DNA from: a virus
Lineage: Duplodnaviria; Heunggongvirae; Uroviricota; Caudoviricetes
IMG/VR virus record: IMGVR_UViG_2872698443_000002
Length of the DNA: 35,230 bases
Reading direction: 5' to 3' (one strand)
In this document: in pieces, positions 1-35,230 of the stretch
Layout of the letters: each line of letters begins with the position of its first letter
How positions within the stretch are numbered: the first letter of the stretch is position 1
The notes under the pieces: generated by a model
Seen by the model: the letters and a program-made list of their open reading frames with translations, nothing else
Told to the model about the DNA's origin: nothing
Databases searched by the model: none
Translations under genes and position numbers: made by a program

Positions 1-1032
1 TCAATCGCGTCTCAGCTGGGGTAAGCGAGACATCTTGGCGGGTTGATAAGCTATAGTGATCAAGAACTGAGAATACTTGAACCAATTCTCTAGAATCCCT
101 TCACCATATATCAAAATTTTATCTTCTATAGGGAAGTACAAGTTTACCACTTCATTTCTGCAAGTATCCAAGAAGGCGTAGGTTATCTCTTCTAAGGATT
201 GCAGTGATTCGTACAGAGTGCCAAAATCATAAAATGGTGAATAAACTTGGTATTTATTATAACTATCATTTATTACAAATGACTTTTTATAATGAAATCC
301 ACCTAAACACAACAGTTTACAAGTTTTTTCATAAATAATCATAACTCCTACAAATATTCTCATCTTTGTTGTGCAAAGTTCCTCTGTAGGATGTATTTGA
401 TTTTCACTCTCGGATAATTGCTTGAGTCTTGCGTTGATTTCTACCCAACATTTGTGTAAATCAATAACAAATTGCTCATTAATATCTAATTGTTGAGAAT
501 CATCAGGCGTAGATTGTGGGTATGCTTTTCTATATAATTCTTGTGGATGTTTTATAAAATGTTGGTAGATTGCTTCAGCTTGAGCTTCCTGAACCGGGTA
601 GTAGCTGCCTATTCTTTTTCCTTCGATTTTTTTATATAAATCAAGATGAAATTTCATGTGGTTGTAATATAAATCTACCCTGTTTTTCCTTTCTGCCTCT
701 GAGATCTGTTTTTCTGTTTGTTTGGTTCTGTGTAGGTTGTTTACTATTGAAACTAAAGGTACTGCAGATGCAAGGATGAGTAATGGTAATTTCGAGATAT
801 CTAAAAATCTCTCATAACCGTGACTTGTAAGACTAAAAGAGTGTATTTTATCTATCCAGACAAAAGAACCAAAGTAAAGGCTGGTGAATAAAGGTAGGCC
901 TATTGCAGCCCAGAACAAGGGTTGTTGGAACAAGCTTCTATGATCGAGAACATAAAGTCGATATTTTATAAATAAGAATATACAACCTAATAAAACGGAT
1001 AGGTACATAAATGTGCTAATGCTTTTTTCCAT
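1..1032 (-). CDS. hypothetical membrane protein; AT-rich cargo gene immediately downstream of int
   Basis: 343-aa ORF. The first ~100 aa carry three hydrophobic helix-like stretches, followed by a ~240-aa soluble region with no motif I recognise. Its ATG starts 2 nt after the int stop (tgaTAATGg). Visibly more AT-rich than the phage backbone. Confidence 0.6.
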   Translation of the reverse strand: MEKSISTFMYLSVLLGCIFLFIKYRLYVLDHRSLFQQPLFWAAIGLPLFTSLYFGSFVWIDKIHSFSLTSHGYERFLDISKLPLLILASAVPLVSIVNNLHRTKQTEKQISEAERKNRVDLYYNHMKFHLDLYKKIEGKRIGSYYPVQEAQAEAIYQHFIKHPQELYRKAYPQSTPDDSQQLDINEQFVIDLHKCWVEINARLKQLSESENQIHPTEELCTTKMRIFVGVMIIYEKTCKLLCLGGFHYKKSFVINDSYNKYQVYSPFYDFGTLYESLQSLEEITYAFLDTCRNEVVNLYFPIEDKILIYGEGILENWFKYSQFLITIAYQPAKMSRLPQLRRD

Positions 1033-1034
1033 TA

Positions 1035-2054
1035 TCAGTATCCCAACATAGCCAGTGGATTTTTTGTTACAGCATCTTCTAAATGATCTGGCGAAAAATG
1101 AGCATAAACCATCGTCATTTTTATATCAGAGTGACCAAGAATATCGCGTAGTACCAATATGTTTCCGCCATTCATCATGAAGTGACTGGCGAATGTATGG
1201 CGCAACACGTGTGTGCACTGGCCTTCAGGCAGGTCTATACCGGCTCGTTTTACTGCGCGCTCAAAAGCTTTTCTGCAGGGCGTGAATAGTTTCCCTCTGT
1301 TTTTGGGGAGTTCTTCATATAGCTCCTGAGATATCGGTACGGTTCGGTTTTTCTTGCCTTTAGTTTTGGTGTAGGTGATCCGGTATTTTGATAATTGATG
1401 GCCCTGCAGGTTTTCGGCTTCACTCCATCTCGCGCCGGTGGCCAGACATATTTTTGCAACCGTCAGCAGACTAGAGCTTTGAGAATCGGCGCAGGCATCC
1501 AGCAGACGTTTAATTTCTTCCGGGGTCAGGAACGCCAATTCACTCTCAGCAATTTTAAACGTTGGCAGCCCAGCAAGCGGGTTGGGGGCTGACCAGTGGC
1601 CCAGCTTTTTCAGTGTACCAAAAACAGATGATAGATTGCGCTGTTCAAGGTTTACCGTGCGGGGCTTAACGGGCGACATAAACGTGCCATCTTCATTTCG
1701 TACTTCACCTTTTAACCGTGCTTCGCGGTATTTCGTAAAGTCACCGGCTGTCAGTTCTGAAGCGATGGGATCGCCTAGACCATTACAGATAATACTAAGT
1801 TTCGCCATGAGGCGCTTGGGGTCTGTGAGTGTTTGACCATACAGGGAATACCACAGCTCAATTAATTCTGATAGATGTCGCCGATCTTCCTTTTCCCCCA
1901 GCCATGGTTTTTTGTTCACTTCTTCCATTGTGAAGCTTTCAAATGCAATAGCTTCGCCTTTGGTAGCAAATTGCTTACGCACGCGCTTACCATTGCGTCC
2001 ATTGGGATAGCACTCACACAACCATTTTCCGTTCGGCTGTTTTCTGATGGTCAT
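1035..2054 (-). CDS. int: phage integrase, tyrosine recombinase (P2/186 family)
   Basis: 339 aa. C-terminal catalytic region (...HVLRHTFASHFMMNGGNILVLRDILGHSDIKMTMVYAHF...) has the R..H-x-x-R...Y pattern of tyrosine recombinases. Sits directly downstream of cI on the same strand, as in 186. Confidence 0.9.
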   Translation of the reverse strand: MTIRKQPNGKWLCECYPNGRNGKRVRKQFATKGEAIAFESFTMEEVNKKPWLGEKEDRRHLSELIELWYSLYGQTLTDPKRLMAKLSIICNGLGDPIASELTAGDFTKYREARLKGEVRNEDGTFMSPVKPRTVNLEQRNLSSVFGTLKKLGHWSAPNPLAGLPTFKIAESELAFLTPEEIKRLLDACADSQSSSLLTVAKICLATGARWSEAENLQGHQLSKYRITYTKTKGKKNRTVPISQELYEELPKNRGKLFTPCRKAFERAVKRAGIDLPEGQCTHVLRHTFASHFMMNGGNILVLRDILGHSDIKMTMVYAHFSPDHLEDAVTKNPLAMLGY

Positions 2055-2057
2055 AAG

Positions 2058-2708
2058 TTAGAGGTTCTTGATTACTTTGACTGCACGTCCTACGACTTCC
2101 ACATCATCTACAGAACATTCAAATGAAGTGTCATCTTGGTTAACTACTATTTTGTTTCCGGGTATGCGCGCAATTTTGACGATGTTTTTCATACCGTCGA
2201 TGTCTATGAGCCAAATTCCGTTACTAAGCTGTTTTGCTGATGTATCAACAATGTAATTGCCGTCGTTAGCTTTGACGTACAAACAATATTCGGCTTTTCC
2301 GGGTATCAAAGTCTGATCAAGGAAAACATCCCCCATCTCTTCGAGCGTTCCGTTCTCAATGGTTGCCTGCCTTACTGATGGGATAACTATCTTTGAAAGG
2401 GGGCGAACTGTAGGTGAACTCTCGTTTTTGAACTTATTTTTTTCTTCTGTTTGAGGATACATTTCCCCTTGGCCCGTTGTCAGCCAAAGAAGAGAAATAC
2501 CTGTTTCAAGGGCACATTGAATAACCCAGTCAGCAGGGAAGCTATCACGTAACATCCTGTTTGCCATGGTGCTTTTTGATGCTTCGAGGTGTTCAACCAA
2601 CGCAATCTGAGTGTTGAAACCATAGGCAGTCATCAGCCTTTTGATGGTCTCTCTTCCTCCCGTATTTGCACCTGTATTAATCTTCAAGATGAACTCTCCA
2701 TTTGACAA
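2058..2708 (-). CDS. cI: CI-type immunity repressor (186 CI-like)
   Basis: 216-aa ORF from a TTG; N-terminal HTH-like segment (AYGFNTQIALVEHLEASKSTMANRM) and a C-terminal domain ending ...FECSVDDVEVVGRAVKVIKNL. Its stop is 4 nt from the int start (cI-int operon). The start codon is uncertain: TTG at 2708 or ATG at 2633. Confidence 0.7.
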   Translation of the reverse strand: MSNGEFILKINTGANTGGRETIKRLMTAYGFNTQIALVEHLEASKSTMANRMLRDSFPADWVIQCALETGISLLWLTTGQGEMYPQTEEKNKFKNESSPTVRPLSKIVIPSVRQATIENGTLEEMGDVFLDQTLIPGKAEYCLYVKANDGNYIVDTSAKQLSNGIWLIDIDGMKNIVKIARIPGNKIVVNQDDTSFECSVDDVEVVGRAVKVIKNL

Positions 2709-2730
2709 TCCAATAACGAGATCGTATTTT
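2702..2730 (+). promoter_or_regulatory. candidate rightward early promoter (pR-like): TTGACA, 17-bp spacer, TATTTT
   Basis: Perfect -35 hexamer TTGACA at 2702..2707 and a -10-like TATTTT at 2725..2730, reading toward apl/cII. Overlaps the cI start, consistent with a face-to-face switch as in 186. Confidence 0.35.
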
Positions 2731-2810
2731 TGTATTTAACTTCTAATATGAGAGTTTAGAAGTTGGGGTTAAACATCATAAAACGAGCTTAAACCAAGAG
2801 ATACTGCACT

Positions 2811-3053
2811 ATGAGCACAGATATTTCAATTCGTGTACCAAAAGAGATGGCTACGCCTGCTGAATTCGCTGAATGGGAAGGGATTTCCCGTGGGTCTGTT
2901 TACCAAAAAATTCACCATGGCCAACTCGCTAAGTACATGGTCAAGAAAGAAAAAAACAAAGGCCGCGTAAGCCTGCGTTATCTGATGTACAAAACTGATC
3001 AGGTCCGTGAATCCCTCGGTCATTCCAACTTCCGCGTCATTGTTGGTAAGTAA
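2811..3053 (+). CDS. Apl/Cox-like excisionase and switch regulator (small HTH protein)
   Basis: 80-aa ORF, first gene transcribed divergently from cI-int. HTH-like segment EFAEWEGISRGSVYQKIHHGQL. Position and size match 186 Apl / P2 Cox. Confidence 0.6.
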   Translation: MSTDISIRVPKEMATPAEFAEWEGISRGSVYQKIHHGQLAKYMVKKEKNKGRVSLRYLMYKTDQVRESLGHSNFRVIVGK

Positions 3054-3085
3054 CTTCAATTATGGGAACTTTCTAAGGGAGCACC

Positions 3086-3595
3086 ATGTTTGATTACAAG
3101 ATTTCCAAACATCCGCATTTTGATGAAGCCTGTAGAGCTTTTGCACTACGTCACAATATGTCCAAGCTGGCAGAACGTGCAGGAATGAATGTTCAGACAC
3201 TGCGAAACAAACTCAACCCAGATCAACCACATCAGCTTACAGCGCCAGACATCTGGCTGCTTACCGATCTGACTGAGGACTCAACACTGGTAGATGGTTT
3301 TCTGGCACAGATTCATTGTCTGCCATGTGTTCCGATTAATGAGGTGGCAAAAGAGAAACTGCCGCATTACGTCATGAGTGCAACTGCAGAGATAGGACGT
3401 GTCGCGGCAGGTGCGGTTTCTGGCGATGTAAAAACCAGTGCAGGCCGTCGTGATGCGATCAGCAGCATTAACTCTGTTACACGACTGATGGCGCTGGCTG
3501 CTGTTTCATTGCAAGCCCGTTTACAGGCTAATCCTGCGATGGCGAGTGCAGTTGATACCATGACTGGTCTTGGTGCTTCATTCGGTTTGCTGTGA
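3086..3595 (+). CDS. cII: CII-like lysogeny establishment activator (186 CII-like)
   Basis: 169-aa ORF directly after the apl-like gene, preceded by RBS AAGGGAG. N-terminal HTH-like region. Same length and position as 186 CII. Confidence 0.65.
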   Translation: MFDYKISKHPHFDEACRAFALRHNMSKLAERAGMNVQTLRNKLNPDQPHQLTAPDIWLLTDLTEDSTLVDGFLAQIHCLPCVPINEVAKEKLPHYVMSATAEIGRVAAGAVSGDVKTSAGRRDAISSINSVTRLMALAAVSLQARLQANPAMASAVDTMTGLGASFGLL

Positions 3596-3602
3596 GGTGC
3601 TT

Positions 3603-3803
3603 ATGCTTACGAAAGAACCATCATTTGCATCGCTGCTGGTTAAACAAAGCCCGGCAATGCATTACGGTCACGGCTGGATCATGGGTGAGGATGGTAAACG
3701 CTGGCATCCGTGCCGTTCACAAGATGAATTGCTGGCAGAACTATCTACGAAAAAACGGGGGAACAAATGGCTATTGAAGGCGCTGCGGCGACTGTTCCAT
3801 TAA
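3603..3803 (+). CDS. hypothetical early protein
   Basis: 66-aa ORF; ATG at 3603 is 5 nt after a GAGG RBS that overlaps the cII stop. The overlapping alternative frame 3592..3777 translates to Cys/His/Trp-rich junk. Confidence 0.5.
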   Translation: MLTKEPSFASLLVKQSPAMHYGHGWIMGEDGKRWHPCRSQDELLAELSTKKRGNKWLLKALRRLFH

Positions 3804-4108
3804 GCCCCGGTGAACGCCTGAATGGACTTAATCACATTGCGGAGTTAAGGGCGAAAGTATTTGGCCTGAATATTGAGTCAGAGCTTGAGCGGTTTATTAA
3901 AGATATGCGTGATCCACGGGATATCAATAACGAACAAAATAAACGAGCACTGGCTGCCATATTCTTTATGGCAAAAATTCCAGCTGAACGTCATAGCATC
4001 AGCATTAATGAGCTGACCACTGACGAAAAGCGGGAGCTGATTAAAGCAATGAATCATTTTCGTGCAGTGGTGAGCTTATTTCCCAGACGGCTAACCATGC
4101 CGAATTAA
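3767..4108 (+). CDS. hypothetical early protein
   Basis: 113-aa ORF in the early rightward operon, overlapping the preceding gene by 37 nt. Confidence 0.5.
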   Translation: MAIEGAAATVPLSPGERLNGLNHIAELRAKVFGLNIESELERFIKDMRDPRDINNEQNKRALAAIFFMAKIPAERHSISINELTTDEKRELIKAMNHFRAVVSLFPRRLTMPN

Positions 4109-4175
4109 CCAACTAATGAAATTAATGGCGTAAACCCGCTGGGCATCCCTTTATCTAAATACAGGAGAATTGATT

Positions 4176-4409
4176 ATGCGTAATATTGAAACCCTCACGA
4201 CTAAAACCGGACCGGATGACACAGGGCTTAATATTTTACTGACAGAGGCTCGTCTGGAAGAACGCCGGGCAAGGGCTGAAGCAATGGCAGCTCGCCTTGA
4301 TCGCCTGGCGTGTCATATCACATCCCGCCAGTTAAACCACGTCGAAGCGGCAGAACTGCTGCGTGTGACTGCTGAAGCAATCCAGAACGAAGCGCAGGAG
4401 ATCCACTGA
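4176..4409 (+). CDS. hypothetical early protein
   Basis: 77-aa ORF from ATG 4176, preceded by AGGAG at 4164..4168. Confidence 0.5.
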   Translation: MRNIETLTTKTGPDDTGLNILLTEARLEERRARAEAMAARLDRLACHITSRQLNHVEAAELLRVTAEAIQNEAQEIH

Positions 4410-4636
4410 TGGCTGATGCAATGGATCTCGTACAGCAGCGAGTTGAAGAAGAACGCCAACGTCATATCCGTGCTGCCCGTGCCAAAACGCCGGGCGTGTC
4501 CCGCGTGCTTTGCGTTGAGTGTGAAGCGCCAATTCTGCCAGCACGCCGTCGTGCCATTCCGGGTGTGCAGCTTTGCATTACCTGTCAGGAAATCGCAGAG
4601 CTGAAAGGCAAACATTACAACGGAGGTGCTGTATGA
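4409..4636 (+). CDS. TraR/DksA-family C4 zinc-finger protein
   Basis: 75 aa with C-x2-C-x17-C-x2-C (CVECEAPILPARRRAIPGVQLCITCQ). Small phage proteins of this family are common in P2-like early operons. Confidence 0.8.
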   Translation: MADAMDLVQQRVEEERQRHIRAARAKTPGVSRVLCVECEAPILPARRRAIPGVQLCITCQEIAELKGKHYNGGAV

Positions 4637-5257
4637 GCACCATCCTGAAATGGGCGGGAAATAAAACCGCCATAATGTCCGAACTGAAAAAGCATCTTCC
4701 TGCTGGCCCGCGACTGGTTGAACCTTTCGCGGGATCCTGTGCAGTGATGATGGAGACGGATTACCCCAGCTATCTTGTTGCGGATATTAATCCTGATTTA
4801 ATCAACCTCTATAAAAAGGTTGCTGCTGATTGTGAGGCGTTTATATCTCGTGCCAGAGCTTTATTTGAGGAAGCAAACAGGGAGGTGGCTTATTACAACA
4901 TAAGGCAGGAGTTTAATTACTCCACTGAAATTACTGATTTCATGAAAGCGGTATATTTTCTGTATCTCAATCGTCATGGTTATCGTGGGTTATGTCGCTA
5001 TAACAAGAGCGGGTATTTCAACATTCCCTACGGTAATTATAAAAATCCGTATTTCCCTGAAAAAGAAATTCGCGCATTTGCAGAGAAAGCCCAGCGGGCA
5101 ACGTTTATCTGCGCCAGCTTTGATGAAACGCTGGCGATGTTGAAGGCGGGGGATGTGGTGTATTGCGATCCGCCTTATGACGGTACGTTTTCCGGCTATC
5201 ACACTGATGGCTTCACTGAAGATGACCAGTATCACCTGGCATCCGTTCTTGAACATC

Positions 5258-5262
5258 GATCA
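5258..5262. repeat. IS2 target-site duplication, left copy (GATCA)
   Basis: The 5-bp GATCA immediately left of the IS2 end is repeated at 6594..6598. Confidence 0.8.
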
Positions 5263-5353
5263 TAGACTGGCCCCCTGAATCTCCAGACAACCAATATCAC
5301 TTAAATAAGTGATAGTCTTAATACTAGTTTTTAGACTAGTCATTGGAGAGCAG

Positions 5354-5719
5354 ATGATTGATGTCTTAGGACCGGAGAAACGCAGACGGCGTACTACACA
5401 GGAAAAGATCGCTATTGTTCAGCAGAGTTTTGAACCGGGAATGACGGTCTCCCTTGTTGCCCGGCAACACGGTGTGGCAGCCAGCCAGTTATTTCTCTGG
5501 CGCAAGCAATACCAGGAGGGAAGTCTTACTGCTGTGGCCGCAGGAGAGCAGGTCGTTCCTGCCTCTGAACTTGCTGCTGCCATGAAGCAGATTAAAGAAC
5601 TCCAGCGCCTGCTCGGCAAAAAAACGATGGAAAATGAACTCCTTAAAGAAGCCGTTGAATACGGGCGTGCAAAAAAGTGGATAGCGCACGCGCCCTTATT
5701 GCCCGGGGATGGGGAGTAA
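5354..5719 (+). CDS. insC: IS2 transposase OrfA (InsC)
   Basis: 121 aa, [41 protein letters not shown]..., HTH-type OrfA of IS2. Confidence 0.9.
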
Positions 5720-6582
5720 GCTTAGTCAGCCGTTGTCTCCGGGTGTCGCGTGCGCAGTTGCACGTAATTCTCAGACGAACCGATGACTGGAAAGATGGTC
5801 GCCGCAGCCGTCACTCAGATGATACGGATGTGCTTCTCCGTATACACCATGTTATCGGAGAGCTGCCCACGTATGGTTATCGTCGGGTATGGGCGCTGCT
5901 TCGCAGACAGGCCGAACTTGATGGTATGCCTGCGATCAATGCCAAACGTGTTTACCGGATCATGCGCCAGAATGCGCTGTTGCTTGAGCGAAAAACCGCT
6001 GTACCGCCATCGAAACGGGCACATACTGGCAAAGTGGCCGTGAAAGAAAGCAATCAACGATGGTGCTCTGACGGGTTCGAGTTCCGCTGTGATAACGGAG
6101 AAAAACTGCGAGTCACGTTCGCGCTGGACTGCTGTGACCGTGAGGCACTGCACTGGGCAGTCACTACGGGCGGCTTCGACAGTGAAACAGTACAGGACGT
6201 AATGCTGGGAGCGGTGGAACGCCGCTTCGGCAACGAGCTTCCGGCGTCTCCAGTAGAGTGGCTGACGGATAATGGTTCATGCTACCGGGCTAATGAAACA
6301 CGGCAGTTTGCCCGGATATTGGGGCTTGAACCGAAGAACACGGCGGTGCGGAGTCCGGAGAGTAACGGCATAGCAGAGAGCTTCGTGAAAACGATAAAGC
6401 GTGACTACATCAGTATCATGCCTAAACCAGACGGGTTAACGGCAGCAAAGAACCTTGCAGAGGCGTTCGAGCATTATAACGAATGGCATCCGCATAGTGC
6501 ACTGGGTTATCGCTCGCCACGGGAATATCTGCGGCAGCAGGCCAGTAATGGGTTAAGTGATAACAGGTGTCTGGAAATATAG
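5677..6582 (+). CDS. insD: IS2 transposase OrfB (InsD), DDE catalytic domain
   Basis: 301 aa from GTG 5677, overlapping orfA in the -1 frame; an A-AAA-AAG frameshift motif lies just upstream of the orfA stop. Confidence 0.9.
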
Positions 6583-6593
6583 GGGCAAATCCA

Positions 6594-6598
6594 GATCA
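6594..6598. repeat. IS2 target-site duplication, right copy (GATCA)
   Basis: Direct repeat of 5258..5262. Confidence 0.8.
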
Positions 6599-6822
6599 TC
6601 TGAAGGTCATCCGGTCATTGTTTCTAACAGTGACACATCCCTGATTCGTTCGCTGTATCGCAATTTCACTCACTACTACATCAAGGCAAAACGCAGCATC
6701 GGCGTGTCGGCTGGCGAGAGTAAATCTGCAACAGAAATCATTGCTGTTTCCGGGGCGCGCTGCTGGGTGGGATTTGATCCTTCGCGTGGCGTGGATAGTT
6801 CTGCCATGTACGGAGTGCGTGC

Positions 6823-9237
6823 ATGAGCCATGATGATATGAACAACTGCAGCGGCTTTAACGAGGCCGCCGCAGCATTCTCATGGAACAGCCCGAAAAAG
6901 GCCATTAACCCTTATCTGGACCCGGCGGAAGTTGCGCCGGTTTCTGCGCTTTCAAACCTGATCACTCTGTACGCTGCCGATAACGAGCAGGAACAACTGC
7001 GCCGCGAGGCACTGAGTGATCAGGTCTGGGAGCGTTATTTCTTTAATGAATCCCGTGATCCTGTCCAACGCGAAATGGAGCAGGATAAGCTCATTAGCCG
7101 GGCAAAGCTGGCGCATGAGCAGCAGCGTTTTAATCCAGATATGGTCATTCTGGCGGACGTCAATGCCCAGCCTTCCCATATCAGCAAGCCGCTGATGCAA
7201 CGTATTGAATACTTCAGCAGCCTGGGCAGGCCAAAGGCTTATTCCCGCTATTTGCGTGAGACGATTAAGCCATGTCTGGAACGACTGGAGCATGTACGCG
7301 ACAGTCAGCTATCCACTTCTTTTCGCTTTATGGCAAGCCATGAAGGGCTGGACGGCCTGCTGATCCTGCCTGAAATGAGTCAGGAGCAGGTGAAACGCTT
7401 GTCTACCCTTGTCGCTGCGCATATGAGCATGTGTCTTGATGCAGCTTGTGGCGATTTGTATGTCACCGATGACGTTAAGCCAGAAGAAATCCGCAAGACA
7501 TGGGAAAAGGTGGCAGCGGAAACCCTGCGTCTGGATGTCATCCCGCCTGCGTTTGATCAACTCCGCCGGAAAAGAAACCGCCGTAAACCCGTGCCCTATG
7601 AACTCATTCCGGGTTCGCTGGCGCGTATGTTGTGCGCCGACTGGTGGTACCGGAAATTATGGAAGATGCGTTGCGAATGGCGGGAAGAGCAGTTGCGTGC
7701 TGTCTGCCTGGTCAGCAAAAAAGCATCTCCCTATGTCAGCTATGAAGCCGTGATGCATAAACGTGAGCAGCGCCGTAAGTCGCTGGAGTTTTTTCGTTCT
7801 CATGAACTGGTGAACGAAGACGGCGACACGCTGGACATGGAGGATGTGGTAAACGCCAGCAGCAGCAACCCTGCGCATCGCCGCAATGAGATGATGGCCT
7901 GTGTTAAAGGTCTGGAGCTTATCGCGGAAATGCGCGGTGACTGCGCCGTTTTCTACACCATCACCTGTCCGTCACGTTTCCATTCCACGCTAAATAACGG
8001 CAGGCCAAACCCGACCTGGACCAACGCGACAGTAAGACAAAGCAGTGATTATCTGGTCGGCATGTTTGCTGCATTTCGTAAGGCTATGCACAAAGCCGGG
8101 TTGCGCTGGTATGGCGTGCGGGTGGCTGAGCCGCATCATGACGGCACAGTTCACTGGCACCTGTTGTGTTTCATGCGCAAAAAAGACCGCCGCGCCATTA
8201 CTGCATTGTTGCGTAAGTTTGCCATCCGTGAAGACCGCGAGGAGCTGGGCAATAACACGGGACCACGCTTTAAGTCTGAGCTGATAAACCCGCGCAAAGG
8301 AACGCCGACAAGCTACATTGCGAAATATATCAGTAAGAATATTGACGGGCGTGGTCTGGCTGGCGAGATCAGTAAGGAAACGGGGAAATCCCTGCGTGAT
8401 AACGCTGAATACGTTAATGCCTGGGCGTCTCTGCATCGTGTTCAGCAATTCCGCTTCTTTGGCATTCCGGGGCGTCAGGCTTACCGTGAACTGCGATTGC
8501 TGGCTGGTCAGGCGGCAAGGCAACAGGGTGACAAAAAAGCAGGTGCGCCGGTACTGGATAACCCGCGCCTTGATGCCATTCTGGCTGCTGCTGATGCTGG
8601 TTGTTTTGCCACCTACATCATGAAGCAGGGCGGCGTACTGGTTCCCCGCAAATATCACCTCATCAGAACCGCTTATGAAATCAACGAAGAGCCAACCGCC
8701 TATGGCGATCACGGTATTCGTATTTATGGCATCTGGTCACCCATTGCAGAGGGCAAGATCTGCACTCATGCAGTGAAGTGGAAAATGGTTCGTAAGGCCG
8801 TTGACGTTCAGGAGGCGGCAGCCGACCAGGGCGCTTGCGCCCCTTGGACTCGTGGCAATAACTGTCCCCTTGCTGAAAATTTGTACCAACAAGGGAAAGA
8901 CAAATCAGCTGATGGAGATACCAGAACGGATATCACCCGCATGGATGACAAGGAGTTGCACGATTACCTGCACAGTATGAGCAAAAAAGAGCGCCGGGAA
9001 CTGGCAGCAAGGTTACGCCTGGTGAAACCGAAACGGCGTAAAGACTACAAACAGCGAATTACAGACCATCAGCGACTGCAGCTCGTGTATGAACTGAAGT
9101 CCAGGGGATTTGATGGCAGCGAGAAAGAGGTCGATTTACTCCTTCGCGGCGGCAGTATTCCGTCAGGAGCAGGCCTGCGTATCTTCTATCGGAACCAGCG
9201 TTTGCAGGAAGATGATAAGTGGCGAAACCTGTATTAA
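6823..9237 (+). CDS. A: replication initiation endonuclease gpA (rolling-circle, HUH class)
   Basis: 804 aa. Contains an HUH-like motif (VHWHLLCF) and a downstream tyrosine motif ([14 protein letters not shown]). Position after the early operon matches P2/186 gene A. Confidence 0.9.
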
Positions 9238-9306
9238 TTACGCGGGTTAACAATTCGTGCTCTTAATAATACCAGGCATATCAGGCTGATGAGCGTAAAA
9301 AAACGT

Positions 9307-9349
9307 TTTACATCAGTAAGATTATTATATACTGTAAATATAAACAGTG
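9307..9349 (+). promoter_or_regulatory. SOS-regulated promoter: -35 TTTACA, -10 TATACT, overlapping LexA box TACTGTAAATATAAACAGTG
   Basis: CTGT-N8-ACAG at 9332..9347 matches the LexA box consensus and overlaps the -10 (9328..9333). It sits about 45 bp upstream of the tum-like ORF. Confidence 0.7.
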
Positions 9350-9389
9350 GTTATGTATACAGTATTGCTTTGGTGTCATAGGAGGAAAG

Positions 9390-9578
9390 ATGCAGGACTA
9401 TTTTTTGGAGTCTTTGAAGCTCCAGCGCATTGATTTTTTTCTTAAGCTTGTAGCGGCTAGTGAGTGTAGTGATGAAGAGAAGGGGCTGGCTCTGCAGTGG
9501 GTTTCTGAACTGACAGATGAACTCATGGCAAAAATCAGAACCCACGAATACAACCGCTCAATGGATGTCATCAGCTGA
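9390..9578 (+). CDS. tum-like SOS antirepressor, N-terminal portion (possibly one half of a split tum)
   Basis: 62-aa ORF directly downstream of the LexA box. Size and position fit the N-terminal half of a 186 Tum-like protein. Confidence 0.45.
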   Translation: MQDYFLESLKLQRIDFFLKLVAASECSDEEKGLALQWVSELTDELMAKIRTHEYNRSMDVIS

Positions 9579-9588
9579 GGTGACTTTT

Positions 9589-9822
9589 ATGCGCATTGAA
9601 ATAATGATCGATAAAGAGCAGAAGATTAGCCAGTCTACACTGGACGCCCTTGAATCCGAGCTTTACCGCAATCTGCGCCCCCTGTATCCCAAAACGGTAA
9701 TTCGTATCCGCAAAGGTAGCTCTAACGGTGTGGAACTTACCGGATTGCAACTGGACGAAGAAAGAAAACAAGTGATGAAAATTATGCAGAAGGTGTGGGA
9801 AGACGACAGCTGGCTGCATTAA
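9589..9822 (+). CDS. DinI-like protein
   Basis: 77 aa, MRIEIMIDKEQKISQSTLDALESELYRNLRPLYP...VMKIMQKVWEDDSWLH, resembling E. coli DinI (MRIEVTIAK...ETWESADDWF). RBS GAGG at 9576..9579. Its frame stays open upstream to 9517, overlapping the previous ORF. Confidence 0.8.
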   Translation: MRIEIMIDKEQKISQSTLDALESELYRNLRPLYPKTVIRIRKGSSNGVELTGLQLDEERKQVMKIMQKVWEDDSWLH

Positions 9823-10033
9823 GAAACGTTGCTGGCGTCTGAACCTGCTTCTGGCGTCAGCAAGGTTGAACCGCGAGCCTTGAGAGGCGTTAACCATAAG
9901 TAAAAAGACAGTAATCACTTGATTATCTATCAGGGCGAGACCTATGCTGCACTTTTAGTTATAACTCATAATGTATTGAAATTATTAGAATATATGTCAT
10001 TCTTAAAATGTGTATGCTTATCAAGGAGCAAGA

Positions 10034-10906
10034 ATGAAACGTGGCATTGTAGCTAATCCTAATGAAATGAGTTTTCATAGAAATAATAGTACGGTCTATC
10101 TTGGGGCAGGTTTAACTGAGCAGGATATTAATTATTTCTGCTTTTACTGGGATGATGTGGTTATTCTAGATAGTGAAAATATTCACTCGATTGTGCCTAA
10201 AGAAAAAGAATTATTAGATAATGGGGTATTACGTAGACCTATTATGAAACATGATGGTATGCTGAATATCCAAGACTTTCCATTTTTATATACGGAATTT
10301 CAGTTGCAGACATTGGATGAATTCAGGAAGAACGAGCCTGCTACTTATTGGCACTTTCATCAAACAGGGGAAAATTTAATATATGATAAAGAACAGAAAA
10401 CGGCCCTTCAGTTGAGATTGGAGTTGTTTAATGTTCTGAGAATTCCTGATAAAGATGCTCATATAGAAGATATATTACGTTTTAAAGATGATTGTCAGGA
10501 TGATCTTAATGCGTTACATGAGTACTTAGAAAAACTGTATACTGAAGTCCTTTATTCTAGAGACCCTAATCTAACGAGGGCTAAAAATTTTTCTTTATTA
10601 CAAGAGGCTGTAGTTAATCTTGATAAAGCTATCGAAGGGAAATGGAGAAATCCTATCAGAATGGGAGTCAAAGCCAATCCAGAAGTAGATGGTGGGCAGG
10701 TTATGGAATTTTTAAAACCGTTGTACCATGCTGCTATTGCTGGTTATTCAGGCGGTATTATTCCCGGTATGGTTACAGCCTTGGCAACCGCAATTCCAAG
10801 TTTTATAAAAATCCAACCAGAATGGGTGGGCTTTAGAGATAAGGGGCCTAAAGAATTAGCTTATCTTACCAAAGCAACGCATAAGGGGTTGATTAAGAGA
10901 GCTTAA
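10034..10906 (+). CDS. hypothetical protein; AT-rich cargo ORF in the A-to-cos variable region
   Basis: 290 aa from ATG 10034 (RBS AAGGAG 6 nt upstream; an upstream GTG at 10010 is also possible). Visibly AT-rich. C-terminal glycine-rich hydrophobic segment AAIAGYSGGIIPGMVTALATAIPSF. No catalytic motif recognised. Confidence 0.6.
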   Translation: MKRGIVANPNEMSFHRNNSTVYLGAGLTEQDINYFCFYWDDVVILDSENIHSIVPKEKELLDNGVLRRPIMKHDGMLNIQDFPFLYTEFQLQTLDEFRKNEPATYWHFHQTGENLIYDKEQKTALQLRLELFNVLRIPDKDAHIEDILRFKDDCQDDLNALHEYLEKLYTEVLYSRDPNLTRAKNFSLLQEAVVNLDKAIEGKWRNPIRMGVKANPEVDGGQVMEFLKPLYHAAIAGYSGGIIPGMVTALATAIPSFIKIQPEWVGFRDKGPKELAYLTKATHKGLIKRA

Positions 10907-11078
10907 GGCATTTTAATCGATTTTCGCAACTATATTCCTTCGTAACCACACAAGTGCATGACTATGCCGCATGAATCCGCATGATCGTTTGAGGATCGTT
11001 TTAGCTGAGGCCCGCTAGGAATGGCGGGCCTTTGCTTATGTCATGCAGGCGCATGAAAACCACTACATAAAGCGGGCA

Positions 11079-11097
11079 GGCGTGGCGGGGATACGAG
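11079..11097. other. candidate cos cohesive-end site (GGCGTGGCGGGGATACGAG)
   Basis: Lies in the intergenic region just downstream of portal gene Q, where P2/186 cos is located. The first 13 nt resemble my recollection of the 186/P2 cohesive end (GGCG(T/A)GGCGGGGA...). Confidence 0.4.
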
Positions 11098-11258
11098 CGC
11101 GCGCAACGGGGTAAAATGGCCAAAATCCGGCACAGCCTCTGGCCCGCTGGCGGCCTCATTTAGTGGAGGGGGGGGAGATGTCAGGGCAAAAAGAAACGCC
11201 CCGCAGAATGCTGCTGAGGCGTTGTGAGAGTTGGTCGGTTATTGATGTTATGAGTATG

Positions 11259-12302
11259 TCAGCTTCGTTTGCCCTTAAGTCCTAAGTCATAGGCTTCAAA
11301 ACGGATAACCTCTTCATCCAGCCAGTCATTCAGCTCCTGCAGTCGCTTTTGCAGGGGCATCAGTTCATTGCGGACGAAGACACGGCTCGCTTTTTCCACA
11401 TCCCCAAAGCCGCCAGTGTTGTTGGGAATGATGCCCATCATTTGCGGCGGTACGCGGTGAGCCGCCATCATGTCATCGCGGCTGACGTTCTTGATGTTCA
11501 GAAATTCATCCTTCGCCGCGACTTCCGACAACGGGATAATCTGAATGCCATCTTTTTTGCCGTTAGGCGAGTACATAAACAGGTTGCGGAAGTTGCCCGG
11601 TCCTTTAGCGCTTTTCATTGCCTTGCGGATGTTGTTCACATCCTCCTGGTTCTGTGCGGCGTCGGTCATGTACATGATGAAGCCTGCGTGGCTGCCGTTA
11701 ATGTAATACTTGCGGCGGAACAGCGTGGCGGATTCGTTGAGCAGAGCTGACGGAATGGCAGAAAGGTAACCCGGCAGACCATAAATCTCCTGGTTGATAT
11801 CCGGCTCCATCAGGTGGAAGACGTTACCTTTTGTGAACTGATACGGCTGTGTCGTCAGGCTGTATTGCACAAACCAGTATGTTTCAAGGTCAAGCCCGCG
11901 TCGGGTGTATTTTGCCAGTGCAGGCTCCAGCGAAATAACTTCACCAAAGCGGTTCGTGCGTTTCTCCAGGTAGGCGTTACCAAAAACCAGATAGTCCTGC
12001 ACAAAACGGGTAAATGCCTGCTGGCTGAGAAGGCGATGTGGAATATAGGTACTGCTGATAATGTCACGCTTAACACTGATCGGGGAGCTGTGGTGCACGG
12101 CGGCGCGGAAGGTGCGCGCCAGTCCGTCAAAGCTGATGGGCGGCTCATACCAGCGATCCATCTGTACGCATTCCACATAGTCCAGCAGTTCGCGGCGGTC
12201 CAGTACAGGAATGGGATCACCAAAGCTGAAAGCCTCCGCAACGGGTTTTTTAGTTTCTTCTGCAGTTACGGTTTCGCCTGGCGCGATATGTTCTTTCATC
12301 AA
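11259..12302 (-). CDS. Q: portal protein gpQ
   Basis: 347 aa; size, position next to cos and upstream of the terminase ATPase, and P2 gene order. Confidence 0.85.
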   Translation of the reverse strand: MMKEHIAPGETVTAEETKKPVAEAFSFGDPIPVLDRRELLDYVECVQMDRWYEPPISFDGLARTFRAAVHHSSPISVKRDIISSTYIPHRLLSQQAFTRFVQDYLVFGNAYLEKRTNRFGEVISLEPALAKYTRRGLDLETYWFVQYSLTTQPYQFTKGNVFHLMEPDINQEIYGLPGYLSAIPSALLNESATLFRRKYYINGSHAGFIMYMTDAAQNQEDVNNIRKAMKSAKGPGNFRNLFMYSPNGKKDGIQIIPLSEVAAKDEFLNIKNVSRDDMMAAHRVPPQMMGIIPNNTGGFGDVEKASRVFVRNELMPLQKRLQELNDWLDEEVIRFEAYDLGLKGKRS

Positions 12303-14065
12303 AAAATCTCCACAATATTGCTGGTATTGGCGGACTCGCCCTGCAGCGGTTCGTTAAACAGTGCGTGCATGGTTGCCCATGCCAGATCGGCATGGCTGGC
12401 TTCTTCGCTGCGGCTGGCTTCGTAGGTCGGGCGGTTGCCACTGGCGGTGGTGGCGCGACGGATTGCCATGAATGACTGCGCAATGTCGGTATGTCCGGCG
12501 TCAAACTCCAGACGGCGGTGGCTGATAATGTCGTAGGCCTTGAGTACCAGGGCGTTTTTAACGTTGGGGTTGTAGACAAACTCCCGGACGGCAGGAAAGA
12601 ACGCTTTCACGTTCTCGTAAACCCCGTGACCGACGCCGGTTGAGTCGATACCGATATAGGTCACGTTGTACTGTTCGGTCAGTTTTTTGATGGCGTCAGC
12701 CTGGGCGCGGAAGTCCATCCCGCGCCACTGGTGACGCTCAAGAATGCGAAACTTACCGCCTGGCACGGCTGGCGGTGCCACCACCACGCATCCGGCGCTG
12801 TCGCCGTTCTGCGTACCTTTTGCCGGGTCATAACCGATCCACACTTCGCGCCAGCCAAACGGGCGCAGGGCCAGTGCATGAAAGTCGGTCCAGACTTCCC
12901 AGCTGTCCACCATGCACGCCTGCAATTCGCTGAGCGGGAACACAGATGCGAGATCGTCAACGAACTCGCACATCAGCAGGTTCTGGTATTCGTCCGGGCT
13001 GTACTCCATGCGCAACTGGTCGAGGTCGAACAGGTTACAGCCGCCGCGTACCGCATCTTCCACGGTGACTATCTGGCGGTATTGCCCGTCTGCGCACAGC
13101 AGGCCGGGGGCCAGATTGCTGTGGGACAGGTCGATGTCCACCTTATCGGCTTTGTTGCGCCCACGGTTGAACAGCGCACCGGACCAGAACGGATAAGCAC
13201 TGTGTGTCAGGCTGGATGGCGTGGAAAAATAGGTCTGTCGCCATTTCTTGTGAATAGCCATACCGGAAGCCACTTTGCGCAGCTCCTGGAATTTCGGTAT
13301 CCAGAAATATTCATCCAGATACAGGTTGCCGTGGTAACTCTGGGCCGTGCGGGCATTGGTGCCGAGGAAATACAGTGTGGCCCCGTTGGGAAGCACCATC
13401 GGATCGCCTTTCAGCTCCACCTCCACTTCTTTGGCGAAGTCGATGATGTACTGCTTAAAGACGTGAGCCTGTGCCTTACTGGCAGAAAGGAAAATCTGGT
13501 TACGTCCGGTAAGCAGGGCGTCAATCAGGGCTTCACGGGCAAAGTAAAAGGTCGCACCGATCTGGCGTGACTTCAGCAGGTTGCGGATGCGGTTGGTTTT
13601 TCCGGCTTCCCACCAGTGGCGCTGATAGTTGAACATGGAGGAATGGAAGATTTCTTCCAGCTTCTCAATCTGTTCATCGGTGAAAACGTTCTTTTCCGGC
13701 TGACGACGCGGGCCTTTGTTGCGGTTGGCGACGTTAGGGTTTAAGTCGGCTTCGTTGCCGCCATTGTTAAACTTGCCGATCCGCGCGTGGCGCTCCGACT
13801 GGCGCGCCAGCAAGTCAATCTCTTTGAAATCTTTCCCTTCTTTGTGCTCCTTCATAATGAGCTGGCAGTAGCGTGCGGCGGTGGTGAGCTGCATCTGATC
13901 CAGCGGCCCATAGTCACCCCACTTGTCGCGTTTTTTCCAGCTGTGAACGGTTGCAACTTTCTCGCCCAGCATTTCAGCAATGCGGGCTACGCGATATCCC
14001 TGAAAGTACAGCAGCATGGCCTGCCGACGGGGATCGAGATCTGCGGATGTCAGTGTGGTGTTCAT
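12299..14065 (-). CDS. P: terminase large (ATPase) subunit gpP
   Basis: 588 aa, overlaps the Q start by 4 nt. Length and position match P2 gpP. Confidence 0.9.
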   Translation of the reverse strand: MNTTLTSADLDPRRQAMLLYFQGYRVARIAEMLGEKVATVHSWKKRDKWGDYGPLDQMQLTTAARYCQLIMKEHKEGKDFKEIDLLARQSERHARIGKFNNGGNEADLNPNVANRNKGPRRQPEKNVFTDEQIEKLEEIFHSSMFNYQRHWWEAGKTNRIRNLLKSRQIGATFYFAREALIDALLTGRNQIFLSASKAQAHVFKQYIIDFAKEVEVELKGDPMVLPNGATLYFLGTNARTAQSYHGNLYLDEYFWIPKFQELRKVASGMAIHKKWRQTYFSTPSSLTHSAYPFWSGALFNRGRNKADKVDIDLSHSNLAPGLLCADGQYRQIVTVEDAVRGGCNLFDLDQLRMEYSPDEYQNLLMCEFVDDLASVFPLSELQACMVDSWEVWTDFHALALRPFGWREVWIGYDPAKGTQNGDSAGCVVVAPPAVPGGKFRILERHQWRGMDFRAQADAIKKLTEQYNVTYIGIDSTGVGHGVYENVKAFFPAVREFVYNPNVKNALVLKAYDIISHRRLEFDAGHTDIAQSFMAIRRATTASGNRPTYEASRSEEASHADLAWATMHALFNEPLQGESANTSNIVEIF

Positions 14066-14111
14066 GGCACAAACCTACAGCCTTGAATGAAGGCTTTCCC
14101 CGCCTGCGGTT

Positions 14112-14129
14112 TGTGTGGTTGTCGGTACA
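14112..14129. promoter_or_regulatory. Ogr-type late-promoter activator site (TGT-N12-ACA) in the divergent P/O intergenic region
   Basis: TGTgtggttgtcggtACA, centred about 87 bp upstream of the O start and 55 bp upstream of the P start. The partial dyad TGT-N12-ACA is the P2 late-promoter element. Confidence 0.5.
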
Positions 14130-14207
14130 AATACCGCGCATTGTTTCACTGCCCCCATCACCGCAACCATAAGGCTCCAGTAAGTTTTTTCTAACGGAGC
14201 ACGGCTC

Positions 14208-15041
14208 ATGACAGTGAAAGCAAAGCGTTTTCGCATCGGGGTGGAAGGTGCCACCACCGACGGACGCGAAATCCAGCGTGAATGGCTGGAACAGATGGCA
14301 GCCAGCTACAACCCGGCGGTGTATACCGCGCTGATTAACCTTGAGCACATCAAGTCTTATCTGCCGGACAGCACCTTTAACCGCTACGGCAAGGTGACGG
14401 CGCTGTTTGCTGAAGAAATCACGGAAGGTCCGCTGGCAGGCAAGATGGCGCTGTATGCCGACGTTGAGCCAACGGAGTCCCTGGTGGAACTGGTGAAAAA
14501 AGGCCAGAAATTATTCACCTCTATGGAAGTCAGCCCGAAGTTCGCTGATACGGGCAAAGCCTACCTGGTCGGCCTGGCTGCCACTGATGACCCTGCCAGT
14601 CTGGGTACGGAAATGCTGACATTCAGCGCCAGTGCAGCCCATAACCCGCTGGCAAACCGCAAGCAGAATCCTGCCAATCTCTTTACCGCTGCAGAGGAAA
14701 CGGTGATCGAACTGGAAGAAATCCAGGACGACAAACCGTCCCTGTTTGCCCGCGTCACGGCGCTGTTTACCAAAAAAGAGCAGTCCGATGACGCCCGGTT
14801 CTCTGATGTGCATAAGGCCGTGGAGCTGGTCGCCACTGAGCAGCAAAACCTGAGCGCACGCACCGAAAAATCCCTGTCTGAGCAGGAAGAACGCCTGTCT
14901 GAGCTGGAGACTGCCCTGCAGGCACAGCAAACCGCCTTTAACGAACTGGTGGACAAGCTGAGTCATGAAGACAGCCGCCAGGACTACCGCCAGCGTGCAA
15001 CAGGCGGTAACGCCCCCGCTGACACTCTGACCAATTGCTGA
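14208..15041 (+). CDS. O: capsid scaffolding protein gpO
   Basis: 277 aa, first gene of the rightward head operon; acidic, coiled-coil-like C-terminal half. Confidence 0.85.
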   Translation: MTVKAKRFRIGVEGATTDGREIQREWLEQMAASYNPAVYTALINLEHIKSYLPDSTFNRYGKVTALFAEEITEGPLAGKMALYADVEPTESLVELVKKGQKLFTSMEVSPKFADTGKAYLVGLAATDDPASLGTEMLTFSASAAHNPLANRKQNPANLFTAAEETVIELEEIQDDKPSLFARVTALFTKKEQSDDARFSDVHKAVELVATEQQNLSARTEKSLSEQEERLSELETALQAQQTAFNELVDKLSHEDSRQDYRQRATGGNAPADTLTNC

Positions 15042-15057
15042 TGGAGCACAAAACCCG

Positions 15058-16116
15058 ATGAAGAAGAATACCCGCTTTGCTTTTAACGCTTACCTGCAGC
15101 AGCTGGCGCGTCTGAACGGTGTGGCAGTTGAAGAACTGTCCAGCAAGTTCACCGTGGAGCCGTCTGTACAGCAGACGCTGGAAGACCAGATCCAGCAGTC
15201 CGCCGCTTTCCTGACGCTGATTAACGTCACGCCAGTGACTGAGCAGTCCGGTCAGCTGCTGGGGTTGGGTGTTGGCAGCACCATTGCCGGAACCACTGAT
15301 ACCACCGCGAAAGAGCGTGAACCTGTCGATCCGACGCTGATGGTCGATGTGGAATACAAATGCGAGCAGACCAACTTTGACACGGTGCTGACCTACGCGA
15401 AGCTGGACTTGTGGGCGAAATTTCAGGATTTCCAGGTGCGTATCCGTGACGCCATCGTGAAACGTCAGGCACTGGACCGCATCATGATCGGCTTTAACGG
15501 CGTGAAGCGTGCGAAAACCTCCAACCGTAGTGAAAACCCGCTGCTGCAGGATGTGAACAAAGGCTGGCTGCAGAAAATCCGTGAGGATGCACCGGATCAC
15601 GTCATGGGCAGCACCACCACAGGCGGTGAAACCACACCGGGCGCGGTGAAAGTCGGTAAAGGTGGCGAATATGCCAACCTGGACGCCGTGGTGATGGATG
15701 CCGTCAATGAGCTTATCGACGTGGTCTACCAGGACGATGACGATCTGGTGGTGATTTGCGGTCGTGAGCTGTTGTCTGACAAGTATTTCCCACTGGTCAA
15801 CAAAGAGCAGGAAAACAGTGAAAAACTCGCTGCCGATATGATCATCAGTCAGAAACGCATGGGTGGCCTGCAGGCCGTGCGTGCGCCGTTCTTCCCGCCG
15901 AATGCACTGCTGATCACCCGTCTGGATAACTTGTCCATCTACTGGCAGGAAGACACCCGCCGCCGTTCAGTTATCGACAACCCGAAACGTGACCGGATTG
16001 AAAACTTTGAATCCGTTAATGAAGCCTATGTGGTTGAGGACTACCGCTGCGCCGCACTGGTGGAAAACATCCAGATTGGTGATTTCAGCGCCGCCGCAGC
16101 AGAAGCCGGAGCGTAA
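15058..16116 (+). CDS. N: major capsid protein gpN
   Basis: 352 aa, follows the scaffold gene; size matches P2 gpN. Confidence 0.9.
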   Translation: MKKNTRFAFNAYLQQLARLNGVAVEELSSKFTVEPSVQQTLEDQIQQSAAFLTLINVTPVTEQSGQLLGLGVGSTIAGTTDTTAKEREPVDPTLMVDVEYKCEQTNFDTVLTYAKLDLWAKFQDFQVRIRDAIVKRQALDRIMIGFNGVKRAKTSNRSENPLLQDVNKGWLQKIREDAPDHVMGSTTTGGETTPGAVKVGKGGEYANLDAVVMDAVNELIDVVYQDDDDLVVICGRELLSDKYFPLVNKEQENSEKLAADMIISQKRMGGLQAVRAPFFPPNALLITRLDNLSIYWQEDTRRRSVIDNPKRDRIENFESVNEAYVVEDYRCAALVENIQIGDFSAAAAEAGA

Positions 16117-16119
16117 ACC

Positions 16120-16770
16120 ATGAGCCTGAGTCCCGCACGGCAGCATCGCCTGCGCGTTCAGGCTGAACAGGCCGCCCGTGAGGGCGGCAGTGTTCGCCAC
16201 GCGTCGGGCTATGACCTGATGCTGCTGCAGCTGGCGGAAGACCGCCGCCGTCTCAAGGGCGTTCAGTCCACGGTGAAAAAAGCGGAAATAAAGGTGGAGC
16301 TGCTGCCGAAATATGCCGCCTGGGCGGAGGGCGTCCTGGCTGCCGGAGGCGCTCAACAGGATGACGTGCTGATGTACGTGATGCTGTGGCGCATTGATGC
16401 CGGAGATTATGCCGGGGCGCTGGAGATCGGGCGTCATGCCCTGCGTCATGGCTGGGTGATGCCTCTGGGTAACCGCAACGTGCAGACCGTGCTGGCAGAG
16501 GAAATGGCAGATGCAGCGCAGAGCGCAATGCTTGCCGCTACCGGCTTTGATGCCGATCTGTTGCTGCAGACGCTGGAGCTGACAGACGGTCTGGATATGC
16601 CGGACCAGTCACGGGCGCGTCTGCATAAAGCGATTGGCGCTGTCCTGAGTGAAAGCAATCCGGCTTCCGCCCTTAATCATCTCAACCATGCGTTACAGCT
16701 CGATCCCCGCTGTGGCGTGAAAAAAGACAAACAGCAGCTGGAGCGCAGACTGCGCAATGACAGCCGCTGA
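16120..16770 (+). CDS. M: terminase small (endonuclease) subunit gpM
   Basis: 216 aa, immediately after the capsid gene, as P2 gpM. Confidence 0.8.
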   Translation: MSLSPARQHRLRVQAEQAAREGGSVRHASGYDLMLLQLAEDRRRLKGVQSTVKKAEIKVELLPKYAAWAEGVLAAGGAQQDDVLMYVMLWRIDAGDYAGALEIGRHALRHGWVMPLGNRNVQTVLAEEMADAAQSAMLAATGFDADLLLQTLELTDGLDMPDQSRARLHKAIGAVLSESNPASALNHLNHALQLDPRCGVKKDKQQLERRLRNDSR

Positions 16771-16865
16771 CAGAACGTGCCCCCGCGCACGGGCGGCACG
16801 GGGTGGCGAAAGGCATAGCCACATCAAAATCCCGTCCACCGCCCTCTATTTCAGGAGAAAGCAGC

Positions 16866-17330
16866 ATGAAGTTTGTTGCGCCAGAACAGGCACCGGAACA
16901 GGCGGAAATCATCAGGAATACGCCGTTCTGGCCTGATGTGGACCTGTCGGAGTTTCGCAGTGTCATGCGCACTGACGGCACGGTGACGCAGCCGCGTTTA
17001 AAGCAGGTTGCGCTGTCGGCAATTTCGGAGGTCAACGCAGAGCTGTATGAGTTTCGCAGACGTCAGCAGATGCTGGGGTATGCGTCGCTGGCTGAGGTTC
17101 CGGCGGAACAGCTGGACGGCAAAAGTGAGCGCATTCAGCATTATTTCAACGCGGTTTACTGCTGGGCACGCGCCATGCTCAACGAGCGTTATCAGGACTA
17201 TGACGCCACGGCATCCGGTGTGAAGCGGGGCGAGGAACTGGCGGAAGCAAGCGGTGATTTGTGGCGTGACGCCCGCTGGGCCATCAGCCGGGTGCAGGAT
17301 GCGCCGCACTGCACAGTGGAGCTTATCTGA
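16866..17330 (+). CDS. L: head completion/stabilisation protein gpL
   Basis: 154 aa from ATG 16866, preceded by CAGGAGAAAG. The ORF-track start at 16803 is a GTG further upstream. Confidence 0.8.
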   Translation: MKFVAPEQAPEQAEIIRNTPFWPDVDLSEFRSVMRTDGTVTQPRLKQVALSAISEVNAELYEFRRRQQMLGYASLAEVPAEQLDGKSERIQHYFNAVYCWARAMLNERYQDYDATASGVKRGEELAEASGDLWRDARWAISRVQDAPHCTVELI

Positions 17331-17533
17331 TGAAAGTGCGTGCGTATCAGTATGACACGGTGGACGCGCTTTGCTGGCGTCATTACGGGCGCACGCAGGG
17401 TGTCACGGAGCAGGTACTGAAGGCAAATCCGGGGCTTGCCGAATACGGCCCCTTTTTACCTCACGGGCTGCAGGTGGAGCTGCCGGACATACCGACAACC
17501 ACCACCGTGCAGACTGTCCAGCTATGGGACTGA
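17330..17533 (+). CDS. X: tail protein gpX
   Basis: 67 aa, same size and position as P2 X; its ATG overlaps the L stop (TGATG). Confidence 0.8.
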   Translation: MKVRAYQYDTVDALCWRHYGRTQGVTEQVLKANPGLAEYGPFLPHGLQVELPDIPTTTTVQTVQLWD

Positions 17534-17536
17534 ATT

Positions 17537-17752
17537 ATGACGCTTGAGCGAATCAGCGCCTTTATCACGTATTGCATCGCCGTCGTGCTGGCCTGGCTGG
17601 GCGATTTGTCCATCAAGGATGCCTCAACGCTGGGCGGCCTGATGATTGGTGTGCTGATGCTGGCTATCAACTGGTACTACAAACACAAAGCCTACCAGCT
17701 TCTGCGCGACGGGCAGATCTCGCGGGAGGACTATGAATCCATCAATCGTTAA
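17537..17752 (+). CDS. putative holin
   Basis: 71 aa with two hydrophobic helices and a charged C-terminus, immediately upstream of the endolysin. Confidence 0.6.
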   Translation: MTLERISAFITYCIAVVLAWLGDLSIKDASTLGGLMIGVLMLAINWYYKHKAYQLLRDGQISREDYESINR

Positions 17753-18245
17753 ACGCTGCCTTGTCGGGACCGTGCTGGCTATTGCTGCCACGCTGCCGGG
17801 TTTTCAGCAGCTTCACACCTCCGTGGAGGGGCTGAAACTGATTGCCGATTATGAAGGTTGTCGTCTGCAGCCGTATCAGTGCAGCGCGGGTGTCTGGACC
17901 GACGGCATTGGTAATACGTCGGGCGTCATTCCCGGCAAAACCATTACGGAGCGACAGGCAGCAGAAGGGCTGATCTCCAACGTGCTGCGTGTGGAGCGGG
18001 CGCTGGAAAGGTGTGTGAAGCAACAGCCGCCGCAGAAGGTGTATGACGCTGCGGTGTCGTTTGCCTTCAACGTGGGAACGGGCAATGCCTGCAGTTCCAC
18101 GCTGGTGAAATTGCTCAATCAGCGGCGCTGGGCGGATGCGTGCCGACAGTTGCCGCGCTGGGTTTATGTGAAAGGTGTTTTTAATCAGGGGCTGGATAAC
18201 CGCCGTGCGCGGGAGATGGCCTGGTGCTTACAGGGAGCAAACTGA
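17733..18245 (+). CDS. endolysin, phage lysozyme (GH24-like) with N-terminal signal-anchor-like segment
   Basis: 170 aa. Contains the lysozyme-type E...D...T region (LKLIADYEGCRLQPYQCSAGVWTDGIGNT). N-terminal hydrophobic stretch VGTVLAIAATLPGF suggests a SAR-type endolysin. Confidence 0.85.
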   Translation: MNPSIVKRCLVGTVLAIAATLPGFQQLHTSVEGLKLIADYEGCRLQPYQCSAGVWTDGIGNTSGVIPGKTITERQAAEGLISNVLRVERALERCVKQQPPQKVYDAAVSFAFNVGTGNACSSTLVKLLNQRRWADACRQLPRWVYVKGVFNQGLDNRRAREMAWCLQGAN

Positions 18246-18246
18246 A

Positions 18247-18624
18247 ATGAAAAAGAAAGTAATCAGCGGGCTGTTTCTGATGTTATGGATGGCGCTGTTG
18301 ATCGCAGCAATGGTGTATCCGCAGGGGATTTTTCCGGTACTGGCAGCGTCCGGTGTCTGGGTAGCCTGTCTGCTGACATGGGCGGTAATTCCGGTAGCAC
18401 TGGCTGCGTTAATTAAGAACGGCCCGCTCTGGCAGGAGTTGAGGGCATCTTTGCTAAAGACCATTACCCGAAAAGAAAACGTATTTATCAGCTGGGTGAT
18501 GCGATTGCTGATTGTCGTAAGTTTCGCCTGGACGGGGTGGGCTATTACCCTGGTCTTTTATCTGCTGACCGTTATTGCCTTCTGGATGATCCGTAATCAG
18601 ATTGCGCAACAGGTAGCAGCATGA
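18247..18624 (+). CDS. lysA: LysA-like lysis-timing membrane protein
   Basis: 125 aa from ATG 18247; three or four hydrophobic helices; position matches P2 lysA. Confidence 0.6.
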   Translation: MKKKVISGLFLMLWMALLIAAMVYPQGIFPVLAASGVWVACLLTWAVIPVALAALIKNGPLWQELRASLLKTITRKENVFISWVMRLLIVVSFAWTGWAITLVFYLLTVIAFWMIRNQIAQQVAA

Positions 18625-19049
18625 ACCGGTTGCTGCTGGTTGTGCTGGCGTTATTACTGGCGGCGCTGGGCTGGCAGACGTGGCGGCTGGCTGATGCCAG
18701 CCAGACCATCAGCACGCAGGCAGACGAGCTTCGGAGCAAAAGCCAGGCACTGGCAAAGAGCAACAGCCAGCTTATCAGCCTGTCCATTCTGACTGAAACC
18801 AATAACCGGGAGCAGGCGCGGCTCTATGCCGAAGCAGAACAGACCAGTGTACTGCTGAGACAACGACAACACCGGATTGAGGAACTGAAACGTGAGAACG
18901 AGGATTTACGCCGCTGGGCTGATACTCCTTTGCCTGCTGACATTATCCGGCTGCGGGAACGCCCCACACTCACCGGAGGTGCAGCTTACCGTCAGTGGTT
19001 GTCCGCGAGTGACGCCGTGTCGGCTGGGACAGGCAGCGCCGCGCACTAA
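18621..19049 (+). CDS. lysB: Rz-like inner-membrane spanin (LysB)
   Basis: 142 aa with an N-terminal transmembrane helix and a coiled-coil-like periplasmic region; contains the out-of-frame nested lysC. Confidence 0.7.
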   Translation: MNRLLLVVLALLLAALGWQTWRLADASQTISTQADELRSKSQALAKSNSQLISLSILTETNNREQARLYAEAEQTSVLLRQRQHRIEELKRENEDLRRWADTPLPADIIRLRERPTLTGGAAYRQWLSASDAVSAGTGSAAH

Positions 19050-19182
19050 CGGTGGCCTGAACGCGTTGCTGGATGAAACGGAGGCCGCCTGGGCGGTCTG
19101 TGCAGACAAAGTGGACATGATTATTGCGTGTCAGGAGCGAAACAGTGAACAAACCACAATCCCTGCGCCACGCCCTCAATAA
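18892..19182 (+). CDS. lysC: Rz1-like outer-membrane lipoprotein spanin (LysC), nested in lysB in another frame
   Basis: 96 aa with a lipobox (LTLSGC) and proline-rich periplasmic segment; starts inside lysB in a different frame and extends past its end. Confidence 0.7.
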   Translation: MRTRIYAAGLILLCLLTLSGCGNAPHSPEVQLTVSGCPRVTPCRLGQAAPRTNGGLNALLDETEAAWAVCADKVDMIIACQERNSEQTTIPAPRPQ

Positions 19183-19576
19183 AGCGGTGCCTTATGTCCG
19201 CAATAACCCGGACAAACTGCATCTGTTTGTGGATAACGGTTCGCTGGTTGCCACGGGGGCCAGCTCCATGTCATGGGAGTACCGCTATACCCTGAACGTG
19301 GTGATAGAGGATTTCAGCGGCGACCAGAATCTGCTGATGGCCCCGGTTTTACTGTGGCTTCGGGATAACCAGCCCGATGCCATCAATAACCCGGCGTTAC
19401 GGGAAAAGCTATTCACCTTTGAGGTGGATATTTTGCGCAACGATGTCTGTGATATCAGCCTTAACCTGCAATTGACGGAACGTGTGCTGGTCAGTACTGA
19501 CGGCAGTGTGTCGAGCGTTGAAGCTGTAGCAGAACCCGATGAACCTGAAGAAATGTGGACGGTGAAACGTGGCTGA
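19145..19576 (+). CDS. R: tail completion protein gpR
   Basis: About 143 aa from GTG 19145 (VNKPQSLRHALN...); P2 gene order. Confidence 0.8.
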   Translation: MNKPQSLRHALNKAVPYVRNNPDKLHLFVDNGSLVATGASSMSWEYRYTLNVVIEDFSGDQNLLMAPVLLWLRDNQPDAINNPALREKLFTFEVDILRNDVCDISLNLQLTERVLVSTDGSVSSVEAVAEPDEPEEMWTVKRG

Positions 19577-20015
19577 ACTGCAGAAGGTGGACGACTGGCT
19601 GAGTGCCTTGCTGGCGAATCTGGAACCAGCCACGAGAAGCCGCATGATGCGCCAGCTGGCGCAGGAACTGCGCCGGACACAGCAGCAGAATATCAGGATG
19701 CAGCGCAATCCAGATGGCAGCAGCTATGAACCGCGCAGGGTAACAGCACGCAGCAAAAAAGGCCGCATCAAACGTCAGATGTTTGCAAAGTTGCGCACCA
19801 CAAAATACCTGAAAACTGCCGCCAGCGCCGACTCTGCCAGCGTACAGTTTGAAGGCAAGGTGCAGCGTATTGCCCGTGTTCACCATTACGGCCTGCGTGA
19901 TCGCGTCAGTCGCAAAGGACCGGAGGTCCGTTACGCAGAGCGCCGCCTGCTGGGTGTAAATGATGATGTTGAGGCAATGACCCGCGACATGATTCTGCAA
20001 TGGCTGGCGGGGTGA
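19569..20015 (+). CDS. S: tail completion / virion morphogenesis protein gpS
   Basis: 148 aa from GTG 19569; P2 gene order. Confidence 0.8.
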   Translation: MAELQKVDDWLSALLANLEPATRSRMMRQLAQELRRTQQQNIRMQRNPDGSSYEPRRVTARSKKGRIKRQMFAKLRTTKYLKTAASADSASVQFEGKVQRIARVHHYGLRDRVSRKGPEVRYAERRLLGVNDDVEAMTRDMILQWLAG

Positions 20016-20019
20016 TCTT

Positions 20020-20037
20020 TGTATCAGCACTGATACA
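20020..20037. promoter_or_regulatory. Ogr-type late-promoter site (TGT-N12-ACA, perfect palindrome TTGTATCAGCACTGATACAA) upstream of V
   Basis: TGTatcagcactgatACA, centred about 55 bp upstream of the V start codon. Confidence 0.5.
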
Positions 20038-20083
20038 AGTTGCAGCACTGCCGCCTTTCTTCCCCTGATGGCAACCTTTCCCT

Positions 20084-20662
20084 ATGAACGCACAATTAAC
20101 CGAAATCATGCGCCTTATCACCAACCTGATCCGCACAGGGGTAGTCACCGAAGTGGACAGGGAAAACTGGCTTTGCCGGGTGAAAACGGGCGAGCTTGAA
20201 ACCAACTGGATCAGCTGGCTGACGCTGCGTGCCGGGAATGCCCGTACATGGTGGCGACCATCGGAAGGTGAGCAGGTGGTGCTGCTGAGTCTGGGCGGCA
20301 ATCTGGAAACCGCCTTTGCGCTGCCCGCTGTCTATTCGAATCAGTTCGCACCACCGTCGACGTCGGCGGACGCCTGCGTGACAGAACATCCTGACGGTGG
20401 CTGGTTTGAATACGAACCCGCCACCGGGCGCTGGTATGTCAGGGGCATCAAATCAATGGTCATTGAGGCTGCTGACAACATCACCATGAAAACCAGTGAG
20501 TTTGTACTGGAGGCTGACCGCACGCGCATTAACAGCGAAGTGGTGATCAATGGTGGCGTTACCCAGGGCGGCGGAGCGATGAGTTCTAACGGGATCGTGG
20601 TTGATGCGCATCAGCATACTGGCGTCCTGAAAGGCGGCGATACAACCGGAGGCCCGGTATGA
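20084..20662 (+). CDS. V: baseplate spike protein gpV
   Basis: 192 aa; first gene after the palindromic late-promoter element; P2 gene order V-W-J-I-H-G. Confidence 0.85.
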   Translation: MNAQLTEIMRLITNLIRTGVVTEVDRENWLCRVKTGELETNWISWLTLRAGNARTWWRPSEGEQVVLLSLGGNLETAFALPAVYSNQFAPPSTSADACVTEHPDGGWFEYEPATGRWYVRGIKSMVIEAADNITMKTSEFVLEADRTRINSEVVINGGVTQGGGAMSSNGIVVDAHQHTGVLKGGDTTGGPV

Positions 20663-21018
20663 CGCTTTATAGCGGGATGAACAATACCAGCGGCAAAGTC
20701 ATTACTGATATTGATCATCTGCGCCAGTCGGTGCGGGACATTCTGCTGACACCGCAGGGTAGCCGTATTGCCCGCCGGGAATATGGTTCCCTGCTGTCGG
20801 CACTGATAGATCAGCCACAAAATCCGGCATTACGCCTGCAGGTCATGTCGGCAGTGTATGTGGCGCTGAGTCGCTGGGAGCCACGGTTGACGCTGGATTC
20901 CATCACCATCAACAGCAATTTTGACGGTTCAATGGTGGTGGAGCTGACCGGGCGGCGGAATAACGGTGTGCCTGTGTCCCTTTCCGTATCAACAGGAGCA
21001 GAGAATGGCAGTGATTGA
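20659..21018 (+). CDS. W: baseplate protein gpW (gp25-like)
   Basis: 119 aa; size and order as P2 W. Confidence 0.85.
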   Translation: MTLYSGMNNTSGKVITDIDHLRQSVRDILLTPQGSRIARREYGSLLSALIDQPQNPALRLQVMSAVYVALSRWEPRLTLDSITINSNFDGSMVVELTGRRNNGVPVSLSVSTGAENGSD

Positions 21019-21913
21019 CCTTTCGCAGTTGCCTGCACCGCAGATTGTGGATGTGCCGGACTTTGAGACGCTGCTTGCCGAACGCAAGGCAGAATTTGTG
21101 GCGCTTCATCCGAAAGATGAGCAGGAAGCAGTGATCCGCACGCTGGAACTGGAATCTGAACCCGCCACTAAATTGTTGCAGGAGAACGCTTACCGTGAGT
21201 TGCTTCTGCGCCAGCGTATTAACGAAGCCGCGCAGGCGGTGATGGTGGCTTACGCGATGGGCGGCGATCTTGACCAGCTCGCTGCCAACTACAACGTGAC
21301 ACGCCTGACGGTGACGCCTGCTGATAATGATGCTGTGCCGCCCGTTGCAGCTGTGATGGAAAGCGATGAAGCGTTGCGCCTGCGTGTGCCTGCAGCCTTT
21401 GAAGGGCTTTCTGTTGCGGGGCCAACTGCAGCTTATGAATTTCATGCCCGAAGCGCCGACGGTCGGGTGGCGGATGCCAGTGCAACCAGCCCGGCACCTG
21501 CAGAGGTGGTGCTGACTGTCCTTAGCCGCGAAGGCGATGGAACTGCAGAAAAAGACCTGCTGGACGTGGTGGAAAAAGCTCTGAACAGTGAGAACGTCCG
21601 CCCGGTGGCTGACCGTCTTACGGTTCGCAGCGCAGAAATCATCCCGTATCGCGTGGAAGCCACCATTTTTCTCTATCCGGGACCGGAAGCAGAGCCGGTA
21701 ATGGCAGCGGCAAAAGCCAGTCTGCAGAAGTACATTGCCAGCCAGACGAGGCTTGGTCGGGATATTCGCCGTAGCGCCATCTTTGCTGCTCTGCATGTTG
21801 AGGGTGTTCAACGTGTGGAACTGGCTTCTCCGCTGGCGGATGTGGTCCTGAACAAAACACAGGCGGCATCATGTACGCAGTGGAGCGTAACCAACGGAGG
21901 AACGGATGAATAG
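21005..21913 (+). CDS. J: baseplate protein gpJ
   Basis: 302 aa from ATG 21005 (RBS AGGAG 6 nt upstream), overlapping the W end. Confidence 0.85.
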   Translation: MAVIDLSQLPAPQIVDVPDFETLLAERKAEFVALHPKDEQEAVIRTLELESEPATKLLQENAYRELLLRQRINEAAQAVMVAYAMGGDLDQLAANYNVTRLTVTPADNDAVPPVAAVMESDEALRLRVPAAFEGLSVAGPTAAYEFHARSADGRVADASATSPAPAEVVLTVLSREGDGTAEKDLLDVVEKALNSENVRPVADRLTVRSAEIIPYRVEATIFLYPGPEAEPVMAAAKASLQKYIASQTRLGRDIRRSAIFAALHVEGVQRVELASPLADVVLNKTQAASCTQWSVTNGGTDE

Positions 21914-22511
21914 TCTGCTGCCACCGGGTTCAACTTCACTGGAGCGCCGACTGGCGCAAACCTGTAGCGGGATTTCTGATTTGCAGGTACCGCTGCGTGA
22001 CTTGTGGAATCCGGCTACCTGTCCGGTCAGCTTCCTGCCTTATCTCGCCTGGGCGTTCTCTGTGGATCGCTGGGACGAGGGCTGGACAGAAAGCGTCAAA
22101 CGCCAGGTAGTGAAGGATGCTTTTTATATTCATCAGCATAAAGGAACCACCAGTGCCGTGCGGCGGGTGGTGGAACCGTTCGGATTCCTGATCCGCATTA
22201 TTGAGTGGTGGCAGACCGGAGAAACACCGGGCACGTTTCGCCTGGATATCGGCGTGCAGGACCAGGGCATCACTGAAGATACCTATCTGGAACTTGAGCG
22301 ACTGATAAGCGATGCCAAACCATGTAGCCGCCACATGATCGGCATGTCCATCAATCTGCAGACCAGCGGCCCGCATTGGGTGGGAGCCGCCAGCTATCTT
22401 GGCGAAGAAATCACGATCTATCCGTATATCAACGAAACGATTATTTCCGGTGGCACCGCGCATGAAGGCGGGGCGGTCCATGTTATTGACACAATGAGAG
22501 TGAATCCATGA
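21906..22511 (+). CDS. I: baseplate/tail protein gpI
   Basis: 201 aa, overlaps the J end and the H start. Confidence 0.85.
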   Translation: MNSLLPPGSTSLERRLAQTCSGISDLQVPLRDLWNPATCPVSFLPYLAWAFSVDRWDEGWTESVKRQVVKDAFYIHQHKGTTSAVRRVVEPFGFLIRIIEWWQTGETPGTFRLDIGVQDQGITEDTYLELERLISDAKPCSRHMIGMSINLQTSGPHWVGAASYLGEEITIYPYINETIISGGTAHEGGAVHVIDTMRVNP

Positions 22512-24031
22512 GCACAAAATTTTATACCCTGCTGACGGATATTGGCGCGGCGAAACTTGCCAGCGCCGCCGCGCTCGGTGTGCCGCTAAAAATTACCCAT
22601 ATGGCGGTCGGCGATGGCGGTGGAGTATTGCCAACGCCGGACGCAAAGCAGACGGCACTGGTAAATGAGAAACGCCGGGCTGCGCTGAATATGCTTTATA
22701 TCGACCCGCAGAACAGCAGCCAGATTATTGCCGAACAGGTGATCCCTGAAAACGAGGGCGGTTGGTGGATACGTGAAGTGGGCTTGTTTGATGAGTCCGG
22801 GGCATTGATTGCCGTGGGCAACTGCCCGGAAAGCTATAAGCCGCAACTGGCTGAAGGTAGCGGGCGCACTCAGACCGTGCGCATGGTGCTGATTACCAGC
22901 AGCACGGACAATATCACCCTGAAAATCGACCCTGCTGTAGTGCTGGCAACCCGCAAGTATGTGGATGACAAGGCACTGGAGCTGAAGGTGTACGCGGATG
23001 ATCAGATGGCAAAACATCTTGCCGCACCGGACCCGCATTCACAGTACGCGCCAAAAGCCAGCCCGACATTTACCGGAACCCCCAAAGCGCCAACGCCAGC
23101 GGCGGGGAATAATACCACGCAGGTTGCGACCACTGCGTTTGTACAGGCGGCACTGACGGCCCTTATTAATGGTGCGCCAGCCACGCTGGACACGCTGAAA
23201 GAAATAGCCGCAGCCATTAACAATGATCCGAATTTCAGTACCACCATTAACAATGCGCTGGCACTAAAAGCACCGTTGTCGAGTCCGGCACTCACCGGAA
23301 CGCCAACAGCCCCCACGGCGGCGCAGTCGGTCAACAATACACAGATTGCCACTACGGCTTTTGTGAAATCGGCGATTGCAGGAATGGTGGGTTCTGCACC
23401 TGCTGCACTGGATACACTGAACGAACTGGCGGCGGCACTGGGGAATGATCCGAACTTTGCCACGACAATGCTTAATGCGCTGGCAGGTAAACAACCGCTG
23501 GACAATACGCTTACCAATTTGAGTGGAAAGGATGTGGCTGGTCTTCTCGCATACCTTGGTTTGGGAGAAGGTGCTCCAGCTATTGGCGTTCCGTTCTTCT
23601 GGCCGTCCGCCGCAATGCCAGATACCGTAATCGAAAGCTGGTCCGGCATGGTGTTTTTGAAGTTCAACGGCGCGAAATTCTCTGCCACTGATTACCCTGT
23701 GCTGGCGAAAGTGTTTCCTTCGCTGGTATTACCTGAAGCCCGCGGTGATTTCATTCGTATCTGGGATGATGGTCGTGGTGTAGATAGTGGACGTGGATTA
23801 CTTAGTACGCAGTCTGACCTGATGAAACAATTTACTTTGCAATACTACGGTCCTTCTGCTGGTACTGGAACAAGAATGGTTTTCGCCCTCCAGAGTAATG
23901 CGAACGGCATATATACGAGTGGTATTAGTCAGAATGATGGTAGTGGCACCGCTGCGGCTTTTAATGTACCAGGCGGCACCGAAACACGCCCACGTAACAT
24001 TGCATTCAACTTTTTAGTAAGGGCTAAATAA
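22508..24031 (+). CDS. H: tail fibre protein gpH (constant N-terminal part plus currently expressed variable C-terminal cassette)
   Basis: 507 aa. Contains two tandem ~57-aa repeats (...SPTFTGTPKAPT...NDPNF / ...SPALTGTPTAPT...NDPNF). A gix-like crossover site lies inside the gene at 23544..23569. Confidence 0.85.
   Translation: MSTKFYTLLTDIGAAKLASAAALGVPLKITHMAVGDGGGVLPTPDAKQTALVNEKRRAALNMLYIDPQNSSQIIAEQVIPENEGGWWIREVGLFDESGALIAVGNCPESYKPQLAEGSGRTQTVRMVLITSSTDNITLKIDPAVVLATRKYVDDKALELKVYADDQMAKHLAAPDPHSQYAPKASPTFTGTPKAPTPAAGNNTTQVATTAFVQAALTALINGAPATLDTLKEIAAAINNDPNFSTTINNALALKAPLSSPALTGTPTAPTAAQSVNNTQIATTAFVKSAIAGMVGSAPAALDTLNELAAALGNDPNFATTMLNALAGKQPLDNTLTNLSGKDVAGLLAYLGLGEGAPAIGVPFFWPSAAMPDTVIESWSGMVFLKFNGAKFSATDYPVLAKVFPSLVLPEARGDFIRIWDDGRGVDSGRGLLSTQSDLMKQFTLQYYGPSAGTGTRMVFALQSNANGIYTSGISQNDGSGTAAAFNVPGGTETRPRNIAFNFLVRAK
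23544..23569. repeat. invertase crossover site, left (TTCTCGCATACCTTGGTTTGGGAGAA), inside H
   Basis: 26-bp imperfect dyad. It matches the reverse complement of the 25624..25649 site at 18 of 26 positions, including the central ACnTTGGTTT, and the codon phase is identical in both. Confidence 0.6.
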
Positions 24032-24624
24032 TGAAACCTGTTTTTGATAAAAATGGGCTGGCTACAGTGCCGGGTGATATGCGTTGTTTTTATTATGATG
24101 CAGTAACGTCTGAATATACTGGCTGGTCTGATGAATATATTAATACTGGTGTAAGTATGCCCGCCTGTTCCACTGGTATTGACCCGGGCGAATACATTCC
24201 GGGGAAAGTGGCAGTATTTACGGGTAAGGGATGGAGCCATGAAGAAGACCACCGCAATGAGACTGCTTACTCAATCGAAAATGGCGCAGCTGTTACAGTG
24301 GATTATATCGGTGCCATCAAAGACGCTTATGTCACGCTTTCACCGTTAACGCCATACGATAAATGGGATGGTGAGAAATGGGTGACAGATACTGAGGCAC
24401 AGCATAGTGCCTCAGTAGACGCGGCAGAAGCACAGCGCCAGTCGCTGATTGATGCTGCAATGGCTTCCATCAGTCTGATTCAACTGAAATTGCAGGCCGG
24501 GCGGAAGCTGACGCAGGCAGAAACAACCCGACTTAACGCCGTGCTGGATTACATTGACGCGGTGACGGCAACAGATACCAGCACCGCGCCGGATATCATC
24601 TGGCCTGAACAGCCGGAGGCGTAG
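24031..24624 (+). CDS. G: tail fibre assembly chaperone gpG (Tfa), expressed orientation
   Basis: 197 aa directly after H. Its C-terminus (...DYIDAVTATDTSTAPDIIWPEQPEA) resembles that of the convergent tfa copy. Confidence 0.8.
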   Translation: MKPVFDKNGLATVPGDMRCFYYDAVTSEYTGWSDEYINTGVSMPACSTGIDPGEYIPGKVAVFTGKGWSHEEDHRNETAYSIENGAAVTVDYIGAIKDAYVTLSPLTPYDKWDGEKWVTDTEAQHSASVDAAEAQRQSLIDAAMASISLIQLKLQAGRKLTQAETTRLNAVLDYIDAVTATDTSTAPDIIWPEQPEA

Positions 24625-25030
24625 GCCATTCAATATCTGGAGCACTGGAAATATCAACCATTTCCAGTGCGTCCAGATAATCAAACCAGGCGTTCAAAAG
24701 TGCTTCTTCATCTGGCTTGATGCGTTTGAGCGCCAGTCTTGTCCGTAGCATCTCTGTTTCCGATTTCACTTCTGATATCAGAAATACTTTTTTGACTTCC
24801 GCCTGATGCACCAATTCCTCATGGGTAGGCAGAGTGACATTCACCCAGGCAGGTCGACCTTTGACACTACCGAGTTCTTTTCCTTCCGGAGCCGGTTTCA
24901 TCCAGTATTTATCACGCTCTGAATCCGTCAGTTTAACGATATCGTCCGGCCATGTTCCGGCGGCGATATAGCCGTCTTTCATATCCAGAGGATAAAACGC
25001 CAACGTTGTGGCTGAGAAGCACATATCCAT
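24596..25030 (-). CDS. alternative tail fibre assembly chaperone (tfa'), silent orientation
   Basis: 144 aa, convergent with G with 3' ends overlapping; C-terminus (...DYLDALEMVDISSAPDIEWPTPP) is related to G. Confidence 0.7.
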   Translation of the reverse strand: MDMCFSATTLAFYPLDMKDGYIAAGTWPDDIVKLTDSERDKYWMKPAPEGKELGSVKGRPAWVNVTLPTHEELVHQAEVKKVFLISEVKSETEMLRTRLALKRIKPDEEALLNAWFDYLDALEMVDISSAPDIEWPTPPAVQAR

Positions 25031-25032
25031 AA

Positions 25033-25677
25033 TTAAAATCCTATCGCTAGCCAGGTGGTGGCGTTATTATCGGGAAGGAGCACTCTGTCTGATGTGTTGC
25101 TTAACACGCAAATCTGTGTGGCATTAAATCCGACATTCGTTATAGCATTAGCTGTCCACACTGATGTCGTTTGTCCGCCGCCCGGCGAAGACTCGCCGAC
25201 AAACAGTGGTGGTCTTGTGAAAGCCACCGGGAATTTTACGTAGACATCTGTTGGTGTAATCTCTGATAGCCCCCACTGTATAATCATGCCGGACGGTAAC
25301 TTCTGATATCCATTAGTTGACGGTGAACTACCAAAATCAGCAGGTAGCCCGCGCACCAAATCGGCATCAAGCCCTGACCCGGAACCATCAACCTGAAGCA
25401 GTTTTGTCAGTATTGCCTGCGCCGTTACCTGTTCTTCAAGAGCAAGACTTCCTCCTTTGTTTTGCAGATATACGTATTTTGCGGCACCGTCGACTTTAAA
25501 AGCGATAGCAAATTGTTTCTTCTGTTCATCATATGCCAGCCAAAGACTATCCTCTGGCCTGCCAGACTCAAACACGAAAGTCGAGAATCTGTTATCTGTC
25601 TTATCTCTCTTCAGGTTCAGTAATTCCGGTAAACCAACGTTTATGAAAATGCAGAGATAACGGCTAACTGGCATCAT
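25033..25677 (-). CDS. alternative tail-fibre variable C-terminal cassette (promoterless, silent orientation)
   Basis: Reading frame open through the crossover site. Sequence after the site (...IFINVGLPELLNLKRDK...) parallels H at its crossover (...LLAYLGLGEGAP...). The functional part is about 25033..25636; residues upstream of the site are read-through only. Confidence 0.65.
   Translation of the reverse strand: MMPVSRYLCIFINVGLPELLNLKRDKTDNRFSTFVFESGRPEDSLWLAYDEQKKQFAIAFKVDGAAKYVYLQNKGGSLALEEQVTAQAILTKLLQVDGSGSGLDADLVRGLPADFGSSPSTNGYQKLPSGMIIQWGLSEITPTDVYVKFPVAFTRPPLFVGESSPGGGQTTSVWTANAITNVGFNATQICVLSNTSDRVLLPDNNATTWLAIGF
25624..25649. repeat. invertase crossover site, right (TTCCGGTAAACCAACGTTTATGAAAA), gix/hix-like
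   Basis: Closely resembles Gin/Hin-family recombination sites (compare gix TTCCTGTAAACCGAGGTTTTGGATAA); inverted relative to the site in H; about 55 bp upstream of the invertase gene. Confidence 0.65.
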
Positions 25678-25704
25678 CCCCGGTTTTTATTCAGGGGATT
25701 GATC

Positions 25705-26271
25705 ATGCTTATTGGCTATGTACGCGTGTCAACAAATGACCAGAACACCGATTTGCAACGTAATGCACTGAACTGAGCGGGATGTGAGCGGATTTTTGAG
25801 GACAAAATCAGTGGCACTAAGTCCGACAGACCGGGACTGAAAAAACTGCTCAGGACATTATCGGCAGGTGACACTCTGGTTGTCTGGAAGCTGGACAGGT
25901 TGGGGCGCAGTATGCGGCATCTCGTTACGCTGATAGAAGAGCTGCGCCAGCGTGGCGTGAATTTCCGAAGCCTGACTGACAGTATTGATACCAGTACCCC
26001 AATGGGCCGTTTCTTTTTTCATGTCATGGGGGCCCTGGCTGAAATGGAGCGCGAACTGATAGTTGAACGTACCAGGGCGGGGCTGGCTGCAGCTCGCGCC
26101 AAAGGCAGAGTAGGTGGACGCCGTCCTAAGTTGATCACCGAACAGTGGGCACAGATTGGACGTTTACTCGAGGCCGGAGAATCAAGACAGCGTATTGCAC
26201 TGATTTTTGATGTAGGTGTTTCCACAATTTATAGAAAATTTCCGGCAAATAAGAGCAATGAATCCCCCTGA
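25705..26271 (+). pseudogene. Gin/Pin/Hin-family serine DNA invertase with in-frame TGA at codon 24
   Basis: MLIGYVRVSTNDQNTDLQRNALN-stop (TGA 25774..25776), then the same frame continues AGCERIFEDKISG...LVVWKLDRLGRS...FRSLTDSIDT...GRFFFHVMGALAEMERELIVERT... to 26271. This is a full-length invertase apart from the single stop, which falls where Gin/Hin have a Cys/Ser codon. Confidence 0.8.
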
Positions 26272-26319
26272 ATCAGCATTATGTTGATTATCCCTGCAAG
26301 CAGACAAATACCGTCATTT

Positions 26320-26337
26320 TGTATGAATAACGGTACA
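26320..26337. promoter_or_regulatory. Ogr-type late-promoter site (TGT-N12-ACA) upstream of FI
   Basis: TGTatgaataacggtACA, centred about 86 bp upstream of the FI start. Confidence 0.5.
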
Positions 26338-26413
26338 ACTGCGATTAGCTGTTTGTCAGGCACAATCACTTCAACATAGGGCGAAGCCTAATCCAATCAG
26401 GAGGTTCGCCACT

Positions 26414-27586
26414 ATGGCTCAGGATTACCACCACGGGGTGCGCGTTGTTGAAGTCAACGAAGGCACCCGATCCATTACCACGGTGAGCACCGCCATCGTG
26501 GGTATGGTCTGCACGGGCGATGATGCCGATGCAAAAATGTTTCCTCTTAATAAACCCGTGCTGATCACTGATGTGCTGACTGCCAGCGGTAAAGCGGGTG
26601 AGTCCGGTACTCTGGCCCGTTCGCTGGATGCCATCGCTGACCAGGCAAAACCCGTGACCGTTGTTGTGCGTGTGCCGCAGGGTGAAACGGAAGACGAAAC
26701 CACGACCAATATCATCGGCGCAGTGACTGCTGAAGGTAAAAAAACAGGTATGAAAGCCCTGTTATCTGCCCAGTCACAGCTCGGCGTTAAACCGCGCATT
26801 CTCGGCGTGCCAGGCCACGATAACAAAGCCGTTGCGACTGAGTTGCTGAGCGTGGCGCAAAGCCTGCGTGGGTTTGCTTACCTGTCAGCGTATGGCTGCA
26901 AGACGGTACAGGAGGCGATCACTTACCGTGAAAACTTCAGCCAGCGCGAAGGGATGCTGATCTGGCCTGACTTTACGGGCTGGGACACGGTGCTGAATGC
27001 CGAAGCAACGGCATATGCCACCGCCCGTGCGCTCGGTCTGCGCGCCAAAATTGATGAGCAGACCGGATGGCACAAAAGCCTGTCCAACGTGGGAGTGAAC
27101 GGTGTCACCGGAATTTCTGCTGATGTGTTCTGGGATCTGCAGGACCCGGCAACCGATGCAGGTCTGCTTAACCAGAACGACGTTACCACGCTTATCCGCA
27201 AAGACGGTTTCCGCTTCTGGGGTTCCCGCTGTCTGAGCGATGACCCGCTCTTTGCCTTCGAAAACTACACCCGCACGGCGCAGGTACTGATGGACACGAT
27301 GGCAGAAGCGCACATGTGGGCAGTGGACAAACCGCTGAATCCGTCGCTGGCCCGCGACATTATCGAAGGTATCCGCGCCAAAATGCGCAGCCTGGTCAGT
27401 CAGGGGTATCTCATTGGTGGTGATTGCTGGCTGGACGAGTCGGTGAACGACAAAGACACTCTGAAAGCCGGGAAACTCACTATCGACTACGACTACACGC
27501 CAGTGCCGCCACTTGAAAACCTGATGCTGCGTCAGCGCATCACCGATCAGTACCTGGTGAATTTCGCCAGCCAGGTCAGCGCGTAA
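26414..27586 (+). CDS. FI: contractile tail sheath protein gpFI
   Basis: 390 aa, first gene of the F operon; size as P2 FI. Confidence 0.9.
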
Positions 27587-27595
27587 GGGGACAAC

Positions 27596-28111
27596 ATGGC
27601 TTTACCACGCAAATTAAAACACCTGAACCTGTTTAACGACGGGAACAACTGGCAGGGGATCGTTGAGTCGCTGACGCTGCCGAAATTCACCCGCAAATAT
27701 GAGAAGTATCGCGGCGGCGGAATGCCGGGGGCAGTGGATGTGGATCTGGGGCTTGATGACAGTGCTCTGGACACAGAATTTTCCATTGGTGGTACTGAAC
27801 TGCTGCTGTTTAAGCAGATGGGCAAAGCCACGGTGGATGGCATCCAGCTGCGCTTTACTGGCTCTATCCAGCGTGACGATACCGGGGAAGTGCAGGCTGT
27901 GGAGCTTGTGGTGCGAGGACGTCACAAAGAAGTGGATTCCGGCGAGTGGAAGACGGGCGAAAGCAACACCACCAAAGTGACCAGTACCAACAGCTACGCG
28001 AAGCTGACCATCAATGGTGAGGTGCTCTATGAAGTGGACCTTATCAACATGGTGGAAATTGTGGACGGTGTGGACCTGATGGAAGCGCACCGCAACGCCC
28101 TCGGCCTCTGA
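27596..28111 (+). CDS. FII: tail tube protein gpFII
   Basis: 171 aa immediately after the sheath gene. Confidence 0.9.
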   Translation: MALPRKLKHLNLFNDGNNWQGIVESLTLPKFTRKYEKYRGGGMPGAVDVDLGLDDSALDTEFSIGGTELLLFKQMGKATVDGIQLRFTGSIQRDDTGEVQAVELVVRGRHKEVDSGEWKTGESNTTKVTSTNSYAKLTINGEVLYEVDLINMVEIVDGVDLMEAHRNALGL

Positions 28112-28165
28112 TGTATCTGAACGGCGCGGGATACCGCGCCAGAACCCAATTTACAGGACAATAAA

Positions 28166-28468
28166 ATGAGCGATAAGCAGACTGAAAAGACCATTCAACT
28201 GGATACCCCCATCATGCGCGGTAAAACAGAAATTACCGAAATTGTGCTGCGTAAACCGCAGTCCGGTGCGCTGCGCGGTATACGCCTGCAGGCCATTATG
28301 GATATGGATGTGAACGCGATGATGACCGTGATCCCCCGCATTTCCAGTCCGGCACTGACCGCACAAGAAATTGCAGAGATGGACCCGGCAGATCTCACCG
28401 CTATGTCGGTTGAGGTTGTCACTTTTTTGTTGAAGAAGTCGGTGCTTGCCGGTTTACCGACAGCCTGA
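28166..28468 (+). CDS. E: tail assembly chaperone gpE
   Basis: 100 aa; contains the T-TTT-TTG slippery site near its 3' end. Confidence 0.8.
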   Translation: MSDKQTEKTIQLDTPIMRGKTEITEIVLRKPQSGALRGIRLQAIMDMDVNAMMTVIPRISSPALTAQEIAEMDPADLTAMSVEVVTFLLKKSVLAGLPTA

Positions 28469-28602
28469 CGGTTGACGATCTGGTGGCTGATATCGCCACC
28501 ATCTTTCACTGGCCGCCATCCGTTACTGACGTTATGCCGCTGACCGAAGTGCTGGAATGGCGGTATAAAGCGATTCAGAGAAGCGGGGCTAACGATGAGT
28601 GA
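28166..28602 (+). CDS. gpE+E' frameshift-extended tail assembly chaperone (programmed -1 frameshift near 28429)
   Basis: The -1 frame after TTTTTTG is open and reads ...FVEEVGACRFTDSLTVDDLVADIATIFHWPPSVTDVMPLTEVLEWRYKAIQRSGANDE, ending at a TGA (28600..28602) that overlaps the T start codon. Confidence 0.7.
28423..28429 (+). promoter_or_regulatory. slippery heptamer T-TTT-TTG for the E/E' -1 translational frameshift
   Basis: Six consecutive T followed by G, in X-XXY-YYZ phase with the E frame. Confidence 0.7.
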
Positions 28603-31600
28603 TAATAACCTGCGCCTGCAGGTCATTCTTAATGCGGTTGACAAACTCACCCGCCCATTCCGTGCTGCACAGGCCAGTTCGAAAGAGCTGGCTGGCGCAA
28701 TCAGAAACTCCCGTGACGCATTAAAGCAACTCAATCAGGCGGGTAACAGCCTGGAAAAATTTCGCAAGCTGCAGGCCGATAACAAAAAGTTAGGCGACAG
28801 GCTGAACTATGCCAGACAGAAGGCAAATTTGCTTAGTTCTGAGCTGGAAGCGATGGAACAACCATCACAACGGCACCTTGTGGCTTTAGGTCGGCAAACG
28901 CTGGCAGTCCAACGCCTGGAAGAACAACAAAAATATTTGCAGAAGCAAACGGCGCTTGTGCGTGCAGAACTGTACCGGGCGGGAATTTCTGCGAAAGATG
29001 ATGCGGGAGCAACTGCCCGTTTAGCCCGTGAAACATCACGTTATAACCAGGAACTGTCGAAACAGGAGGCGCGGCTGAAGCGACTGGGGGAAGCTCAGCG
29101 CAGGATGAATGCAGCGCGTGCCAGTTATGCCCGTTCGCTGGAGGTGCGCGATCGCATCGCAGGAGCCGGAGCCACCACCACGGCGGCAGGGCTGGCAATG
29201 GGGACGCCAGTGATGGCGGCAGTAAAAAGCTATACCAGCATGGAAGATGCCATGAAAGGTGTGGCAAAGCAGGTCAATGGTCTGCGTGACGATAATGGCA
29301 ACCGCACTGCACGTTTTTATGAAATGCAGGATGCCATCAAAGCTGCCAGCGAACAGTTGCCGATGGAAAACGGTGCGGTGGACTTCGCTGCACTGGTTGA
29401 AGGTGGTGCGCGTATGAACGTTGCAAACCCTGACGACAGCTGGGAGGACCAGAAACGTGACCTGCTGGCCTTCGCCAGTACGGCAGCAAAGGCGGCAACA
29501 GCCTTTGAGCTGCCAGCGGATGAACTGTCAGAAAGTCTGGGGAAAATCGCCCAGCTCTACAAAATCCCTACCCGCAATATTGAACAGCTCGGTGATGCGC
29601 TGAACTATCTGGATGATAACGCCATGTCGAAAGGGGCAGACATCATTGATGTCATGCAACGCCTGGGCGGTGTGGCTGATCGTCTGGATTATCGTAAAGC
29701 GGCGGCGCTGGGTTCCACCTTCCTGACACTGGGCGCTGCGCCAGAGGTTGCAGCCAGTGCAGCAAACGCGATGGTGCGTGAATTGTCCATTGCCACCATG
29801 CAGAGCAAGAGTTTCTTTGAAGGGATGAATCTGCTGAAACTCAATCCTGAAGTGATTGAAAAGCAGATGACGAAGGATGCGATGGGAACCATCCAGCGCG
29901 TGCTGGAGAAGGTGAACGCACTGCCGCAGGATAAGCGCCTGTCTGCCATGACCATGTTGTTTGGTAAAGAGTTTGGCGATGACGCAGCGAAACTGGCAAA
30001 CAACCTTCCGGAACTGCAGCGCCAGCTAAAACTGACAGCGGGCAATGATGCGCTCGGTTCCATGCAGAAAGAATCCGACATCAACAAGGACTCACTTTCT
30101 GCTCAGTGGTTGCTGGTCAAAACCGGAGCGCAGAACACCTTCAGCAGCCTGGGCGAAACGCTGCGCCAGCCGCTGATGGATATTCTGTACACGGTGAAAA
30201 GCGTCACAGGGGCGTTGCGTCGCTGGGTGGAAGCTAACCCGGAACTGACAGGCACACTGATGAAAGTAGCCGCTGTGGTGGCTGCCGTTACCGTGGGCCT
30301 CGGCACCTTAGCGGTGGCGCTGGCTGCAGTGCTGGGGCCGCTGGCAGTGATCCGTCTGGGATTCTCTGTGCTGGGTATCAAAATGTTACCTTCCGTTACG
30401 GCAGCAGTAACTCGAACCAGCAGCGCGTTGTCCTGGCTGGCTGGCGCACCACTGGCACTGCTGCGACGCGGGCTTGCTTCATCGGGCAACGCCGCAGGTT
30501 TACTTACTGCGCCGTTGTCGTCTTTGCGCCGCACGGCATCACTGACGGGAAATGTCCTGAAAACGGTAGCAGGTGCGCCGGTTGCACTTGTGCGGTCTGG
30601 ATTATCCGGGTTACGTGCGGTTGCTGTGATGTTTATGAATCCACTGGCAGCACTACGCGGTGGACTGGCTGCCGCAGGCGCGGTGCTGCGTGTGCTGGCA
30701 TCCGGTCCGCTGGCGATGCTGCGCGTTGCCCTGTATGCCGTATCTGGTCTGTTAGGTGCTCTGCTCAGTCCGATAGGTCTTGTGGTTACTGCACTGGCGG
30801 GCGTGGCGCTGGTTGTCTGGAAATACTGGCAACCCATCACCGCATTTCTCGGTGGCGTGGTGGAAGGATTCAAAGCGGCGGCAGGTCCCATCAGTGCTGC
30901 ATTCGAACCGCTTAAGCCCGTGTTTCAGTGGATTGGCGACAAAGTACAGGCGCTGTGGGGCTGGTTTACTGATCTGCTGACGCCCGTAAAGTCGACCTCT
31001 GCCGAACTGCAGAGTGCAGCGGCAATGGGGCGGCGATTCGGGGAGGCACTGGCGGAAGGGCTGAATATGGTCATGCATCCGCTGGACTCCCTGAAATCCG
31101 GCGTTTCCTGGTTGCTGGAGAAACTCGGCATTGTCAGTAAAGAGGCCGCAAAGGCAAAACTACCGGAAAGCGTGACGCGTCAGCAACCTGCGACGGTGAA
31201 TGCAGACGGTAAAGTGATGATGCCATCGGGTGATTTTCCGTCATGGGGATATGGCTTTGCGGGTATGTATGACAGCGGCGGCTATATCCCGCGTGGGCAG
31301 TTTGGCATCGTCGGTGAAAACGGGCCGGAAATTGTTAACGGCCCGGCAAACGTGACCAGCCGGAGAAATACAGCTGCACTGGCTGCCGTTGTCGCCGGAA
31401 TGATGGGCGTTGCTGCCGCGCCAGCAGAGCTTCCACCGTTGCATCCTTTGGCGCTTCCCGCGAAAGGCGGTGAAGCGATGGTGAGTCGTGCAGCTACTGT
31501 GCCGCCCATTTACCGGATTGAAGCACCGACGCAGATCATCATCCAGACACAGACAGGACAAAGTGCGCAGGATATTGCGCGGGAGGTGGCCCGCCAGCTT

Positions 31601-31672
31601 GATGAACGTGAACGCAGGTTGAAGGCAAAAGCCAGGAGTAACTACAGCGATCAGGGGGGATACGACGCATGA
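28595..31672 (+). CDS. T: tail tape measure protein gpT
   Basis: 1025 aa; coiled-coil N-terminal third, Ala/Gly/Leu-rich hydrophobic central block; position after E/E'. Confidence 0.9.
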   Translation: MSDNNLRLQVILNAVDKLTRPFRAAQASSKELAGAIRNSRDALKQLNQAGNSLEKFRKLQADNKKLGDRLNYARQKANLLSSELEAMEQPSQRHLVALGRQTLAVQRLEEQQKYLQKQTALVRAELYRAGISAKDDAGATARLARETSRYNQELSKQEARLKRLGEAQRRMNAARASYARSLEVRDRIAGAGATTTAAGLAMGTPVMAAVKSYTSMEDAMKGVAKQVNGLRDDNGNRTARFYEMQDAIKAASEQLPMENGAVDFAALVEGGARMNVANPDDSWEDQKRDLLAFASTAAKAATAFELPADELSESLGKIAQLYKIPTRNIEQLGDALNYLDDNAMSKGADIIDVMQRLGGVADRLDYRKAAALGSTFLTLGAAPEVAASAANAMVRELSIATMQSKSFFEGMNLLKLNPEVIEKQMTKDAMGTIQRVLEKVNALPQDKRLSAMTMLFGKEFGDDAAKLANNLPELQRQLKLTAGNDALGSMQKESDINKDSLSAQWLLVKTGAQNTFSSLGETLRQPLMDILYTVKSVTGALRRWVEANPELTGTLMKVAAVVAAVTVGLGTLAVALAAVLGPLAVIRLGFSVLGIKMLPSVTAAVTRTSSALSWLAGAPLALLRRGLASSGNAAGLLTAPLSSLRRTASLTGNVLKTVAGAPVALVRSGLSGLRAVAVMFMNPLAALRGGLAAAGAVLRVLASGPLAMLRVALYAVSGLLGALLSPIGLVVTALAGVALVVWKYWQPITAFLGGVVEGFKAAAGPISAAFEPLKPVFQWIGDKVQALWGWFTDLLTPVKSTSAELQSAAAMGRRFGEALAEGLNMVMHPLDSLKSGVSWLLEKLGIVSKEAAKAKLPESVTRQQPATVNADGKVMMPSGDFPSWGYGFAGMYDSGGYIPRGQFGIVGENGPEIVNGPANVTSRRNTAALAAVVAGMMGVAAAPAELPPLHPLALPAKGGEAMVSRAATVPPIYRIEAPTQIIIQTQTGQSAQDIAREVARQLDERERRLKAKARSNYSDQGGYDA

Positions 31673-32154
31673 TGATGGTGCTGGGATTGTACGTGTTTAT
31701 GCTGCGCACCGTGCCGTATCAGGAACTGCAGTATCAACGCAGCTGGCGACATGCGGCTAACAGCCGGGTAAATCGTCGTCCGTCCACGCAGTTTCTGGGA
31801 CCGGACAACGACATGCTGACGCTTTCCGGTGTTCTTATGCCGGAGATAACAGGCGGCAGGCTGTCGTTGCTGGCACTTGAGCAGATGGCAGAACAGGGGA
31901 AAGCATGGCCCCTGATTGAAGGCAGTGGCACGATTTATGGCATGTATGTGATTGAGGGACTGAATCAGACTAAAACGGAGTTTTTCCGCGACGGTATGCC
32001 GCGCCGGATTGAGTTCACCCTGTCGCTCAAACGGGTGGATGAATCCCTGTCCGATATGTTCGGTGATCTCAGTGCGCAACTGAATAATCTGCAGGACACG
32101 GCAACGTCTGCCTTAAGCGATATCAGTAAAACGGTGGGAGGGCTGCTGTCGTGA
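31669..32154 (+). CDS. U: tail protein gpU
   Basis: 161 aa, overlaps the T stop; P2 order T-U-D. Confidence 0.85.
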   Translation: MMMVLGLYVFMLRTVPYQELQYQRSWRHAANSRVNRRPSTQFLGPDNDMLTLSGVLMPEITGGRLSLLALEQMAEQGKAWPLIEGSGTIYGMYVIEGLNQTKTEFFRDGMPRRIEFTLSLKRVDESLSDMFGDLSAQLNNLQDTATSALSDISKTVGGLLS

Positions 32155-33251
32155 ATTTCAGCTCTGAACTGCTTAACAAAGGCAACAAAACTCCCGCATT
32201 CAGCATCAGTATTGAGGGCAGGGATATCACCACTGTGCTGGATAACCGCCTGATGAGTTTGACGCTGACGGATAACCGGGGCTTTGAAGCGGACCAGCTT
32301 GATCTGGAGCTGGATGACGCTGACGGAAAAATCGTGCTGCCGCGCCGTGGTGCGGTTATTACGCTGGCGCTGGGCTGGAAGGGGCAGCCGCTTTTCCCGA
32401 AAGGGGCATTCACAGTGGACGAGATTGAACACACTGGCGCACCGGACCGCCTGACTATCCGGGCGCGAAGTGCTGATTTTCGGGAAACGCTGAATACCCG
32501 CCGTGAAAAATCGTGGCATAAGACCACCGTCGGGGAAGTGGTGAAGGAAATAGCCGCGCGGCACAAGCTGAAGATGGCCCTGGGTAAAGACCTGTCGGAT
32601 AAGCCCGTGGAGCATATAGACCAGACTAATGAGAGTGACGGCAGTTTTCTGATGCGGCTGGCGCGACAGTACGGTGCCATCGCGTCGGTGAAAAATGGCA
32701 ATCTGTTATTCATCCGGCAGGGGCAGGGCAAAAGCGCCACTGGTAAACCTCTGCCAGTGATCACTATCACACGCAAGGACGGCGACAGTCACCGATTTAC
32801 CCTGGCAGATCGCGGAGCCTACACGGGCGTAATTGCCAGCTGGTTGCATACCCGCGAACCTGCGAAGAAAGAAAGCACCACGGTGAAGCGTAAGCGCAGA
32901 ACTAAGAAGCAGAAGAAAGAGCCGGAAGCGAAGCAGGGCGATTACCTGGTGGGTACGGATGAAAACGTGCTGGTACTTAATCGCACTTATGCCAACCGGA
33001 GCAACGCTGAACGGGCAGCGAAAATGCAGTGGGAACGCCTGCAACGCGGCGTTGCGTCATTCTCGCTACAACTGGCGGAAGGGCGGGCAGATCTTTACAC
33101 GGAAATGCCAGTGAAAGTTAGTGGCTTTAAACAACCGATAGATGATGCGGAATGGACCATTACGACTCTGACTCATACCGTCAGCCCGGATAATGGTTTT
33201 ACGACCAGTATTGAACTCGAAGTGAAGATTGATGATCTTGAAATGGAATAA
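32151..33251 (+). CDS. D: tail protein gpD (late control gene D)
   Basis: 366 aa, last gene of the tail operon. Confidence 0.9.
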   Translation: MNFSSELLNKGNKTPAFSISIEGRDITTVLDNRLMSLTLTDNRGFEADQLDLELDDADGKIVLPRRGAVITLALGWKGQPLFPKGAFTVDEIEHTGAPDRLTIRARSADFRETLNTRREKSWHKTTVGEVVKEIAARHKLKMALGKDLSDKPVEHIDQTNESDGSFLMRLARQYGAIASVKNGNLLFIRQGQGKSATGKPLPVITITRKDGDSHRFTLADRGAYTGVIASWLHTREPAKKESTTVKRKRRTKKQKKEPEAKQGDYLVGTDENVLVLNRTYANRSNAERAAKMQWERLQRGVASFSLQLAEGRADLYTEMPVKVSGFKQPIDDAEWTITTLTHTVSPDNGFTTSIELEVKIDDLEME

Positions 33252-33319
33252 AGTGTTCTCAATATTGATATTTTGTGTATCATTACAATGATTCTGATAG
33301 CAAAGGTAGGGATCTGGAT

Positions 33320-33538
33320 ATGATGAATTGTCCAAAGTGTGGTCATGCGGCACACACAAGGAGCAGTTTTCAAGTAACTGAAAGCACCAAAGAGCGTTAC
33401 TGCCAGTGCCAAAATATTAACTGCGGGAGCACTTTTGTTACCCATGAAACAGTGGTCCGGTTTATTGTGACACCCGCACTGATTGCTACTGCTCCTCCAC
33501 ATCCATTGCCAGGTGGTCAGGGGCATATGAATTTTTGA
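33320..33538 (+). CDS. ogr: Ogr/Delta-family zinc-finger late-gene activator
   Basis: 72 aa from ATG 33320 with C-x2-C...C-x-C-x4-C (MMNCPKCGHAAH...YCQCQNINCGSTF) and C-terminal ...PHPLPGGQG, typical of P2 Ogr. Confidence 0.85.
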   Translation: MMNCPKCGHAAHTRSSFQVTESTKERYCQCQNINCGSTFVTHETVVRFIVTPALIATAPPHPLPGGQGHMNF

Positions 33539-33545
33539 GAAAGAG

Positions 33546-33569
33546 AACCTGCTACGGCAGGTTTTTATT
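33546..33569 (+). terminator. rho-independent terminator after ogr
   Basis: AACCTGC-TACG-GCAGGTT hairpin followed by TTTTATT. Confidence 0.6.
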
Positions 33570-34047
33570 CATCTGGGATCTCACCCGTTTCAAGAAAATG
33601 TATAAAGCCAGGCTCATCTATGATGATTGTGCCTTTCATCCTGGCTGCCGATACTTTTGATGGGCCTGCATTGTAACCGCAACAGAGCATCTGAAGGCTT
33701 TGGGTTACAGAGGTTCTTACCGTTAATCCTTGTTCATTCGCCTTATCAACCAATCTTTCTTTATCTGCTTTCTTAAATCCGGTGAAACACACATCGAATG
33801 TATTTTTTTTCGGACCAGACTGCTTAGTGAGATGTGAGTAGTTTTCGGGGAGGAATGACGCGCATTCCTGAATGGCTTGTTCTGGTGAATCGTACTGTTT
33901 AAGAATGCGGTCTTTTCGGAAGGTTTTTATTCGATCGGTGTTCTTACAAATGCCCTGTATATGATTTTCGCTATAACTGATGCTCTGTATTGAGTGAACT
34001 CCGATACGACCATTTGCATTGATGTAAACAAAGTGAAGTTCTTCCAT
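33565..34047 (-). CDS. hypothetical two-domain protein: N-terminal WYL-like segment plus C-terminal BRCT-like domain; AT-rich cargo gene next to the attachment site
   Basis: 160 aa with RBS AGAGG 6 nt upstream. The C-terminal ~75 aa align position-by-position with the BRCT domain of NAD-dependent DNA ligase. The N-terminus (...NGRIG...GICKNTDRIKTFRKDRI) resembles the GyC...R.FR.DRI signature of WYL beta-barrels. Confidence 0.65.
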   Translation of the reverse strand: MEELHFVYINANGRIGVHSIQSISYSENHIQGICKNTDRIKTFRKDRILKQYDSPEQAIQECASFLPENYSHLTKQSGPKKNTFDVCFTGFKKADKERLVDKANEQGLTVRTSVTQSLQMLCCGYNAGPSKVSAARMKGTIIIDEPGFIHFLETGEIPDE

Positions 34048-34127
34048 GTGAAACCTCTTTGCATGATTTCAAGAGGGCGACAGGCAAGATAGACGCAAAA
34101 GTCTGTCGCCATTTTGCCGCCACTACC

Positions 34128-34160
34128 AAAGAAAAAGGGGCTACGCTTTCACGTAACCCC
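34128..34160 (-). terminator. rho-independent terminator immediately 3' of ssrA
   Basis: On the minus strand: GGGGTTACG-TGAAAG-CGTAGCCCC followed by TTTTTCTTT, starting 10 nt after the tmRNA CCA end. Confidence 0.6.
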
Positions 34161-34170
34161 TTGTTTTATT

Positions 34171-34533
34171 TGGTGGAGCTGGCGGGAGTTGAACCCGCGT
34201 CCGAAATTCCTACATCCTCGGTACTACATGCTTAGTCAGTCTTTACATTCGCTTGCCAGCTGCGGACGGACACGCCACTAACAAACTAGCCTGATTAAGT
34301 TTTAACGCTTCAACCCCAGGCAGGGCTTCCACGCGATCTCTTTTGGGTTTGACCTCTCTTGATCCCCGTCCTAAGAGCGGAGGCTAGGGAGAGAGGGCTC
34401 TAAGCAGGTTATTAAGCTGCTAAAGCGTAGTTTTCGTCGTTTGCGACTATTTTTTGCGGCTTTTTACGAGGCCAACCGCCCCTCGGCATGCACCTTGGGT
34501 TTCGCAAATCCCGTCGAATCCAGAATCAGCCCC
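34171..34533 (-). ncRNA. ssrA: tmRNA (SsrA)
   Basis: The reverse complement begins GGGGCTGATTCTGGATTCGACGGGATTTGCGAAACCC and ends ...GGTTCAACTCCCGCCAGCTCCACCA. It contains the ANDENYALAA tag-coding region (...GCAAACGACGAAAACTACGCTTTAGCAGCTTAA) and the tRNA-like 3' end. Length is 363 nt. Confidence 0.95.
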
Positions 34534-34747
34534 AATGTGTAAAGGTAAGTATACCAGATTTATGAGCGCCATGACCAGCCTCAATGGCGTTATCGTTAAA
34601 GATTTAGCACCCATGTAGCCTGATTTTTATTCGATTAAGCAATGGGATGGCAACATTTGTGTCGGATGTGATAGCCAATAAGATGTTCATTCGCGCCGCC
34701 GGAGAGGGAGGCGCGGTGAGGAACTGGTCAATAATTGGAGTGCAGGT

Positions 34748-35230
34748 TTAACGGTGGGCGTTTTTCATGATACGCGCTTTATCCACCTGCCATTCGCGCT
34801 CTTTGATATCTGAACGTTTATCGTGCTGTTTCTTACCTTTGGCGACGCCGATTTTCACTTTGCACCAGGCATTTTTCCAGTACAGGGAGAGCGCCACTAC
34901 GGTATAGCCTTCTCGATTGACGCGACCGTACAATGAGTCCAGTTCGCGCTGGTTGAGAAGTAACTTGCGGGTACGGGTAGGATCGCACACCACATGCGTG
35001 GAGGCCACTGCCATTGGCGTGATGTTTGCGCCAAACAGGAACGCTTCTCCGTCACGCAGAAGGACATAGCTGTCGCTGATATTGGCTTTTCCTGCGCGCA
35101 GGGATTTAACTTCCCAGCCTTGCAGGGCAAGTCCCGCTTCGAACTCTTCTTCGATAAAGTATTCGTGACGGGCGCGCTTGTTAAGCGCGATGGTCGCTGA
35201 ACCAGGTTTATGTGCTTTTTTCTTCGTCAT
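34748..35230 (-). CDS. smpB: SsrA-binding protein SmpB
   Basis: 160 aa, [56 protein letters not shown]..., immediately upstream of ssrA in the same orientation. Start codon is at the window edge. Confidence 0.95.

Follow-up and report, generated by a model that had tools for sequence, protein, structure and literature searches.

A membrane-protein gene inserted between int and the attachment site of a 186/Fels-2-like prophage, a candidate anti-phage factor of lysogens

Several described systems resemble, in one respect or another, the locus reported here. The RexA and RexB proteins of phage lambda are products of exclusion genes co-transcribed with cI, and RexB is a membrane channel. P22 SieA, T4 Imm and HK97 gp15 are small phage-encoded inner-membrane proteins of superinfection exclusion; SieA and gp15 are encoded by prophages and made in lysogens. 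Csx28 combines transmembrane (TM) segments with a divergent HEPN domain in a pore. Membrane-associated HEPN proteins at large have been divided into three groups (Anantharaman et al. 2013, PMC3710099). As for location, P2 hotspots were described between the gpA and portal genes (old/tin) and at Z/fun (Rousset 2022, PMC9122126; Vassallo 2022, PMC9519451), and the int-att interval of P2-like prophages was reported to be a minor defence hotspot, to which about 3% of P2-borne systems map (NAR 2026, PMC13586616). One defence system, PD-T7-4, "often overlaps an integrase gene" (Vassallo 2022, PMC9519451). The kind of element we describe, a moron in a prophage hotspot, is already known; the family to which it belongs is itself uncharacterised and stands outside the annotation and defence-finder libraries searched.

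The gene in question, here called ORF343, shares with lambda Rex its place in a lysogenic (repressor) operon, a polytopic inner-membrane protein as product and, in our proposal, the logic of a sensor joined to a membrane effector. It differs in being a single polypeptide where Rex consists of two proteins, and no sequence or structural similarity to Rex was detected. With SieA, Imm and gp15 it has in common that a phage encodes an inner-membrane protein (predicted in the case of ORF343), but no homology to them was found and ORF343 has a large predicted cytoplasmic domain. Like Csx28 and the membrane-associated HEPN proteins, it places an N-terminal TM part before a helical domain (cytoplasmic by prediction in ORF343); HEPN-like signals are weak in ORF343, and some of its relatives have an RNxxxH motif. 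It falls into the same location class as the cargo of the P2-like int-att hotspot, and the content of the slot varies among similar phages in both cases. Unlike that cargo, ORF343 has no match in PADLOC 2.0, and its slot holds allelic versions of one family placed head-to-tail with int, whereas hotspots hold unrelated cassettes with their own signals. Identity with PD-T7-4 was rejected, since the PADLOC library, which is expected to include that system, gave no match to ORF343.

The window, by which we mean the whole analysed stretch of 35,230 nucleotides, is a prophage of the P2 family, of 186/Fels-2 type, with ssrA as its integration site. Its early region codes for cI, int, an Apl/Rha-like protein, CII, Fil, a Dam methylase and a gpA-type replication protein. 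At one end lie an intact tmRNA gene (ssrA, 34171-34533, minus strand) and smpB (34748-35230); here a 45-nt att core (34171-34215, minus strand), identical with the 3´ end of intact ssrA, marks the prophage junction; in the P´ arm, the motif ATGGCGACA (34104-34112, minus strand) is a candidate Int arm-type site. At the other end the window begins with ORF343 (1-1032, minus strand), whose stop codon occupies window bases 1-3, just as the initial annotation had read it. That annotation had left the prophage end to be found by extension to the left. The sequence of E. coli EcPNK004 is 99.9% identical across window positions 1-2100 and runs on past the left edge; there the motif ATGGCGACA begins 2 nt past the ORF343 stop, and the 45-nt core, ATGTAGGAATTTCGGACGCGGGTTCAACTCCCGCCAGCTCCACCA, recurs about 115 nt downstream of the stop. 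The prophage boundary therefore lies beyond ORF343 and not between int and ORF343, the arrangement that would have refuted the initial annotation. RefSeq annotates a 177-nt partial "ssrA tmRNA" in EcPNK004 (5840-6016 of locus L001), which shares 16 nt with the 3´ end of ORF343. Because only the 45-nt core is common with ssrA and the remainder is the phage P arm, this annotation over-extends.

The same comparison points to the way in which the gene sits in the phage genome. The sequence from the ORF343 stop (TGATGGCGACATTTTGGCGGCAG...AAAAATGGT-core) can be aligned base for base with that of Fels-2 from the int stop (TAATTTATGGCGGCATTTTGGCGGCAG...AAAAATGGT-core). Since homology to the Fels-2 interval between int stop and attP begins at the ORF343 stop, ORF343 represents, relative to Fels-2, a 1034-nt insertion placed precisely where the int stop meets the attP P arm, and the position of the att core beyond it together with the Fels-2 arm homology makes it phage cargo. 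As judged from this alignment, ORF343 is an accessory gene (moron) within a Fels-2/186-like prophage, and it came with neither non-coding DNA nor intergenic space.

ORF343 is a real, selected gene of 343 codons. It starts with ATG and is preceded by a 2-nt spacer (1033-1034) behind the stop of the tyrosine integrase gene on the same minus strand (1035-2054; Int_N 3.8e-29, Phage_integrase 4.3e-25), the junction reading ...GGA TAC TGA TA ATG, so that this part of the initial annotation holds to the letter. The integrase gene is 85-91% identical in DNA to Fels-2-type int genes. Directly upstream of it, the gene of the 186-type CI repressor (2058-2708, minus strand) opens the leftward lysogenic operon cI-int-ORF343. 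The AT-richness noted initially against a GC-richer backbone is pronounced: GC content is 0.34 in ORF343 (0.31 at third codon positions), 0.47 in int, 0.42 in cI and 0.52-0.57 in late and structural genes, and about 45-58% in the window outside ORF343. Such composition, combined with the lack of any functional annotation, would fit a decaying or non-functional insertion that stays open by chance. The probability of 343 codons without a stop at the base composition of ORF343 is 4.5e-12, however, and the longest stop-free run in 2000 shuffles reached 167 codons. Close alleles give a dN/dS (omega) of 0.05-0.15 in both halves of the gene; read from these ratios, purifying selection acts on ORF343, and positive selection was not found in the C-terminal domain among close alleles (omega 0.05-0.09). 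With 951 homologous clusters and a high-confidence structure model in addition, we reject a chance or decaying reading frame as having a very small probability.

The slot between int and att is variable in content. In 5426 complete E. coli genomes, window positions 1-2100 were found at 99% identity or more in 20 genomes and the int part only (from about position 1049) in 194, that is, ORF343 is present in 20 of the 214 genomes that carry the window int. Fels-2 has the slot empty, and E. coli CFSAN051542 fills it with a different gene of 309 codons that shows weak PADLOC likeness to 2TM effectors (8e-5). In Kosakonia, an ORF343 homologue is followed by PifA (PADLOC E-value 1e-261). Some prophages of Enterobacter and Citrobacter (7191-8381 in L002 and L003, 4593-5786 in L018) have a gene of 396-397 codons after the ORF343 homologue and before the host flank; it has no Pfam or PADLOC match and could be a partner or further cargo. 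The PifA neighbour, the 309-codon 2TM-like gene and the genes of 396-397 codons fit the published report of an int-att hotspot.

The protein itself can be divided into two parts. Kyte-Doolittle hydropathy and AlphaFold2 agree on the three N-terminal hydrophobic helices that were noticed initially. TM helix 1 spans residues 2-23 (964-1029), TM helix 2 residues 38-61 (850-921; family-conserved Q37, F40, P47, G55 and W59 by alignment) and TM helix 3 residues 81-99 (736-792; conserved P83, L87, A88, P92, N98 and N99), all on the minus strand. In the full-length AlphaFold2 model (pLDDT 89.6) the third helix runs on as a long helix to residue 135. It thereby includes the juxtamembrane motif NNLHRTxQTEKQIxExxxKNxxDxYYxHxK (residues 98-127; 652-741, minus strand), predicted to lie at the cytoplasmic face, which is the most conserved part of the family. 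The soluble domain, estimated at first at about 240 residues, comprises about 245 and was modelled alone with confidence as an alpha/beta structure (pLDDT 91.3, pTM 0.85); its hypervariable portion covers residues 136-343 (4-627, minus strand). Applied alone, the positive-inside rule predicts a periplasmic N-terminus and a cytoplasmic location for both loop 24-37 and the C-terminal domain.

Relatives of ORF343 are numerous and nameless. A word-indexed search returned 48 of them in Enterobacteriaceae, and a profile search of 1.84 billion representatives yielded 951 clusters (formed at 50% identity) at E-values up to 1e-3, 487 at up to 1e-10 and 195 at up to 1e-30. The sole family-library match, over the full length, is PHROG 17460 (phrog_17460, function unknown). 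Searches of Pfam, NCBIfam and PADLOC-DB 2.0 with ORF343 gave nothing at an E-value of 1 or less, in agreement with the initial impression of a protein with no recognisable motif, and the family as a whole has no model in any of the three. PDB sequence searches with profiles of the family and of its RNxxxH subclade brought no meaningful match, NCBIfam gave none with the subclade, and the best Foldseek hit in BFVD was not significant (E-value 0.42). Literature searches brought up no account of the protein accession or of a membrane gene downstream of int in 186-like phages. Across 166 members, the conserved part spans residues of about 29-127 and consists of TM2, TM3 and a juxtamembrane helix, in which N98 N99 x H101 R102 T x Q105 T E K Q I110 ... 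K116 N117 xx D120 form an invariant signature. Mean pairwise identity is 48% in this membrane module versus 16% in the C-terminal domain, and in 82% of the members the latter shares less than 20% identity with its ORF343 counterpart. A profile of the module alone, searched for other domain partners, met 11 mostly short proteins with sub-threshold DUF2207_C likeness.

Weak signals in the C-terminal domain raise the question of a membrane-anchored HEPN ribonuclease, a toxin or abortive effector whose C-terminal domain would cleave RNA once triggered. Three relatives have sub-threshold matches to HEPN_RiboL-PSP, the best of them (P0016) reaching 25.1 bits (E-value 2e-5) where the cut-off is 28.4. 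In eight relatives a canonical RNxxxH closes the helix that corresponds to ORF343 residues 186-208, and the catalytic Rx4-6H motif of HEPN domains sits at the end of helix 3 (PMC3710099). Furthermore, E112-A-E-R-K116 of ORF343 agrees with HEPN Ex3[KR], E112 being conserved in at least 90% of members and K116 invariant, although so short a motif is weak evidence. On the other hand, ORF343 has SENQIH (residues 208-213) in the equivalent loop, with no Rx4-6H and no catalytic arginine; the motif position is not conserved among its close relatives, RNxxxH is not invariant even inside the subclade of the eight, and ORF343 does not match PF18735 (RiboL-PSP-HEPN) at an E-value of 1 or less. Because the motif is missing from ORF343 and is not conserved, we hold the ribonuclease reading to be very improbable and reject HEPN RNase as a label for this protein. 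Part of the family may have a C-terminal domain that derives from HEPN.

The placement of the gene within lysogeny operons is conserved to a high degree. In all inspected contigs with homologues from the word-indexed search (26-41% identical) the gene directly follows a 186-type int in the order cI-int-X, where X stands for the ORF343 homologue. A pattern scan of the genome collection gave four loci: both Citrobacter loci have the order cI-int-X, in Kosakonia X follows a truncated int, and in Pseudomonas chlororaphis (L015) a 37%-identical homologue adjoins an umuC-like gene with no adjacent int. Among 77 IMG/VR viral contigs, a same-strand int lies upstream of the relative in 72, and in 69 the first ATG falls -38 to +5 nt from the int stop, the commonest values being -4 (an ATGA overlap), +2 and +1. 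In most of these contigs int is 91-94% identical to the window int, whereas the identity of X is as low as 30-46%. The examined contexts are prophages or other mobile elements, P. chlororaphis L015 apart. A host housekeeping membrane protein, homology to which would have spoken against the initial annotation, was tried as a candidate and dropped, as no such homology and no NCBIfam match were found and the contexts are mobile with the same exception.

The module is also found outside the P2 family. Hypervariable regions encoded by Vibrio inoviruses and double-jelly-roll prophages were described recently (Commun Biol 2025, PMC12715192), and in these phages module homologues are present as the last gene beside a repressor gene. 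Temperate, non-tailed double-jelly-roll elements of Vibrio cyclitrophicus (Vinavirales; PE001 and PE002) encode a protein of 355-371 residues with a TM2-TM3-HRSEQTKKQI...YYKH module, which hhalign relates to the ORF343 family with a probability of 97% and an E-value of 9e-11. Its gene starts 1 nt past that of a LexA-like repressor and is the last one of the element. The inovirus VALG_phi6 encodes a protein of 279 residues with the TM2-TM3 module. These Vibrio phages belong to other virus realms than the phage of ORF343, and the common part is limited to TM2, TM3 and the juxtamembrane stretch. The presence of the module in such elements indicates that it was recruited repeatedly to genes co-expressed with a repressor.

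How might ORF343 be expressed? No sigma-70-like site and no terminator-like hairpin were found in the interval between int and ORF343; the ATG is preceded, 8 nt upstream, by no more than a weak GGGA. In phage 186, pL is the lysogenic promoter and faces pR (PMC7498355), and an int::lacZ translational fusion reports leftward (pL/pE) transcription (PMC7708051). The tight junction, the missing promoter and terminator and the leftward transcription of 186 int imply that ORF343 would be made whenever cI-int is transcribed, the leftward cI-int transcript probably yielding little of it in lysogens. Co-transcription with cI and int, as assumed in the initial annotation, gains further support from the 69 tight junctions among 77 contigs. 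Translation would probably proceed by termination-reinitiation at the int stop.

Alleles of the gene travel between phages. When the window is compared with the homologous locus L030, dS amounts to 0.48 in int and to 0.06-0.12 in X, a discordance indicating that an allele moved between int backgrounds. Among the alleles P0010-P0030, some C-termini end in GDTLAAEH and that of P0023 runs on as ...LEDVVTKNPLFNL, and L018 has DAVTKNPLYSLNY just past X (4537-4575). All these tails are relics of an Int C-terminus (..HLEDAVTKNPL..). Relics at or just after the 3´ ends of many alleles would make the int 3´ end a recombination anchor, which suggests that the gene is inserted or exchanged through recombination within this end of int. 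ORF343 itself has no such relic after its 3´ end.

We suggest that ORF343 is likely to act against phages, by exclusion or by abortive infection. The linkage to lysogeny genes, the conserved module joined to a hypervariable domain and the exchange of alleles together fit best a lysogen-expressed protein of this type. As to the way it works, an abortive mechanism based on a membrane effector, or some variant of it, has in our estimate a little less than an even chance. [quoted passage not shown] The latter might consist in a block of genome entry or, which we slightly favour, in permeabilisation or depolarisation of the membrane, abortive in the manner of lambda Rex.

Strict superinfection exclusion, in which DNA translocation across the inner membrane is blocked without death of the cell, would make use of the same features: ORF343 is predicted to be an inner-membrane protein, it is presumably expressed in lysogens, and its variable domain could touch ejected phage proteins at the cytoplasmic face. 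We regard it as rather unlikely, as ORF343 is without similarity to known Sie proteins (Pfam, PHROGs, BFVD) and its big domain, cytoplasmic and not periplasmic, is atypical for blockers that work from the periplasmic side; sequence alone does not separate strict exclusion from an abortive mechanism.

Against any anti-phage role counts the fact that single membrane-protein morons can also serve in host conversion or prophage maintenance. ORF343 might accordingly alter the host's envelope physiology or its tolerance of stress, be an addiction toxin, or modulate Int or excision at the membrane. It is after all a lysogeny-operon moron with no assigned function, and its strict linkage to int or a repressor across phage groups could reflect a role in lysogeny. 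The absence of the gene from Fels-2 and from 194 of the 214 E. coli prophages with the same int means, however, that integration and excision can do without it. Antagonistic co-evolution or allele shuffling would account for a hypervariable domain next to a conserved int better than a housekeeping task in lysogeny, and no transferase or transporter similarity was found in Pfam or NCBIfam. We thus see in a non-defence role a minor possibility. Conversion of O-antigen or LPS in particular is unlikely in view of a soluble domain that probably faces the cytoplasm and shows no transferase similarity: ORF343 has no Pfam match to GtrA/B/C, Acyl_transf_3 or Wzy-type modules, and two family members gave sub-threshold, TM-driven matches to Acyl_transf_3 (best 0.0012) and Wzy_C (best 0.14).

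Extending the anti-phage reading to the whole family, we propose, and this only tentatively, that its members are single-protein anti-phage systems in which a conserved 3-TM/juxtamembrane effector (NNxHRTxQTEKQI..KN..D) is combined with an exchangeable, hypervariable sensor domain in the cytoplasm. Having no signals of its own, such a gene would ride the lysogeny operons of at least three unrelated temperate lineages (P2/186-like phages, Vibrio double-jelly-roll elements and inoviruses) by stop-start coupling to int or repressor, and its alleles would be shuffled with int and attP as homology anchors. If the family is indeed anti-phage, two things follow. Firstly, a widespread defence or exclusion gene has been missed by current finders (951 clusters, no Pfam, NCBIfam or PADLOC model). 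Secondly, the int-att junction and int- or repressor-coupled genes are a hiding place for lysogen-expressed functions without their own regulatory DNA. The conserved membrane module, set against nearly unrelated C-terminal domains, offers a natural domain-swap system for the study of trigger specificity. Should ORF343 not be anti-phage, it would still rank among the most consistently placed unknown genes in 186-type prophages of Enterobacteriaceae.

The prophage has several other features. At its opposite end, some 120 nt downstream of the att core in ssrA, an ORF of 160 codons (33565-34047, minus strand; GC 0.41) has a weak BRCT match (Pfam, 1.1e-3) and matches the C-terminus of the PADLOC candidate PDC-S48 (1.8e-7); possibly this ORF is another piece of cargo beside att. 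Between the gpA replication and portal genes, in the classical old/tin defence hotspot of P2, lie a DinI-like gene (9517-9822, plus strand) and an AT-rich gene (10010-10906, plus strand; GC 0.36) for a DUF6236 protein of 298 residues; neither has a PADLOC match. In the early operon, the gene of a Dam-type DNA adenine methylase and, after it, that of a protein of the PAPS-reductase family (4573-6582, plus strand; 10633-12488 in L001) could form a DNA-modification or anti-restriction pair. The tail-fibre region (23815-26271) contains genes for a tail-fibre C-terminus and for assembly that point the opposite way (24596-25677, minus strand), an imperfect inverted repeat of 22 nt (23815-23836 and 25507-25528) and a truncated Hin/Gin-type serine invertase of which the C-terminal 123 residues are left (25900-26271). 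From this layout, the region looks like a remnant of an invertible host-range switch.

Follow-up and report, generated by a model that had tools for sequence, protein, structure and literature searches.

The stretch of DNA analyzed here (the window, 35,230 nucleotides) covers a prophage in the E. coli chromosome CP029687.1 that is integrated at ssrA. The element is a Felsduovirus-like prophage of the P2 family (Peduoviridae). Pfam matches on the source contig recover the P2-type gene order, with int and CI followed by the early operon running to gene A, the portal and terminase genes, the P2 capsid genes, the tail genes, and ogr, and the prophage is colinear with an annotated E. coli prophage at 95–98% nucleotide identity. 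The order of genes in the early operon is that of the Salmonella phage Felsduovirus RE-2010, and coverage of at least 80% of 24.4 kb is reached by 33 phage records. The attachment sites attL and attR form an exact 46-bp direct repeat, located 116–161 nt to the left of the window (L002 3017–3062) and at 34170–34215. The repeat at 34170–34215 is the 3' end of ssrA, the full tmRNA is present, and the host genes ypjA and smpB flank the prophage. The gene interruption reported in the preliminary description had been assigned to a phage, and the gene indeed lies in the early operon of this prophage. A second lesion, a nonsense codon, is present in the tail-fibre invertase gene; the remaining prophage genes that were compared are all of full length.

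A promoter-like site (TTGACA-N17-TATTTT) at 2702..2730 on the plus strand matches 10 of 12 positions in a consensus scan. We infer that it is the early promoter Pe heading the operon of dam and A, a layout that matches the annotated one of P2. The dam gene is present in two parts on the plus strand, a 5' part at 4633..5262 (codons 1–210, by translation) and a 3' part at 6599..6826 (codons 211–285 plus the stop codon, by translation and alignment to E. coli Dam). At 6823–6826, the tetranucleotide ATGA combines the stop codon TGA of dam with the overlapping ATG of gene A. Gene A (6823..9237, plus strand) encodes an 804-amino acid replication protein, a nicking initiator (Pfam Phage_GPA, E = 1e-127). 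It is intact and full length, with no stops and 98% identity to the orthologue of a related prophage, and by reading of the sequence it has its own GGAG Shine-Dalgarno site 8 nt upstream.

The two parts of dam are separated by a complete IS2 element of 1,331 bp (5263..6593, plus strand), co-oriented with the early operon; a complete IS2 had been claimed at this position, and all coordinates given for it proved exact. As a member of the IS3 family, IS2 transposes in a copy-and-paste manner via a circular intermediate. The 5' end of the element begins with TAGACTGGCCCCC and the 3' end terminates with GGGGCAAATCCA. Comparison with the annotated IS2A of E. coli K-12 MG1655 (NC_000913.3, 381260–382590), likewise of 1,331 bp, resulted in an ungapped alignment with 1,273 of 1,331 positions identical (95.6%). 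The two copies share the A6G frameshift window, the imperfect terminal repeats of 41/42 bp, and a 5-bp target duplication. They are identical over the first 87 nt and differ by 58 substitutions, one of which lies within the right inverted repeat; the InsD proteins differ at 12 amino acids. The left inverted repeat (IRL, 42 bp) occupies 5263..5304 and the right inverted repeat (IRR, 41 bp) 6553..6593, both on the plus strand, with repeat lengths as described for IS2 (PMC3299598; for IRR also PMC9330008), and the arms at 5272–5304 and 6553–6585 are 79% complementary over 33 nt. The product of orfA (insC, 5354..5719, plus strand) is identical to K-12 InsC at 121 of 121 residues and matches Pfam HTH_Tnp_1 and the NCBIfam model "IS2 repressor TnpA" (276 bits against a cut-off of 229). 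The product of orfB (insD, 5677..6582, plus strand; 301 amino acids) carries the DDE/rve catalytic domain (Pfam rve and rve_3) and scores 704 bits with "IS2 transposase TnpB" (cut-off 597). The two reading frames overlap, as expected for IS2, and the A6G window AAAAAAG, described as a site of -1 frameshifting (PMC3299598), is read at 5671–5677 on the plus strand. Near-identical copies of this IS2 (99.9%) are found elsewhere in E. coli, mostly in strains from animal sources, at 19–32 places per record in some.

IS2 is flanked by two perfect copies of GATCA, at 5258..5262 and 6594..6598, in agreement with the 5-bp target duplication that the preliminary description had named; the flanking repeat is 5 bp only, with no match at 6 bp or more. 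The comparison with IS2-free relatives proposed there was made with E. coli CFSAN064036, which holds the empty site, with a single GATCA and no IS2, and the flanks of the window overlap on exactly those 5 bases. Chance is excluded as the source of the repeat, because the empty site carries one copy and the flanks overlap there. A target preference of IS2 for the GATC within the duplication was considered and rejected, since a set of 58 IS2 insertions revealed no target motif (PMC5009759). IS2 occurs in multiple copies in E. coli, the complete genomes searched having a median of 4 places each, and repeats can misassemble, which would be the ground for regarding IS2 in dam as a repeat misplaced during assembly. 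A misjoin, however, would give neither a precise 5-bp duplication nor junctions that agree base for base with an empty site, and the source record is a single chromosome contig of 4.7 Mb, so that the probability of such an artefact is close to nil.

To reconstruct the uninterrupted gene, 5263..6598 was removed in silico. Splicing 4633–5262 to 6599–6826 restores an open reading frame (ORF) of 858 nt and 285 amino acids with no internal stop, and the translation across the junction reads ...LEHRS|SEGHPVIVSNSDTS..., confirming that the upstream part ends in LEHRS and that the downstream part resumes in frame. The reconstructed ORF matches Pfam PF02086 over the whole profile (1–253 of 253, E = 1e-76, 258 bits, cut-off 22) and TIGR00571 with 323.5 bits (cut-off 114.85), which bears out the Dam-family identity proposed earlier. 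It aligns with the E. coli Dam structures 2g1p and 4gol (E = 4e-73, residues 4–260 covered), and the alignment runs without a gap across the junction, as had been anticipated, with PVIVSNSDT of the reconstructed ORF placed opposite PVLISNHDT of E. coli Dam. The DPPY catalytic motif (D179, P180, P181, Y182) is invariant in this alignment. Motif I (pattern FxGxG) reads FAGSC compared with FVGAG in E. coli Dam, the last glycine being replaced; FAGSC is also present in the two intact orthologues compared, to which the reconstructed protein is 98% and 95% identical, and is therefore a trait of the lineage rather than a lesion. From these matches, the reconstructed ORF would encode a full-length Dam-family (D12 class) N6-adenine methyltransferase.

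The phage enzyme and the chromosomal Dam of E. coli share the D12-class fold family, the DPPY motif, and gap-free alignment across the insertion point. In contrast to chromosomal Dam, to which it is 47% identical, the phage enzyme lacks 5 residues after DPPY and has its own C-terminal tail. With NF008152, the equivalog model for housekeeping Dam, the reconstructed ORF scores 288.4 bits, below the cut-off of 441. The interrupted gene is of phage lineage, and its place is the early operon of the prophage rather than the dam locus of the chromosome. GATC specificity of the phage methylase is assumed from the 47% identity.

The intact gene is the norm at this locus among relatives. It is present (at least 80% coverage, 98% identity) in 1,223 of 5,426 complete E. 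coli genomes, where its neighbors are a TraR/DksA-like gene and the gene for the replication endonuclease, gene A. Felsduovirus-type genes such as gp10 of Salmonella phage RE-2010 and E. coli WP_053903769.1 have the same length of 858 bp, with 95–98.8% nucleotide and 95–98% amino acid identity, and the same position between a DksA-like zinc-finger gene and gene A with 4-bp overlaps; unlike these, the present gene is a pseudogene, interrupted by IS2 after codon 210. In P2, the slot held here by dam is occupied by orf83 (DUF5405), so that dam is accessory among P2-family phages. The interrupted arrangement was not encountered elsewhere: the 2.2-kb region has no place at 80% or more coverage in the 5,426 complete E. 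coli genomes, and a 39-mer spanning the left junction matches nothing in either the GTDB representative genomes or the JGI metagenomes. A single assembly contains the exact gene A protein. The insertion seems to be recent and private, because the dam fragments carry no lesions beyond the IS2 split and no other genome or metagenome searched carries the junction.

IS2 entered the methyltransferase gene at codons 209–210, duplicating GATCA. The reading frame of the 5' part now ends at a premature TAG (5263–5265) supplied by bases 1–3 of IS2, which limits the product to 210 of 285 codons. This exact 210-amino acid product has no record in the assembly collection, and the source record contains no call for the gene. 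The lost 75 C-terminal residues align to residues 218–267 of E. coli Dam, plus the tail past the aligned region, and presumably contain the core fold strands that follow the DPPY motif. The truncated product retains the N-terminal cofactor-binding region and DPPY and still scores 275 bits with TIGR00571 (profile positions 1–214 of 267), as might be expected if the gene had been shortened to an active methyltransferase and not inactivated. It lacks, however, 53 of the 267 profile positions, the missing PV(I/L)(V/I)SN.DT block and KRSI region are invariant when the phage enzyme is compared with that of the host, and the C-terminal part is kept in all 1,223 full-coverage orthologues. Residual activity is consequently extremely improbable, and the 210-amino acid product is most likely inactive, making this a probable null allele. 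The window contains no intact translatable methylase gene; the remnants are a Dam-family pseudogene.

We are highly confident that IS2 transposed into a Dam-family gene in the early operon of the prophage, duplicating GATCA and most likely inactivating the gene. Insertion of IS2 into a prophage gene is an ordinary, already-known kind of event, and the significance of the present case beyond annotation is slight, with no open question made newly testable. For annotation, 4633–5262 and 6599–6826 should be given as one pseudogene interrupted by IS2, and the prophage is to be treated as double-lesioned, with dam::IS2 and the invertase nonsense codon. The locus does offer a clean, base-exact case of a recent IS2 insertion with an empty-site reference. 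It resembles other IS-disrupted prophage genes of E. coli, such as those in the pool of defective prophages of O157 Sakai (PMC2669165), which reportedly combine an IS in a gene with other point lesions; the present prophage differs in being otherwise complete, with a nonsense codon only in the invertase.

Because the host encodes a Dam of its own and the phage gene is only accessory in the P2 family, losing it should scarcely affect the host and should not by itself be lethal to the phage. Methylation-sensitive digests of lysogen versus cured strain, suggested earlier as a check, would be uninformative: host Dam already methylates GATC, almost every methylated base of E. coli K-12 being due to Dam or Dcm (PMC12369378), and repression of the early operon of the phage is to be expected in a lysogen. 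A depletion or enrichment of GATC in the prophage was considered and rejected, as the 114 sites observed compared with about 137 expected are unremarkable.

The more relevant consequence is probably that for gene A. In the present arrangement 1.3 kb of IS DNA parts the putative early promoter from this essential gene, the dam/A stop/start arrangement is broken, and the inserted stretch is probably for the most part poorly translated. An IS2 with its right end toward downstream genes may be in the activating, less polar orientation. No intrinsic terminator is predicted on the plus strand between 4494 and 7768. We expect expression of gene A after induction to be reduced but not abolished, because IS2 is co-oriented with the operon, no terminator is predicted, and gene A keeps its own ribosome-binding site. 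If polarity were strong, transcription would end inside IS2 and gene A would be silent, leaving a replication-defective prophage in a step of decay or domestication. This would be consistent with the position of the 1.3 kb upstream of an essential gene in a single operon, with the broken stop/start overlap, and with the invertase nonsense codon, which may reflect relaxed selection; in addition, translation of about 1.1 kb of orfB depends mainly on a rare frameshift (PMC3299598), which may leave RNA exposed to Rho. The orientation of IS2, the lack of a predicted plus-strand terminator, the retained GGAG site, and the full length of the other prophage genes compared all speak against so severe an effect, which we consider possible but clearly the less probable outcome. 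The literature found on the polarity of IS2 orientations I and II leaves open which of them is polar. The locus is potentially a natural test of the effect of a co-oriented IS2 on a downstream essential phage gene, for which a polar reduction is at least as plausible as promoter activation.

Activation could come from a promoter at the right end of IS2. An outward -35 element exists in the IRR of IS2 (PMC3299598, PMC9330008) and would here be TGGAAA at 6572–6577 (plus strand), as placed from the 17-bp spacer of the junction promoter and the 1-bp junction spacer. It pairs with a -10 candidate in the flank to give a putative weak hybrid promoter, TGGAAA-N16-GATCAT (6572..6599, plus strand), in which the duplicated GATCA and the T that follows it make up GATCAT; gene A begins about 220 bp downstream. 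This sequence match of 8 of 12 is located exactly at the junction, and no other plus-strand pairing in 6500–6815 reaches 8 of 12. A repressor-independent hybrid promoter of this kind could drive the 3' fragment of dam and gene A, possibly even in the lysogen, as the right end of IS2 faces gene A and fusion promoters formed with IS2 are on record for ampC, acrEF, and neoR (PMC9330008). The candidate, however, lacks a TG extension, has a spacer of 16 nt, and falls below the threshold of a 9-of-12 consensus promoter scan, which does not report it. The IS2 junction promoter needs a spacer of exactly 17 bp and is otherwise non-functional (PMC3299598), and at 17 nt the -10 hexamer would be ATCATC, with 1 of 6 matches. 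Constitutive production of a nicking initiator acting on a chromosomal origin would probably be harmful, making it unlikely that a strong promoter would be tolerated. A functional hybrid promoter is thus improbable, and any promoter at the right end of IS2 would at best be weak. A precedent is the IS2 promoter of ampC (Jaurin and Normark 1983, cited in PMC9330008), where the right end likewise faces the gene with a -35 element that could pair with a -10 in the flank; there the -10 is reported to be genuine and at the optimal 17 bp, whereas here it is a 4-of-6 hexamer at 16 bp. Were the hybrid promoter to fire, gene A would gain a start that escapes the repressor, and because the GATCAT hexamer contains GATC, its activity could vary with the state of Dam methylation. 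The insertion into a dam gene would then have made an accidental methylation-sensitive switch, which we regard as very improbable.

The gene for the phage Dam-family methyltransferase (dam) is split by an IS2 element into two parts, at 4633-5262 and 6599-6826. The element occupies 5263-6593 (1,331 bp), and reading of the sequence from 4400 to 7100 places its first bases, TAGACTGGCCCCCTGAATCTCCAGACA, at 5263 and its last, GGGGCAAATCCA, at 6593. On either side stands GATCA (5258-5262 and 6594-6598), a repeat of exactly 5 bp with no extension to 6 bp or more, the same length as the target duplication expected for IS2. Re-reading of the boundaries, duplication and splice showed all coordinates given for the insertion in the preliminary description to be correct. 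In E. coli CFSAN064036 the flanks seen in the window are joined on a single GATCA and otherwise do not differ, representing the empty site. A misassembly would yield neither the empty-site match nor the 5-bp duplication, and the insertion is therefore real. The IS2 event requires no special explanation; it is a classic case of an IS landing in an accessory gene of a prophage, a kind of event already known, and the GATC within the target duplication is best read as a coincidence.

Comparison of the element with "insertion sequence:IS2A" of E. coli K-12 MG1655 resulted in a gap-free alignment with 58 mismatches (95.6% identity). At the protein level the two elements share an unchanged orfA product, and 12 residues distinguish their orfB products. 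The proteins pass the NCBI models "IS2 repressor TnpA" (276 bits, cut-off 229) and "IS2 transposase TnpB" (704 bits, cut-off 597) and contain the Pfam domains HTH_Tnp_1 and rve (DDE). Together with the terminal repeats, which were detected and are imperfect, the alignment and the IS2-specific models bear out the earlier reading of a complete IS2. The A6G frameshift window described for IS2 (PMC3299598) is read in wild-type form at 5671-5677. Copies of this variant at 99.9% identity are present in other E. coli genomes, as many as 32 in one record, which suggests that the variant is mobile now or was so recently. By sequence comparison, IS2 and the phage Dam both belong to well-known families, each with >95% identity to described members.

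Joining 4633-5262 directly to 6599-6826 restores an 858-nt, 285-aa ORF with zero internal stops, which reads ...ASVLEHRS|SEGHPVIVSNSDTS... across the join. The present dam ORF ends after codon 210, with the first triplet of IS2 providing the stop codon TAG. The assignment of the split gene to the Dam type is confirmed by the reconstructed protein, which covers the whole PF02086 profile (Pfam, E = 1e-76), scores 323.5 bits against TIGR00571 "Dam family" (cut-off 114.85) and matches PHROG 56, "DNA methyltransferase". Its alignment with the solved structures of E. coli Dam (2g1p and 4gol; E = 4e-73) is gap-free where IS2 inserted, with PVIVSNSDT of the phage enzyme opposite PVLISNHDT of E. coli Dam, in agreement with the preliminary description. 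The Dam alignment thus holds across the junction, and the reconstructed ORF withstands the refutation test set there. The phage enzyme is 47% identical to the host E. coli Dam, and its score of 288 bits against the NCBI equivalog model for host Dam is below the cut-off of 441. The interrupted gene is a phage lineage of the Dam family, distinct from the housekeeping dam. Motif I is FAGSC, compared with FxGxG, and this is not a lesion, because intact orthologues also have FAGSC.

The reconstructed 858-bp gene is present in 1,223 of 5,426 complete E. coli genomes (at least 80% coverage), with identity up to 98.8%, and in 45 phage records. Among the matches listed, it is annotated as "DNA adenine methylase" and nearly always flanked by a TraR/DksA gene and a replication endonuclease gene. 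The IS2-interrupted form was found in none of the 5,426 complete E. coli genomes, and a 39-mer spanning the junction had no match in GTDB representative genomes or JGI metagenomes. The widespread intact gene, the interrupted form and junction unseen elsewhere, and dam fragments free of damage other than the insertion indicate that the insertion is recent and private.

The 210-aa product spans positions 1-214 of the 267 in the TIGR00571 profile and is missing blocks in which the phage and host enzymes do not differ. From the loss of these blocks and of the profile positions beyond 214, we infer that Dam activity is lost. The dam gene is accessory in the P2 family; in P2 the place that dam takes here, between the zinc-finger gene and gene A, is filled by orf83 (DUF5405), a small gene unrelated to it. 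Host Dam methylates GATC regardless of the phage enzyme (PMC12369378) and a lysogen should keep the early operon repressed, making the digest of lysogen versus cured strain proposed in the preliminary description uninformative.

A more interesting target of an insertion effect than Dam is gene A, the replication gene downstream of dam in the same operon, which is essential in P2. Its ATG overlaps the dam stop codon in ATGA (6823-6826). Continued expression of gene A despite IS2 is favored by the co-orientation of the element with the operon, by a prediction of zero plus-strand intrinsic terminators in 4494-7768, and by a GGAG of its own located 8 nt upstream. Polarity of IS2 on gene A is favored by the 1.3 kb inserted and by the dependence of translation of most of orfB on a rare frameshift. 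With modest confidence, gene A expression after induction would be reduced, not abolished.

Outward promoter activity of IS2 had also been proposed to alter gene A expression. The right end of IS2 carries an outward -35, and IS2 fusion promoters exist (PMC9330008); a 17-bp spacer is a strict requirement of the IS2 junction promoter (PMC3299598). This spacer rule and the 1-bp junction spacer would place the -35 at 6572-6577 (TGGAAA). The flank hexamer at 17-nt spacing from TGGAAA is ATCATC (1/6 matches) and that at 16-nt spacing is GATCAT (4/6). TGGAAA-N16-GATCAT is the sole combination with at least 8/12 matches in 6500-6815, and a consensus scan at a threshold of 9/12 reported no plus-strand promoters in this interval. 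A weak hybrid promoter at the right junction of IS2 is possible, and a strong promoter is unsupported. GATCAT (6594-6599), which consists of the duplicated GATCA with its Dam site and the next T, is the only correctly placed -10-like hexamer near the IS2 -35. The presence of the Dam site in it is most likely a coincidence.

An exact match of the 804-aa gene A product locates the window in the E. coli chromosome CP029687.1 (assembly GCA_003443795.1). The flanking host genes (ypjA to the left, ssrA and smpB to the right) confirm E. coli at >99% identity. Integration took place at the 3' end of the tmRNA gene ssrA, of which a complete copy lies at 34171-34533 (minus strand; Rfam, 296 bits). The attachment sites form a 46-bp exact repeat, with attR at 34170-34215 and attL at 3017-3062 of the left flank sequence L002, 116-161 nt left of the window. 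With attL outside the left edge, the window comprises the whole prophage except attL. The element is a P2-family prophage. It encodes integrase, a 186-type CI repressor, CII, Fil, DUF5347, DUF2732, a TraR/DksA-like zinc finger, dam, gene A and DinI; head, lysis and tail genes of the P2 type come next, and then ogr. An annotated prophage (L003) that occupies this site in E. coli S1-CAM-01-A is colinear at 95-98% nucleotide identity, and the early-operon order is shared with Salmonella phage RE-2010 (genus Felsduovirus, family Peduoviridae).

Of the annotated L003 proteins, 44 were compared with the window, together with host SmpB. Apart from the L003 cargo gene, which has no significant match in the window, they have stop-free counterparts, nearly all full-length, except for Dam and the tail-fiber DNA invertase. 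The latter, a Gin/Cin-type enzyme at 25705-26271 (plus strand; Resolvase and HTH_7, Pfam), has a nonsense change at 25774-25776, where TGA replaces the TGC (Cys-24) of its intact 188-aa counterpart in S1-CAM-01-A; this probably locks the tail-fiber segment in one orientation. The prophage is thus nearly intact, carrying two inactivating lesions, in dam and in the invertase gene. The tail-fiber C-terminus and assembly region (23804-25631) has no or low nucleotide match to the related prophage and holds tail-fiber assembly genes in opposite orientations and a gp53-like gene, the layout expected of an invertible host-range segment. The only candidate crossover site is one weak 22-nt inverted repeat (23815-23836 and 25507-25528, 82% complementary).

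At 9892-11344, between DinI and the portal gene, lies the cargo region, a position occupied by old/tin in P2. It contains an ORF at 10010-10906 (plus strand) for a 298-aa DUF6236 protein (phrog_23128, function unknown) with zero matches to PADLOC defense models; L003 has a different, 469-aa cargo gene here. Between attL and the integrase gene, a 343-aa ORF (1-1032, minus strand), 100% identical in S1-CAM-01-A, belongs to phrog_17460 (function unknown) over its full length and has neither a Pfam nor a PADLOC match. A 160-aa ORF between ogr and attR (33565-34047, minus strand) is shared unchanged with the related prophage (100% identity). It matches phrog_2561 strongly but is far too short for the "DNA ligase" of that family's label; its matches to a BRCT domain and to the C-terminal end of the PADLOC candidate PDC-S48 (E = 2e-7) are weak.

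What the first reader, a model, noticed from the sequence alone, without database searches (positions are those of the whole stretch)
9307..9822. LexA-controlled tum-like/DinI-like operon; tum appears split into two overlapping frames
A consensus LexA box (CTGT-N8-ACAG, 9332..9347) overlaps a sigma70-like promoter just upstream of a 62-aa ORF and a 77-aa DinI-like ORF. From what I recall of 186, its SOS antirepressor Tum is about 146 aa with a DinI-like C-terminal half. Here the two ORFs are in different frames and both frames are open across 9517..9578, so a single-base indel would fuse them into a protein of about 144 aa. This is either a frameshifted tum or a natural two-gene arrangement.
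Basis: partly seen in the sequence, partly recalled or inferred. Interest (0 to 1): 0.5.

Follow-up and report, generated by a model that had tools for sequence, protein, structure and literature searches.

The report
Prophage SOS switch: tumA plus dinI-like
This is the ordinary, intact DNA-damage "induction switch" of a Fels-2/186-like prophage of E. coli: a LexA-repressed promoter driving a small antirepressor gene and a separate DinI-like gene. It is not a broken tum gene, and the arrangement is already described and experimentally tested in near-identical phages.

Summary
A strong LexA box (9330..9349) overlaps a 186-p95-type promoter and is followed by a 62-aa ORF (9390..9578) and a 77-aa DinI-family ORF (9589..9822; the ATG is at 9589).

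Related intact phages in at least five genera keep the same two genes. The ORF1 stop stays at codon 63 (TGA/TAA/TAG). The intergenic gap is 10, 11, 12 or 3 nt, so all three relative frames occur. Both genes are under strong purifying selection (dN/dS 0.02-0.10).

The locus is in 1,125 of 5,426 complete E. coli genomes. PSP3 annotates the pair as tumA/tumB, and the literature states that Fels-2 and PSP3 have a split tum. In E. coli HS an in-frame deletion of the 62-aa gene (61/62 identical to the window's) abolishes mitomycin-C induction.

Two extras I found:
- The operator is a colicin-type double LexA box.
- Near-identical TumA proteins accompany CI repressors only 35-83% identical to one another.

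Verdict: already known, low interest.

The parts
9307..9312 (+). -35 hexamer TTTACA of the SOS (p95-like) promoter
   Evidence: Same layout as the annotated 186 p95. TTTACA and the 17-nt spacing are conserved in SopEPhi, MLG42 and KPC3phi13.6 while the spacer sequence diverges. Not called by the generic scan.
9330..9335 (+). -10 hexamer TACTGT, identical to the annotated 186 p95 -10 and forming the first 6 nt of LexA box 1
   Evidence: 186 record: the -10 signal and the LexA site start at the same base; sequences compared.
9330..9349 (+). LexA box 1, TACTGTAAATATAAACAGTG (3 mismatches to the 20-mer consensus)
   Evidence: Unique in the window, 0/100 shuffles; conserved in all relatives.
9345..9364 (+). 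LexA box 2, CAGTGGTTATGTATACAGTA (5 mismatches), starting exactly 15 bp after box 1. Together they form a 35-bp colicin-type double SOS operator.
   Evidence: Conserved at +15 in all six Fels-2-group phages (4-6 mismatches). Absent in 186, PSP3, ESSI-2 and Y. enterocolitica phages (12-15 mismatches). Identical to box 2 of the colicin Y operator and near-identical to the pesticin operator. Colicin double boxes bind two LexA dimers (PMC2994835).
9380..9385 (+). Shine-Dalgarno AGGAGG of ORF1 (4 nt before the ATG)
   Evidence: Read directly from the sequence; AGGAGG/GGAGGG conserved in relatives.
9390..9578 (+). tumA-type gene: 62-aa antirepressor module, predicted two-helix hairpin
   Evidence: Profile homology to 186 Tum residues 1-44: 30-32 bits against a maximum of 15.4 in 20,000 shuffles. 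dN/dS 0.02-0.09. AF2 pLDDT 89. 61/62 identical to E. coli HS ECHS_RS04495, whose in-frame deletion abolishes MMC induction.
9577..9582 (+). Shine-Dalgarno GAGGTG of ORF2, overlapping the ORF1 stop codon (TGA 9576..9578), 6 nt before the ATG
   Evidence: Sequence; relatives have AGGGAA/GGGGAA at the same place.
9589..9822 (+). tumB-type gene: 77-aa DinI-family protein
   Evidence: Pfam PF06183 6.6e-23. 78% identical to PSP3 TumB and 41% to the 186 Tum C-terminal half, E 1e-24. PDB DinI 1GHH/7YWA E 2.7e-6. dN/dS 0.03-0.10. Below the NCBIfam DinI equivalog cutoff (42.7 vs 111 bits).
9829..9863 (+). Stable hairpin just after the tumB stop, without a U-tract; possible partial terminator or mRNA end (weak evidence)
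   Evidence: Fold -34.3 kcal/mol for 9815..9935, z = -1.77, 8/200 shuffles as good. Occupies the position of the 186 partial terminator t95a.
2058..2708 (-). 186-type CI immunity repressor, the presumed target of TumA
   Evidence: Pfam Phage_CI_repr 1.5e-28 and Phage_CI_C 2.3e-30; 30% identical overall to 186 CI in the multiple alignment (tblastn 32.6% over 89% of the query).

Best explanation
This is the intact SOS-induction operon of a Fels-2/186-like (Peduoviridae) prophage in E. coli, in its normal two-gene form (tumA-tumB).

Proposed mechanism:
1. In the lysogen, LexA occupies a 35-bp double operator (9330..9364) that covers the -10 hexamer and the likely transcription start of a p95-type promoter, keeping the operon off.
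2. DNA damage activates RecA, LexA cleaves itself, and a bicistronic mRNA is made.
3. The first product, a 62-aa two-helix protein homologous to the N-terminal half of 186 Tum, inactivates the prophage's 186-type CI repressor (2058..2708, minus strand) by binding rather than by cleavage. This derepresses the early lytic promoter.
4. The second product, translated from its own ribosome-binding site that overlaps the tumA stop codon, is a DinI-like protein that probably modulates RecA filaments and hence the SOS signal.

Shown here: sequence anatomy, conservation, purifying selection and homology.
Shown by others on a 98%-identical gene: tumA and cleavable LexA are required for induction.
Inferred: direct TumA-CI binding in this lineage, occupancy of both LexA boxes, and the role of TumB.
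For: Two-gene layout:
- Annotated in Fels-2 (ORF1 61/62 identical, ORF2 identical), in PSP3 as tumA/tumB, and in SopEPhi, SEN8, MLG42 and a Klebsiella phage.
- The stop stays at codon 63 while the stop codon, spacer length (10/11/12/3 nt) and relative frame all vary.
- dN/dS is 0.02-0.10 for both genes at dS 0.2-2.8.
- The locus is in 1,125 of 5,426 complete E. coli genomes, and PGAP calls two genes.

No fused relatives:
- An exhaustive HMMER search of 1.84 billion representatives found 86 relatives, essentially all small stand-alone proteins and none fused to DinI.
- None of the top 120 clusters in the 5.8-billion set has a DinI domain.

Homology: ORF1 matches the 186 Tum N-terminal module at 30-32 bits, against 15.4 for the best of 20,000 shuffles.

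Regulation and target:
- The LexA 20-mer is unique in the window.
- The promoter layout equals the annotated 186 p95.
- The repressor has both 186-CI Pfam domains.

Literature:
- 186 Tum sequesters CI after LexA derepression of p95 (PMC7708051).
- In E. coli HS, in-frame deletion of ECHS_RS04495 or a lexA(Ind-) allele abolishes MMC-induced lysis (PMC12055606). ECHS_RS04495 is the 62-aa ORF, 61/62 identical to the window's.
Against: - No direct evidence that this TumA type binds CI. The HS paper says only that it 'inhibits pro-lysogenic regulators'.
- TumA does not co-vary with CI: phages with 98-100% identical TumA have CI proteins 35-83% identical to the window's. This is unexpected for a specific binding partner unless a conserved surface is recognised.
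- PSP3 TumA, the only split antirepressor with claimed activity, is not detectably similar to ORF1.
- The -10 hexamer is poor (3/6), and a generic scan finds no promoter.
- Box 2 has a GTG instead of the critical CTG in its left half-site.
- An IS2 element upstream of gene A (about 5267..6597) may make this particular prophage unable to complete lytic growth even if the switch works.
Confidence: 0.9

Rival explanations
1. Frameshifted (decaying) tum: an ancestral 186-like fused tum gene was broken by a single-base indel or a sequencing error, for example in the A5 run at 9530..9534, leaving two fragments.
For: 186 Tum is a single 146-aa protein whose halves correspond to the two ORFs. Both frames are open over 9517..9578. 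The prophage shows other damage, an IS2 insertion.
Against: - The same stop position is kept in many independent genomes and at least five phage genera, with different stop codons and spacer lengths.
- Both ORFs show dN/dS below 0.1.
- ORF2 has its own conserved SD and ATG.
- The sequence is 100% identical in independent complete genomes, and the junction is identical in E. coli HS, whose prophage is fully inducible and infectious.
- No fused relative of this type was found.
- The one apparent fusion, P0108, was a gene-caller read-through of TAG.
Confidence: 0.01
2. Programmed +1 ribosomal frameshifting in the 9517..9578 overlap produces a full-length Tum-like fusion protein in addition to the two separate products.
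For: A 25-codon overlap of the two open frames lies in this lineage. 186 makes both full-length Tum and a DinI-like C-terminal product from one gene.
Against: - The overlap is not conserved: it is 14, 4 or 1 codons in relatives, and the required shift would be +1, +2 or 0 depending on lineage.
- The peptide encoded by the overlap differs between lineages.
- I saw no slippery or stall motif, although no dedicated search was run. There is also no Rfam hit.
- The local hairpin at 9567..9584 is not conserved and is within chance expectation.
Confidence: 0.02
3. ORF1 is required for induction but does not act by binding CI. It targets another conserved component (Apl/Cox, CII, a host factor, or LexA/RecA itself), which would explain why one TumA sequence serves very different CI proteins.
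For: TumA is 98-100% identical across phages whose CI is 35-83% identical to the window's. The HS study demonstrates requirement, not target. No structure or family annotation exists for ORF1.
Against: - Homology to the N-terminal module of 186 Tum, which binds CI and blocks operator binding.
- The CI N-terminal HTH domain stays 60-98% identical across these phages and contains a nearly invariant segment that could be the shared docking surface.
- The SOS reporter is normal in the HS delta-tum strain, so TumA is not needed for LexA/RecA signalling.
Confidence: 0.07

Closest known systems
E. coli HS prophage DuoHS tum (ECHS_RS04495) plus its DinI-like gene (ECHS_RS04500)
   Same: ORF1 is 61/62 identical and ORF2 77/77 identical. 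The promoter has the same double operator architecture (box 1 identical, box 2 differing at 2 positions) and the junction is identical. Both lie downstream of gene A. An in-frame tum deletion or lexA(Ind-) abolishes MMC induction (PMC12055606).
   Different: The CI repressor is only 38% identical (189 vs 216 aa). The downstream cargo genes differ. DuoHS has an intact Dam methylase gene, whereas in the window it is split by IS2.
Salmonella phage Fels-2 STM2728 / STM2726.1
   Same: 97.9% nucleotide identity over the operon. The same two CDS are annotated, with 61/62 and 77/77 identical products. The literature describes it as a split tum (PMC3121763). From my memory of the abstract of Bunny, Liu & Roth 2002 (not held in the library), the Fels-2 tum homologue is what makes lexA null mutations lethal in Salmonella LT2.
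   Different: Similarity ends at the tumB stop, and the downstream cargo differs (STM2726 vs a DUF6236 gene). CI is 61% identical.
Phage PSP3 tumA / tumB
   Same: Two separate genes behind a LexA box and downstream of gene A. TumB is 78% identical to ORF2. The upstream gene is reported to carry the antirepressor activity (PMC3121763).
   Different: PSP3 TumA shows no detectable similarity to ORF1, though it does match the 186 Tum N-terminal half (38% over 29 aa). It has a single LexA box, a 3-nt spacer and both genes in the same frame.
Coliphage 186 Tum (p95 SOS operon)
   Same: LexA-repressed promoter with the -10 (TACTGT) inside the LexA box. An N-terminal antirepressor module is homologous to ORF1 (30 bits) and a C-terminal DinI-like module is 41% identical to ORF2. 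Same genomic position. Even 186 annotates a separate GTG-initiated 76-aa DinI-like product.
   Different: A single fused 146-aa ORF, a single LexA box, and orf97 downstream.
Gifsy-1/-2/-3 dinI-gfoA/gftA operons
   Same: LexA-controlled operons pairing a DinI homologue with a small antirepressor that acts on a non-cleavable repressor (PMC3121763).
   Different: The gene order is reversed (dinI first). These are lambdoid phages with unrelated repressor and antirepressor families.
Colicin / pesticin double SOS operators
   Same: Two LexA 20-mers offset by 15 bp. Box 2 is identical to that of colicin Y, and 85-92% identity extends over about 40 bp. They are known to bind two LexA dimers and give very tight repression (PMC2994835).
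   Different: They drive bacteriocin genes on small plasmids, and the -35 and flanking regions are unrelated.
Chromosomal E. coli DinI
   Same: Same Pfam family, same length, alignable end to end.
   Different: Scores 42.7 bits against the 111-bit equivalog cutoff, so it is a phage paralogue rather than the chromosomal orthologue.

Membership tests
Tum-type SOS antirepressor operon of 186-like (Peduoviridae) phages | LexA operator overlapping the promoter of the operon | tested here: met
   The 20-mer at 9330..9349 has 3 mismatches and occurred in 0/100 shuffles. It overlaps the -10 exactly as in the annotated 186 p95. LexA binding itself was not tested.
Tum-type SOS antirepressor operon of 186-like (Peduoviridae) phages | Position immediately downstream of replication gene A in a P2/186-like genome | tested here: met
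   The gpA-like ORF is at 6823..9237 and the portal and terminase genes follow on the minus strand. Synteny matches Fels-2, PSP3, 186 and DuoHS.
Tum-type SOS antirepressor operon of 186-like (Peduoviridae) phages | Sequence homology of the first product to the N-terminal (antirepressor) half of 186 Tum | tested here: met
   A profile recruited from ORF1 alone scores 186 Tum at 30.1 bits (residues 1-43) and a Y. enterocolitica phage 'tum protein' at 34.4 bits, against a best of 15.4 among 20,000 shuffles. Pairwise BLASTP alone fails.
Tum-type SOS antirepressor operon of 186-like (Peduoviridae) phages | Cognate 186-type (non-LexA-like) CI repressor in the same prophage | tested here: met
   PF07022 and PF16452 match the 216-aa ORF at 2058..2708, minus strand.
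Tum-type SOS antirepressor operon of 186-like (Peduoviridae) phages | Gene required for SOS induction; protein binds CI and blocks operator binding | not testable with these tools
   Requirement is shown by others for a 61/62-identical gene in E. coli HS. CI binding is shown only for 186 Tum.
DinI family (PF06183) | Match to the family model above the curated threshold over the full length | tested here: met
   81.3 bits against a 24.2-bit cutoff, profile positions 1-63 of 63; PDB DinI E 2.7e-6.
Chromosomal DinI orthologue (NCBIfam NF007893 equivalog) | Score above the equivalog cutoff | tested here: not met
   42.7 bits against a 111-bit cutoff. It is a phage DinI-like paralogue.
Frameshifted pseudogene of a fused tum | The stop or frame break is lineage-specific and absent from intact relatives, with relaxed selection on the fragments | tested here: not met
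   The stop is conserved at codon 63 in all relatives, the spacer and frame vary, and dN/dS is 0.02-0.10. No genuine fused form was found.
Programmed ribosomal frameshift gene pair | Conserved frame overlap with a conserved shift site and direction | tested here: not met
   The overlap is 25, 14, 4 or 1 codons, and relative frames +1, +2 and 0 all occur among relatives.
Colicin-type double overlapping SOS operator | Two LexA 20-mers offset by 15 bp (16-mer cores sharing one base) | tested here: met
   9330..9349 and 9345..9364. The pair is conserved in six Fels-2-group phages, and box 2 is identical to that of colicin Y. Occupancy by two LexA dimers was not tested.

The most novel reading that the evidence does not exclude
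One nearly invariant 62-aa TumA allele acts as a 'universal' antirepressor for a whole set of P2/186-like prophages whose CI repressors are only 35-83% identical. It would do so by docking on the conserved CI N-terminal HTH domain, so co-resident prophages with divergent CI proteins could cross-induce. Its colicin-type double LexA operator, possibly exchanged with bacteriocin plasmids, would set a higher damage threshold than the single box of 186 and PSP3.
Probability: 0.3. Interest if true: 0.4.

Novelty: already known. Interest (0 to 1): 0.12.

Why it matters
As a discovery it matters little. The split tumA/tumB arrangement has been in the literature since 2002-2011, is annotated in PSP3, and was functionally tested in 2025 on a gene 98% identical to this one.

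The practical value is in annotation. The 62-aa gene is labelled "hypothetical protein" by PGAP, PHROGs (phrog_698, unknown function) and nearly all phage records, although it is the induction trigger of a prophage family present in about a fifth of complete E. coli genomes. Many database entries also carry spurious N-terminal extensions translated through the promoter.

Two side observations could seed small follow-up studies on prophage cross-talk and induction thresholds:
- the colicin-type double LexA operator;
- a near-invariant TumA paired with highly divergent CI repressors.

Tried and rejected
- Pairwise BLASTP of ORF1 against 186 Tum or PSP3 TumA gave nothing significant. Profiles were needed.
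- Pfam, NCBIfam, PADLOC and PDB sequence searches on ORF1 gave no hits.
- The AF2 model of ORF1 is confident but is a generic two-helix hairpin, and the BFVD fold search gave no hit at E <= 1e-3.
- The generic promoter scan found nothing. The promoter was assigned by alignment to the annotated 186 p95 instead.
- The terminator-like hairpin at 9567..9584, spanning the ORF1 stop and the ORF2 SD, is within chance expectation and not conserved, so I did not adopt it as a coupling element.
- Rfam returned only a sub-threshold miRNA chance hit.
- The apparent natural ORF1-DinI fusion P0108 was rejected after reading the DNA. A TAG stop had been translated as Q by the gene caller, and the DinI gene on that contig is degraded.
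- The multi-stretch hits P0149 and P0197 are repeat or low-complexity artefacts, and P0141, P0154 and P0168 are chimeric gene calls.
- The rank correlation between TumA divergence and CI domain divergence was not significant with n = 10 non-independent phages.
- The primary paper, Bunny et al. 2002 (PMC151935), is not held. It is cited only through PMC3121763 and from memory of its abstract.
- Searching papers for 'TumA' and 'TumB' returned only irrelevant hits.

Full report
**1. What is in the sequence**

The window is a P2/186-like (Peduoviridae) prophage of E. coli. The finding lies just downstream of the gpA-like replication gene (6823..9237) and upstream of a cargo gene and the portal and terminase genes on the minus strand.

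- ORF1 runs 9390..9578 (62 aa) behind an AGGAGG Shine-Dalgarno sequence.
- Its TGA stop (9576..9578) overlaps a GAGGTG Shine-Dalgarno sequence, and ORF2 starts at ATG 9589 (not 9590) and ends at 9822 (77 aa).
- ORF2 is a full-length DinI-family protein (Pfam 6.6e-23; PDB DinI 1GHH/7YWA). It scores far below NCBI's equivalog cutoff for chromosomal DinI (42.7 vs 111 bits), so it is a phage paralogue.
- The CTGT-N8-ACAG core at 9332..9347 would by itself occur in 36% of shuffles.
- The 20-mer TACTGTAAATATAAACAGTG (9330..9349) is only 3 mismatches from the LexA consensus, is unique in the window and was never seen in 100 shuffles.
- A generic sigma-70 scan calls no promoter.
- However, the annotated p95 promoter of phage 186 is TTCACA-18 nt-TACTGT, with the -10 being the first six bases of the LexA 20-mer. 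The window has TTTACA (9307..9312)-17 nt-TACTGT (9330..9335) in exactly that arrangement.
- The -35 and its spacing are kept in relatives whose spacer sequence has diverged.

**2. Split gene or two genes?**

The region is 97.9% identical to Salmonella phage Fels-2 and 90-97% identical to many intact E. coli, Klebsiella and Salmonella phages. It occurs in 1,125 of 5,426 complete E. coli genomes, where PGAP calls two genes, "hypothetical protein" and "DinI-like family protein".

- Fels-2 annotates the same two CDS, with 61/62 and 77/77 identical products.
- Phage PSP3 names the equivalent pair tumA ("similar to 5' end 186 tum; UV induction of prophage") and tumB ("similar to dinI and 3' end of 186 tum").

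I compared the window with Fels-2, SopEPhi, SEN8, Yersinia phage MLG42, Klebsiella phage ST512-KPC3phi13.6 and PSP3:

| Feature | Result across relatives |
|---|---|
| ORF1 stop position | Always codon 63 in the Fels-2-type phages |
| Stop codon | TGA, TAA or TAG |
| Intergenic spacer | 10, 11, 12 or 3 nt, so ORF2 lies in frame +1, +2 or 0 relative to ORF1 |
| Upstream open extension of the ORF2 frame | Shrinks from 25 to 14, 4 and 1 codons |

Both genes are under strong purifying selection (dN/dS 0.02-0.10 at dS 0.2-2.8). It equally excludes a programmed frameshift, because neither the overlap nor the direction of the required shift is conserved.

A profile search of 5.8 billion proteins returned 1,109 relatives:
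- None of the best 120 clusters has a DinI domain.
- 104 of the 120 end at the canonical C-terminus.
- The longer entries are mostly gene calls that start upstream and translate through the promoter; 13 of the 120 carry short C-terminal extensions.
- One apparent fusion (P0108) turned out, on reading the DNA, to be a TAG stop translated as Q by the gene caller.

An exhaustive HMMER search of 1.84 billion representatives found 86 relatives, essentially all 35-130 aa and stand-alone. Some lineages (ESSI-2-like phages and Y. enterocolitica phages) carry the tumA-like gene alone behind a LexA box, with no DinI gene.

**3. Is ORF1 really the Tum antirepressor module?**

- ORF2 aligns to the C-terminal half of 186 Tum (41% identity, E 1e-24) and is 78% identical to PSP3 TumB.
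- ORF1 alone is too diverged for BLASTP.
- A 7-sequence family profile scored 186 Tum at 20-22 bits, against 12.3 for the best of 20,000 composition-matched shuffles.
- A 47-sequence profile recruited solely from ORF1 scored 186 Tum at 30-32 bits over its residues 1-44 and a Yersinia "tum protein" at 34 bits. The best shuffle scored 15.4.
- PSP3 TumA is not reached by this profile, although it matches 186 Tum directly (38% over 29 aa).
- AlphaFold predicts ORF1 as a confident two-helix hairpin (pLDDT 89, helices 2-23 and 28-61). The fold is too generic for a meaningful fold search.
- The prophage repressor (2058..2708, minus strand) has both Pfam domains defined on 186 CI.

**4. What the literature already says**

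- Lemire et al. [quoted passage not shown] 2002 and a personal communication from G. E. Christie (PMC3121763).
- In 186, LexA derepression of p95 produces Tum, which sequesters CI (PMC7708051).
- The 186 record itself annotates a separate GTG-initiated 76-aa DinI-like product that "modulates SOS induction". So even the fused gene expresses the DinI module on its own.
[quoted passage not shown] That deletion, like lexA(Ind-), abolishes mitomycin-C-induced lysis, while the host SOS reporter stays normal.
- I located that locus tag. It is the 62-aa ORF, 61/62 identical to the window's ORF1. It is followed by a DinI-like gene 77/77 identical to ORF2, with the same promoter and double-operator architecture (box 1 identical, box 2 differing at 2 positions) and an identical junction.

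The function of ORF1 as the SOS induction trigger is therefore experimentally established for a 98%-identical gene.

**5. Mechanism**

- Shown here: the anatomy, its conservation, purifying selection and homology.
- Shown by others: tumA and cleavable LexA are required for induction.
- Inferred by homology: TumA binds CI and prevents operator binding, and TumB modulates RecA filaments.

My best explanation (confidence 0.9) is the standard one. LexA holds the promoter shut. DNA damage removes LexA. TumA then neutralises CI without cleavage and the lytic operon fires. TumB tunes the SOS signal.

**6.

(a) The operator is double.
- A second LexA-like 20-mer (9345..9364, CAGTGGTTATGTATACAGTA, 5 mismatches) starts exactly 15 bp after the first.
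- It is conserved at that offset in all six Fels-2-group phages (4-6 mismatches).
- It is absent from 186, PSP3, ESSI-2 and Yersinia enterocolitica phages (12-15 mismatches).
- The 35-bp unit matches the operators of colicin Y, pesticin and another small bacteriocin-type plasmid at 85-92% identity, and box 2 is identical to that of colicin Y.
- Colicin operators of this design bind two LexA dimers and give very tight, late SOS expression (PMC2994835).
- That this prophage switch is similarly set to a high damage threshold is an inference.

(b) TumA does not co-vary with CI.
- Phages whose TumA is 98-100% identical to the window's have CI proteins 35-83% identical to the window's. The experimentally inducible DuoHS is at 38%.
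- The CI N-terminal HTH domain is the better-conserved part (60-98%, against 23-76% for the C-terminal domain) and contains a nearly invariant segment.
- This suggests the SOS cassette recombines independently of the immunity region and that TumA recognises a conserved CI surface.
- It also keeps alive a minor rival, that TumA acts on something other than CI.
- The rank correlation between TumA and CI-domain divergence was not significant.

**7. Verdict**

The finding is real, correctly identified as a LexA-controlled tum/DinI operon, and ordinary. The two-ORF form is the natural, widespread, functional arrangement and is already described and tested. Novelty: already known. Interest: low (0.12). 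The residual value lies in annotation, since ORF1 is "hypothetical" almost everywhere, and in the two side observations above.

Noticed in passing
window ~5267..6597 (IS2 orfA 5351..5719, orfB 5677..6582), flanked by Dam methylase gene fragments 4633..5265 and 6557..6826: An IS2 element (NCBIfam IS2 TnpA 276 bits, TnpB 704 bits) interrupts the D12-class DNA adenine methylase gene. That gene is intact and overlaps the start of replication gene A in E. coli S163-2, E. coli HS and Fels-2. The insertion sits in the early lytic operon just upstream of gene A, so it may be polar on replication and make this prophage defective even though its SOS switch is intact.
   Followed up: partly
window 2058..2708 (-) compared with L015-L023, L028: Phages with 98-100% identical TumA carry CI repressors only 35-83% identical to the window's. 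The CI N-terminal HTH domain is 60-98% identical and the C-terminal domain 23-76%. The SOS cassette appears to be exchanged independently of the immunity region, so a single TumA may serve many CI types.
   Followed up: partly
window 9823..11258 (DUF6236 gene 10034..10906): Similarity to Fels-2 stops exactly at the tumB stop, and the stretch between tumB and the portal gene is a variable cargo slot. The window has a DUF6236 protein (Pfam 4.4e-21, no PADLOC hit). E. coli S163-2 has DUF6236 plus an AIPR-family protein. Fels-2 has STM2726, phage 500465-1 has a TIR-domain protein, and 186 has orf97. This looks like a P2-type moron or defence hotspot, but the function of the DUF6236 gene is unknown.
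   Followed up: partly
window 1..1032 (-): A 343-aa ORF next to the integrase matches phrog_17460 (E 5e-203, unknown function) and has no Pfam or PADLOC hit. It has hydrophobic N-terminal segments and may be another prophage cargo gene at the attachment-site end.
   Followed up: no
window 9567..9584: A small hairpin (GTCATC-AGCTGA-GGTGAC) pairs the last codons of tumA with the Shine-Dalgarno sequence of tumB, which could couple tumB translation to tumA termination. It is within chance expectation (1 found vs 0.6 expected) and is not conserved in the 11- and 12-nt-spacer lineages.
   Followed up: yes
protein clusters P0005-P0066 and others; L024/L025: Many public gene calls for this ORF are 84-130 aa because the caller started upstream and translated through the promoter and LexA boxes. 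One cluster (P0108) is a false ORF1-DinI fusion caused by reading TAG as Q. A few phage records label ORF1 'levan regulatory domain protein'.
   Followed up: yes
L009 (ESSI2_ev040 653..913), L010 (Cronobacter ESSI-2 ~700..920, unannotated), L011 (Y. enterocolitica phage 677..859): Stand-alone tumA-like genes sit behind single LexA boxes with no DinI-like partner. In Cronobacter phage ESSI-2 the gene is not annotated at all. This shows that the antirepressor module functions as an independent unit.
   Followed up: partly
L021 (CP019275.1, 37,446-bp circular 'plasmid' p13P477T-2 of E. coli): A record in the phage collection, deposited as a plasmid, carries the same tumA/tumB locus (96% identity). 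Its repressor and integrase genes are annotated as frameshifted. It may be an excised or episomal P2-like element, or an assembly artefact.
   Followed up: no

Follow-up and report, generated by a model that had tools for sequence, protein, structure and literature searches.

A DUF6236 gene as the lone cargo of the hotspot beside cos in a 186-like prophage: a candidate stand-alone exclusion or defence gene

Genes of the large DUF6236 family recur in the cargo slot next to cos in three unrelated backbones of temperate phages, although neither a function nor a structural relative is known for the family. In the window, the whole stretch of 35,230 nucleotides that was analysed (IMG/VR record IMGVR_UViG_2872698443_000002, Caudoviricetes), the gene is preceded by gpA (6823..9237, PF05840) and followed by the cos cohesive-end 19-mer GGCGTGGCGGGGATACGAG (11079-11097, + strand), a unique match with 0 expected by chance, identical to P2 cosR GGCGAGGCGGGGAAAGCAC at 14 of 19 bases. 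Beyond cos lies the gene of the portal gpQ (11259..12302, − strand; annotated 'phage portal protein' in sister prophages), which forms the right boundary of the hotspot. An earlier interpretation made from the letters of the DNA (the sequence-only reading) had placed the gene between gene A and cos, noted that P2 keeps tin and old in this interval, and proposed a P2-type defence hotspot occupied by one visibly AT-rich gene. The siting is borne out, and so is the presence of tin and old in P2. The gene is likewise supported as cargo of foreign composition (GC content below) in the gpA–cos–gpQ hotspot, which Rousset et al. 2022 described as a defence reservoir and in whose 18,150 loci they counted 1,650 arrangements. 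The segment lies between A and Q, adjoins cos and varies in content among similar prophages: the flanking DinI module is common to 1,125 E. coli genomes, and the DUF6236 gene occurs in only 23, the RefSeq label 'DUF6236 family protein' being found in 23 of 5,426 complete E. coli genomes.

The swapped segment is a single-gene cassette of ~1.06 kb (about 9893-10952, + strand), consisting of an AT-rich leader of 141 bp (GC 0.305), the DUF6236 coding sequence and a 46-bp tail. Homology with other prophages breaks off on the left at 9820-9939, most commonly at ~9832 and ~9892, and on the right at ~10953, and the interval 9823-10906 originally delimited closely approximates the true cassette. The cassette has a GC content of 0.355, distinct from the 0.51-0.55 of the phage backbone, as is typical of a moron. 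The coding sequence (10034..10906, + strand, 290 aa and a stop) starts with an ATG, with AAGGAG ahead of it at 10023-10028, and the open reading frame as listed can be extended to a GTG at 10010. The description of an AT-rich 290-aa gene was accurate, with GC 0.362 and GC3 0.292, where the gpA, portal and terminase genes have 0.52-0.57 and 0.58-0.70, respectively. Three comparisons with homologues gave pN/pS of 0.16/0.79, 0.19/0.78 and 0.25/0.84. These ratios are low, and with E<=1e-3 as the limit a profile search matched 1,006 representative clusters, which puts the family at ~1,000 relatives when clustered at 50% identity. The frame is thus beyond chance; it is a genuine gene on which purifying selection acts. 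It is also horizontally acquired single-gene cargo in the cos-proximal gpA–gpQ hotspot of a 186-like (P2-family) prophage.

The protein proved not to be the orphan it had been taken for. It matches Pfam DUF6236 (PF19749) with 75.8 bits against a gathering threshold of 26.2 (E 4.4e-21; residues 35-281 aligned to 75-319 of the 324 profile positions) and phrog_23128 over its full length (E 6.5e-32; residues 1-284 aligned to 1-286 of the 288 profile positions), and 80 of 80 aligned relatives also score on PF19749. By sequence, then, it belongs to a widespread uncharacterised family that extends over Proteobacteria, Bacteroidota, Campylobacterota and Acidobacteriota. In a small number of members there is a SEC-C motif at the N-terminus or a weak match to 2TM-effector, SLATT or DUF1269 models. 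None of the 5,027 HMMs of PADLOC-DB v2.0.0 matched the window protein at E<=1; among the 80 relatives there were scattered single-member matches only, of which those to E2/E1-E2 and PDC-S12 probably come from a SEC-C-bearing member.

The surroundings of the cassette have a regular layout. A LexA-box consensus CTGTAAATATAAACAG at 9332..9347 (+ strand), the sole match to CTGT-N8-ACAG in the window, stands upstream of an operon that comprises a 62-aa backbone ORF (9390..9578, + strand; phrog_698, unknown function, E 3.6e-38; annotated as hypothetical protein WP_001154434 in sister prophages) and a DinI-like (Tum-type) gene of 77 aa (9589..9822, + strand; PF06183 DinI, E 1.3e-22). For the latter, RefSeq gives a 234-bp CDS in the sister prophages, and there is a longer 101-aa reading from 9517. 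A stem-loop lacking a U-run (9825..9867, + strand; deltaG -23.5 kcal/mol, z -2.2) lies 3' of the DinI-like gene and is backbone in many prophages, as homology with those carrying other cargo often reaches ~9892. On the other side, a GC-rich stem-loop followed by UUUGCUU (11003..11036, + strand; deltaG -25.6 kcal/mol, z -3.4, with 0 of 200 shuffles equally stable) is conserved backbone outside the cassette, to the right of the 10953 breakpoint. In the record of phage 186, the promoter p95 and a LexA site precede tum, which takes the same position as the DinI-like gene, and the orf97 slot is transcribed from this SOS promoter through the partial terminator t95a. Judged by position, the LexA box may be the analogue of the SOS-dependent p95 and the first stem-loop that of t95a, and the second stem-loop is probably the operon terminator, corresponding to t95b. 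Within the leader of the cassette, the strict scan for sigma-70 promoters gave zero and no convincing one was found, the only matches being weak (TTGATT-18-TATGCT and TTATTA-16-TAAAAT); nor was a promoter conserved across the aligned upstream leaders of seven homologues. A search for non-coding RNA gave no Rfam match within 9200-11300 at E<=1.

We tentatively read the DUF6236 protein as stand-alone exclusion or defence cargo, and would put this at somewhat less than an even chance. The reading draws on the siting in the hotspot, the composition and breakpoints of the cassette, its recurrent slots and defensive neighbours, and also on the DefensePredictor scores, the listing as system #125, the analogy with 186 orf97, a glycine zipper that is enriched across the family, and the SEC-C motifs and weak 2TM-effector, SLATT or DUF1269 matches of a few members. 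Against it stand the negative phage screen of a homologue, the lack of any PADLOC match, the negative HHblits log-odds, the modest hydrophobicity and low model confidence of the hairpin, the failure to find a convincing promoter in the leader, the small number of conserved polar residues and the generic fold matches. The gene is not new, being present in two published supplementary tables. Tables S5A and S5B of Rousset et al. 2022 both include it, S5B as single-gene P2-hotspot system #125, with 23 occurrences and a sequence identical to the window protein at 289 of 290 positions. DefensePredictor assigned the window allele (WP_053901735.1) a log-odds of 8.3 and flagged it as a 'putative novel defense gene', with other alleles at 8.6-11.0; its HHblits log-odds for the DUF6236 protein is -3.08. 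The supplements of Vassallo 2022, of a 2025 metagenomic-selection preprint and of a 2026 P2/P4 preprint contain no mention of DUF6236. The gene is a known anti-phage candidate, with a defence function that is predicted only. Candidate '6236' in Table S6 of DefensePredictor, a 289-aa E. coli homologue cloned with its native promoter region and the one DUF6236 protein assayed by experiment, was scored 'defensive = FALSE' in MG1655 against 24 phages; to judge from the 289-aa E. coli member of the cluster, the protein used was probably a lambdoid-type paralogue ~37% identical to the window protein. An Enterobacter homologue gave no blastn match in complete E. coli genomes.

As stand-alone exclusion or anti-phage cargo, the protein would benefit the lysogen, possibly acting within a narrow range, against temperate competitors. 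Basal expression would be low, from a weak promoter in the AT-rich leader, and would rise in the SOS response as transcription of the LexA-controlled DinI/Tum operon upstream reads through. A different possibility is an accessory gene working for the phage itself, switched on together with the SOS/early operon when the prophage is induced and either countering host immunity (for example, through a signalling nucleotide bound by its Rossmann/CARF-like domain) or aiding lytic development; we consider this doubtful.

It is likewise unlikely that the gene serves lysogenic conversion or fitness outside immunity, coding, for instance, for a peripheral-membrane or stress-related protein that plays no part in conflict between phages. 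In favour of such a role are the heterogeneous chromosomal neighbours of the family's genes (thioredoxin-like, NnrS and aconitase genes among them) and the outcome of earlier tests, with five of the eight newly cloned P2-hotspot candidates of Rousset et al. 2022 inactive and 45% of the tested DefensePredictor candidates validated. Against it stand the gene's recurrence as cargo near cos in three phage backbones, the neighbouring defence genes and the high DefensePredictor score.

The AlphaFold2 model of the protein was calculated with an 80-sequence alignment (a 13-sequence alignment gave pLDDT 42). The chain starts with an alpha/beta, Rossmann-like domain (aa 1-135, 10034..10438, + strand) that contains the near-invariant residues R3, G4, Y38, W39, D40 and W106. 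It is followed by the 'LPVP' loop, RIPD in the window protein, and a three-helix region (aa 136-204, 10439..10645, + strand), which is the most conserved segment (mean column entropy 2.15, the lowest; F150, K151, Y169, D177) and whose helices 144-153, 155-173 and 178-203 are predicted at pLDDT >90. Next comes a helical hairpin of small residues, moderately hydrophobic (aa 220-260, 10691..10813, + strand), modelled at a low pLDDT of 53-68. The hairpin is hypervariable in sequence (entropy 2.98), with its position and composition conserved; residues G, A, S and T make up 37% of it, compared with 21% of the remaining protein. The last element is a conserved C-terminal helix (aa 271-290, 10844..10903, + strand; L275, Y277, T279, K280, A281), predicted at pLDDT 87-89, which probably packs back onto the body of the protein. 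Fold matches were generic, with no significant match to an enzyme fold, and no catalytic or ligand-binding site could be named among the few conserved polar residues, of which only R3, D40, K151 and D177 are near-invariant.

The hairpin carries the peptide AAIAGYSGGIIPGMVTALATAIPSF at aa 233-257. The glycine-zipper pattern, reportedly described by Kim et al. in 2005, is (G/A/S)xxxGxxxG or GxxxGxxx(G/A/S/T) in a hydrophobic stretch, and residues G237-G241-G245-A249-A253 conform to it. Of 139 homologues, 75 have the motif, as opposed to 27.7 +/- 3.6 in composition-preserving shuffles, and the zipper-like stretch pointed out in the sequence-only reading is therefore genuine and enriched across the family. 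The accompanying suggestion of a membrane-inserting helix is weakened. The best Kyte-Doolittle 19-mer reaches 1.63 (family median 1.49, with only 25% of the family reaching 1.6), and the Hessa-type deltaG, a rough estimate, is +5.0 kcal/mol for the window protein, with a family minimum of +0.48 and 0 of 139 homologues at or below 0. By these two measures, no segment is as hydrophobic as a classical transmembrane helix fit for translocon insertion. The low AlphaFold confidence of the hairpin points the same way, as does Table S5B of Rousset et al. 2022, which has no transmembrane entry for the DUF6236 protein.

It may be speculated that the Rossmann-like and helical domains (aa 1-204) hold the glycine-zipper hairpin and perhaps sense a phage cue, that the hairpin, once triggered, would self-associate at the inner membrane, and that the associated hairpins would cause either an ion leak (abortive infection) or a block of genome entry (superinfection exclusion). 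The membrane step taken by itself is unlikely. In the cytosol, the Rossmann-like domain could be the active part, binding or turning over nucleotides as an effector or sensor, with the hairpin needed solely for soluble oligomerisation. Such an arrangement would agree with the conservation of the N-terminal and helical domains next to a hypervariable hairpin whose polarity exceeds that of a transmembrane helix, and with the missing transmembrane entry in the table of Rousset et al. 2022, but it is distinctly unlikely given a protein devoid of a catalytic constellation and of any significant match to an enzyme fold. The most elaborate version of the defence reading, in which a CARF-like Rossmann sensor gates a membrane-lesion hairpin in SOS-timed action against competing, mainly temperate phages, and which would define a new stand-alone class of immunity or exclusion, seems quite improbable; such timing would account for the null result of the lytic-phage screen of the homologue.

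The distribution of the homologues bears on whether the protein works alone. Homologues 60-72% identical occupy the same slot, by themselves, in P2-like prophages of Cronobacter and of the Klebsiella type, and the gene is found in this slot also in Hafnia prophages; in HK97-like and lambda-like prophages, homologues 31-58% identical reside in the lysis-terminase slot, again near cos. Decayed prophage remnants keep the DUF6236 gene, in Hafnia beside Old and in E. coli E2 beside a PIN protein. The adjoining cargo varies and is often defensive (none, AbiU/AIPR, PIN, Old or PDC-S26), and since the neighbours differ from case to case, the gene has no fixed partner and would act alone. A conserved partner was rejected on these grounds, the neighbours being different in every lineage, and the gene stands alone, as first described. 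Genes of 485 aa and 196 aa that recur in the HK97-like loci were considered as partners and rejected, being phage backbone and not cargo.

A two-gene system with a gene located beyond cos (AIPR/AbiU, PIN or Old-like) would be suggested by ~18 of 22 E. coli copies, which part from the window immediately to the right of cos, by the AIPR/AbiU or PIN gene present at that position in the two sister prophages examined, and by the Old-like gene adjoining the Hafnia copy. It is, however, very improbable: the putative partner is not the same gene from one case to the next, it is absent from the window, from four E. coli genomes, from the Cronobacter and Klebsiella-type prophages and from all lambdoid contexts, AbiU and Old function without DUF6236, and the terminator and cos lie between the two genes. 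A HEPN-type RNase acting through R136-x6-H143 has practically no chance of being right, and the earlier distrust of it was well placed, for although RIPDKDAH is present at aa 136-143, most of the family has Pro at position 136, in keeping with the consensus LPVP, and H143 varies, so that the motif fails at the level of sequence, no HEPN model of Pfam or PADLOC matches, and in the AlphaFold model the R-x6-H sits in a loop and not between HEPN helices.

If the protein does act in defence or exclusion as stand-alone cargo, it would represent a new single-protein mechanism, and screens with lytic phages in K-12 would miss prophage cargo that is aimed at temperate competitors or expressed only upon SOS. 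If it does not, it would be a useful documented false positive for predictions based on hotspots and machine learning.

Comparison with the known systems shows resemblance at different levels. Cam1 (CARF-TM), the 2TM effectors of CBASS and RexB have truly hydrophobic transmembrane helices and a signal-making partner, whereas the DUF6236 hairpin is too polar, no partner accompanies it and its fold gives generic matches only; the protein may work in a similar way but is not a member of these groups. The DUF4238 system (Rst_DUF4238) is similar in being a single DUF protein of ~290 aa from the P2 hotspot, with a mechanism that is unknown for DUF4238, although, unlike DUF6236, it has been validated against T7; DUF4238 is a separate family, with 0 of 80 DUF6236 members matching it at E<=1 among the families listed. 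Tin and old of P2, which are non-essential lysogenic-conversion exclusion genes, share the gpA–cos interval with the window gene, but they are on the opposite strand and have their own promoter, and Old is an ATPase-TOPRIM nuclease unrelated to the DUF6236 protein. Homology to P2 Tin (E 3.8) and to 186 Orf97 (BLASTP E 0.22) was rejected, and the likeness to 186 is positional only. In position, however, the window follows the 186 arrangement p95-tum-t95a-orf97-t95b, with a LexA box first, followed by a DinI/Tum-type gene and a hairpin, then the cargo, a terminator and cos, in the same slot and orientation. According to the 186 record, plasmid-borne expression of the product of that slot, Orf97, blocks infection by 186.

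The prophage in the window belongs to the P2 family and is 186-like. At its left end, the integrase gene (1035..2054, −) is followed by CI (2058..2708, −) and then by a CII-type ORF, a truncated Dam methylase, and an IS3-type transposase, in that order, before gpA (6823..9237). After gpA come a 62-aa ORF, a DinI-like gene, the ORF studied here (10034..10906, +) and cos, with the portal Q and terminase P genes (−) to the right of cos and the late genes beyond. The cos 19-mer GGCGTGGCGGGGATACGAG (11079–11097) is a unique match, with 0 expected by chance, and is similar to P2 cosR, GGCGAGGCGGGGAAAGCAC. The corresponding A–cos interval in the P2 record holds orf91, tin, and old.

The Dam (D12) methylase is cut to 230 aa, where an 858-bp gene (~285 aa) is annotated in two sister E. 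coli prophages (L001 and L016), and an IS3-family transposase (5677..6582; rve, rve_3, and HTH_21) lies directly after it, upstream of gpA; the layout of 4573–6582 suggests that an IS element inserted into the early operon, which could alter gene A expression and inducibility. A 343-aa ORF (1–1032, −; GC about 0.33–0.35), with no match in a Pfam search, adjoins the integrase gene; it could be another low-GC accessory gene, sited at the int end, or else belong to an adjacent island. The right edge of the window carries tmRNA (ssrA, 34171–34533, −; 296 bits) and smpB (34748..35230, −), placing the prophage at the ssrA locus. L001 and L016, which carry the identical cassette, adjoin rcdA/ybjJ and not ssrA; identical cargo is thus found in prophages with differing integration modules. 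The second P2 hotspot position (Z/fun, between the tail-fibre assembly and sheath genes) holds oppositely oriented genes (24596–25677, −), namely 24596..25030 and a tail-fibre-like gene with Gp53-like_C (25033..25677), and has the look of a tail-fibre cassette, either alternative or invertible, and not of defence cargo.

The studied ORF starts at an ATG with AAGGAG before it and encodes 290 aa; its GC (0.362) and GC3 (0.292) lie well below those of the neighbouring phage genes (0.52–0.57 and 0.58–0.70). Checks of the ORF, of cos, and of the P2 A–cos interval with its tin and old genes bore out the position, composition, and two peptides quoted in the sequence-only reading, so that its description is correct on these points. 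The term "orphan" has to be dropped: the protein is a member of Pfam DUF6236 (PF19749; 75.8 bits against a cut-off of 26.2, E 4e-21) and matches phrog_23128 over its full length. Among 5,426 complete E. coli genomes, RefSeq labels the gene "DUF6236 family protein" in 23, with ≥99% identity at the nucleotide level. A word-indexed search added Cronobacter, Hafnia, Klebsiella, and Enterobacter, whose homologues are 33–87% identical. An exhaustive profile search yielded 1,006 representative clusters at E ≤ 1e-3, or 448 when the limit was set at 1e-10; single-domain proteins of 280–300 aa make up nearly all of them. Against homologues of 60–72% identity, synonymous sites are saturated (pS 0.78–0.84) while pN is low (0.16–0.25), indicating a real gene under purifying selection.

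Homology to 186-like prophages with other cargo ends at ~9832 or ~9892 on the left and restarts at ~10953 on the right. These breakpoints delimit a mobile unit of about 1.06 kb (9893–10952, GC 0.355), comprising a 141-bp AT-rich leader, the coding sequence, and a 46-bp tail. Upstream, the sole match in the window to the LexA-box consensus CTGT-N8-ACAG (9332–9347) precedes the 62-aa ORF and the DinI-like gene, the latter followed by a stable stem-loop without a U-run (9825–9867, −23.5 kcal/mol). A strong stem-loop with a UUUGCUU tail (11003–11036, −25.6 kcal/mol, z −3.4) belongs to the backbone and stands before cos. A sigma-70 promoter scan of the leader gave weak sigma-70-like matches only; across the locus region, no Rfam family was matched and no small ORF on either strand was supported.

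The same P2/186-like slot carries a solo homologue before cos and the portal gene in Cronobacter (72% identity) and in Klebsiella-type prophages (60%). The solo arrangement of the window is found in 4 E. coli genomes, and ~18 of 22 E. coli copies part from the window sequence immediately to the right of cos (window ~11104–11115). Both diverging sisters examined have an extra cargo gene between cos and Q, an AIPR/AbiU-like gene in S163-2 (L001 13456–15222; PADLOC E 5e-24) and a PIN_12 protein gene in E. coli E2 (L015 5402–6463), so that the hotspot has two sub-slots that swap independently, one on each side of cos; the right-hand one is empty in the window. Exactly these three arrangements (solo, with AIPR/AbiU, and with PIN) are listed by Rousset et al. 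(Table S5A, PMC9122126). Hafnia (L003/L004) has a 69%-identical copy beside a 561-aa PADLOC Old match in a decayed P2 remnant. Such remnants lack nearly all structural genes and retain DUF6236 with an Old-like or PIN gene, a pattern consistent with domestication of hotspot cargo: a truncated terminase abuts gene D and ogr in E. coli E2, and in Hafnia a portal fragment and ogr alone are left.

Homologues of 31–58% identity lie between the lysis cassette and the terminase genes in HK97-like prophages (L010, L013, L014, L022, L025–L029, and L033–L035) and in lambda-like ones with a Nu1/gpA-type terminase (L023, L024, L030, and L031), as well as after the tail-tip genes in L021. Across three phage backbones, DUF6236 acts as a mobile passenger of accessory slots near cos. 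In HK97-like loci (L010, L022, L025, L027–L029, and L033–L035), common 485-aa and 196-aa genes, the former with a weak Glycos_transf_2 match (E 1e-4), lead from the cargo slot to the small terminase gene; as backbone of HK97-like prophages, they were rejected as partners. L022 has an IS3-family insertion beside its DUF6236 gene. Chromosomal copies have unrelated neighbours, one being a PDC-S26/PD-(D/E)XK candidate defence gene.

The AlphaFold2 model (80-sequence alignment; pLDDT 83, pTM 0.74) starts with an alpha/beta domain (residues 1–135, pLDDT >90). The most conserved segment follows (136–204), a proline-containing loop (LPVP in the family, RIPD in the window) with three helices, and then a low-confidence excursion with two short helices (205–270, pLDDT 53–68) and a confidently modelled, conserved C-terminal helix (271–290). 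Residues near-invariant across the broad family (R3, G4, Y38, W39, D40, W106, L131, L135, P136, P138, F150, K151, Y169, D177, and Y277) are mostly structural, with no catalytic set evident among them. In some members, such as P0157 and P0051 (E 8e-11 and 3e-7), a SEC-C zinc-binding motif stands at the N-terminus, and a few relatives match 2TM-effector, SLATT, or DUF1269 models weakly.

The hydrophobic glycine-zipper membrane helix proposed earlier stands in part. Its periodicity is real: G237-G241-G245-A249-A253 keeps i+4 spacing throughout, and 75 of 139 homologues show the pattern, where composition-preserving shuffles give 27.7 ± 3.6. The family keeps the position and composition of this region, not its sequence, with G/A/S/T at 37% (21% elsewhere) and charged residues at 14% (26%). 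A classical transmembrane helix is rejected, given a top Kyte-Doolittle 19-mer of 1.63 (family median 1.49), a rough Hessa-type insertion energy of +5 kcal/mol (never ≤0 in the family), and no transmembrane entry for the system in the table of Rousset et al. (PMC9122126). An oligomerising hairpin acting on the membrane is possible.

The main text of the papers searched does not mention DUF6236; two supplements name it. Rousset et al. 2022 list "System #125, DUF6236, 23 occurrences in P2 hotspot" (Table S5B, PMC9122126), its sequence 289/290 identical to the window ORF, and it is absent from the systems that they cloned. DefensePredictor (DeWeirdt et al., PMC13092281) calls the E. coli allele WP_053901735.1, encoded at the locus matched by the window ORF, a "putative novel defense gene" (mean log-odds 8.32). 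For another E. coli DUF6236 protein, of 289 aa, WP_097421955.1 (id "6236"; log-odds 8.56, HHblits log-odds −3.08), the clone MG1655 pCV1-6236 was scored defensive = FALSE (Table S6); 42 of 94 candidates were validated, and the authors note that negatives may require different phages, hosts, or gene boundaries (PMC13092281). The cloned protein is probably the 289-aa E. coli sequence from a cluster that shares 36.8% identity with the window protein; within this cluster, the single locus inspected (Enterobacter, L010) is lambdoid. The defence role suggested by the sequence-only reading is reasonable but unproven, and this sole experimental datum on the family is negative.

The cassette is a single-gene, horizontally mobile unit whose hotspot is recognised as rich in defence genes; it is not tied to any one partner and persists in decayed prophages. 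We tentatively infer a stand-alone exclusion or defence protein, plausibly of narrow range against temperate competitors. We can speculate, at rather longer odds, that the conserved N-terminal body would gate the glycine-zipper hairpin, which would work at the inner membrane. That the gene, as part of the SOS or late operon, serves the phage or counters defence is unlikely, and a non-immune fitness gene equally so; a cytosolic Rossmann-domain effector, its zipper serving oligomerisation only, is a little less probable again. That the gene forms a pair with its neighbour on the other side of cos is very improbable. No partner gene was found conserved across the P2/186-like, lambdoid, and chromosomal contexts, which argues for a protein acting alone. 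The R-x6-H motif, already doubted as HEPN, is ruled out as such, and with it practically any HEPN reading, since most members have Pro at position 136 and H143 is variable.

As the gene is already catalogued, both among hotspot systems and among predicted defence genes, the finding amounts to a well-described instance plus some new context, not a discovery. New here are the 186 SOS-operon slot, the three-backbone distribution, and the family-wide zipper enrichment, as well as the rejection of both HEPN and a classical transmembrane helix. The annotated SOS operon of 186 consists of p95 with its LexA site, tum, the partial terminator t95a, orf97, and t95b, and the window mirrors this order with its LexA box, DinI-like gene, stem-loop, cargo ORF, stem-loop, and cos. 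The window protein has no sequence similarity to 186 Orf97 or P2 Tin; the matching layout places it in the position of orf97 in an SOS-readable slot, where SOS read-through may raise its expression, as with orf97, whose "expression from plasmid blocks 186 infection" according to the 186 record.

Follow-up and report, generated by a model that had tools for sequence, protein, structure and literature searches.

Christie and Calendar are said to have described the P2 late promoters pP, pO, pV and pF, with Ogr, in 1983 and 1985. The annotations of these promoters used here come from NC_001895. In that record the mapped starts of pP, pO, pV and pF lie 55–58 bp from the centres of their activator sites, pO and pP have one site in common, and the V transcript begins with the A of the V ATG. 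The literature gives TGT-N12-ACA as the consensus, with the site near −55 and a required contact with the alpha subunit. Phage 186 has B-dependent promoters p12, pV and pJ, and a single B-protein site is common to the divergent p12 and pV. P2 is also cited among the few known cases of leaderless transcripts. In the classic leaderless mRNAs of Escherichia coli mobile elements (lambda cI, P2 gene V and Tn1721 tetR), +1 falls on the A of AUG and there is no Shine–Dalgarno sequence.

The stretch of DNA analysed here, which we call the window (35,230 nt), is a Fels-2-like Peduoviridae prophage of Klebsiella, 97.5% identical at the DNA level to Klebsiella P2-like phages. Its closest named relatives are the Salmonella phages Fels-2 and SopEPhi (Felsduovirus), and its gpP is 97% identical to that of Fels-2. 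Like P2, it carries four late operons with the late genes in the same order, one activator site common to the divergent P and O genes, and a gene for a zinc-finger activator of the Ogr family; its early region resembles that of 186. The activator is 78% identical to the Fels-2 protein, 63% to 186 B, and only 54% to P2 Ogr and to PSP3 Pag. A sequence-only reading of this DNA had called its late promoters Ogr-dependent. The sites do belong to the Ogr/B family, although the name Ogr is loose, since 186 B and the Fels-2 protein are closer to the window activator than P2 Ogr is. The features on which our analysis turns are collected in Table 1.

Table 1. Late-promoter elements and associated genes in the window
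Feature	Position	Strand	Remarks
P/O dyad, TGT-N12-ACA	14112–14129		TGTGTGGTTGTCGGTACA; between divergent P and O
V dyad, TGT-N12-ACA	20020–20037		TGTATCAGCACTGATACA; upstream of V
FI dyad, TGT-N12-ACA	26320–26337		TGTATGAATAACGGTACA; upstream of FI
Putative shared activator-binding dyad, divergent P and O promoters	14111–14130	.	TTGT-N12-ACAA; top matrix match in the window, 27.7 bits
Putative activator-binding dyad, V promoter	20019–20038	.	9-bp arms
Putative activator-binding dyad, FI (tail sheath operon) promoter	26319–26338	.
P promoter −10-like hexamer	14072–14077	−	TAGGTT; 34 bp after dyad; aligns with P2/186 TAGCCT
Predicted P +1	14065	−	A of P start codon, seventh nt after hexamer; leaderless; ±2 nt
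O promoter −10-like hexamer	14165–14170	+	AACCAT; placed by geometry
Predicted O +1	~14177 (±2)	+	leader ~31 nt; GGAG Shine–Dalgarno before O ATG 14208
V promoter −10-like hexamer	20072–20077	+	CAACCT; 34 bp after dyad, 6 nt before ATG
Predicted V +1	20084	+	A of V ATG; leaderless
FI promoter −10-like hexamer	26372–26377	+	CAACAT; 34 bp after dyad
Predicted FI +1	~26384 (±2)	+	leader ~30 nt; CAGGAGG Shine–Dalgarno before FI ATG 26414
Long RNA hairpin with trailing UUUCUU	20002–20061	+	hairpin 20002–20055, dyad at tip, GC-rich base; possible O-operon terminator or 3' hairpin, uncertain
Late-gene activator gene, Ogr/B/Pag family	33320–33538	+	72 aa; CX2CX22CX4C zinc finger; Pfam PF04606 Ogr_Delta, E 1.5e-20
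Gene P (large terminase subunit), start M1	12299–14065	−	63% identical to P2 gpP

Three probable activator sites

All three TGT-N12-ACA elements lie exactly where the sequence-only reading had placed them. Its description of the V element as a perfect 20-bp palindrome was too generous: only 18 of the 20 positions are self-complementary, and the 9-bp arms flank a non-palindromic CA centre. The pattern is low in information, and the elements might be chance matches with no regulatory role. Bare TGT-N12-ACA is indeed not over-represented (7 matches in the window against 9.2 expected; at least 7 in 86 of 100 shuffles), so the significance of the dyads has to rest on position and conservation. The longer form TTGT-N12-ACAA occurs in the window at these three sites only, against 0.73 expected, with three or more in 4 of 100 shuffles. 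On a position weight matrix built from the sites of relatives the three dyads score 21–28 bits and the next best match 12.5, a comparison that is partly circular given that the training set includes near-identical relatives of the window; the annotated P2 and 186 sites do badly on the same matrix, at 1–6 bits.

One further TGT-N12-ACA, absent from the earlier list, spans the P ATG at 14054–14071. It is a chance match: relatives read TGG...ACG there, and it is not conserved.

Position and conservation speak clearly. The P/O dyad occupies the place of the shared sites annotated in P2 (3057–3087, pO and pP) and 186 (3798–3817, pV and p12), and across 49 distinct relatives its half-sites, TGTA/CACAAAC, are invariant and its spacer variable. 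Upstream of V we found at least 10 unrelated sequence types, each with a perfect TGT-N12-ACA 54.5–56.5 bp from the V ATG, for which the chance expectation is about 8e-4 per context; the Yersinia, Aeromonas and Burkholderia relatives fall in or near this range and Gegevirus lies at 57.5 bp. Upstream of FI, all 65 distinct sequences from relatives carry a perfect dyad, 78.5–85.5 bp from the ATG. Each relative examined retains a dyad. Sites at the positions annotated in P2 and 186, constant half-sites around variable spacers and a dyad in every relative examined together show that these sites are functional, and support reading them as Ogr/B-family activator sites of late promoters. Conservation already refutes chance, and with all the positional and comparative evidence opposed to it we give that reading next to no weight.

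Leader length and the two spacing classes

The dyad centre lies 55.5 bp from the start codons of both P (ATG 14065, minus strand) and V (ATG 20084) and 87.5 and 85.5 bp from those of O (ATG 14208) and FI (ATG 26414). The distances in the sequence-only reading were thus correct, and the two spacing classes it drew from them are real. A common layout runs through all four promoters: the dyad, 34–35 bp, a −10-like hexamer of the form nAnnnT, 6 nt and +1. In P2 and 186 the arrangement of dyad, 34 bp, hexamer and 6 nt ends at experimentally mapped, annotated transcription starts. Read in this way, the sequence puts +1 on the A of the ATG in P and V and some 30 nt upstream of the ATG in O and FI, and the spacing classes would come down to a difference in leader length. 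The most likely reading of the geometry is that the P and V mRNAs start exactly at AUG. These +1 positions are predictions good to about 2 nt either way (in P2 itself pF starts 57–59 bp from the centre annotated for its site); if transcription began 1–3 nt further upstream, the leader would be very short but present.

Several regularities bear on this layout. In P2 and 186 the hexamer TAGCCT stands 6 nt before the annotated starts; in the 49 variants of the P/O region its counterpart (TAGGTT, TATGTT or TAGGCT) keeps T1, A2 and T6 without exception, and all 49, free of indels, have the P start 55.5 bp from the dyad centre. The predicted divergent P and O starts are about 111–112 bp apart, as in P2 (3016, 3127) and 186 (3753, 3865). 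By eye, an nAnnnT hexamer can be read at −12 to −7 in all V upstream types, and (C/G)AACAT appears at the matching position before FI in most divergent relatives. The distance from dyad to FI ATG varies, as expected with an intervening leader. The codon at the predicted +1 is ATG in all relatives read through, and KS14 and one Pseudomonas phage show the same P geometry if an ATG replaces the annotated GTG.

For the short class the earlier reading had offered two explanations, very short leaders or translation from downstream methionines. The first stands in its extreme form, with a predicted leader of zero length. The second would give P and V ordinary leaders, with translation from M17 and M9, and make the longer open reading frames artefacts of annotation. 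Both methionines are present in the window and in Fels-2, and the first ATGs lack a good Shine–Dalgarno sequence, but so do M17 and M9. The protein sequences also argue for the first ATG: the alignment of P2 gpP with window gpP begins at residue 3, Pfam Terminase_5 covers residues 11–68, and DPRRQA at residues 11–16 is invariant in all variants and across genera. M17 is Leu in Gegevirus, a 91%-identical relative, and Ala in P2; P2 has Ala at the position of M9 in V, a methionine missing in 186. Downstream starts would moreover leave unexplained the fixed 55.5 ± 1 bp between dyad and first ATG across unrelated upstream sequences. We reject M17 and M9 as start codons and regard this explanation as highly improbable.

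A leaderless V has its precedent in P2, where the distance from dyad centre to V ATG is likewise 55.5 bp and the transcript start at the ATG is mapped; in the window it is predicted. A leaderless P is a different matter. The P mRNA of P2 opens with a 23-nt leader that holds a GAGG Shine–Dalgarno sequence and sets the ATG 79 bp away from the dyad centre. The window lacks this leader; p12 of 186 has one of the same length (start 3753, ATG 3730). Our alignment shows where the difference lies: in P2, 186, PSP3, EtG and Vimunumvirus a 23-nt block containing GGCGAGG separates the annotated +1 from the ATG, and exactly this block is missing in the window, Fels-2, Gegevirus and the Yersinia, Ralstonia and Burkholderia phages.

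P transcription might instead begin from another −10, between a few and some 15 nt ahead of the ATG, giving a short leader in which AGG at −11 to −9 serves as a weak Shine–Dalgarno sequence. The window allele does have AGG 8 nt before the P ATG, and the geometric prediction has its tolerance of about 2 nt. Against this, the AGG belongs to the conserved TAnnnT hexamer and is replaced by ATG in about half of the variants (TATGTT in 21 of 49), leaving no conserved Shine–Dalgarno sequence before P. Between dyad and hexamer there is no other conserved −10, and if transcription started further upstream the dyad would come to lie near −40, a position not seen in any mapped late promoter of P2 or 186. 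GC-rich phages of Burkholderia, Ralstonia and Pseudomonas repeat the same geometry of dyad, hexamer and ATG, the ATG always at the predicted +1. A short leader on P is therefore unlikely, and we keep to the leaderless start.

A hairpin at the V site

The V palindrome had been offered, as an alternative to an activator site, as a stem-loop ending the S transcript. As an alternative it fails: at least nine relatives keep the dyad at the same distance from V, but there it follows unrelated, often oppositely oriented inserts and not S, which excludes termination as its sole function. Conservation falls on TGT/ACA and on the distance to the ATG, not on extended palindromy. Termination or stabilisation of the O-operon transcript after S is thus not a conserved function of the palindrome; it may be an added one in the arrangement seen in the window. 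Here the hairpin folds at −25.9 kcal/mol, with its GC-rich base and UUUCUU directly after, and the Fels-2 counterpart, whose 3' arm differs, folds alike (−31.7 kcal/mol, z −2.11). Arms reach at least 6–8 bp where the dyad directly follows S (the window, Fels-2/SopEPhi and Aeromonas LPM4) and elsewhere 3–5 bp, with one exception, and P2 has an annotated O-operon terminator immediately after S. On the other hand, the window fold has a z of just −1.16, the U run of Fels-2 begins 4 nt past the stem, and a consensus terminator scan did not call the hairpin. We hold a role in ending or protecting the O-operon transcript to be a tentative suggestion, rather doubtful on balance.

The late promoters among their relatives

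In the scheme we favour, the window's own 72-aa Ogr/B/Pag-family activator would bind the three 20-bp dyads TTGT-N12-ACAA, and four late promoters would be served by three dyads, with transcripts P–Q, O...S, V...G and FI...D and the P/O dyad acting both ways. Judging from its P2 and 186 homologues, the activator would sit about 55 bp upstream of each +1. By analogy with P2, where the mechanism is established, it would act through the alpha subunit to bring the host's sigma-70 RNA polymerase to promoters with a weak −10 and no −35. As in P2, the window dyads lie about 55 bp upstream of the predicted +1, and we found no sigma-70 consensus promoter in the P/O or V region.

The P2 pP/pO and pF sites read TGT-N12-CCA, and the 186 dyads have degenerate right half-sites, whereas the window dyads are full TGT-N12-ACA. 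In P2, S and pV are kept apart by orf30 and a separate terminator; in the window the gap between S and V is 68 bp, and, as in 186, no inserted gene separates the S and V homologues. Fels-2 and SopEPhi share with the window identical intergenic lengths (142 bp for P/O, 68 bp for S–V) and a distance of 55.5 bp from dyad to ATG for both P and V. They differ in the dyad spacer sequences, and in Fels-2 the FI dyad is 81.5 bp from the ATG, as against 85.5 bp. Promoters are not annotated in the Fels-2 record. P and V resemble the classic leaderless mRNAs in the position of +1 and the missing Shine–Dalgarno sequence, with the difference that the 5' ends of the window phage are predicted.

Leaderless translation is generally inefficient in enterobacteria. 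Our search of the accessible literature found no leaderless terminase (P) gene. Taken as a whole, the account given here, of conserved and regularly spaced Ogr/B/Pag-type dyads that would drive four activator-dependent late promoters, with P and V transcribed and translated leaderless, is in our judgement probably right. The system is largely known biology with a modest new variant: a predicted leaderless P, which would depart from P2 and 186 and, judging from the alignments, be common to several other Peduoviridae genera.

Three sites for four late promoters

By open reading frame map and Pfam, the late genes of this prophage run in P2 order. The three TGT-N12-ACA inverted repeats (dyads) picked out by the sequence-only reading are perfect matches, and they stand upstream of the late operons P-Q, O-S, V-G and FI-D, with one site between the divergent P and O. 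The region 13000-21000 is 97-97.5% identical to Klebsiella and E. coli P2-like phages by megablast, and gpP, the large terminase subunit, is 97% identical to the Salmonella phage Fels-2 terminase and 63% identical to that of P2 (tblastn). The phage also encodes its own late activator, which keeps the CX2CX22CX4C motif and is 78% identical to the Fels-2 protein, 63% to 186 B, and 54% to both P2 Ogr and PSP3 Pag.

Counting the bare motif cannot carry the argument, since TGT-N12-ACA occurs seven times in the window against 9.2 expected and so is not enriched. The extended form, TTGT-N12-ACAA, matches the three sites only, against 0.73 expected. Scored on a position weight matrix for this lineage (74 relatives' sites, near-identical relatives included, which makes it partly circular), the three sites reach 27.7, 25.3 and 21.1 bits, and the next match in the window 12.5 bits. 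The annotated activator sites of P2 and 186 score weakly on it (1-6 bits), their right half-sites being CCA or degenerate; the matrix is lineage-specific, and P2 and 186 provide no independent validation of it.

Other matches deserve a word. A fourth TGT-N12-ACA, at 14054-14071, straddles the P start codon, 58 bp away from the P/O dyad, and we considered it as a second activator site of the kind seen in P4 late promoters. We rejected it as a chance match because the sequence is not conserved: many relatives read TGG...ACG. The 12.5-bit near-dyad, TTGCGTCATTCTCGCTACAA at 33053-33070, is part of the 3' end of D, and the activator gene follows about 260 bp downstream; when Fels-2 was scanned with the matrix, the top matches included none in the D region, and the near-dyad is probably due to chance. 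In phage 186 the best match to the lineage matrix (29576-29593, TTGTATGGGATTACACACAA, 17.9 bits) falls immediately upstream of orf97, away from the annotated B-protein sites.

What does carry the argument is position, together with conservation. In the P2 RefSeq record pO and pP share an annotated activator site at 3057-3087, and their transcripts begin at 3127 (O) and 3016 (P). The pV site is placed at 10239-10266 and the V transcript begins at 10308, the first base of the V ATG; for pF the site is 17555-17583 and the starts are 17626-17628. In the 186 record the divergent p12 and pV share a B-protein site at 3798-3817, and pJ has another. In the P2 literature, TGT-N12-ACA is described as the consensus of the four late promoters, the late activator is reported, in secondary citations, to bind at about -55 with a required contact to RNA polymerase's alpha subunit, and rpoA109 genetics is reported for the alpha-subunit role. 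From these annotations and this literature, three dyads for four promoters is a known architecture. The proposal that the dyads are activator-type late promoter sites agrees with the annotated positions in P2 and 186 and with the half-site conservation described below. The observation holds up and was in the main correctly interpreted: this is the known P2/186 late-promoter system in a further phage.

Genes, dyads and predicted late promoters (window coordinates; distances from dyad centre to ATG)
Feature	Position	Strand	Basis or prediction	Leader
Q	11259-12302	-	open reading frame map, Pfam	
P	12299-14065	-	open reading frame map, Pfam	
P promoter, TAGGTT	14072-14077	-	predicted +1 14065, A of ATG	no leader predicted
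P/O dyad	14112-14129		perfect match; P 55.5 bp, O 87.5 bp	
O promoter, AACCAT	14165-14170		predicted +1 ~14177	predicted ~31 nt, GGAG
O	14208-15041	+	open reading frame map, Pfam	
S	19569-20015	+	open reading frame map, Pfam	
V dyad	20020-20037		perfect match; V 55.5 bp	
V promoter, CAACCT	20072-20077		predicted +1 20084, A of ATG	no leader predicted
V	20084-20662	+	open reading frame map, Pfam	
Inverted tail-fibre genes	24596-25677	-		
Hin/Gin/Cin-type DNA invertase gene	25705-26271			
FI dyad	26320-26337		perfect match; FI 85.5 bp	
FI promoter, CAACAT	26372-26377		predicted +1 ~26384	predicted ~30 nt, CAGGAGG
FI	26414-27586	+	open reading frame map, Pfam	
Ogr_Delta zinc-finger activator, 72 aa	33320-33538		PF04606, E 1.5e-20	

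The gene map offered one observation unconnected with the promoters. The DNA invertase gene, 85% identical to the Fels-2 invertase and adjoining the inverted tail-fibre genes, has an in-frame TGA at 25774-25776 in place of Fels-2 Cys24. This points to a probable pseudogene and perhaps to a locked tail-fibre switch.

Predicted leaderless transcripts for P and V

The two spacing classes claimed for the dyads were borne out on measurement. Each of the four window promoters has a -10-like hexamer 34-35 bp past the dyad ACA. A consensus scan for sigma-70-type promoters found none in 13900-14300 or 19800-20300, where there are only nAnnnT hexamers. In P2 pP and 186 p12, whose starts are annotated, the hexamer TAGCCT lies 34 bp after the dyad and 6 nt before the start, a geometry identical to that seen here, and it is this rule that we carried over to predict +1. 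We infer all 5' ends in this phage from that geometry. By analogy with P2, the dyads would stand about 55 bp upstream of the transcription starts, and the late promoters would depend on the activator acting with the C-terminal domain of the alpha subunit.

Two explanations had been offered for the short distances: downstream starts for the proteins, at M17 of P and M9 of V, or very short leaders. The geometry favors the second and takes it to its limit, with predicted +1 on the A of the ATG and a leader of zero length; the short class is thus predicted to comprise leaderless P and V transcripts, our extension of the known system. Leader-free as opposed to leader-containing transcripts would predict the pattern observed, a fixed spacing for P (55.5 bp) and V (54.5-56.5 bp) against a variable one for FI (78.5-85.5 bp) and O (87.5 bp here, 95 bp in P2). 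In every lineage we examined, the predicted +1 falls on an ATG. We saw no Shine-Dalgarno-like sequence upstream of V, and none is conserved upstream of P, where the one AGG is part of the hexamer and is replaced by ATG (giving TATGTT) in 21 of 49 variants.

The downstream methionines fared less well. GpP aligns with P2 gpP from residue 3 and with Terminase_5 from residue 11; across the 49 variants residues 2-10 vary and residues 11-16, DPRRQA, are invariant. M17 itself is Leu in Gegevirus and Ala in P2. The N terminus of gpV likewise aligns with that of P2 gpV, in which M9 is Ala, and M9 is also absent in 186. These alignments place the true start of both proteins at the first ATG.

Conservation among close relatives

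IMG/VR scans with gpP, gpV and gpFI recovered relatives that were 90-100% identical only, suited to fine-scale footprinting rather than depth; more distant phages were added singly from a phage collection. The P/O intergenic region gave 49 distinct variants, down to 84% identity. In all 49 the half-sites TGTA and CACAAAC are unchanged while the spacer changes, and the distance from dyad to P ATG is 55.5 bp, without an indel. FI has a perfect dyad in each of 65 distinct upstream sequences, at its variable distance.

The V comparison covered 80 loci with V proteins 97-100% identical; their upstream DNA sorts into at least 10 unrelated types, several without similarity to the S end. In every type the center of a perfect TGT-N12-ACA is 54.5-56.5 bp away from the V ATG (chance alone would put a dyad in this 3-bp range about 8e-4 times per context), and each of them, as we read the sequences, shows an nAnnnT hexamer at -12 to -7. 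The S-V junction (20016-20083 in the window) differs strikingly from one relative to another: relatives carry at least nine unrelated, mostly AT-rich replacements that cover everything up to the V ATG, promoter included. The variable module ends at the V start codon itself.

Does the V dyad also terminate transcription?

The V element had been described as a perfect 20-bp palindrome; it is self-complementary at 18 of 20 positions. (In one relative a C-to-T change at the dyad center, TGTATCAGTACTGATACA, makes the 18-mer a perfect palindrome.) It had also been suggested that the element might be a stem-loop ending the S transcript. As a conserved role this fails, because the spacing between dyad and V is maintained even when nothing upstream resembles the S end. 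As an added terminator or 3' hairpin in this phage it is possible, though we think it rather unlikely. The palindrome alone folds at -7.9 kcal/mol with no following U run, and a terminator scan called no hairpin at the S end. On the other side, 20002-20055 can form a long hairpin (-25.9 kcal/mol, z -1.16) that carries the dyad at its tip, is GC-rich at the base and is followed by UUUCUU; the Fels-2 counterpart folds alike, at -31.7 kcal/mol (z -2.11), although its 3' arm differs. V dyads adjacent to S (window, Fels-2/SopEPhi, Aeromonas) have arms of 6-8 bp or longer, against 3-5 bp elsewhere, with one exception. P2 has a separate terminator after S. The 13 window-type variants, which carry few substitutions, gave no covariation support for the S-V hairpin.

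Predicted leaderless geometry across the Peduoviridae

P2 gene V is an established leaderless case, and a review-style introduction, citing Christie & Calendar 1985, lists P2 with the small number of E. coli examples known. P is another matter: it is leadered in P2 and 186, in contrast to the leaderless P predicted here. An alignment of the dyad-to-ATG region of P across the family locates the difference in a 23-nt block containing GGCGAGG, between +1 and the ATG, that is present in P2, 186, PSP3, EtG and Vimunumvirus and cleanly missing from the window, Fels-2, Gegevirus, Yersinia 06.16-2, Ralstonia RsoM1USA and Burkholderia phiE202. All of these phages retain the proximal ACA, the TA...T hexamer and the ATG. 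Leaderless P appears common in the Peduoviridae; searching the literature for P2-like phages with a leaderless terminase already on record gave nothing relevant. For V, the distance from dyad center to ATG is 55.5 bp in SopEPhi and Yersinia 06.16-2, 56.0 bp in Aeromonas LPM4 (N13 spacer), 57.0 bp in Burkholderia phiX216 and 57.5 bp in Gegevirus. In Mannheimia PHL101, P88 and ESSI-2 no clear TGT-N12/13-ACA was seen where one was expected, and the generalization excludes them.

The same ruler can be laid against existing annotations. Burkholderia KS14 gp35 has an annotated GTG 36 nt upstream of an ATG that lies 57.0 bp from the center of a TGT-N13-ACA; the terminase of Pseudomonas phage OQ658368 has a GTG 21 nt upstream of an ATG at the same distance from its TGT-N13-ACA center; and phiX216 GP19 (gpV) has a TTG 105 nt upstream of an ATG 57.0 bp from the dyad center. 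In Yersinia 06.16-2 a small open reading frame, vBYenM06162_019, has been called over the P promoter. In all four the ATG is 56.5-57 bp from the dyad center. The first three starts appear to be annotated too far upstream, and vBYenM06162_019 appears spurious; the likely cause of such misannotation is that the true ATG has no Shine-Dalgarno sequence.

Taken as one, these proposals form a joint reading to which we would give about even chances: leaderless P and V first cistrons are usual across the Peduoviridae, with +1 on an invariant ATG 55-57 bp from the dyad; the 23-nt leader of P2 and 186 is a lineage-specific insertion; the starts of KS14 gp35, the Pseudomonas terminase and phiX216 gpV are misplaced; and the S-adjacent V dyad may also end the O-operon transcript.

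What it means

The biology was otherwise well established already. What this analysis adds is a precise regulatory annotation for prophages widespread in Klebsiella, Salmonella and E. coli (three sites, four promoters, predicted starts and true start codons) in which the 55-bp spacing is explained without mis-called genes. The distance from dyad to ATG is constant for P and V but varies for O and FI, and this offers a simple rule by which to find late promoters in P2-like phages and to fix their start codons. The comparison further suggests that the terminase and the baseplate spike, both low-copy proteins, are translated without a leader as a conserved trait of the family, not as a quirk confined to P2 gene V.

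Follow-up and report, generated by a model that had tools for sequence, protein, structure and literature searches.

The window analysed here is a 35,230-nt stretch of viral DNA (Caudoviricetes; IMG/VR record IMGVR_UViG_2872698443_000002), and it carries a P2-like prophage integrated in ssrA in E. coli, the integration site also used by Fels-2. The late genes follow the P2-like order V-W-J-I-H-G ... FI-FII-E-T-U-D-ogr, accompanied by P2 A, a CI-type repressor and an integrase. Pfam matches across the prophage include Tail_P2_I, Phage_tail_fib, sheath, GPA, GPD, integrase and CI, and PHROG matches include portal and terminase. Annotations of related loci name V, W/gp25, baseplate, I, sheath, tube, E and tape measure, and an ogr/Delta-like gene underlies window positions 33300-35230. 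With int, CI, A, portal, terminase, baseplate, sheath, tube, tape measure, D and ogr present, the prophage looks complete and not cryptic.

The tail-fibre gene H (22508-24031, plus strand) codes for a 507-aa fibre in the present orientation. Its constant N-terminal part (aa 1-350; 22508..23557, plus strand, up to and including the crossover core) contains PF12571 Phage_tail_fib at aa 1-150, shows 99.4% identity to the corresponding constant part of the E. coli TUM9754 fibre, and in its aa 181-340 is 80% identical to the constant region of P1 S. The currently expressed C-terminal tip, Sv (H aa 351-507 plus stop; 23558..24031, plus strand), matched phrog_3100 and phrog_523 (tail fibre / tail collar fibre) and is 40% identical to e14 StfE. 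The H stop codon overlaps the ATG of tfa (TAATG), which is expressed in the present orientation and codes for a P2 G-like tail-fibre assembly chaperone of 197 aa (24031..24624, plus strand; PF02413 Caudo_TAP, E = 7e-28) with 62% identity to e14 TfaE. A second chaperone gene, tfa' (24596..25030, minus strand; 144 aa; PF02413, E = 8e-26), is silent in this orientation and converges with tfa, overlapping it by 29 nt; the two chaperones share 35% identity, over the C-terminal 79 aa only. The minus-strand ORF 25033-25677 carries the Gp53-like_C cassette, in which the alternative, promoterless C-terminal tip Sv' (25033..25635, minus strand; 200 aa plus stop) matched PF21882 Gp53-like_C, phrog_1396 and phrog_4209 (tail fibre). 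The domain search upheld the preliminary description of a segment of about 2.1 kb with a tip and tfa on the plus strand and an alternative tip and tfa' on the minus strand, and it confirmed a separate chaperone gene after each tip. That description had also placed the segment in the slot used by P2 for Z/fun, which is borne out by P2's own record, where fun(Z) lies between G and FI, the slot held here by the second cassette pair and the invertase gene. Sv and Sv' are unrelated in sequence (BLASTP E = 0.15) and belong to different PHROG tail-fibre families; judged from their sequences, the two tips are likely to recognize different receptors.

The segment is bracketed by two 26-bp pix/gix-like crossover sites, located exactly where they had been proposed. 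The left site (23544..23569) reads TTCTCGCATACC TT GGTTTGGGAGAA, with its core at 23556-23557, and the right site (25624..25649) reads TTCCGGTAAACC AA CGTTTATGAAAA, with its core at 25636-25637. Both are 12-2-12 imperfect palindromes, in which 12-bp half-sites surround a 2-bp core (half-site identity 10/12 on the left and 7/12 on the right), and since the matching cores read TT on the left and AA on the right, the sites are in inverted orientation. When the left site was aligned with the reverse complement of the right, 17/26 positions were identical, with TTGGTTT in common. When the whole window was scanned with a half-site consensus, exactly two sites scored at least 15, namely these two (19 and 16 of 20, respectively); the next best scored 13, and no site with a score of at least 16 was found in 40 shuffles. 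The same scan, used as a control on the Mu, P1 and e14 loci, recovered the annotated gix, cix and pix sites and no others. It took the place of a degenerate gix-like 26-mer search allowing up to 3 mismatches, which found the left site only (0 expected by chance) because the right site has 4 mismatches. A third site, as in a shufflon-like or EPEC three-repeat layout, was considered and rejected, as nothing else in the window scored above 13/20.

The two sites could also be chance resemblances, with the minus-strand cassette pair a relic of past fibre-gene recombination that has no inversion mechanism. The exact inverted repeat is just 7 nt long, and the site pair was absent from the 14 inverted pairs listed by the repeat finder, which are short chance matches. 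This absence is a limit of the tool and does not count against the sites, because the 7-nt exact core is shorter than the 9-nt seed. Against chance stands the finding that no comparable site occurs in the 40 shuffles or elsewhere in the 35-kb window. Moreover, with respect to the fibre and invertase genes, the sites occupy exactly the same positions as in Mu and e14, the distance from core to invertase ATG being 68 nt here and 67 nt in both of those. The control-validated scan, together with natural relatives in which the segment is precisely inverted at these cores (see below), already refutes the chance reading, and its probability is negligible.

From core to core the segment measures 2,078 bp. 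The core occupies codon positions 2-3 in both H and the minus-strand ORF 25033-25677, and simulated inversion gave an open 550-aa H' in which Sv' follows H codon 350, in agreement with the identical codon phase and in-frame alternative fibre of the preliminary description. The constant N-terminus lies outside a segment with two opposed tips, each with its own chaperone, and the fusion is in frame in both states.

An inversion switch should be found in a second orientation with its alternative cassette in frame, and E. coli TUM9754 and ZF31 do carry the flipped form together with the hybrid sites predicted for it. In TUM9754, the flipped junction was recovered as one contiguous 1,100-nt match with 98.4% identity, and the window ceases to be collinear with this strain at 23556-23562 and 25631-25640. 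The annotation of this strain lists an intact 550-aa tail protein, then a 144-aa chaperone and an intact 188-aa recombinase. Sv' is 99% identical to the C-terminus of that 550-aa fibre, and tfa' is 100% identical to the chaperone 3' of it. The hybrid sites of TUM9754 and ZF31, TTCTCGCATACC TT GGTTTACCGGAA and TTCTCCCAAACC AA CGTTTAAGAAAA, are those predicted for exchange at the core. The sister strains ZF34 and ZF31 have flanks of 3,455 and 3,670 nt that are 100% identical with zero mismatch, and the 2,289 nt between the sites are inverted with one mismatch. In these two strains the Sv' shaft is longer by ~204 nt, apparently through a genuine duplication; misassembly was rejected, as the copies differ at 6/211 positions and the duplication keeps the reading frame. 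Both cassettes occur, among 5,426 complete E. coli genomes, only in ZF34, in the same orientation as here, and in ZF31 and TUM9754, in the flipped one. Thus, both orientations, with exchange at the cores, exist in near-identical relatives, and the window itself shows one of them.

The same comparisons bear on the individual sites. The left site is identical in ZF34 and FDAARGOS_1248, and the natural inversion breakpoints map to it (23544-23569). For a query ending in the H constant part, the match ends at window position 23562/23563 in hundreds of E. coli genomes, and on the invertase side homology starts at 25631 in 660+ E. coli genomes. Of the two sites, the right one is more degenerate (internal symmetry 7/12, score 16/20). 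It shares its inner half, TTCCGGTAAACC, with the site of ZF34, where recombination occurs; its whole sequence has not been seen recombining, and each half is found in a recombining site (see also PMC12529663). Taken together, these results make it very probable that this P2-like (Peduoviridae) prophage carries, in the 2.1-kb locus, a programmed DNA inversion switch of the Pin/Gin type that exchanges its tail-fibre tip.

Just outside the right site, the gene at 25705..26271 (plus strand) codes for a DNA invertase of the Pin/Gin/Cin/Hin family (Resolvase, E = 2e-53, and HTH_7), a member of the small serine recombinases with 84% identity to PinE of e14, 77% to Cin and 72% to Gin. Its frame is broken by a TGA at codon 24 (25774-25776), and, taken as it reads, the sequence does not specify a functional enzyme. 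Compared with the intact gene of E. coli FDAARGOS_1248, only 1/567 nt differs, the C to A change at nt 72 that turns TGC (Cys24) into TGA. The catalytic serine (Ser9, in ...YVRVSTNDQ...) precedes the stop by 15 codons, so both the 23-aa product and any product of a downstream restart would be inactive. The TGA allele had no exact 33-mer match in 185,579 representative genomes, and none of 5,426 complete E. coli genomes carried it at 100% identity; the best match there was the intact allele. With its own invertase a one-base nonsense mutant, this copy would depend on invertase supplied in trans, as the preliminary description had implied. Most likely, the switch is locked in the Sv/tfa orientation unless PinE, PinQ or the enzyme of another P2-like prophage acts in trans. 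Inversion in trans has been published (PMC12529663).

The codon-24 TGA might instead be a sequencing or assembly error, or UGA might be read through as Trp often enough to supply the low level of invertase that such switches require, and the switch would then be fully active in cis. The gene is otherwise undecayed (566/567 nt as in the intact allele), all cis elements are intact, and the TGA allele was found in none of the other genomes searched. However, a recent real mutation would look just like this single C to A change, and the window carries no low-quality mark on the base. Read-through would also place Trp at a conserved Cys/Ser position, and its frequency at UGA is normally well below 1-2%. 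We regard a switch active in cis as unlikely; if the TGA were a sequencing error, the switch would simply be active.

A recombinational (Fis) enhancer is presumed, by homology, at the 5' end of the invertase gene (25723..25794, plus strand). This interval corresponds to gene nt 19-90, annotated as enhancer in the P1 cin record, and it is identical at 63/72 positions to pin, at 55/72 to cin and at 71/72 to the intact FDAARGOS allele. From the latter it departs only at the nonsense base, which lies inside the putative enhancer. By its sequence, the switch may depend on Fis and this enhancer.

Based on these features, the following course of events can be proposed. Late transcription would run through H, and in the present state codons 1-350 would be read into Sv to give the 507-aa fibre, with translationally coupled tfa next. 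A serine invertase acting at the two 26-bp sites would cut the central TT/AA dinucleotides, with Fis presumably bound to the enhancer just described, and strand rotation and rejoining would invert the 2,078 bp. H codon 350 would then continue in frame into the gp53-like Sv', giving a 550-aa fibre followed by tfa', and the progeny would carry a different receptor-binding tip. By analogy with Mu, P1 and carotovoricin, inversion would be expected to change host range. In this copy, the cis elements are intact and the invertase gene is the altered component (Cys24, TGC to TGA).

A short leader (25638..25677, minus strand), with an ATG at 25677 as the apparent start for the silent cassette, lies outside the segment and stays in place in either orientation; when the flip is simulated, its frame continues into Sv, giving a 171-aa ORF. 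The segment could have been taken over by the host, with the cassette ORF translated as a free-standing protein. Inversion, or a locked state, would then affect the cell and not the host range of the phage, for instance through a receptor blocked against other phages, as reported for e14 StfE2. The layout of e14 stfE is the same, with the start codon outside the site beside the invertase gene, and PGAP calls such ORFs gp53-like proteins in related prophages. There is also a precedent, as a PinQ-driven flip in e14 was reported to give StfE2, which blocks T2 adsorption (PMC12529663). Several observations speak against such a role. The prophage looks complete and not cryptic, and the leader consists of only 13 codons of sequence common to the invertase promoter region. 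A promoter and terminator scan of 22300-26500 gave nothing above shuffle expectation and no sigma-70-like promoter upstream of 25677 on the minus strand, and the ATG lacks a good Shine-Dalgarno sequence. A takeover by the host is thus highly improbable. A bolder idea, which we also hold to be very unlikely, is that the nonsense allele is more than simple decay, namely a naturally locked variant kept under the control of the invertases of other prophages, as with PinQ on e14, and that the ATG at 25677 might free the silent tip as a protein that alters susceptibility to other phages. If true, the fibre switch would be wired into a host-wide, trans-acting inversion network and would not belong to the phage alone.

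Returning to the fibre-tip switch itself, the preliminary description had likened it to the Mu G segment. This holds for the type of mechanism, but the nearest characterised relative is the P segment of e14, a cryptic prophage of E. coli K-12, with PinE (84% identity, identical half-sites), and not Mu G/Gin (72%). The site architecture of e14 is the same, and its right-site outer half beside pinE, CGTTTATGAAAA, and left-site inner half, GGTTTGGGAGAA, are identical to those here. The published e14 repeat, TTGGTTTGGGAGAAGG, is found verbatim at window positions 23556-23571, and the order of fibre, chaperone, reversed chaperone, reversed fibre tip and invertase is shared. However, e14 is a defective lambdoid remnant and the prophage here an apparently complete P2-like one, the gp53-like Sv' is without an e14 counterpart, the right-site inner half is TTCCGGTAAACC here and TTCTCCCAAACC in e14, and the invertase nonsense codon occurs here, unlike in e14. 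Mu is similar in that a constant Sc is joined to Sv or Sv', with chaperones U/U', 26-bp gix sites, and the invertase gene just outside the right site at the same spacing. It differs in being a transposable phage that is not P2-like, in the length of its G segment (~3 kb, compared with 2.08 kb here) and in its core dinucleotide (GA/TC, compared with TT/AA here); no match was obtained by tblastn of the fibre and chaperone parts of the window against the Mu locus. The cix cores of the P1 C segment read TT/AA, as here, but the 4.2-kb segment has cin on its opposite side, where the 3' end of the gene adjoins cixL. The Min system of p15B has multiple sites and cassettes. Carotovoricin Er, a P2-like tailocin of Pectobacterium, combines fibre-gene inversion with a P2-type contractile tail and a changed target range, as far as its description goes (reference 46 in PMC4272514); it is a bacteriocin and not a phage, and it is likened to the present locus by description.

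Earlier publications have described invertible fibre segments in P2-like prophages, for EPEC E2348/69, Fels-2 and the Z/fun hotspot, and these segments share family, G-FI slot and mechanism with the locus described here. Two-variant and three-repeat (four-variant) inversions have been described in such prophages (PMC4272514), the Z/fun hotspot often encodes a DNA invertase with adjacent genes inverted (10.1101/2024.10.15.618418), and Fels-2 of LT2 and LT7 differ by a fibre inversion beside fin (PMC7953296). Compared with these loci, the cassette combination here is uncommon and the window has two sites only. The switch is an ordinary one of a known kind, its probable lock being the sole local twist.

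The value of the finding is mainly practical, and the understanding of the mechanism is unchanged. Annotation pipelines mislabel such loci: in RefSeq relatives the silent tip appears as a stand-alone gp53-like protein and intact fibres as partial pseudogenes. Two receptor-binding tips are encoded, so host-range predictions and catalogues of receptor-binding proteins should count both, and assemblies of such loci may capture either orientation. The one-base nonsense allele also provides a natural control, a cis-intact, trans-dependent substrate for asking which resident invertases cross-react.

Elsewhere in the prophage, a PADLOC defence search of cargo ORFs found no match for 4-1032, 9574-9918 and 10010-10903; the single match among the ORFs searched, 33568-34047, was weak and partial.

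The tail-fibre gene H (22508-24031, 507 aa) follows a Tail_P2_I gene and has a P2-type Phage_tail_fib N-terminus. Its stop codon is overlapped by the ATG of a Caudo_TAP chaperone gene, tfa (24031-24624), beyond which lie, on the minus strand, a second Caudo_TAP chaperone gene, tfa' (24596-25030), and an ORF for an alternative Gp53-like_C fibre tip (25033-25677). The invertase gene (25705-26271, Resolvase and HTH_7 domains) and the tail sheath gene come next. These domain matches agree with the preliminary description, which placed the H C-terminus and tfa on the plus strand of an invertible segment and an alternative C-terminus with tfa' on the minus strand. It had also put the switch in the Z/fun slot of P2, and the P2 record indeed has fun(Z) between G and FI. 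The expressed tip (Sv) and the alternative tip (Sv') are without sequence relation (BLASTP E = 0.15) and match different PHROG tail-fibre families, and the likeness between tfa and tfa' is confined to the C-terminal 79 residues (35% identity). The core dinucleotide of the crossover sites occupies codon positions 2-3 in H and in the minus-strand ORF alike, and in silico inversion of 23558-25635 gave an open 550-aa fibre, in which ...AGLLAYLG is joined to LPELLNLKRD..., with the second chaperone immediately after it. The alternative cassette is therefore in frame after inversion, as had been proposed. In addition, tfa and tfa' are convergent and overlap by 29 nt (24596-24624), where a conserved C-terminal motif (PDIIWPEQPEA and PDIEWPTPPAVQAR) is encoded on both opposite strands. 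A chaperone overlap of this 29-nt type is likewise found in tfaP/tfaE of e14 and in related prophages.

The left site L (23544-23569, TTCTCGCATACC TT GGTTTGGGAGAA) and the right site R (25624-25649, TTCCGGTAAACC AA CGTTTATGAAAA) each consist of two 12-bp half-sites flanking a 2-bp core in an imperfect palindrome. The reverse complement of R matches L at 17 of 26 positions, with TTGGTTT common to both, and the cores TT in L and AA in R place the sites in inverted orientation. A generic inverted-repeat search of the window did not report the pair because the exact common core is shorter than the seed. When all 26-mers of the window were scored against the half-site consensus TTCTCNNAAACC over both halves (maximum 20), L reached 19 and R 16; these were the only two positions scoring at least 15, the next best reached 13, and the scan gave no third crossover site in the window. 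The same scan yielded no site scoring at least 16 in 40 shuffles, and when run blind on the Mu, P1, and e14 loci it recovered the annotated gix, cix, and pix sites and nothing else. These results indicate that L and R are real and specific crossover sites, so that the two inverted gix-like sites of the preliminary description are confirmed at their exact positions.

The simulated flipped junction was used as a query against 5,426 complete E. coli genomes. In E. coli TUM9754 it was found as one contiguous match (1,100 nt, 98.4% identity), and the annotation there has a 550-aa tail protein with a 144-aa chaperone after it; the remaining tip and chaperone run in reverse, and an intact 188-aa recombinase comes next. 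Collinearity between TUM9754 and the window is broken at 23556-23562 and 25631-25640, which are the two cores, and the TUM9754 sites are the predicted hybrids, one made of the left half of L and the inner half of R, the other of the remaining halves. The isolates ZF34 and ZF31, from one swine-faeces source, share one prophage, inserted at an identical place in the chromosome. The flanks match at 100% identity across 3,455 and 3,670 nt, while the 2,289 nt between the sites are inverted with a single mismatch; ZF34 has the orientation of the window (100% coverage, 97.6% identity). A second orientation, on which the earlier claim depended, thus exists in close relatives of the window copy. In hundreds of other E. 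coli genomes, similarity to the constant part of H stops at window position 23562/23563 and that on the invertase side starts at 25631, so that the L and R sites are the exact points at which tips are exchanged as modules.

Several further features of these loci were observed. The middle of the Sv tip (window 23807-23980, 174 nt) is replaced by 222 nt in TUM9754 (locus L002, 7106-7327), leaving 63% protein identity over the tip in surroundings that are 99% identical, which points to mosaic exchange within a cassette as well as at the crossover sites. Residues 181-340 of constant H (window 23048-23527) share 80% protein identity with the constant region of fibre S in phage P1, in the part labelled as the a/b repeats region in the P1 record; this likeness is a further sign of fibre-module exchange between unrelated phages. 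ZF34 (locus L001, 5914-6328) and ZF31 (locus L003, 3455-3869) contain an in-frame tandem duplication of about 204 nt (68 codons) that covers the part of the Sv' cassette nearest to the crossover site (window 25421-25628), with copies differing at 6 of 211 positions, and the flipped ZF31 fibre therefore exceeds 600 aa. RefSeq/PGAP calls the fibre gene as partial pseudogene fragments in ZF34 (L001, 3001-4306) and ZF31 (L003, 2401-3462), despite a ZF34 frame that is open over the full 507 aa, and it lists silent tips as gp53-like proteins in their own right. Invertible fibre loci thus seem subject to a systematic annotation artefact.

With the intact enzymes found in TUM9754 and ZF34 the invertase shares 97-98% identity, and codon 24 of its gene is TGA (25774-25776), where relatives have TGC or TGT and cin has AGC. 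Compared with the gene of E. coli FDAARGOS_1248, which is intact, a single base among 567 is changed (C to A at nt 72). The stop comes after the catalytic serine, Ser9, and judging from the sequence neither the 23-aa truncated peptide nor a product restarted downstream could be active. The TGA allele was not found in 185,579 representative genomes, nor at 100% identity in the 5,426 complete E. coli genomes, so the TGA reflects either an error in sequencing or a mutation of very recent origin. The mutated base falls inside the interval homologous to the annotated enhancer of the P1 cin record (gene nt 19-90), and the invertase ATG lies 68 nt from the crossover core in the window, compared with 67 nt in Mu and e14.

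The cis sites, the reading frame, the cassette pairs, and the precise natural inversions in close relatives are established by these observations. By analogy with Gin, Cin, Hin, and Pin, a serine recombinase tetramer with a Fis-bound enhancer would cleave at the 2-bp core, and the strands would rotate and then be religated. The expected outcome is a switch between H/tfa virions and H'/tfa' virions (H' being the 550-aa fibre) that would differ in receptor specificity. With the enzyme missing from the window copy, its segment should remain in the Sv/tfa state, barring action in trans by a related invertase. Cross-reaction of this kind has long been known among Gin, Cin, Hin, Pin, and Fin. The e14 segment is a documented case, with PinQ and PinE as the enzymes (PMC12529663).

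The overall reading as an invertible tail-fibre segment with two tips and two chaperones has held up on sites, frame, and natural inversions: the switch is real and was correctly interpreted, and its biology is already known. Invertible fibre loci with two and four variants occur in P2-like prophages of EPEC E2348/69 (PMC4272514), Fels-2 with fin is a P2-like prophage with an invertible fibre segment (PMC7953296), and DNA invertases are noted as frequent at the Z/fun hotspot in P2-like phages, together with inversion of the neighbouring genes (10.1101/2024.10.15.618418). A fibre gene, two chaperone genes, and an invertase gene occur together, as in the window, in dozens of deposited P2-like phage genomes. 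The comparison with the Mu G segment stands as a textbook analogue but not as the nearest relative, because the e14 P segment with PinE is the closest characterised system, with identical half-sites and 84% invertase identity (Cin 77%, Gin 72%). The sole local peculiarity of the window copy is a probable locked state.

By gene content, the window is apparently a complete P2-like prophage of E. coli, with integrase, CI repressor, replication protein A, portal, terminase, baseplate, fibre, sheath, tube, tape measure, D, and ogr. At the right end of the window the prophage abuts the 3' end of the tmRNA gene ssrA (34171-34533, minus strand, tag ANDENYALAA), followed by smpB (34748-35230, minus strand). 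Several E. coli genomes match the ogr-ssrA-smpB junction at 99.9% identity, and in 166 of the 5,426 genomes at least 80% of this stretch is covered at one place. The host is accordingly E. coli and the attachment site ssrA, which is also the reported site of Fels-2 and SopE-phi. The left end of the window does not reach attL. Just past the integrase, at the left edge, a 343-aa ORF (1-1032, minus strand) without a Pfam or PADLOC match has a full-length match to phrog_17460 (function unknown, E = 5e-203) and may be a prophage-end cargo gene. The old/tin cargo hotspot of P2, from replication gene A to the portal gene, contains here a DUF6236 gene (10010-10906, plus strand; phrog_23128, of unknown function) and a small ORF in reverse (9571-9918, minus strand), and the PADLOC search gave no defence match for either. 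Between ogr and ssrA, a 160-aa ORF (33565-34047, minus strand) without a Pfam match resembles PDC-S48, a candidate defence protein in PADLOC, weakly and in part (E = 2e-7, over 70 residues only).

Follow-up and report, generated by a model that had tools for sequence, protein, structure and literature searches.

A tandem 74-residue module in the shaft of a P2-type prophage tail fibre, the counterpart of the b1/b2 repeat of phage P1

The tail-fibre gene H of this P2-like Escherichia coli prophage raises two linked questions, namely, whether the shaft of its product contains a genuine tandem repeat and whether such a repeat changes the length of the fibre by recombination, as an earlier note on the same DNA had proposed. 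In the window, that is, the whole analysed stretch of 35,230 nucleotides, H follows the baseplate genes J and I and precedes a fibre-assembly gene, as is the case for genes of the P2 gpH type, and the same gene order around H, judged from Pfam labels, is found in the relatives L003 and L004. The H product has the same sequence (100% identity) as P0002, an E. coli protein annotated as 'phage tail protein', and matches many PHROG tail-fibre families. The gene and its immediate surroundings comprise the following features:

22508-24031, plus strand: tail-fibre gene H of the P2 gpH type, 507 aa (open reading frame, PF12571 and PHROG tail-fibre families)
22508-22957, plus strand: N-terminal baseplate-attachment domain, PF12571 (Phage_tail_fib), aa 1-150 aligned with profile positions 1-150 of 150, E = 2.5e-65
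23570-24028, plus strand: putative variable receptor-binding tip of H, aa 355-507, match to the T4 gp37 tip (2XGF), E = 2.4e-7
24031-24624, plus strand: tail-fibre assembly chaperone in the current orientation, phrog_105 'tail fiber assembly', E = 2.3e-83

The resemblance to the receptor-binding tip of T4 gp37 spans the last ~150 residues of the H product. Judged by these matches, H encodes a P2-type tail fibre, and the repeat sits where the earlier note had placed it, in the predicted shaft between the PF12571 domain and the 2XGF-like tip. An antisense open reading frame of 228 aa (23002-23688, minus strand) runs across the repeat and most likely arises from the richness of the coding strand in Ala, Thr and Gly codons.

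The repeat consists of two units, delineated by alignment and with a unit profile, that follow each other head to tail with no spacer, each of them 74 aa or 222 nt long:

23060-23281, plus strand: repeat unit A, aa 185-258, 74 aa: SPTFTGTPKAPTPAAGNNTTQVATTAFVQAALTALINGAPATLDTLKEIAAAINNDPNFSTTINNALALKAPLS
23282-23503, plus strand: repeat unit B, aa 259-332, 74 aa: SPALTGTPTAPTAAQSVNNTQIATTAFVKSAIAGMVGSAPAALDTLNELAAALGNDPNFATTMLNALAGKQPLD

The earlier note had described a tandem repeat of ~57 aa and quoted two peptide blocks of 59 aa each (aa 185-243 and aa 259-317). The similarity between A and B, however, runs on through 15 residues past each of these blocks (STTINNALALKAPLS and ATTMLNALAGKQPLD), and the true unit is therefore 74 aa. 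The tandem arrangement stands but its period is longer, and the span of 23057-23500 given for it has the right length (2 x 222 nt) but begins one codon too far upstream. Aligned in register without gaps, A and B are identical in 45 of the 74 aa (61%) and 138 of the 222 nt (62%). Local alignment of the two halves yielded a score of 222 (BLOSUM62), compared with 36.0±6.5 and a maximum of 67 in 500 composition-preserving shuffles (z = 28); the repeat is therefore far beyond chance, and the two consecutive related blocks of the earlier note hold up on formal alignment. A six-frame scan of the 35-kb window with the unit profile detected A and B as the sole copies. Tandem Repeats Finder reported no DNA-level repeat between 22400 and 24200 because the copies are too diverged in DNA; the repeat exists at the protein level.

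A search of 1.84 billion cluster representatives with the unit profile produced 40,309 matches at E<=1e-3, 14,001 at E<=1e-10 and 1,620 at E<=1e-30. Among the best 150 of the 40,309 matches, arrays extend up to 9-11 full units (P0121 has nine), the commonest spacing of successive units is exactly 74 aa (53 pairs), and the N-terminal sub-module (~30-35 residues) also occurs alone in arrays, in ~20 copies. Neighbouring units in arrays elsewhere show a median aa identity of 70%, with at least 80% in 7 of the 57 pairs. In the consensus of 246 units (SP.lTGtPtAPTaa.gtntTQiATTAFV.aaiaaLv.saP.aLDTLnELAaAlGnDpnFatT.tnaLa.KAPl), the first sub-module is extended and Pro/Thr-rich and ends in the conserved core TQ(I/V)ATTAFV, and the second is helical and is built around AP..LDTL.E(I/L)AAA...DPNF. 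Lambda Stf and hundreds of actinophage minor tail proteins have the second sub-module by itself, and this sub-module also matches Bxb1 gp4 (PDB 9D93) with E = 1.4e-8. Because the halves occur apart, the unit is composed of two sub-modules that meet at the conserved core. No Pfam family covers the 74-aa unit, even in the nine-copy P0121 or in the P1 S protein, where Pfam recognises the 'a' repeats alone, as PF03406; the precomputed 'PF14749 Acyl-CoA_ox_N' labels on three-unit homologues turned out to be spurious sub-threshold matches to the helical part.

Structure prediction gave a partial picture of the unit. An AlphaFold2 monomer model of full-length H, built from a shallow alignment of 10 sequences, had a mean pLDDT of 36, and a second model, of the 148-aa pair and based on 121 fragment homologues, had a pLDDT of 70; the word-indexed profile search behind it returned short fragments only and served as an alignment, not for copy counts. 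The pair model is usable for the secondary structure of unit A alone, unit B being of low confidence: in unit A, residues 1-24 are non-regular and are followed by helices at residues 25-38, 40-54 and 59-68, with pLDDT of 77-94. Foldseek comparison of the pair model with the PDB produced no match at E<=0.001, and the weak matches below this level were to PhiTE baseplate chains and to the cyanophage A4 fibre 9K09. By analogy with other fibres, the unit would form a serial segment of a three-chain shaft, and each unit would add an increment to its length.

The closest known counterpart of the pair is found in phage P1. A tblastn search of phage genomes with the 148-aa pair matched gene S of P1 over the full length, with 81.8% identity (E = 5e-44), and the P1 record (AF234172) labels the matched stretch 'repeated element b1' and 'repeated element b2', each of which is 222 bp long in the cited locus PP1RP (M81956). 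In the GenBank record, b1 and b2 are followed by cixR, the crossover site for Cin, and by the invertible C segment. The helix half of unit A is closest to b1 of P1 S (76% nt identity), and unit B has its nearest counterparts in b2 of P1 S, in the sole unit of P2 gpH and, for Fels-2 H, in the helix half of the unit. The A/B pair is thus the known b1/b2 repeat of P1 gene S, an element that is common in phage fibres, and since this element is already annotated, the repeat is not novel. The H gene as a whole combines a P2-type N-terminus, a P1-type b1-b2 pair and an inversion-site block. Work by Haggard-Ljungquist and colleagues and by Sandmeier and colleagues in the early 1990s reportedly described shared motifs and horizontal exchange among the fibres of P1, P2, Mu, lambda and T4.

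The region downstream of the repeat contains the elements of a candidate inversion switch:

23544-23569, plus strand: 26-bp cix/gix/hix-like crossover site, TTCTCGCATACC TT GGTTTGGGAGAA, inside H, 40 nt after unit B
24596-25030, minus strand: second chaperone open reading frame, paired with the alternative tip
25033-25677, minus strand: alternative fibre tip open reading frame, on the opposite strand to H
25624-25649, minus strand: degenerate partner crossover site, reverse complement TTTTCATAAACG TT GGTTTACCGGAA, at the start of the alternative tip open reading frame
25705-26271, plus strand: serine DNA invertase gene, Cin/Pin-like, with an in-frame TGA at codon 24 (nt 25774-25776)

The pattern TTCTCN4ACCN2GGTN4GAGAA has a single match in the window, at 23544-23569, with 0 expected in shuffles, and the equivalent site in P1 is cixR, located after b2. 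The megablast homology of many phages and prophages to H ends at H nt ~1064, and 18 of the 80 IMG/VR contigs with related loci (L005-L084) end 1053-1101 nt after the start of H, at the crossover site. This site marks the border between the constant and the variable region of the fibre; because homology breaks there, the repeat is assigned to the constant shaft, with the variable tip starting shortly after the repeat. The contig ends at this position suggest assembler behaviour at a segment present in both orientations and, by extension, a switch that is active in many hosts. The partner site matches the left site at 17 of the 26 positions, and a simulated inversion between 23544-23569 and 25624-25649 produced an in-frame H of 550 aa with a different tip. 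The segment at ~23557-25637 therefore has the structurally complete look of an invertible segment of the Cin/Gin/Pin kind. The invertase translation reads MLIGYVRVSTNDQNTDLQRNALN*AGCERIFEDK..., with weak serine-recombinase matches in its distal part; because of the in-frame TGA at codon 24, the switch is probably locked as it now stands, barring the action of another invertase in trans.

Several properties of the pair bear on the age of the duplication. The identity between A and B is 66%, 81% and 39% at codon positions 1, 2 and 3, respectively, the same codon is used at 19 of the 45 residues that are identical between the two units, and the longest exact DNA run common to both is 12 nt. Because the protein sequence has been kept while synonymous sites are near saturation, the duplication is old, and the A-then-B order is common to P1. 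Most probably, the A-B pair was inherited or acquired as a block together with the adjoining inversion site and was not duplicated in H.

The earlier note had suggested a comparison with homologues that differ in repeat number, and such homologues exist: P2 gpH and Fels-2 H have one unit each and some close relatives have three. Within the 120 closest clusters at 90% identity, two units are present in 115, three in 4 and a larger duplication in 1; three of the four three-unit proteins are 581 aa long (507 + 74) and one is 578 aa long. The larger duplication is found in P0001, a protein of 768 aa from Salmonella Typhi annotated as 'Gifsy-2 prophage tail fiber protein', in which a 264-aa internal direct duplication extends from inside unit A to inside the tip and is joined where both partners read NNTT; this single record may reflect either a genuine duplication by microhomology or an error of assembly. 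Two of the three-unit proteins are informative with respect to how units are gained. P0022 (locus L004) has the arrangement A-A'-B, in which A and A' are identical at 220 of the 222 nt and the junction lies in the first 6 nt of the unit, so that A' appears to be a recent duplication on very short homology. P0038 (locus L003) has the arrangement A-(B/A)-B, with a switch near unit nt 75-84: the first 84 nt of the middle unit are 97.6% identical to unit B of H and the other 138 nt (85-222) share 91% identity with unit A, as would be expected if an out-of-register crossover had taken place at the conserved core. A P1-like donor of this middle unit was ruled out, with 70-75% identity to P1 b1 as against 91-98% to the H-type A and B halves. 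We also noticed that L003 and L004 carry no invertase and no opposite-strand tip and chaperone, the sheath gene directly following H and one chaperone; therefore, gain or loss of the inversion module is independent of the repeat.

In other genera, the relatives with one unit, and Fels-2 as well, have a chimera of the reverse kind that begins as A-type and ends as B-type, as far as can be read from DNA painting, which is noisy for single-unit genes. In a sample of 65 complete fibre open reading frames with a homologous N-terminus, restricted to one genome per species, 46 have no full unit, 15 have one, 3 have two and 1, a Phytobacter fibre, has four; a truncated first unit is present in 9 of the 15 one-unit genes. 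The shortened form recurs in several enterobacterial H homologues (L088, L092, L094, L103, L105, L106 and L141), whose first unit, of ~46 aa, lacks the greater part of the helical sub-module and precedes a complete B-type unit; deletions of sub-modules are thus a further source of variation in shaft length. The order of change among the one-, two- and three-unit forms could run in either direction, and the A/B chimera of the single-unit genes might be the ancestral state and not the result of a contraction. Variation in unit number is thus supported across species, from 0 to 4 units, but such changes are rare among close relatives of H: among 80 IMG/VR relatives with an N-terminal domain at least 98% identical to that of H, three units are present in 2, and none has a complete open reading frame with one unit.

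These data can be confronted with the view that A and B constitute an active recombination hot spot, such that the prophage population continually yields fibres of different length. The three-unit alleles among close relatives, the near-identity of the new copy in P0022, which implies a recent event, and the chimeric unit of P0038 would all fit this view. Efficient RecA-dependent recombination in E. coli, however, needs an exact match of ~20-30 bp, and A and B, with 62% nt identity and no exact run over 12 nt, are therefore poor substrates. The rarity of three-unit forms and the lack of complete one-unit genes among the 80 relatives point in the same direction, as does a survey of 5,426 complete E. 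coli genomes, 684 of which carry the A|B junction and none the B/A crossover junction; a contiguous A|A junction was seen in none of the 12 rows listed out of 445 matching records, and the A|A places reported by megablast as '100% covered' resolved into two pieces ~230-250 bp apart, the start and the end of one unit, and were not contiguous. H itself has matches in ~1,765 E. coli genomes. The complete H genes of the IMG/VR relatives encode 353 to 647 aa and nearly all contain two units, the range in length arising because the tip is exchanged, and the hot spot of H diversity begins just past the repeat, at the inversion site; the homology breakpoints between alleles lie at that site and further downstream, outside the repeat. 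The two-unit form is stable in populations, and we consider the hot-spot view highly improbable. The earlier proposal holds in a long-term sense: the chimeric units in homologues are footprints of recombination over evolutionary time, but not of present-day instability at this locus.

At the opposite extreme, the similarity of A and B might be dismissed as a compositional artefact of two Ala/Thr/Pro-rich, low-complexity stretches, given that A, T, P and N are abundant in the region and that Tandem Repeats Finder saw nothing in the DNA. The probability of this is negligible and we reject it: 45 residues are identical in an alignment that runs for 74 positions in register and without a gap (z = 28), the disparity between codon position 2 (81%) and position 3 (39%) is the mark of purifying selection on a shared protein sequence, and the unit recurs at the exact 74-aa spacing in thousands of proteins. 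A subtler possibility is that A and B are two specialised modules kept distinct by selection and not interchangeable spacers, for example, because they set the register of the trimer chains, dock an accessory protein or chaperone, or suppress deleterious recombination. There is something to be said for it, namely, the two old types of helix half, A-like and B-like, in the same order in P1 S and H, the B-type helix half beside the connector with which single-unit fibres end, and the usual divergence of adjacent array units (median 70% identity). Nevertheless, the A-A'-B and A-(B/A)-B genes and the four- and nine-unit arrays are all intact open reading frames, which argues that units are largely additive, and divergence is also expected from the neutral ageing of an old duplication, so that we give this possibility little chance. 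A bolder formulation, in which the 74-residue unit is a very widespread, formally undescribed shaft domain and the divergence and order of A and B are selected and do not merely reflect age, seems to us conceivable but doubtful; if it were true, the benefit would be that three chains are held in register or that recombination is suppressed.

The explanation that we favour, and consider very likely, is that the repeat represents two old copies of a 74-residue shaft module of the P1 b1/b2 type. Under this explanation, A and B would be structural modules in the shaft of a homotrimeric tail fibre, situated in the constant part of H between the baseplate-binding N-terminus and the exchangeable tip. 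Their role would be mechanical, to space the tip from the baseplate, with a fixed increment of the shaft per unit. Because the sequence of the unit is conserved among otherwise unrelated fibres, it might also provide homology patches for exchange between fibre genes. The number of units would shift over evolutionary time through rare out-of-register recombination, typically at the core between the sub-modules, and occasionally through microhomology-mediated duplication, the H copies themselves being too diverged for frequent recombination.

The repeat is thus real but ordinary, and its value is practical, for annotation and engineering, leaving the current view of tail-fibre evolution unchanged. 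The 74-aa unit serves as a marker of the constant shaft in many P1-, P2- and lambda-type fibres, and with ~40,000 clusters matched and no Pfam model, it could be defined as a family. The core TQIATTAFV and the downstream inversion site are natural junctions for the construction of chimeric fibres, and the rare one-, three- and four-unit alleles represent a ready series for relating shaft length to adsorption.

Finally, the repeat of H can be placed among known fibre systems, from the most distant to the closest. Lambda Stf, the actinophage minor tail proteins and Bxb1 gp4 share with H the helical LDTLxELAxALGxDPNF motif, which corresponds to the second sub-module of the unit, at ~50-78% identity over ~50 residues, but they lack both the N-terminal SP.(F/L)TG.P.APT...TQIATTAFV sub-module and the 74-aa period. 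The PF03406 repeat (Phage_fiber_2, 'Phage tail fibre repeat', ~42 aa) is, like the unit, a short shaft repeat of enterobacterial phage fibres, and in P1 S it directly precedes b1, with a profile match at aa 215-254; it is nevertheless a different sequence family, and the PF03406 profile matched neither H nor the isolated 148-aa pair at E<=10. The H proteins of P2 and Fels-2 resemble H in that a homologous N-terminal domain is followed by the 74-aa unit, which in Fels-2 starts at residue 185, exactly as in H. In contrast to H, P2 gpH has one B-type unit (aa 256-328) located after two PF03406-type repeats, and its annotated record shows no inversion segment after H and G; a paper on P2 pseudotyping does not deal with the 74-aa unit (PMC9594776). 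Fels-2 H likewise has one unit (aa 185-258), an A-start/B-end chimera. P1 S differs from H in its unrelated N-terminal part (aa 1-256, as opposed to the PF12571 domain of H), in the 'a' repeats (PF03406) that precede b1 and are missing from H, in the DNA of the units, which is ~70-76% identical to that of the H units, and in the distance from the repeat to the inversion site, ~150 nt compared with 40 nt in H. Despite these differences, P1 S shares with H the 222-bp period, the two tandem copies with 82% aa identity over 148 aa, the order of the helix halves, A-like first and B-like second, and the location of the pair in the constant part of the fibre (Sc in P1), shortly upstream of a cix-type site that opens the variable tip.

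Follow-up and report, generated by a model that had tools for sequence, protein, structure and literature searches.

We identified a nonsense allele of a Gin-type DNA invertase gene in a P2/186-like prophage and found the tail-fibre segment next to it in both orientations among genomes that carry the allele. It is a genuine, inherited TGC to TGA change within a switch resembling the G segment of Mu, and we consider it on balance probable that the segment is still flipped in trans by a second invertase of the Gin family. The window, as we call the whole stretch of 35,230 nucleotides that was analysed, corresponds to a prophage with an integrase and a CI-type repressor at its left end, P2-type capsid, lysis, baseplate and tail genes, and ogr at its right end. 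It adjoins ssrA (tmRNA, 34171..34533, minus strand) and smpB and is integrated at ssrA.

Several other genes of the prophage were noted alongside. An ORF of 343 amino acids (1..1032, minus strand) lies directly downstream of the integrase gene on the same strand with a gap of 2 nt; it has no match in Pfam, NCBIfam or PADLOC, its only full-length match is PHROG 17460 (unknown function), and it may be cargo that the prophage carries at this end. In relatives, DUF262, TIR, SEFIR, retron or P-loop genes occupy a variable cargo spot that separates the replication gene from the portal gene; the window has there genes for a DinI-like protein (9517..9822, plus strand) and a DUF6236 protein (10010..10906, plus strand), and we take the former to be reminiscent of the Tum antirepressor of phage 186. 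Between ogr and ssrA, a protein of 160 amino acids (33565..34047, minus strand) is encoded, and many E. coli genomes conserve it where prophage and host sequence meet. Its sequence is similar to the BRCT-like C-terminus of NAD-dependent DNA ligase (PHROG 2561, E 2e-77) and shows a weak match to the PADLOC candidate PDC-S48 (E 2e-7).

The invertase gene and the elements that define its defect are the following.

25705..26271, plus strand: Gin/Cin-type serine DNA invertase gene of 188 codons, broken at codon 24 (identified by translation, Pfam and comparison with Gin chains)
25729..25731, plus strand: Ser9 codon TCA, the catalytic serine of the RVST motif, 5' of the TGA (aligns with Ser9 of Gin chain 4m6f)
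25774..25776, plus strand: in-frame TGA at codon 24; position 25776 has A in place of the C of intact alleles
25912..26271, plus strand: residual ORF of 119 amino acids, whose ATG is codon 70 and which gene callers report for copies with a disrupted N-terminus

The translation of 25705-26271 (plus strand) reads MLIGYVRVSTNDQNTDLQRNALN-stop-AGCERIFEDK..., and after the TGA the frame is open to the normal stop at 26269..26271. With Cys restored at codon 24, the protein matches the Pfam Resolvase domain (E 2.2e-53), which is the catalytic domain with the RVST serine, and the HTH_7 DNA-binding domain at residues 138-181 (E 1.1e-14); it also aligns with two chains from crystal structures of Gin, over residues 1-184 (E 5e-92). 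The Gin sequence aligned to the region of the stop reads ...RNALVCAGCEQIFEDK.... Identity in tblastn searches was 79% to P1 Cin and 74% to D108 Gin. The nearest intact allele, in E. coli FDAARGOS_1248, differs from the window at a single position of the ORF, 25776, where C in place of A gives a TGC Cys codon instead of TGA. Members of the Gin/Hin/Cin/Pin family have an uninterrupted two-domain reading frame, which the TGA interrupts in the window; the gene is a member of the family by descent and a null allele under standard decoding. A first-pass annotation had described a full-length Gin/Pin/Hin-type invertase with an in-frame TGA at codon 24, and translation, Pfam domains and the Gin alignment bear this out. 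Its remark that family members have Cys or Ser at this codon was also confirmed, with Cys in Gin and P88 and Ser in Cin, ENT90, SJ46 Pin and phi80 PinL. Elsewhere the residue is Arg (JK004), Lys (AhyVDH1) or Asp (gamma-delta resolvase).

Normal decoding of the TGA allele would yield only a peptide of 23 residues. The earliest in-frame restarts after the TGA are a TTG at codon 66 and the ATG at codon 70, both beyond Ser9, so that reinitiation cannot give an active enzyme, as the first-pass annotation had already argued from the position of the catalytic serine upstream of the stop. A scan for promoters and terminators around the invertase gene gave nothing above shuffled expectation.

The TGA allele is rare but inherited. 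It is present in thirteen datasets, consisting of the chromosome CP029687.1, seven Logan run assemblies, four NCBI assemblies and one ENA metagenome. CP029687.1 (assembly GCA_003443795.1) is the source chromosome and matches the window exactly; no gene was called at its invertase locus. Further carriers were found using the residual 119-aa ORF as a query. This product occurs on 22 to 24 contigs, and the identical allele with Cys24 occurs on 303 contigs, which makes it about 14 times commoner. In nine of ten distinct contexts of the 119-aa product, the whole invertase ORF including the TGA is identical to that of the window, and a query with the alternative fibre ORF led to one more TGA carrier. 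An exact-pattern scan for the TGA allele had given no match in species-representative genomes, IMG/VR or JGI metagenomes, and the TGC version had given 93 matches in such a scan. Likewise, no copy of a 61-mer with the TGA was present in the 537 RefSeq complete E. coli genomes having this type of gene, a set that does not include the CP029687.1 assembly. From the zero counts the allele was first read as private or a possible error, a reading overturned by the matches to the 119-aa product; the early zeros reflect the contents of the three collections. Full-length relatives from viral contigs all have Cys at codon 24 (83/83), a count that provides no independent evidence because the loci had been retrieved with a 34-mer containing TGC.

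An error of sequencing or assembly at 25776 in the source genome, which had been raised as a worry before, would agree with the lack of an exact copy in the first scans of genome, viral and metagenome contig sets and with the absence of the source assembly from the RefSeq complete E. coli set. The same base is, however, found in twelve other independently generated datasets, which excludes a sequencing error and leaves this explanation a probability close to zero. About 3.5% of the possible single-base changes in the invertase ORF create a stop, so that chance alone should produce an allele of this kind somewhere in thousands of sequenced copies. The nonsense event is real but statistically unremarkable.

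The DNA on which an invertase would act comprises the following elements.

22508..24031, plus strand: tail-fibre gene H as now assembled, 507 amino acids (Pfam Phage_tail_fib N-terminal domain, E 2.5e-65)
23544..23569: left gix-like crossover site of 26 bp, TTCTCGCATACC TT GGTTTGGGAGAA, with central TT at 23556-23557, inside H
23558..25635: invertible segment of 2,078 bp, reverse-complemented with identical flanks in contigs L122 and L119
24031..24624, plus strand: tail-fibre assembly gene, 197 amino acids, paired with the current end of H (Pfam Caudo_TAP, E 7e-28)
24596..25030, minus strand: alternative tail-fibre assembly gene, 144 amino acids, which would be expressed once inverted (Caudo_TAP, E 8e-26)
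25033..25635, minus strand: alternative C-terminus of H (Pfam Gp53-like_C, E 2e-11), with a frame open across the right site to 25677
25624..25649: right crossover site of 26 bp, TTCCGGTAAACC AA CGTTTATGAAAA, with central AA at 25636-25637

The constant part of H extends over 22508..23557 and its variable C-terminus lies within the invertible segment; homology of H to relatives ends at 23562-23571. The right site is located 68 bp before the invertase ATG, occurs as a single copy in the window and aligns with Mu gixR (TTCCTGTAAACCGAGGTTTTGGATAA). The core AWACCWWSGTTT has two matches in the 35-kb window, the left and the right site, where 0.05 would be expected by chance. The two sites are imperfectly symmetric and stand in inverted orientation, and their central dinucleotides, TT on the left and AA on the right, are reverse complements, as inversion requires. 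According to the coordinates, inversion would join the alternative end in frame at codon 350 of H, giving a fibre of 550 amino acids. A 550-aa H with Gp53-like_C is called in both L119 and L122, where it is followed on the plus strand by the 144-aa assembly gene, and both fibre ends fit the constant part. The DNA substrate is intact; this applies to the two sites, the two fibre ends and the region of the predicted enhancer.

It had been proposed that the switch is probably locked in its present orientation unless another invertase acts in trans. Locking is contradicted by the genomes carrying the TGA, and the proviso of another invertase becomes the most likely explanation. The predicted inversion product was built from the left flank of the window, the reverse complement of 23558..25635 and the right flank. 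A Logan assembly (L122, run ERR4635580) equals this product with no mismatch in 18,288 bp and carries the TGA. Its match is perfect only for a crossover in 23555-23562 and 25630-25637, which includes the central dinucleotides, so that both orientations occur with breakpoints at the cores of the sites. Since the window and L122 both have the TGA and four later markers, the inversion postdates the nonsense mutation. The junction sequence common to both sites is only TTGGTTT (7 bp), which argues for site-specific rather than homologous recombination.

Orientations were scored from the E. coli genome set and from exact protein matches, as the invertible segment of the window was found in none of 95 viral loci checked for orientation. 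Five TGA carriers have the segment type of the window, two of them in its orientation (CP029687.1 and GCA_044147995.1) and three in the opposite one (ERR4635580, GCA_904809655.1 and GCA_904809715.1). TGA carriers of a second lineage, adjacent to ybjL, also occur in both orientations, with L117 and L123 in one and L120, L125, L116 and L121 in the other; L117 and L120 are 99.96% identical over 10.6 kb of the right flank and 99.95% identical over the inverted segment. As a control with an intact Cys24 enzyme, the sister E. coli strains ZF31 and ZF34 have flanks that are 100% identical and the segment, 98.9% identical to that of the window, in opposite orientations. On these comparisons the switch is evidently not locked, and the segment has kept inverting after the TGA arose. 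In ZF31 and ZF34 (L097 and L098, ~4.58 Mb), the fibre gene is given as partial pseudogenes in both RefSeq records and there is an internal duplication of 208 bp in the segment; this annotation may be an assembly problem arising from mixed orientations in the culture.

Two rearranged TGA carriers deserve separate description. L116 (Logan ERR13116584) and L121 (ENA metagenome ERZ28658485) hold, in two independent datasets, a defective derivative of the TGA prophage, in which the stretch that begins at the end of H and extends to the start of the tape-measure gene is inverted relative to the rest and ~5.5 kb from the lysozyme gene to H is deleted, with junctions near positions 7719 and 12986 of the locus. 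This rearrangement was considered as a product of the invertase and rejected, as its junctions show microhomology of 3-7 nt (for example TCGGCAA) and no gix-like core.

The history of the allele can be followed from linked changes. The window and FDAARGOS_1248 differ at nine positions in 5.77 kb (0.16%), and at this divergence one difference in the ORF of 567 bp is an ordinary expectation. Four changes, 26344 C>A, 27094 C>A, 27733 G>A and 27832 T>G, occur only in the sublineage integrated at ssrA (the window, L119, L122 and L109), and TGA carriers of the ybjL-adjacent lineage keep the ancestral bases at these sites. The TGA is thus older than the four changes. A TGA block (25631..28897) has an identity of 99.85-100% among carriers, against only 95-98% for their left flanks, and it is linked to at least three different types of invertible segment and to two integration sites. 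A near-identical block on divergent flanks, segments and sites indicates that it moved by recombination among related prophages.

Such movement is also the basis for an alternative account of the two orientations, in which the invertase is dead, no flipping occurs and the TGA block has been copied by homologous recombination into prophages of either orientation. The diversity of segment types, integration sites and left flanks linked to the block agrees with this account. The comparison of the window with L122 argues against it, as their flanks are identical over 16.2 kb including the four lineage changes and a precise inversion is the only difference. A single inversion is a far more parsimonious explanation than a conversion tract whose two ends are both untraceable, and we regard a locked switch as very improbable.

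Since the TGA arose, the ORF after the stop has stayed intact in the thirteen datasets, with G270A (Leu90), in two of them, as the single change, which is synonymous. About 0.7-1.5 changes would be expected in the ORF over the divergence of the carriers and one is seen, which is too few to infer selection on the ORF after the stop. A contig of the ybjL lineage (L118; GCA_902840855.1, CADGHZ010000016.1) has an independent amber mutation, CAG>TAG at Gln13, and an intact Cys24. Two different early stops in near-identical genes suggest that loss is recurrent and tolerated, or favoured. Among the 83 close relatives, three have a frameshift and one has lost the stop codon, and loss of this invertase is evidently recurrent in the genomes compared. 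Most likely, the TGA allele is a tolerated loss of function that has spread between related prophages by recombination. Other N-terminally shortened products of close invertase alleles are more widespread, namely P0004 (119 aa) on 92 contigs and P0003 (89 aa) on 171.

Transversions are frequent among the substitutions specific to the lineage (at 10 of 15 sites that are private or nearly so), five being C>A or G>T. The sites 25776, 26344 and 27094, which are nearest to the invertase, are all C>A; the other sites listed are 18603 and 31878. Because 26344A and 27094A are common to other carriers of the ssrA lineage, they are real changes. The excess of transversions could be chance or a mutation bias of the oxidative-damage type in the host lineage. 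Upstream of the tail sheath gene there is a dyad, TGT-N12-ACA (26320..26337), which is consistent with an Ogr-dependent late promoter element of P2-like phages; the 26344 C>A change lies 7 nt downstream of it.

The base mutated in the TGA codon lies in a predicted element at the 5' end of the invertase gene.

25723..25794: predicted Fis-dependent recombinational enhancer at the 5' end of the invertase gene (by homology to the P1 annotation)

In the GenBank record of P1, the enhancer of Cin-mediated inversion of the C segment is annotated at nt 19-90 of cin, and 55 of 72 positions are identical in 25723..25794 of the window. The enhancer of Hin is 65 bp long, lies ~100 bp from hixL and has ATTTA and TAATG between two Fis sites (PMC3798978). 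In the window, the corresponding A/T-rich segments are GATTTG (25751-56) and TAATG (25760-64), and the distance of the stretch from the site is likewise ~100 bp. Given the extent of the predicted enhancer, base 25776 falls inside it, and appears to adjoin the outer conserved G of the distal Fis core (G-N13-C, 25775..25789). Relatives have C or T at 25776 in our alignment. Continued inversion suggests that the mutated base in the predicted enhancer is tolerated.

The catalyst of the inversions, which we infer rather than observe, is most likely a trans-acting second Gin-family invertase, by analogy with known cases. The constant fibre gene is joined at a 26-bp site to either of two C-termini, each with its own assembly gene; the TGA allele would leave the prophage with no functional local invertase and with substrate DNA that stays invertible; and a second Gin-family invertase, encoded by another prophage or a cryptic prophage in the host genome, would flip the segment in trans. 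Action in trans is well established for this family: the P segment of e14 is inverted by PinQ of the Qin prophage, and gin mutants of Mu are complemented by e14 (PMC12529663 and its reference 65). Suitable enzymes are common in the host species. At least two homologous invertase loci were present in 14 of 30 complete E. coli genomes, the 30 being the best matches to the locus, and at least one was present in 53% of all complete E. coli genomes.

A leaky stop would require no second invertase. UGA would sometimes be read by Trp-tRNA, giving a little C24W invertase and flipping in cis at a lower rate. Readthrough of UGA by Trp-tRNA in competition with RF2, measured with a reporter in E. coli K-12, is ~2% at 37 C and 4% at 25 C (PMC10570021), which is in favour of this explanation. 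The residue at position 24 varies in the family (Cys, Ser, Arg, Lys, Asp), so that Trp may be tolerated. The ORF past the TGA is undamaged in all thirteen datasets, with one synonymous change, and this would also fit a gene still used through readthrough, but the divergence is too small to reveal purifying selection. Against a leaky stop, the TGA is derived and rare, with 22 contigs against 303 with Cys. To our knowledge AAC UGA GCG is not a leaky stop context, which speaks against leakage as well. In programmed readthrough the stop is conserved in relatives, and here TGA is absent from the 537 RefSeq genomes. The enzyme acts as a tetramer, and a few per cent of the protein should lower the rate far more than proportionally. 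The contigs, a few dozen of very low divergence, show at least two independent flips. For these reasons, namely the need for a tetramer, the number of independent flips and the derived and rare state of the TGA, action in trans is favoured over readthrough, and we consider a leaky stop possible but rather unlikely.

A variant of the leaky stop that we hold to be clearly less plausible would make the opal codon a throttle. Readthrough dependent on conditions would give a trickle of C24W invertase and rarer switching linked to the state of the cell, and the allele would be kept by selection, for instance to limit harmful recombination at gix sites in hosts with several such prophages. It would explain the undamaged frame in every carrier and the spread of the allele across backgrounds with a flipping segment, and UGA readthrough in E. 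coli does vary with temperature and cAMP (PMC10570021). If readthrough were true, the allele would be a natural case of a stop codon that tunes the rate of a DNA switch, which would be of moderate interest for research on phase variation. Recoding of the UGA as selenocysteine at the former Cys codon was also considered. The only sign of it is a TGC codon changed to TGA, a pattern typical of Cys/Sec pairs. Shuffled sequences fold as well as the 67 nt that start at the UGA (z = -0.48), the region has neither a SECIS nor any other Rfam family, and TGC alleles have an identical downstream sequence. Without a SECIS-like fold or an Rfam match, selenocysteine recoding was ruled out, and its likelihood is the smallest of all the explanations weighed here.

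Returning to inversion in trans, a broken invertase gene does not imply a frozen switch. Predictions of the host range of prophages should therefore weigh the set of invertases of the whole genome and not the adjacent gene alone. The analysis also indicates that public run assemblies allow nonsense alleles in mobile elements to be checked without the original reads, and that an allele can falsely look private when curated collections are scanned for exact patterns.

Among the closest known systems, the G segment of Mu with Gin has the same layout. The order is the same, with the constant fibre part, a site, a variable end with its assembly gene, the inverse pair, the second site and the invertase. 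The annotated boundary of the G segment lies 67 bp before gin, and the site in the window lies 68 bp before the invertase ATG. The 26-bp sites align, the protein matches Gin structures over 184 residues, and residue 24 of Gin is Cys. Unlike Mu, the switch is located in a P2/186-like prophage, between a fibre assembly gene and the tail sheath gene, its segment measures 2.1 kb instead of ~3 kb, and its invertase has an opal codon at residue 24. The C segment of P1 with Cin is alike in protein sequence (79% identity) and in its annotated enhancer (55/72 positions identical to the stretch in the window). In P1, however, Cin is intact with Ser at position 24 and cin precedes the segment, and the enhancer in the window is predicted from homology only.

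The Pin invertases of cryptic prophages of E. coli (PinE of e14 and PinQ of Qin) provide the precedent for the invertase of one prophage flipping the fibre segment of another. Those cases are experimental and concern K-12, whereas in the window the trans-acting enzyme is a predicted one and would act on a P2-like prophage that seems to be complete and whose null allele is a natural one. The pinL gene of phi80 (L106) is decayed in a similar way, with a premature stop in the helix-turn-helix DNA-binding domain, and adjoins a fragment of a tail-fibre pseudogene. In contrast to the phi80 locus, damage in the window is limited to the invertase, and the sites, fibre ends and assembly genes are intact and still recombining. 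The invertase of the Erwinia phage ENT90 (L102) is open from a GTG across the whole stretch aligned by tblastn, and its annotation covers an internal part only, as 'DNA invertase-like protein'. The intact allele of the invertase studied here is annotated in hundreds of genomes. The window thus belongs to the already known Gin/Cin/Pin family of switches, with a known type of decay and with a known form of rescue as its likely explanation.
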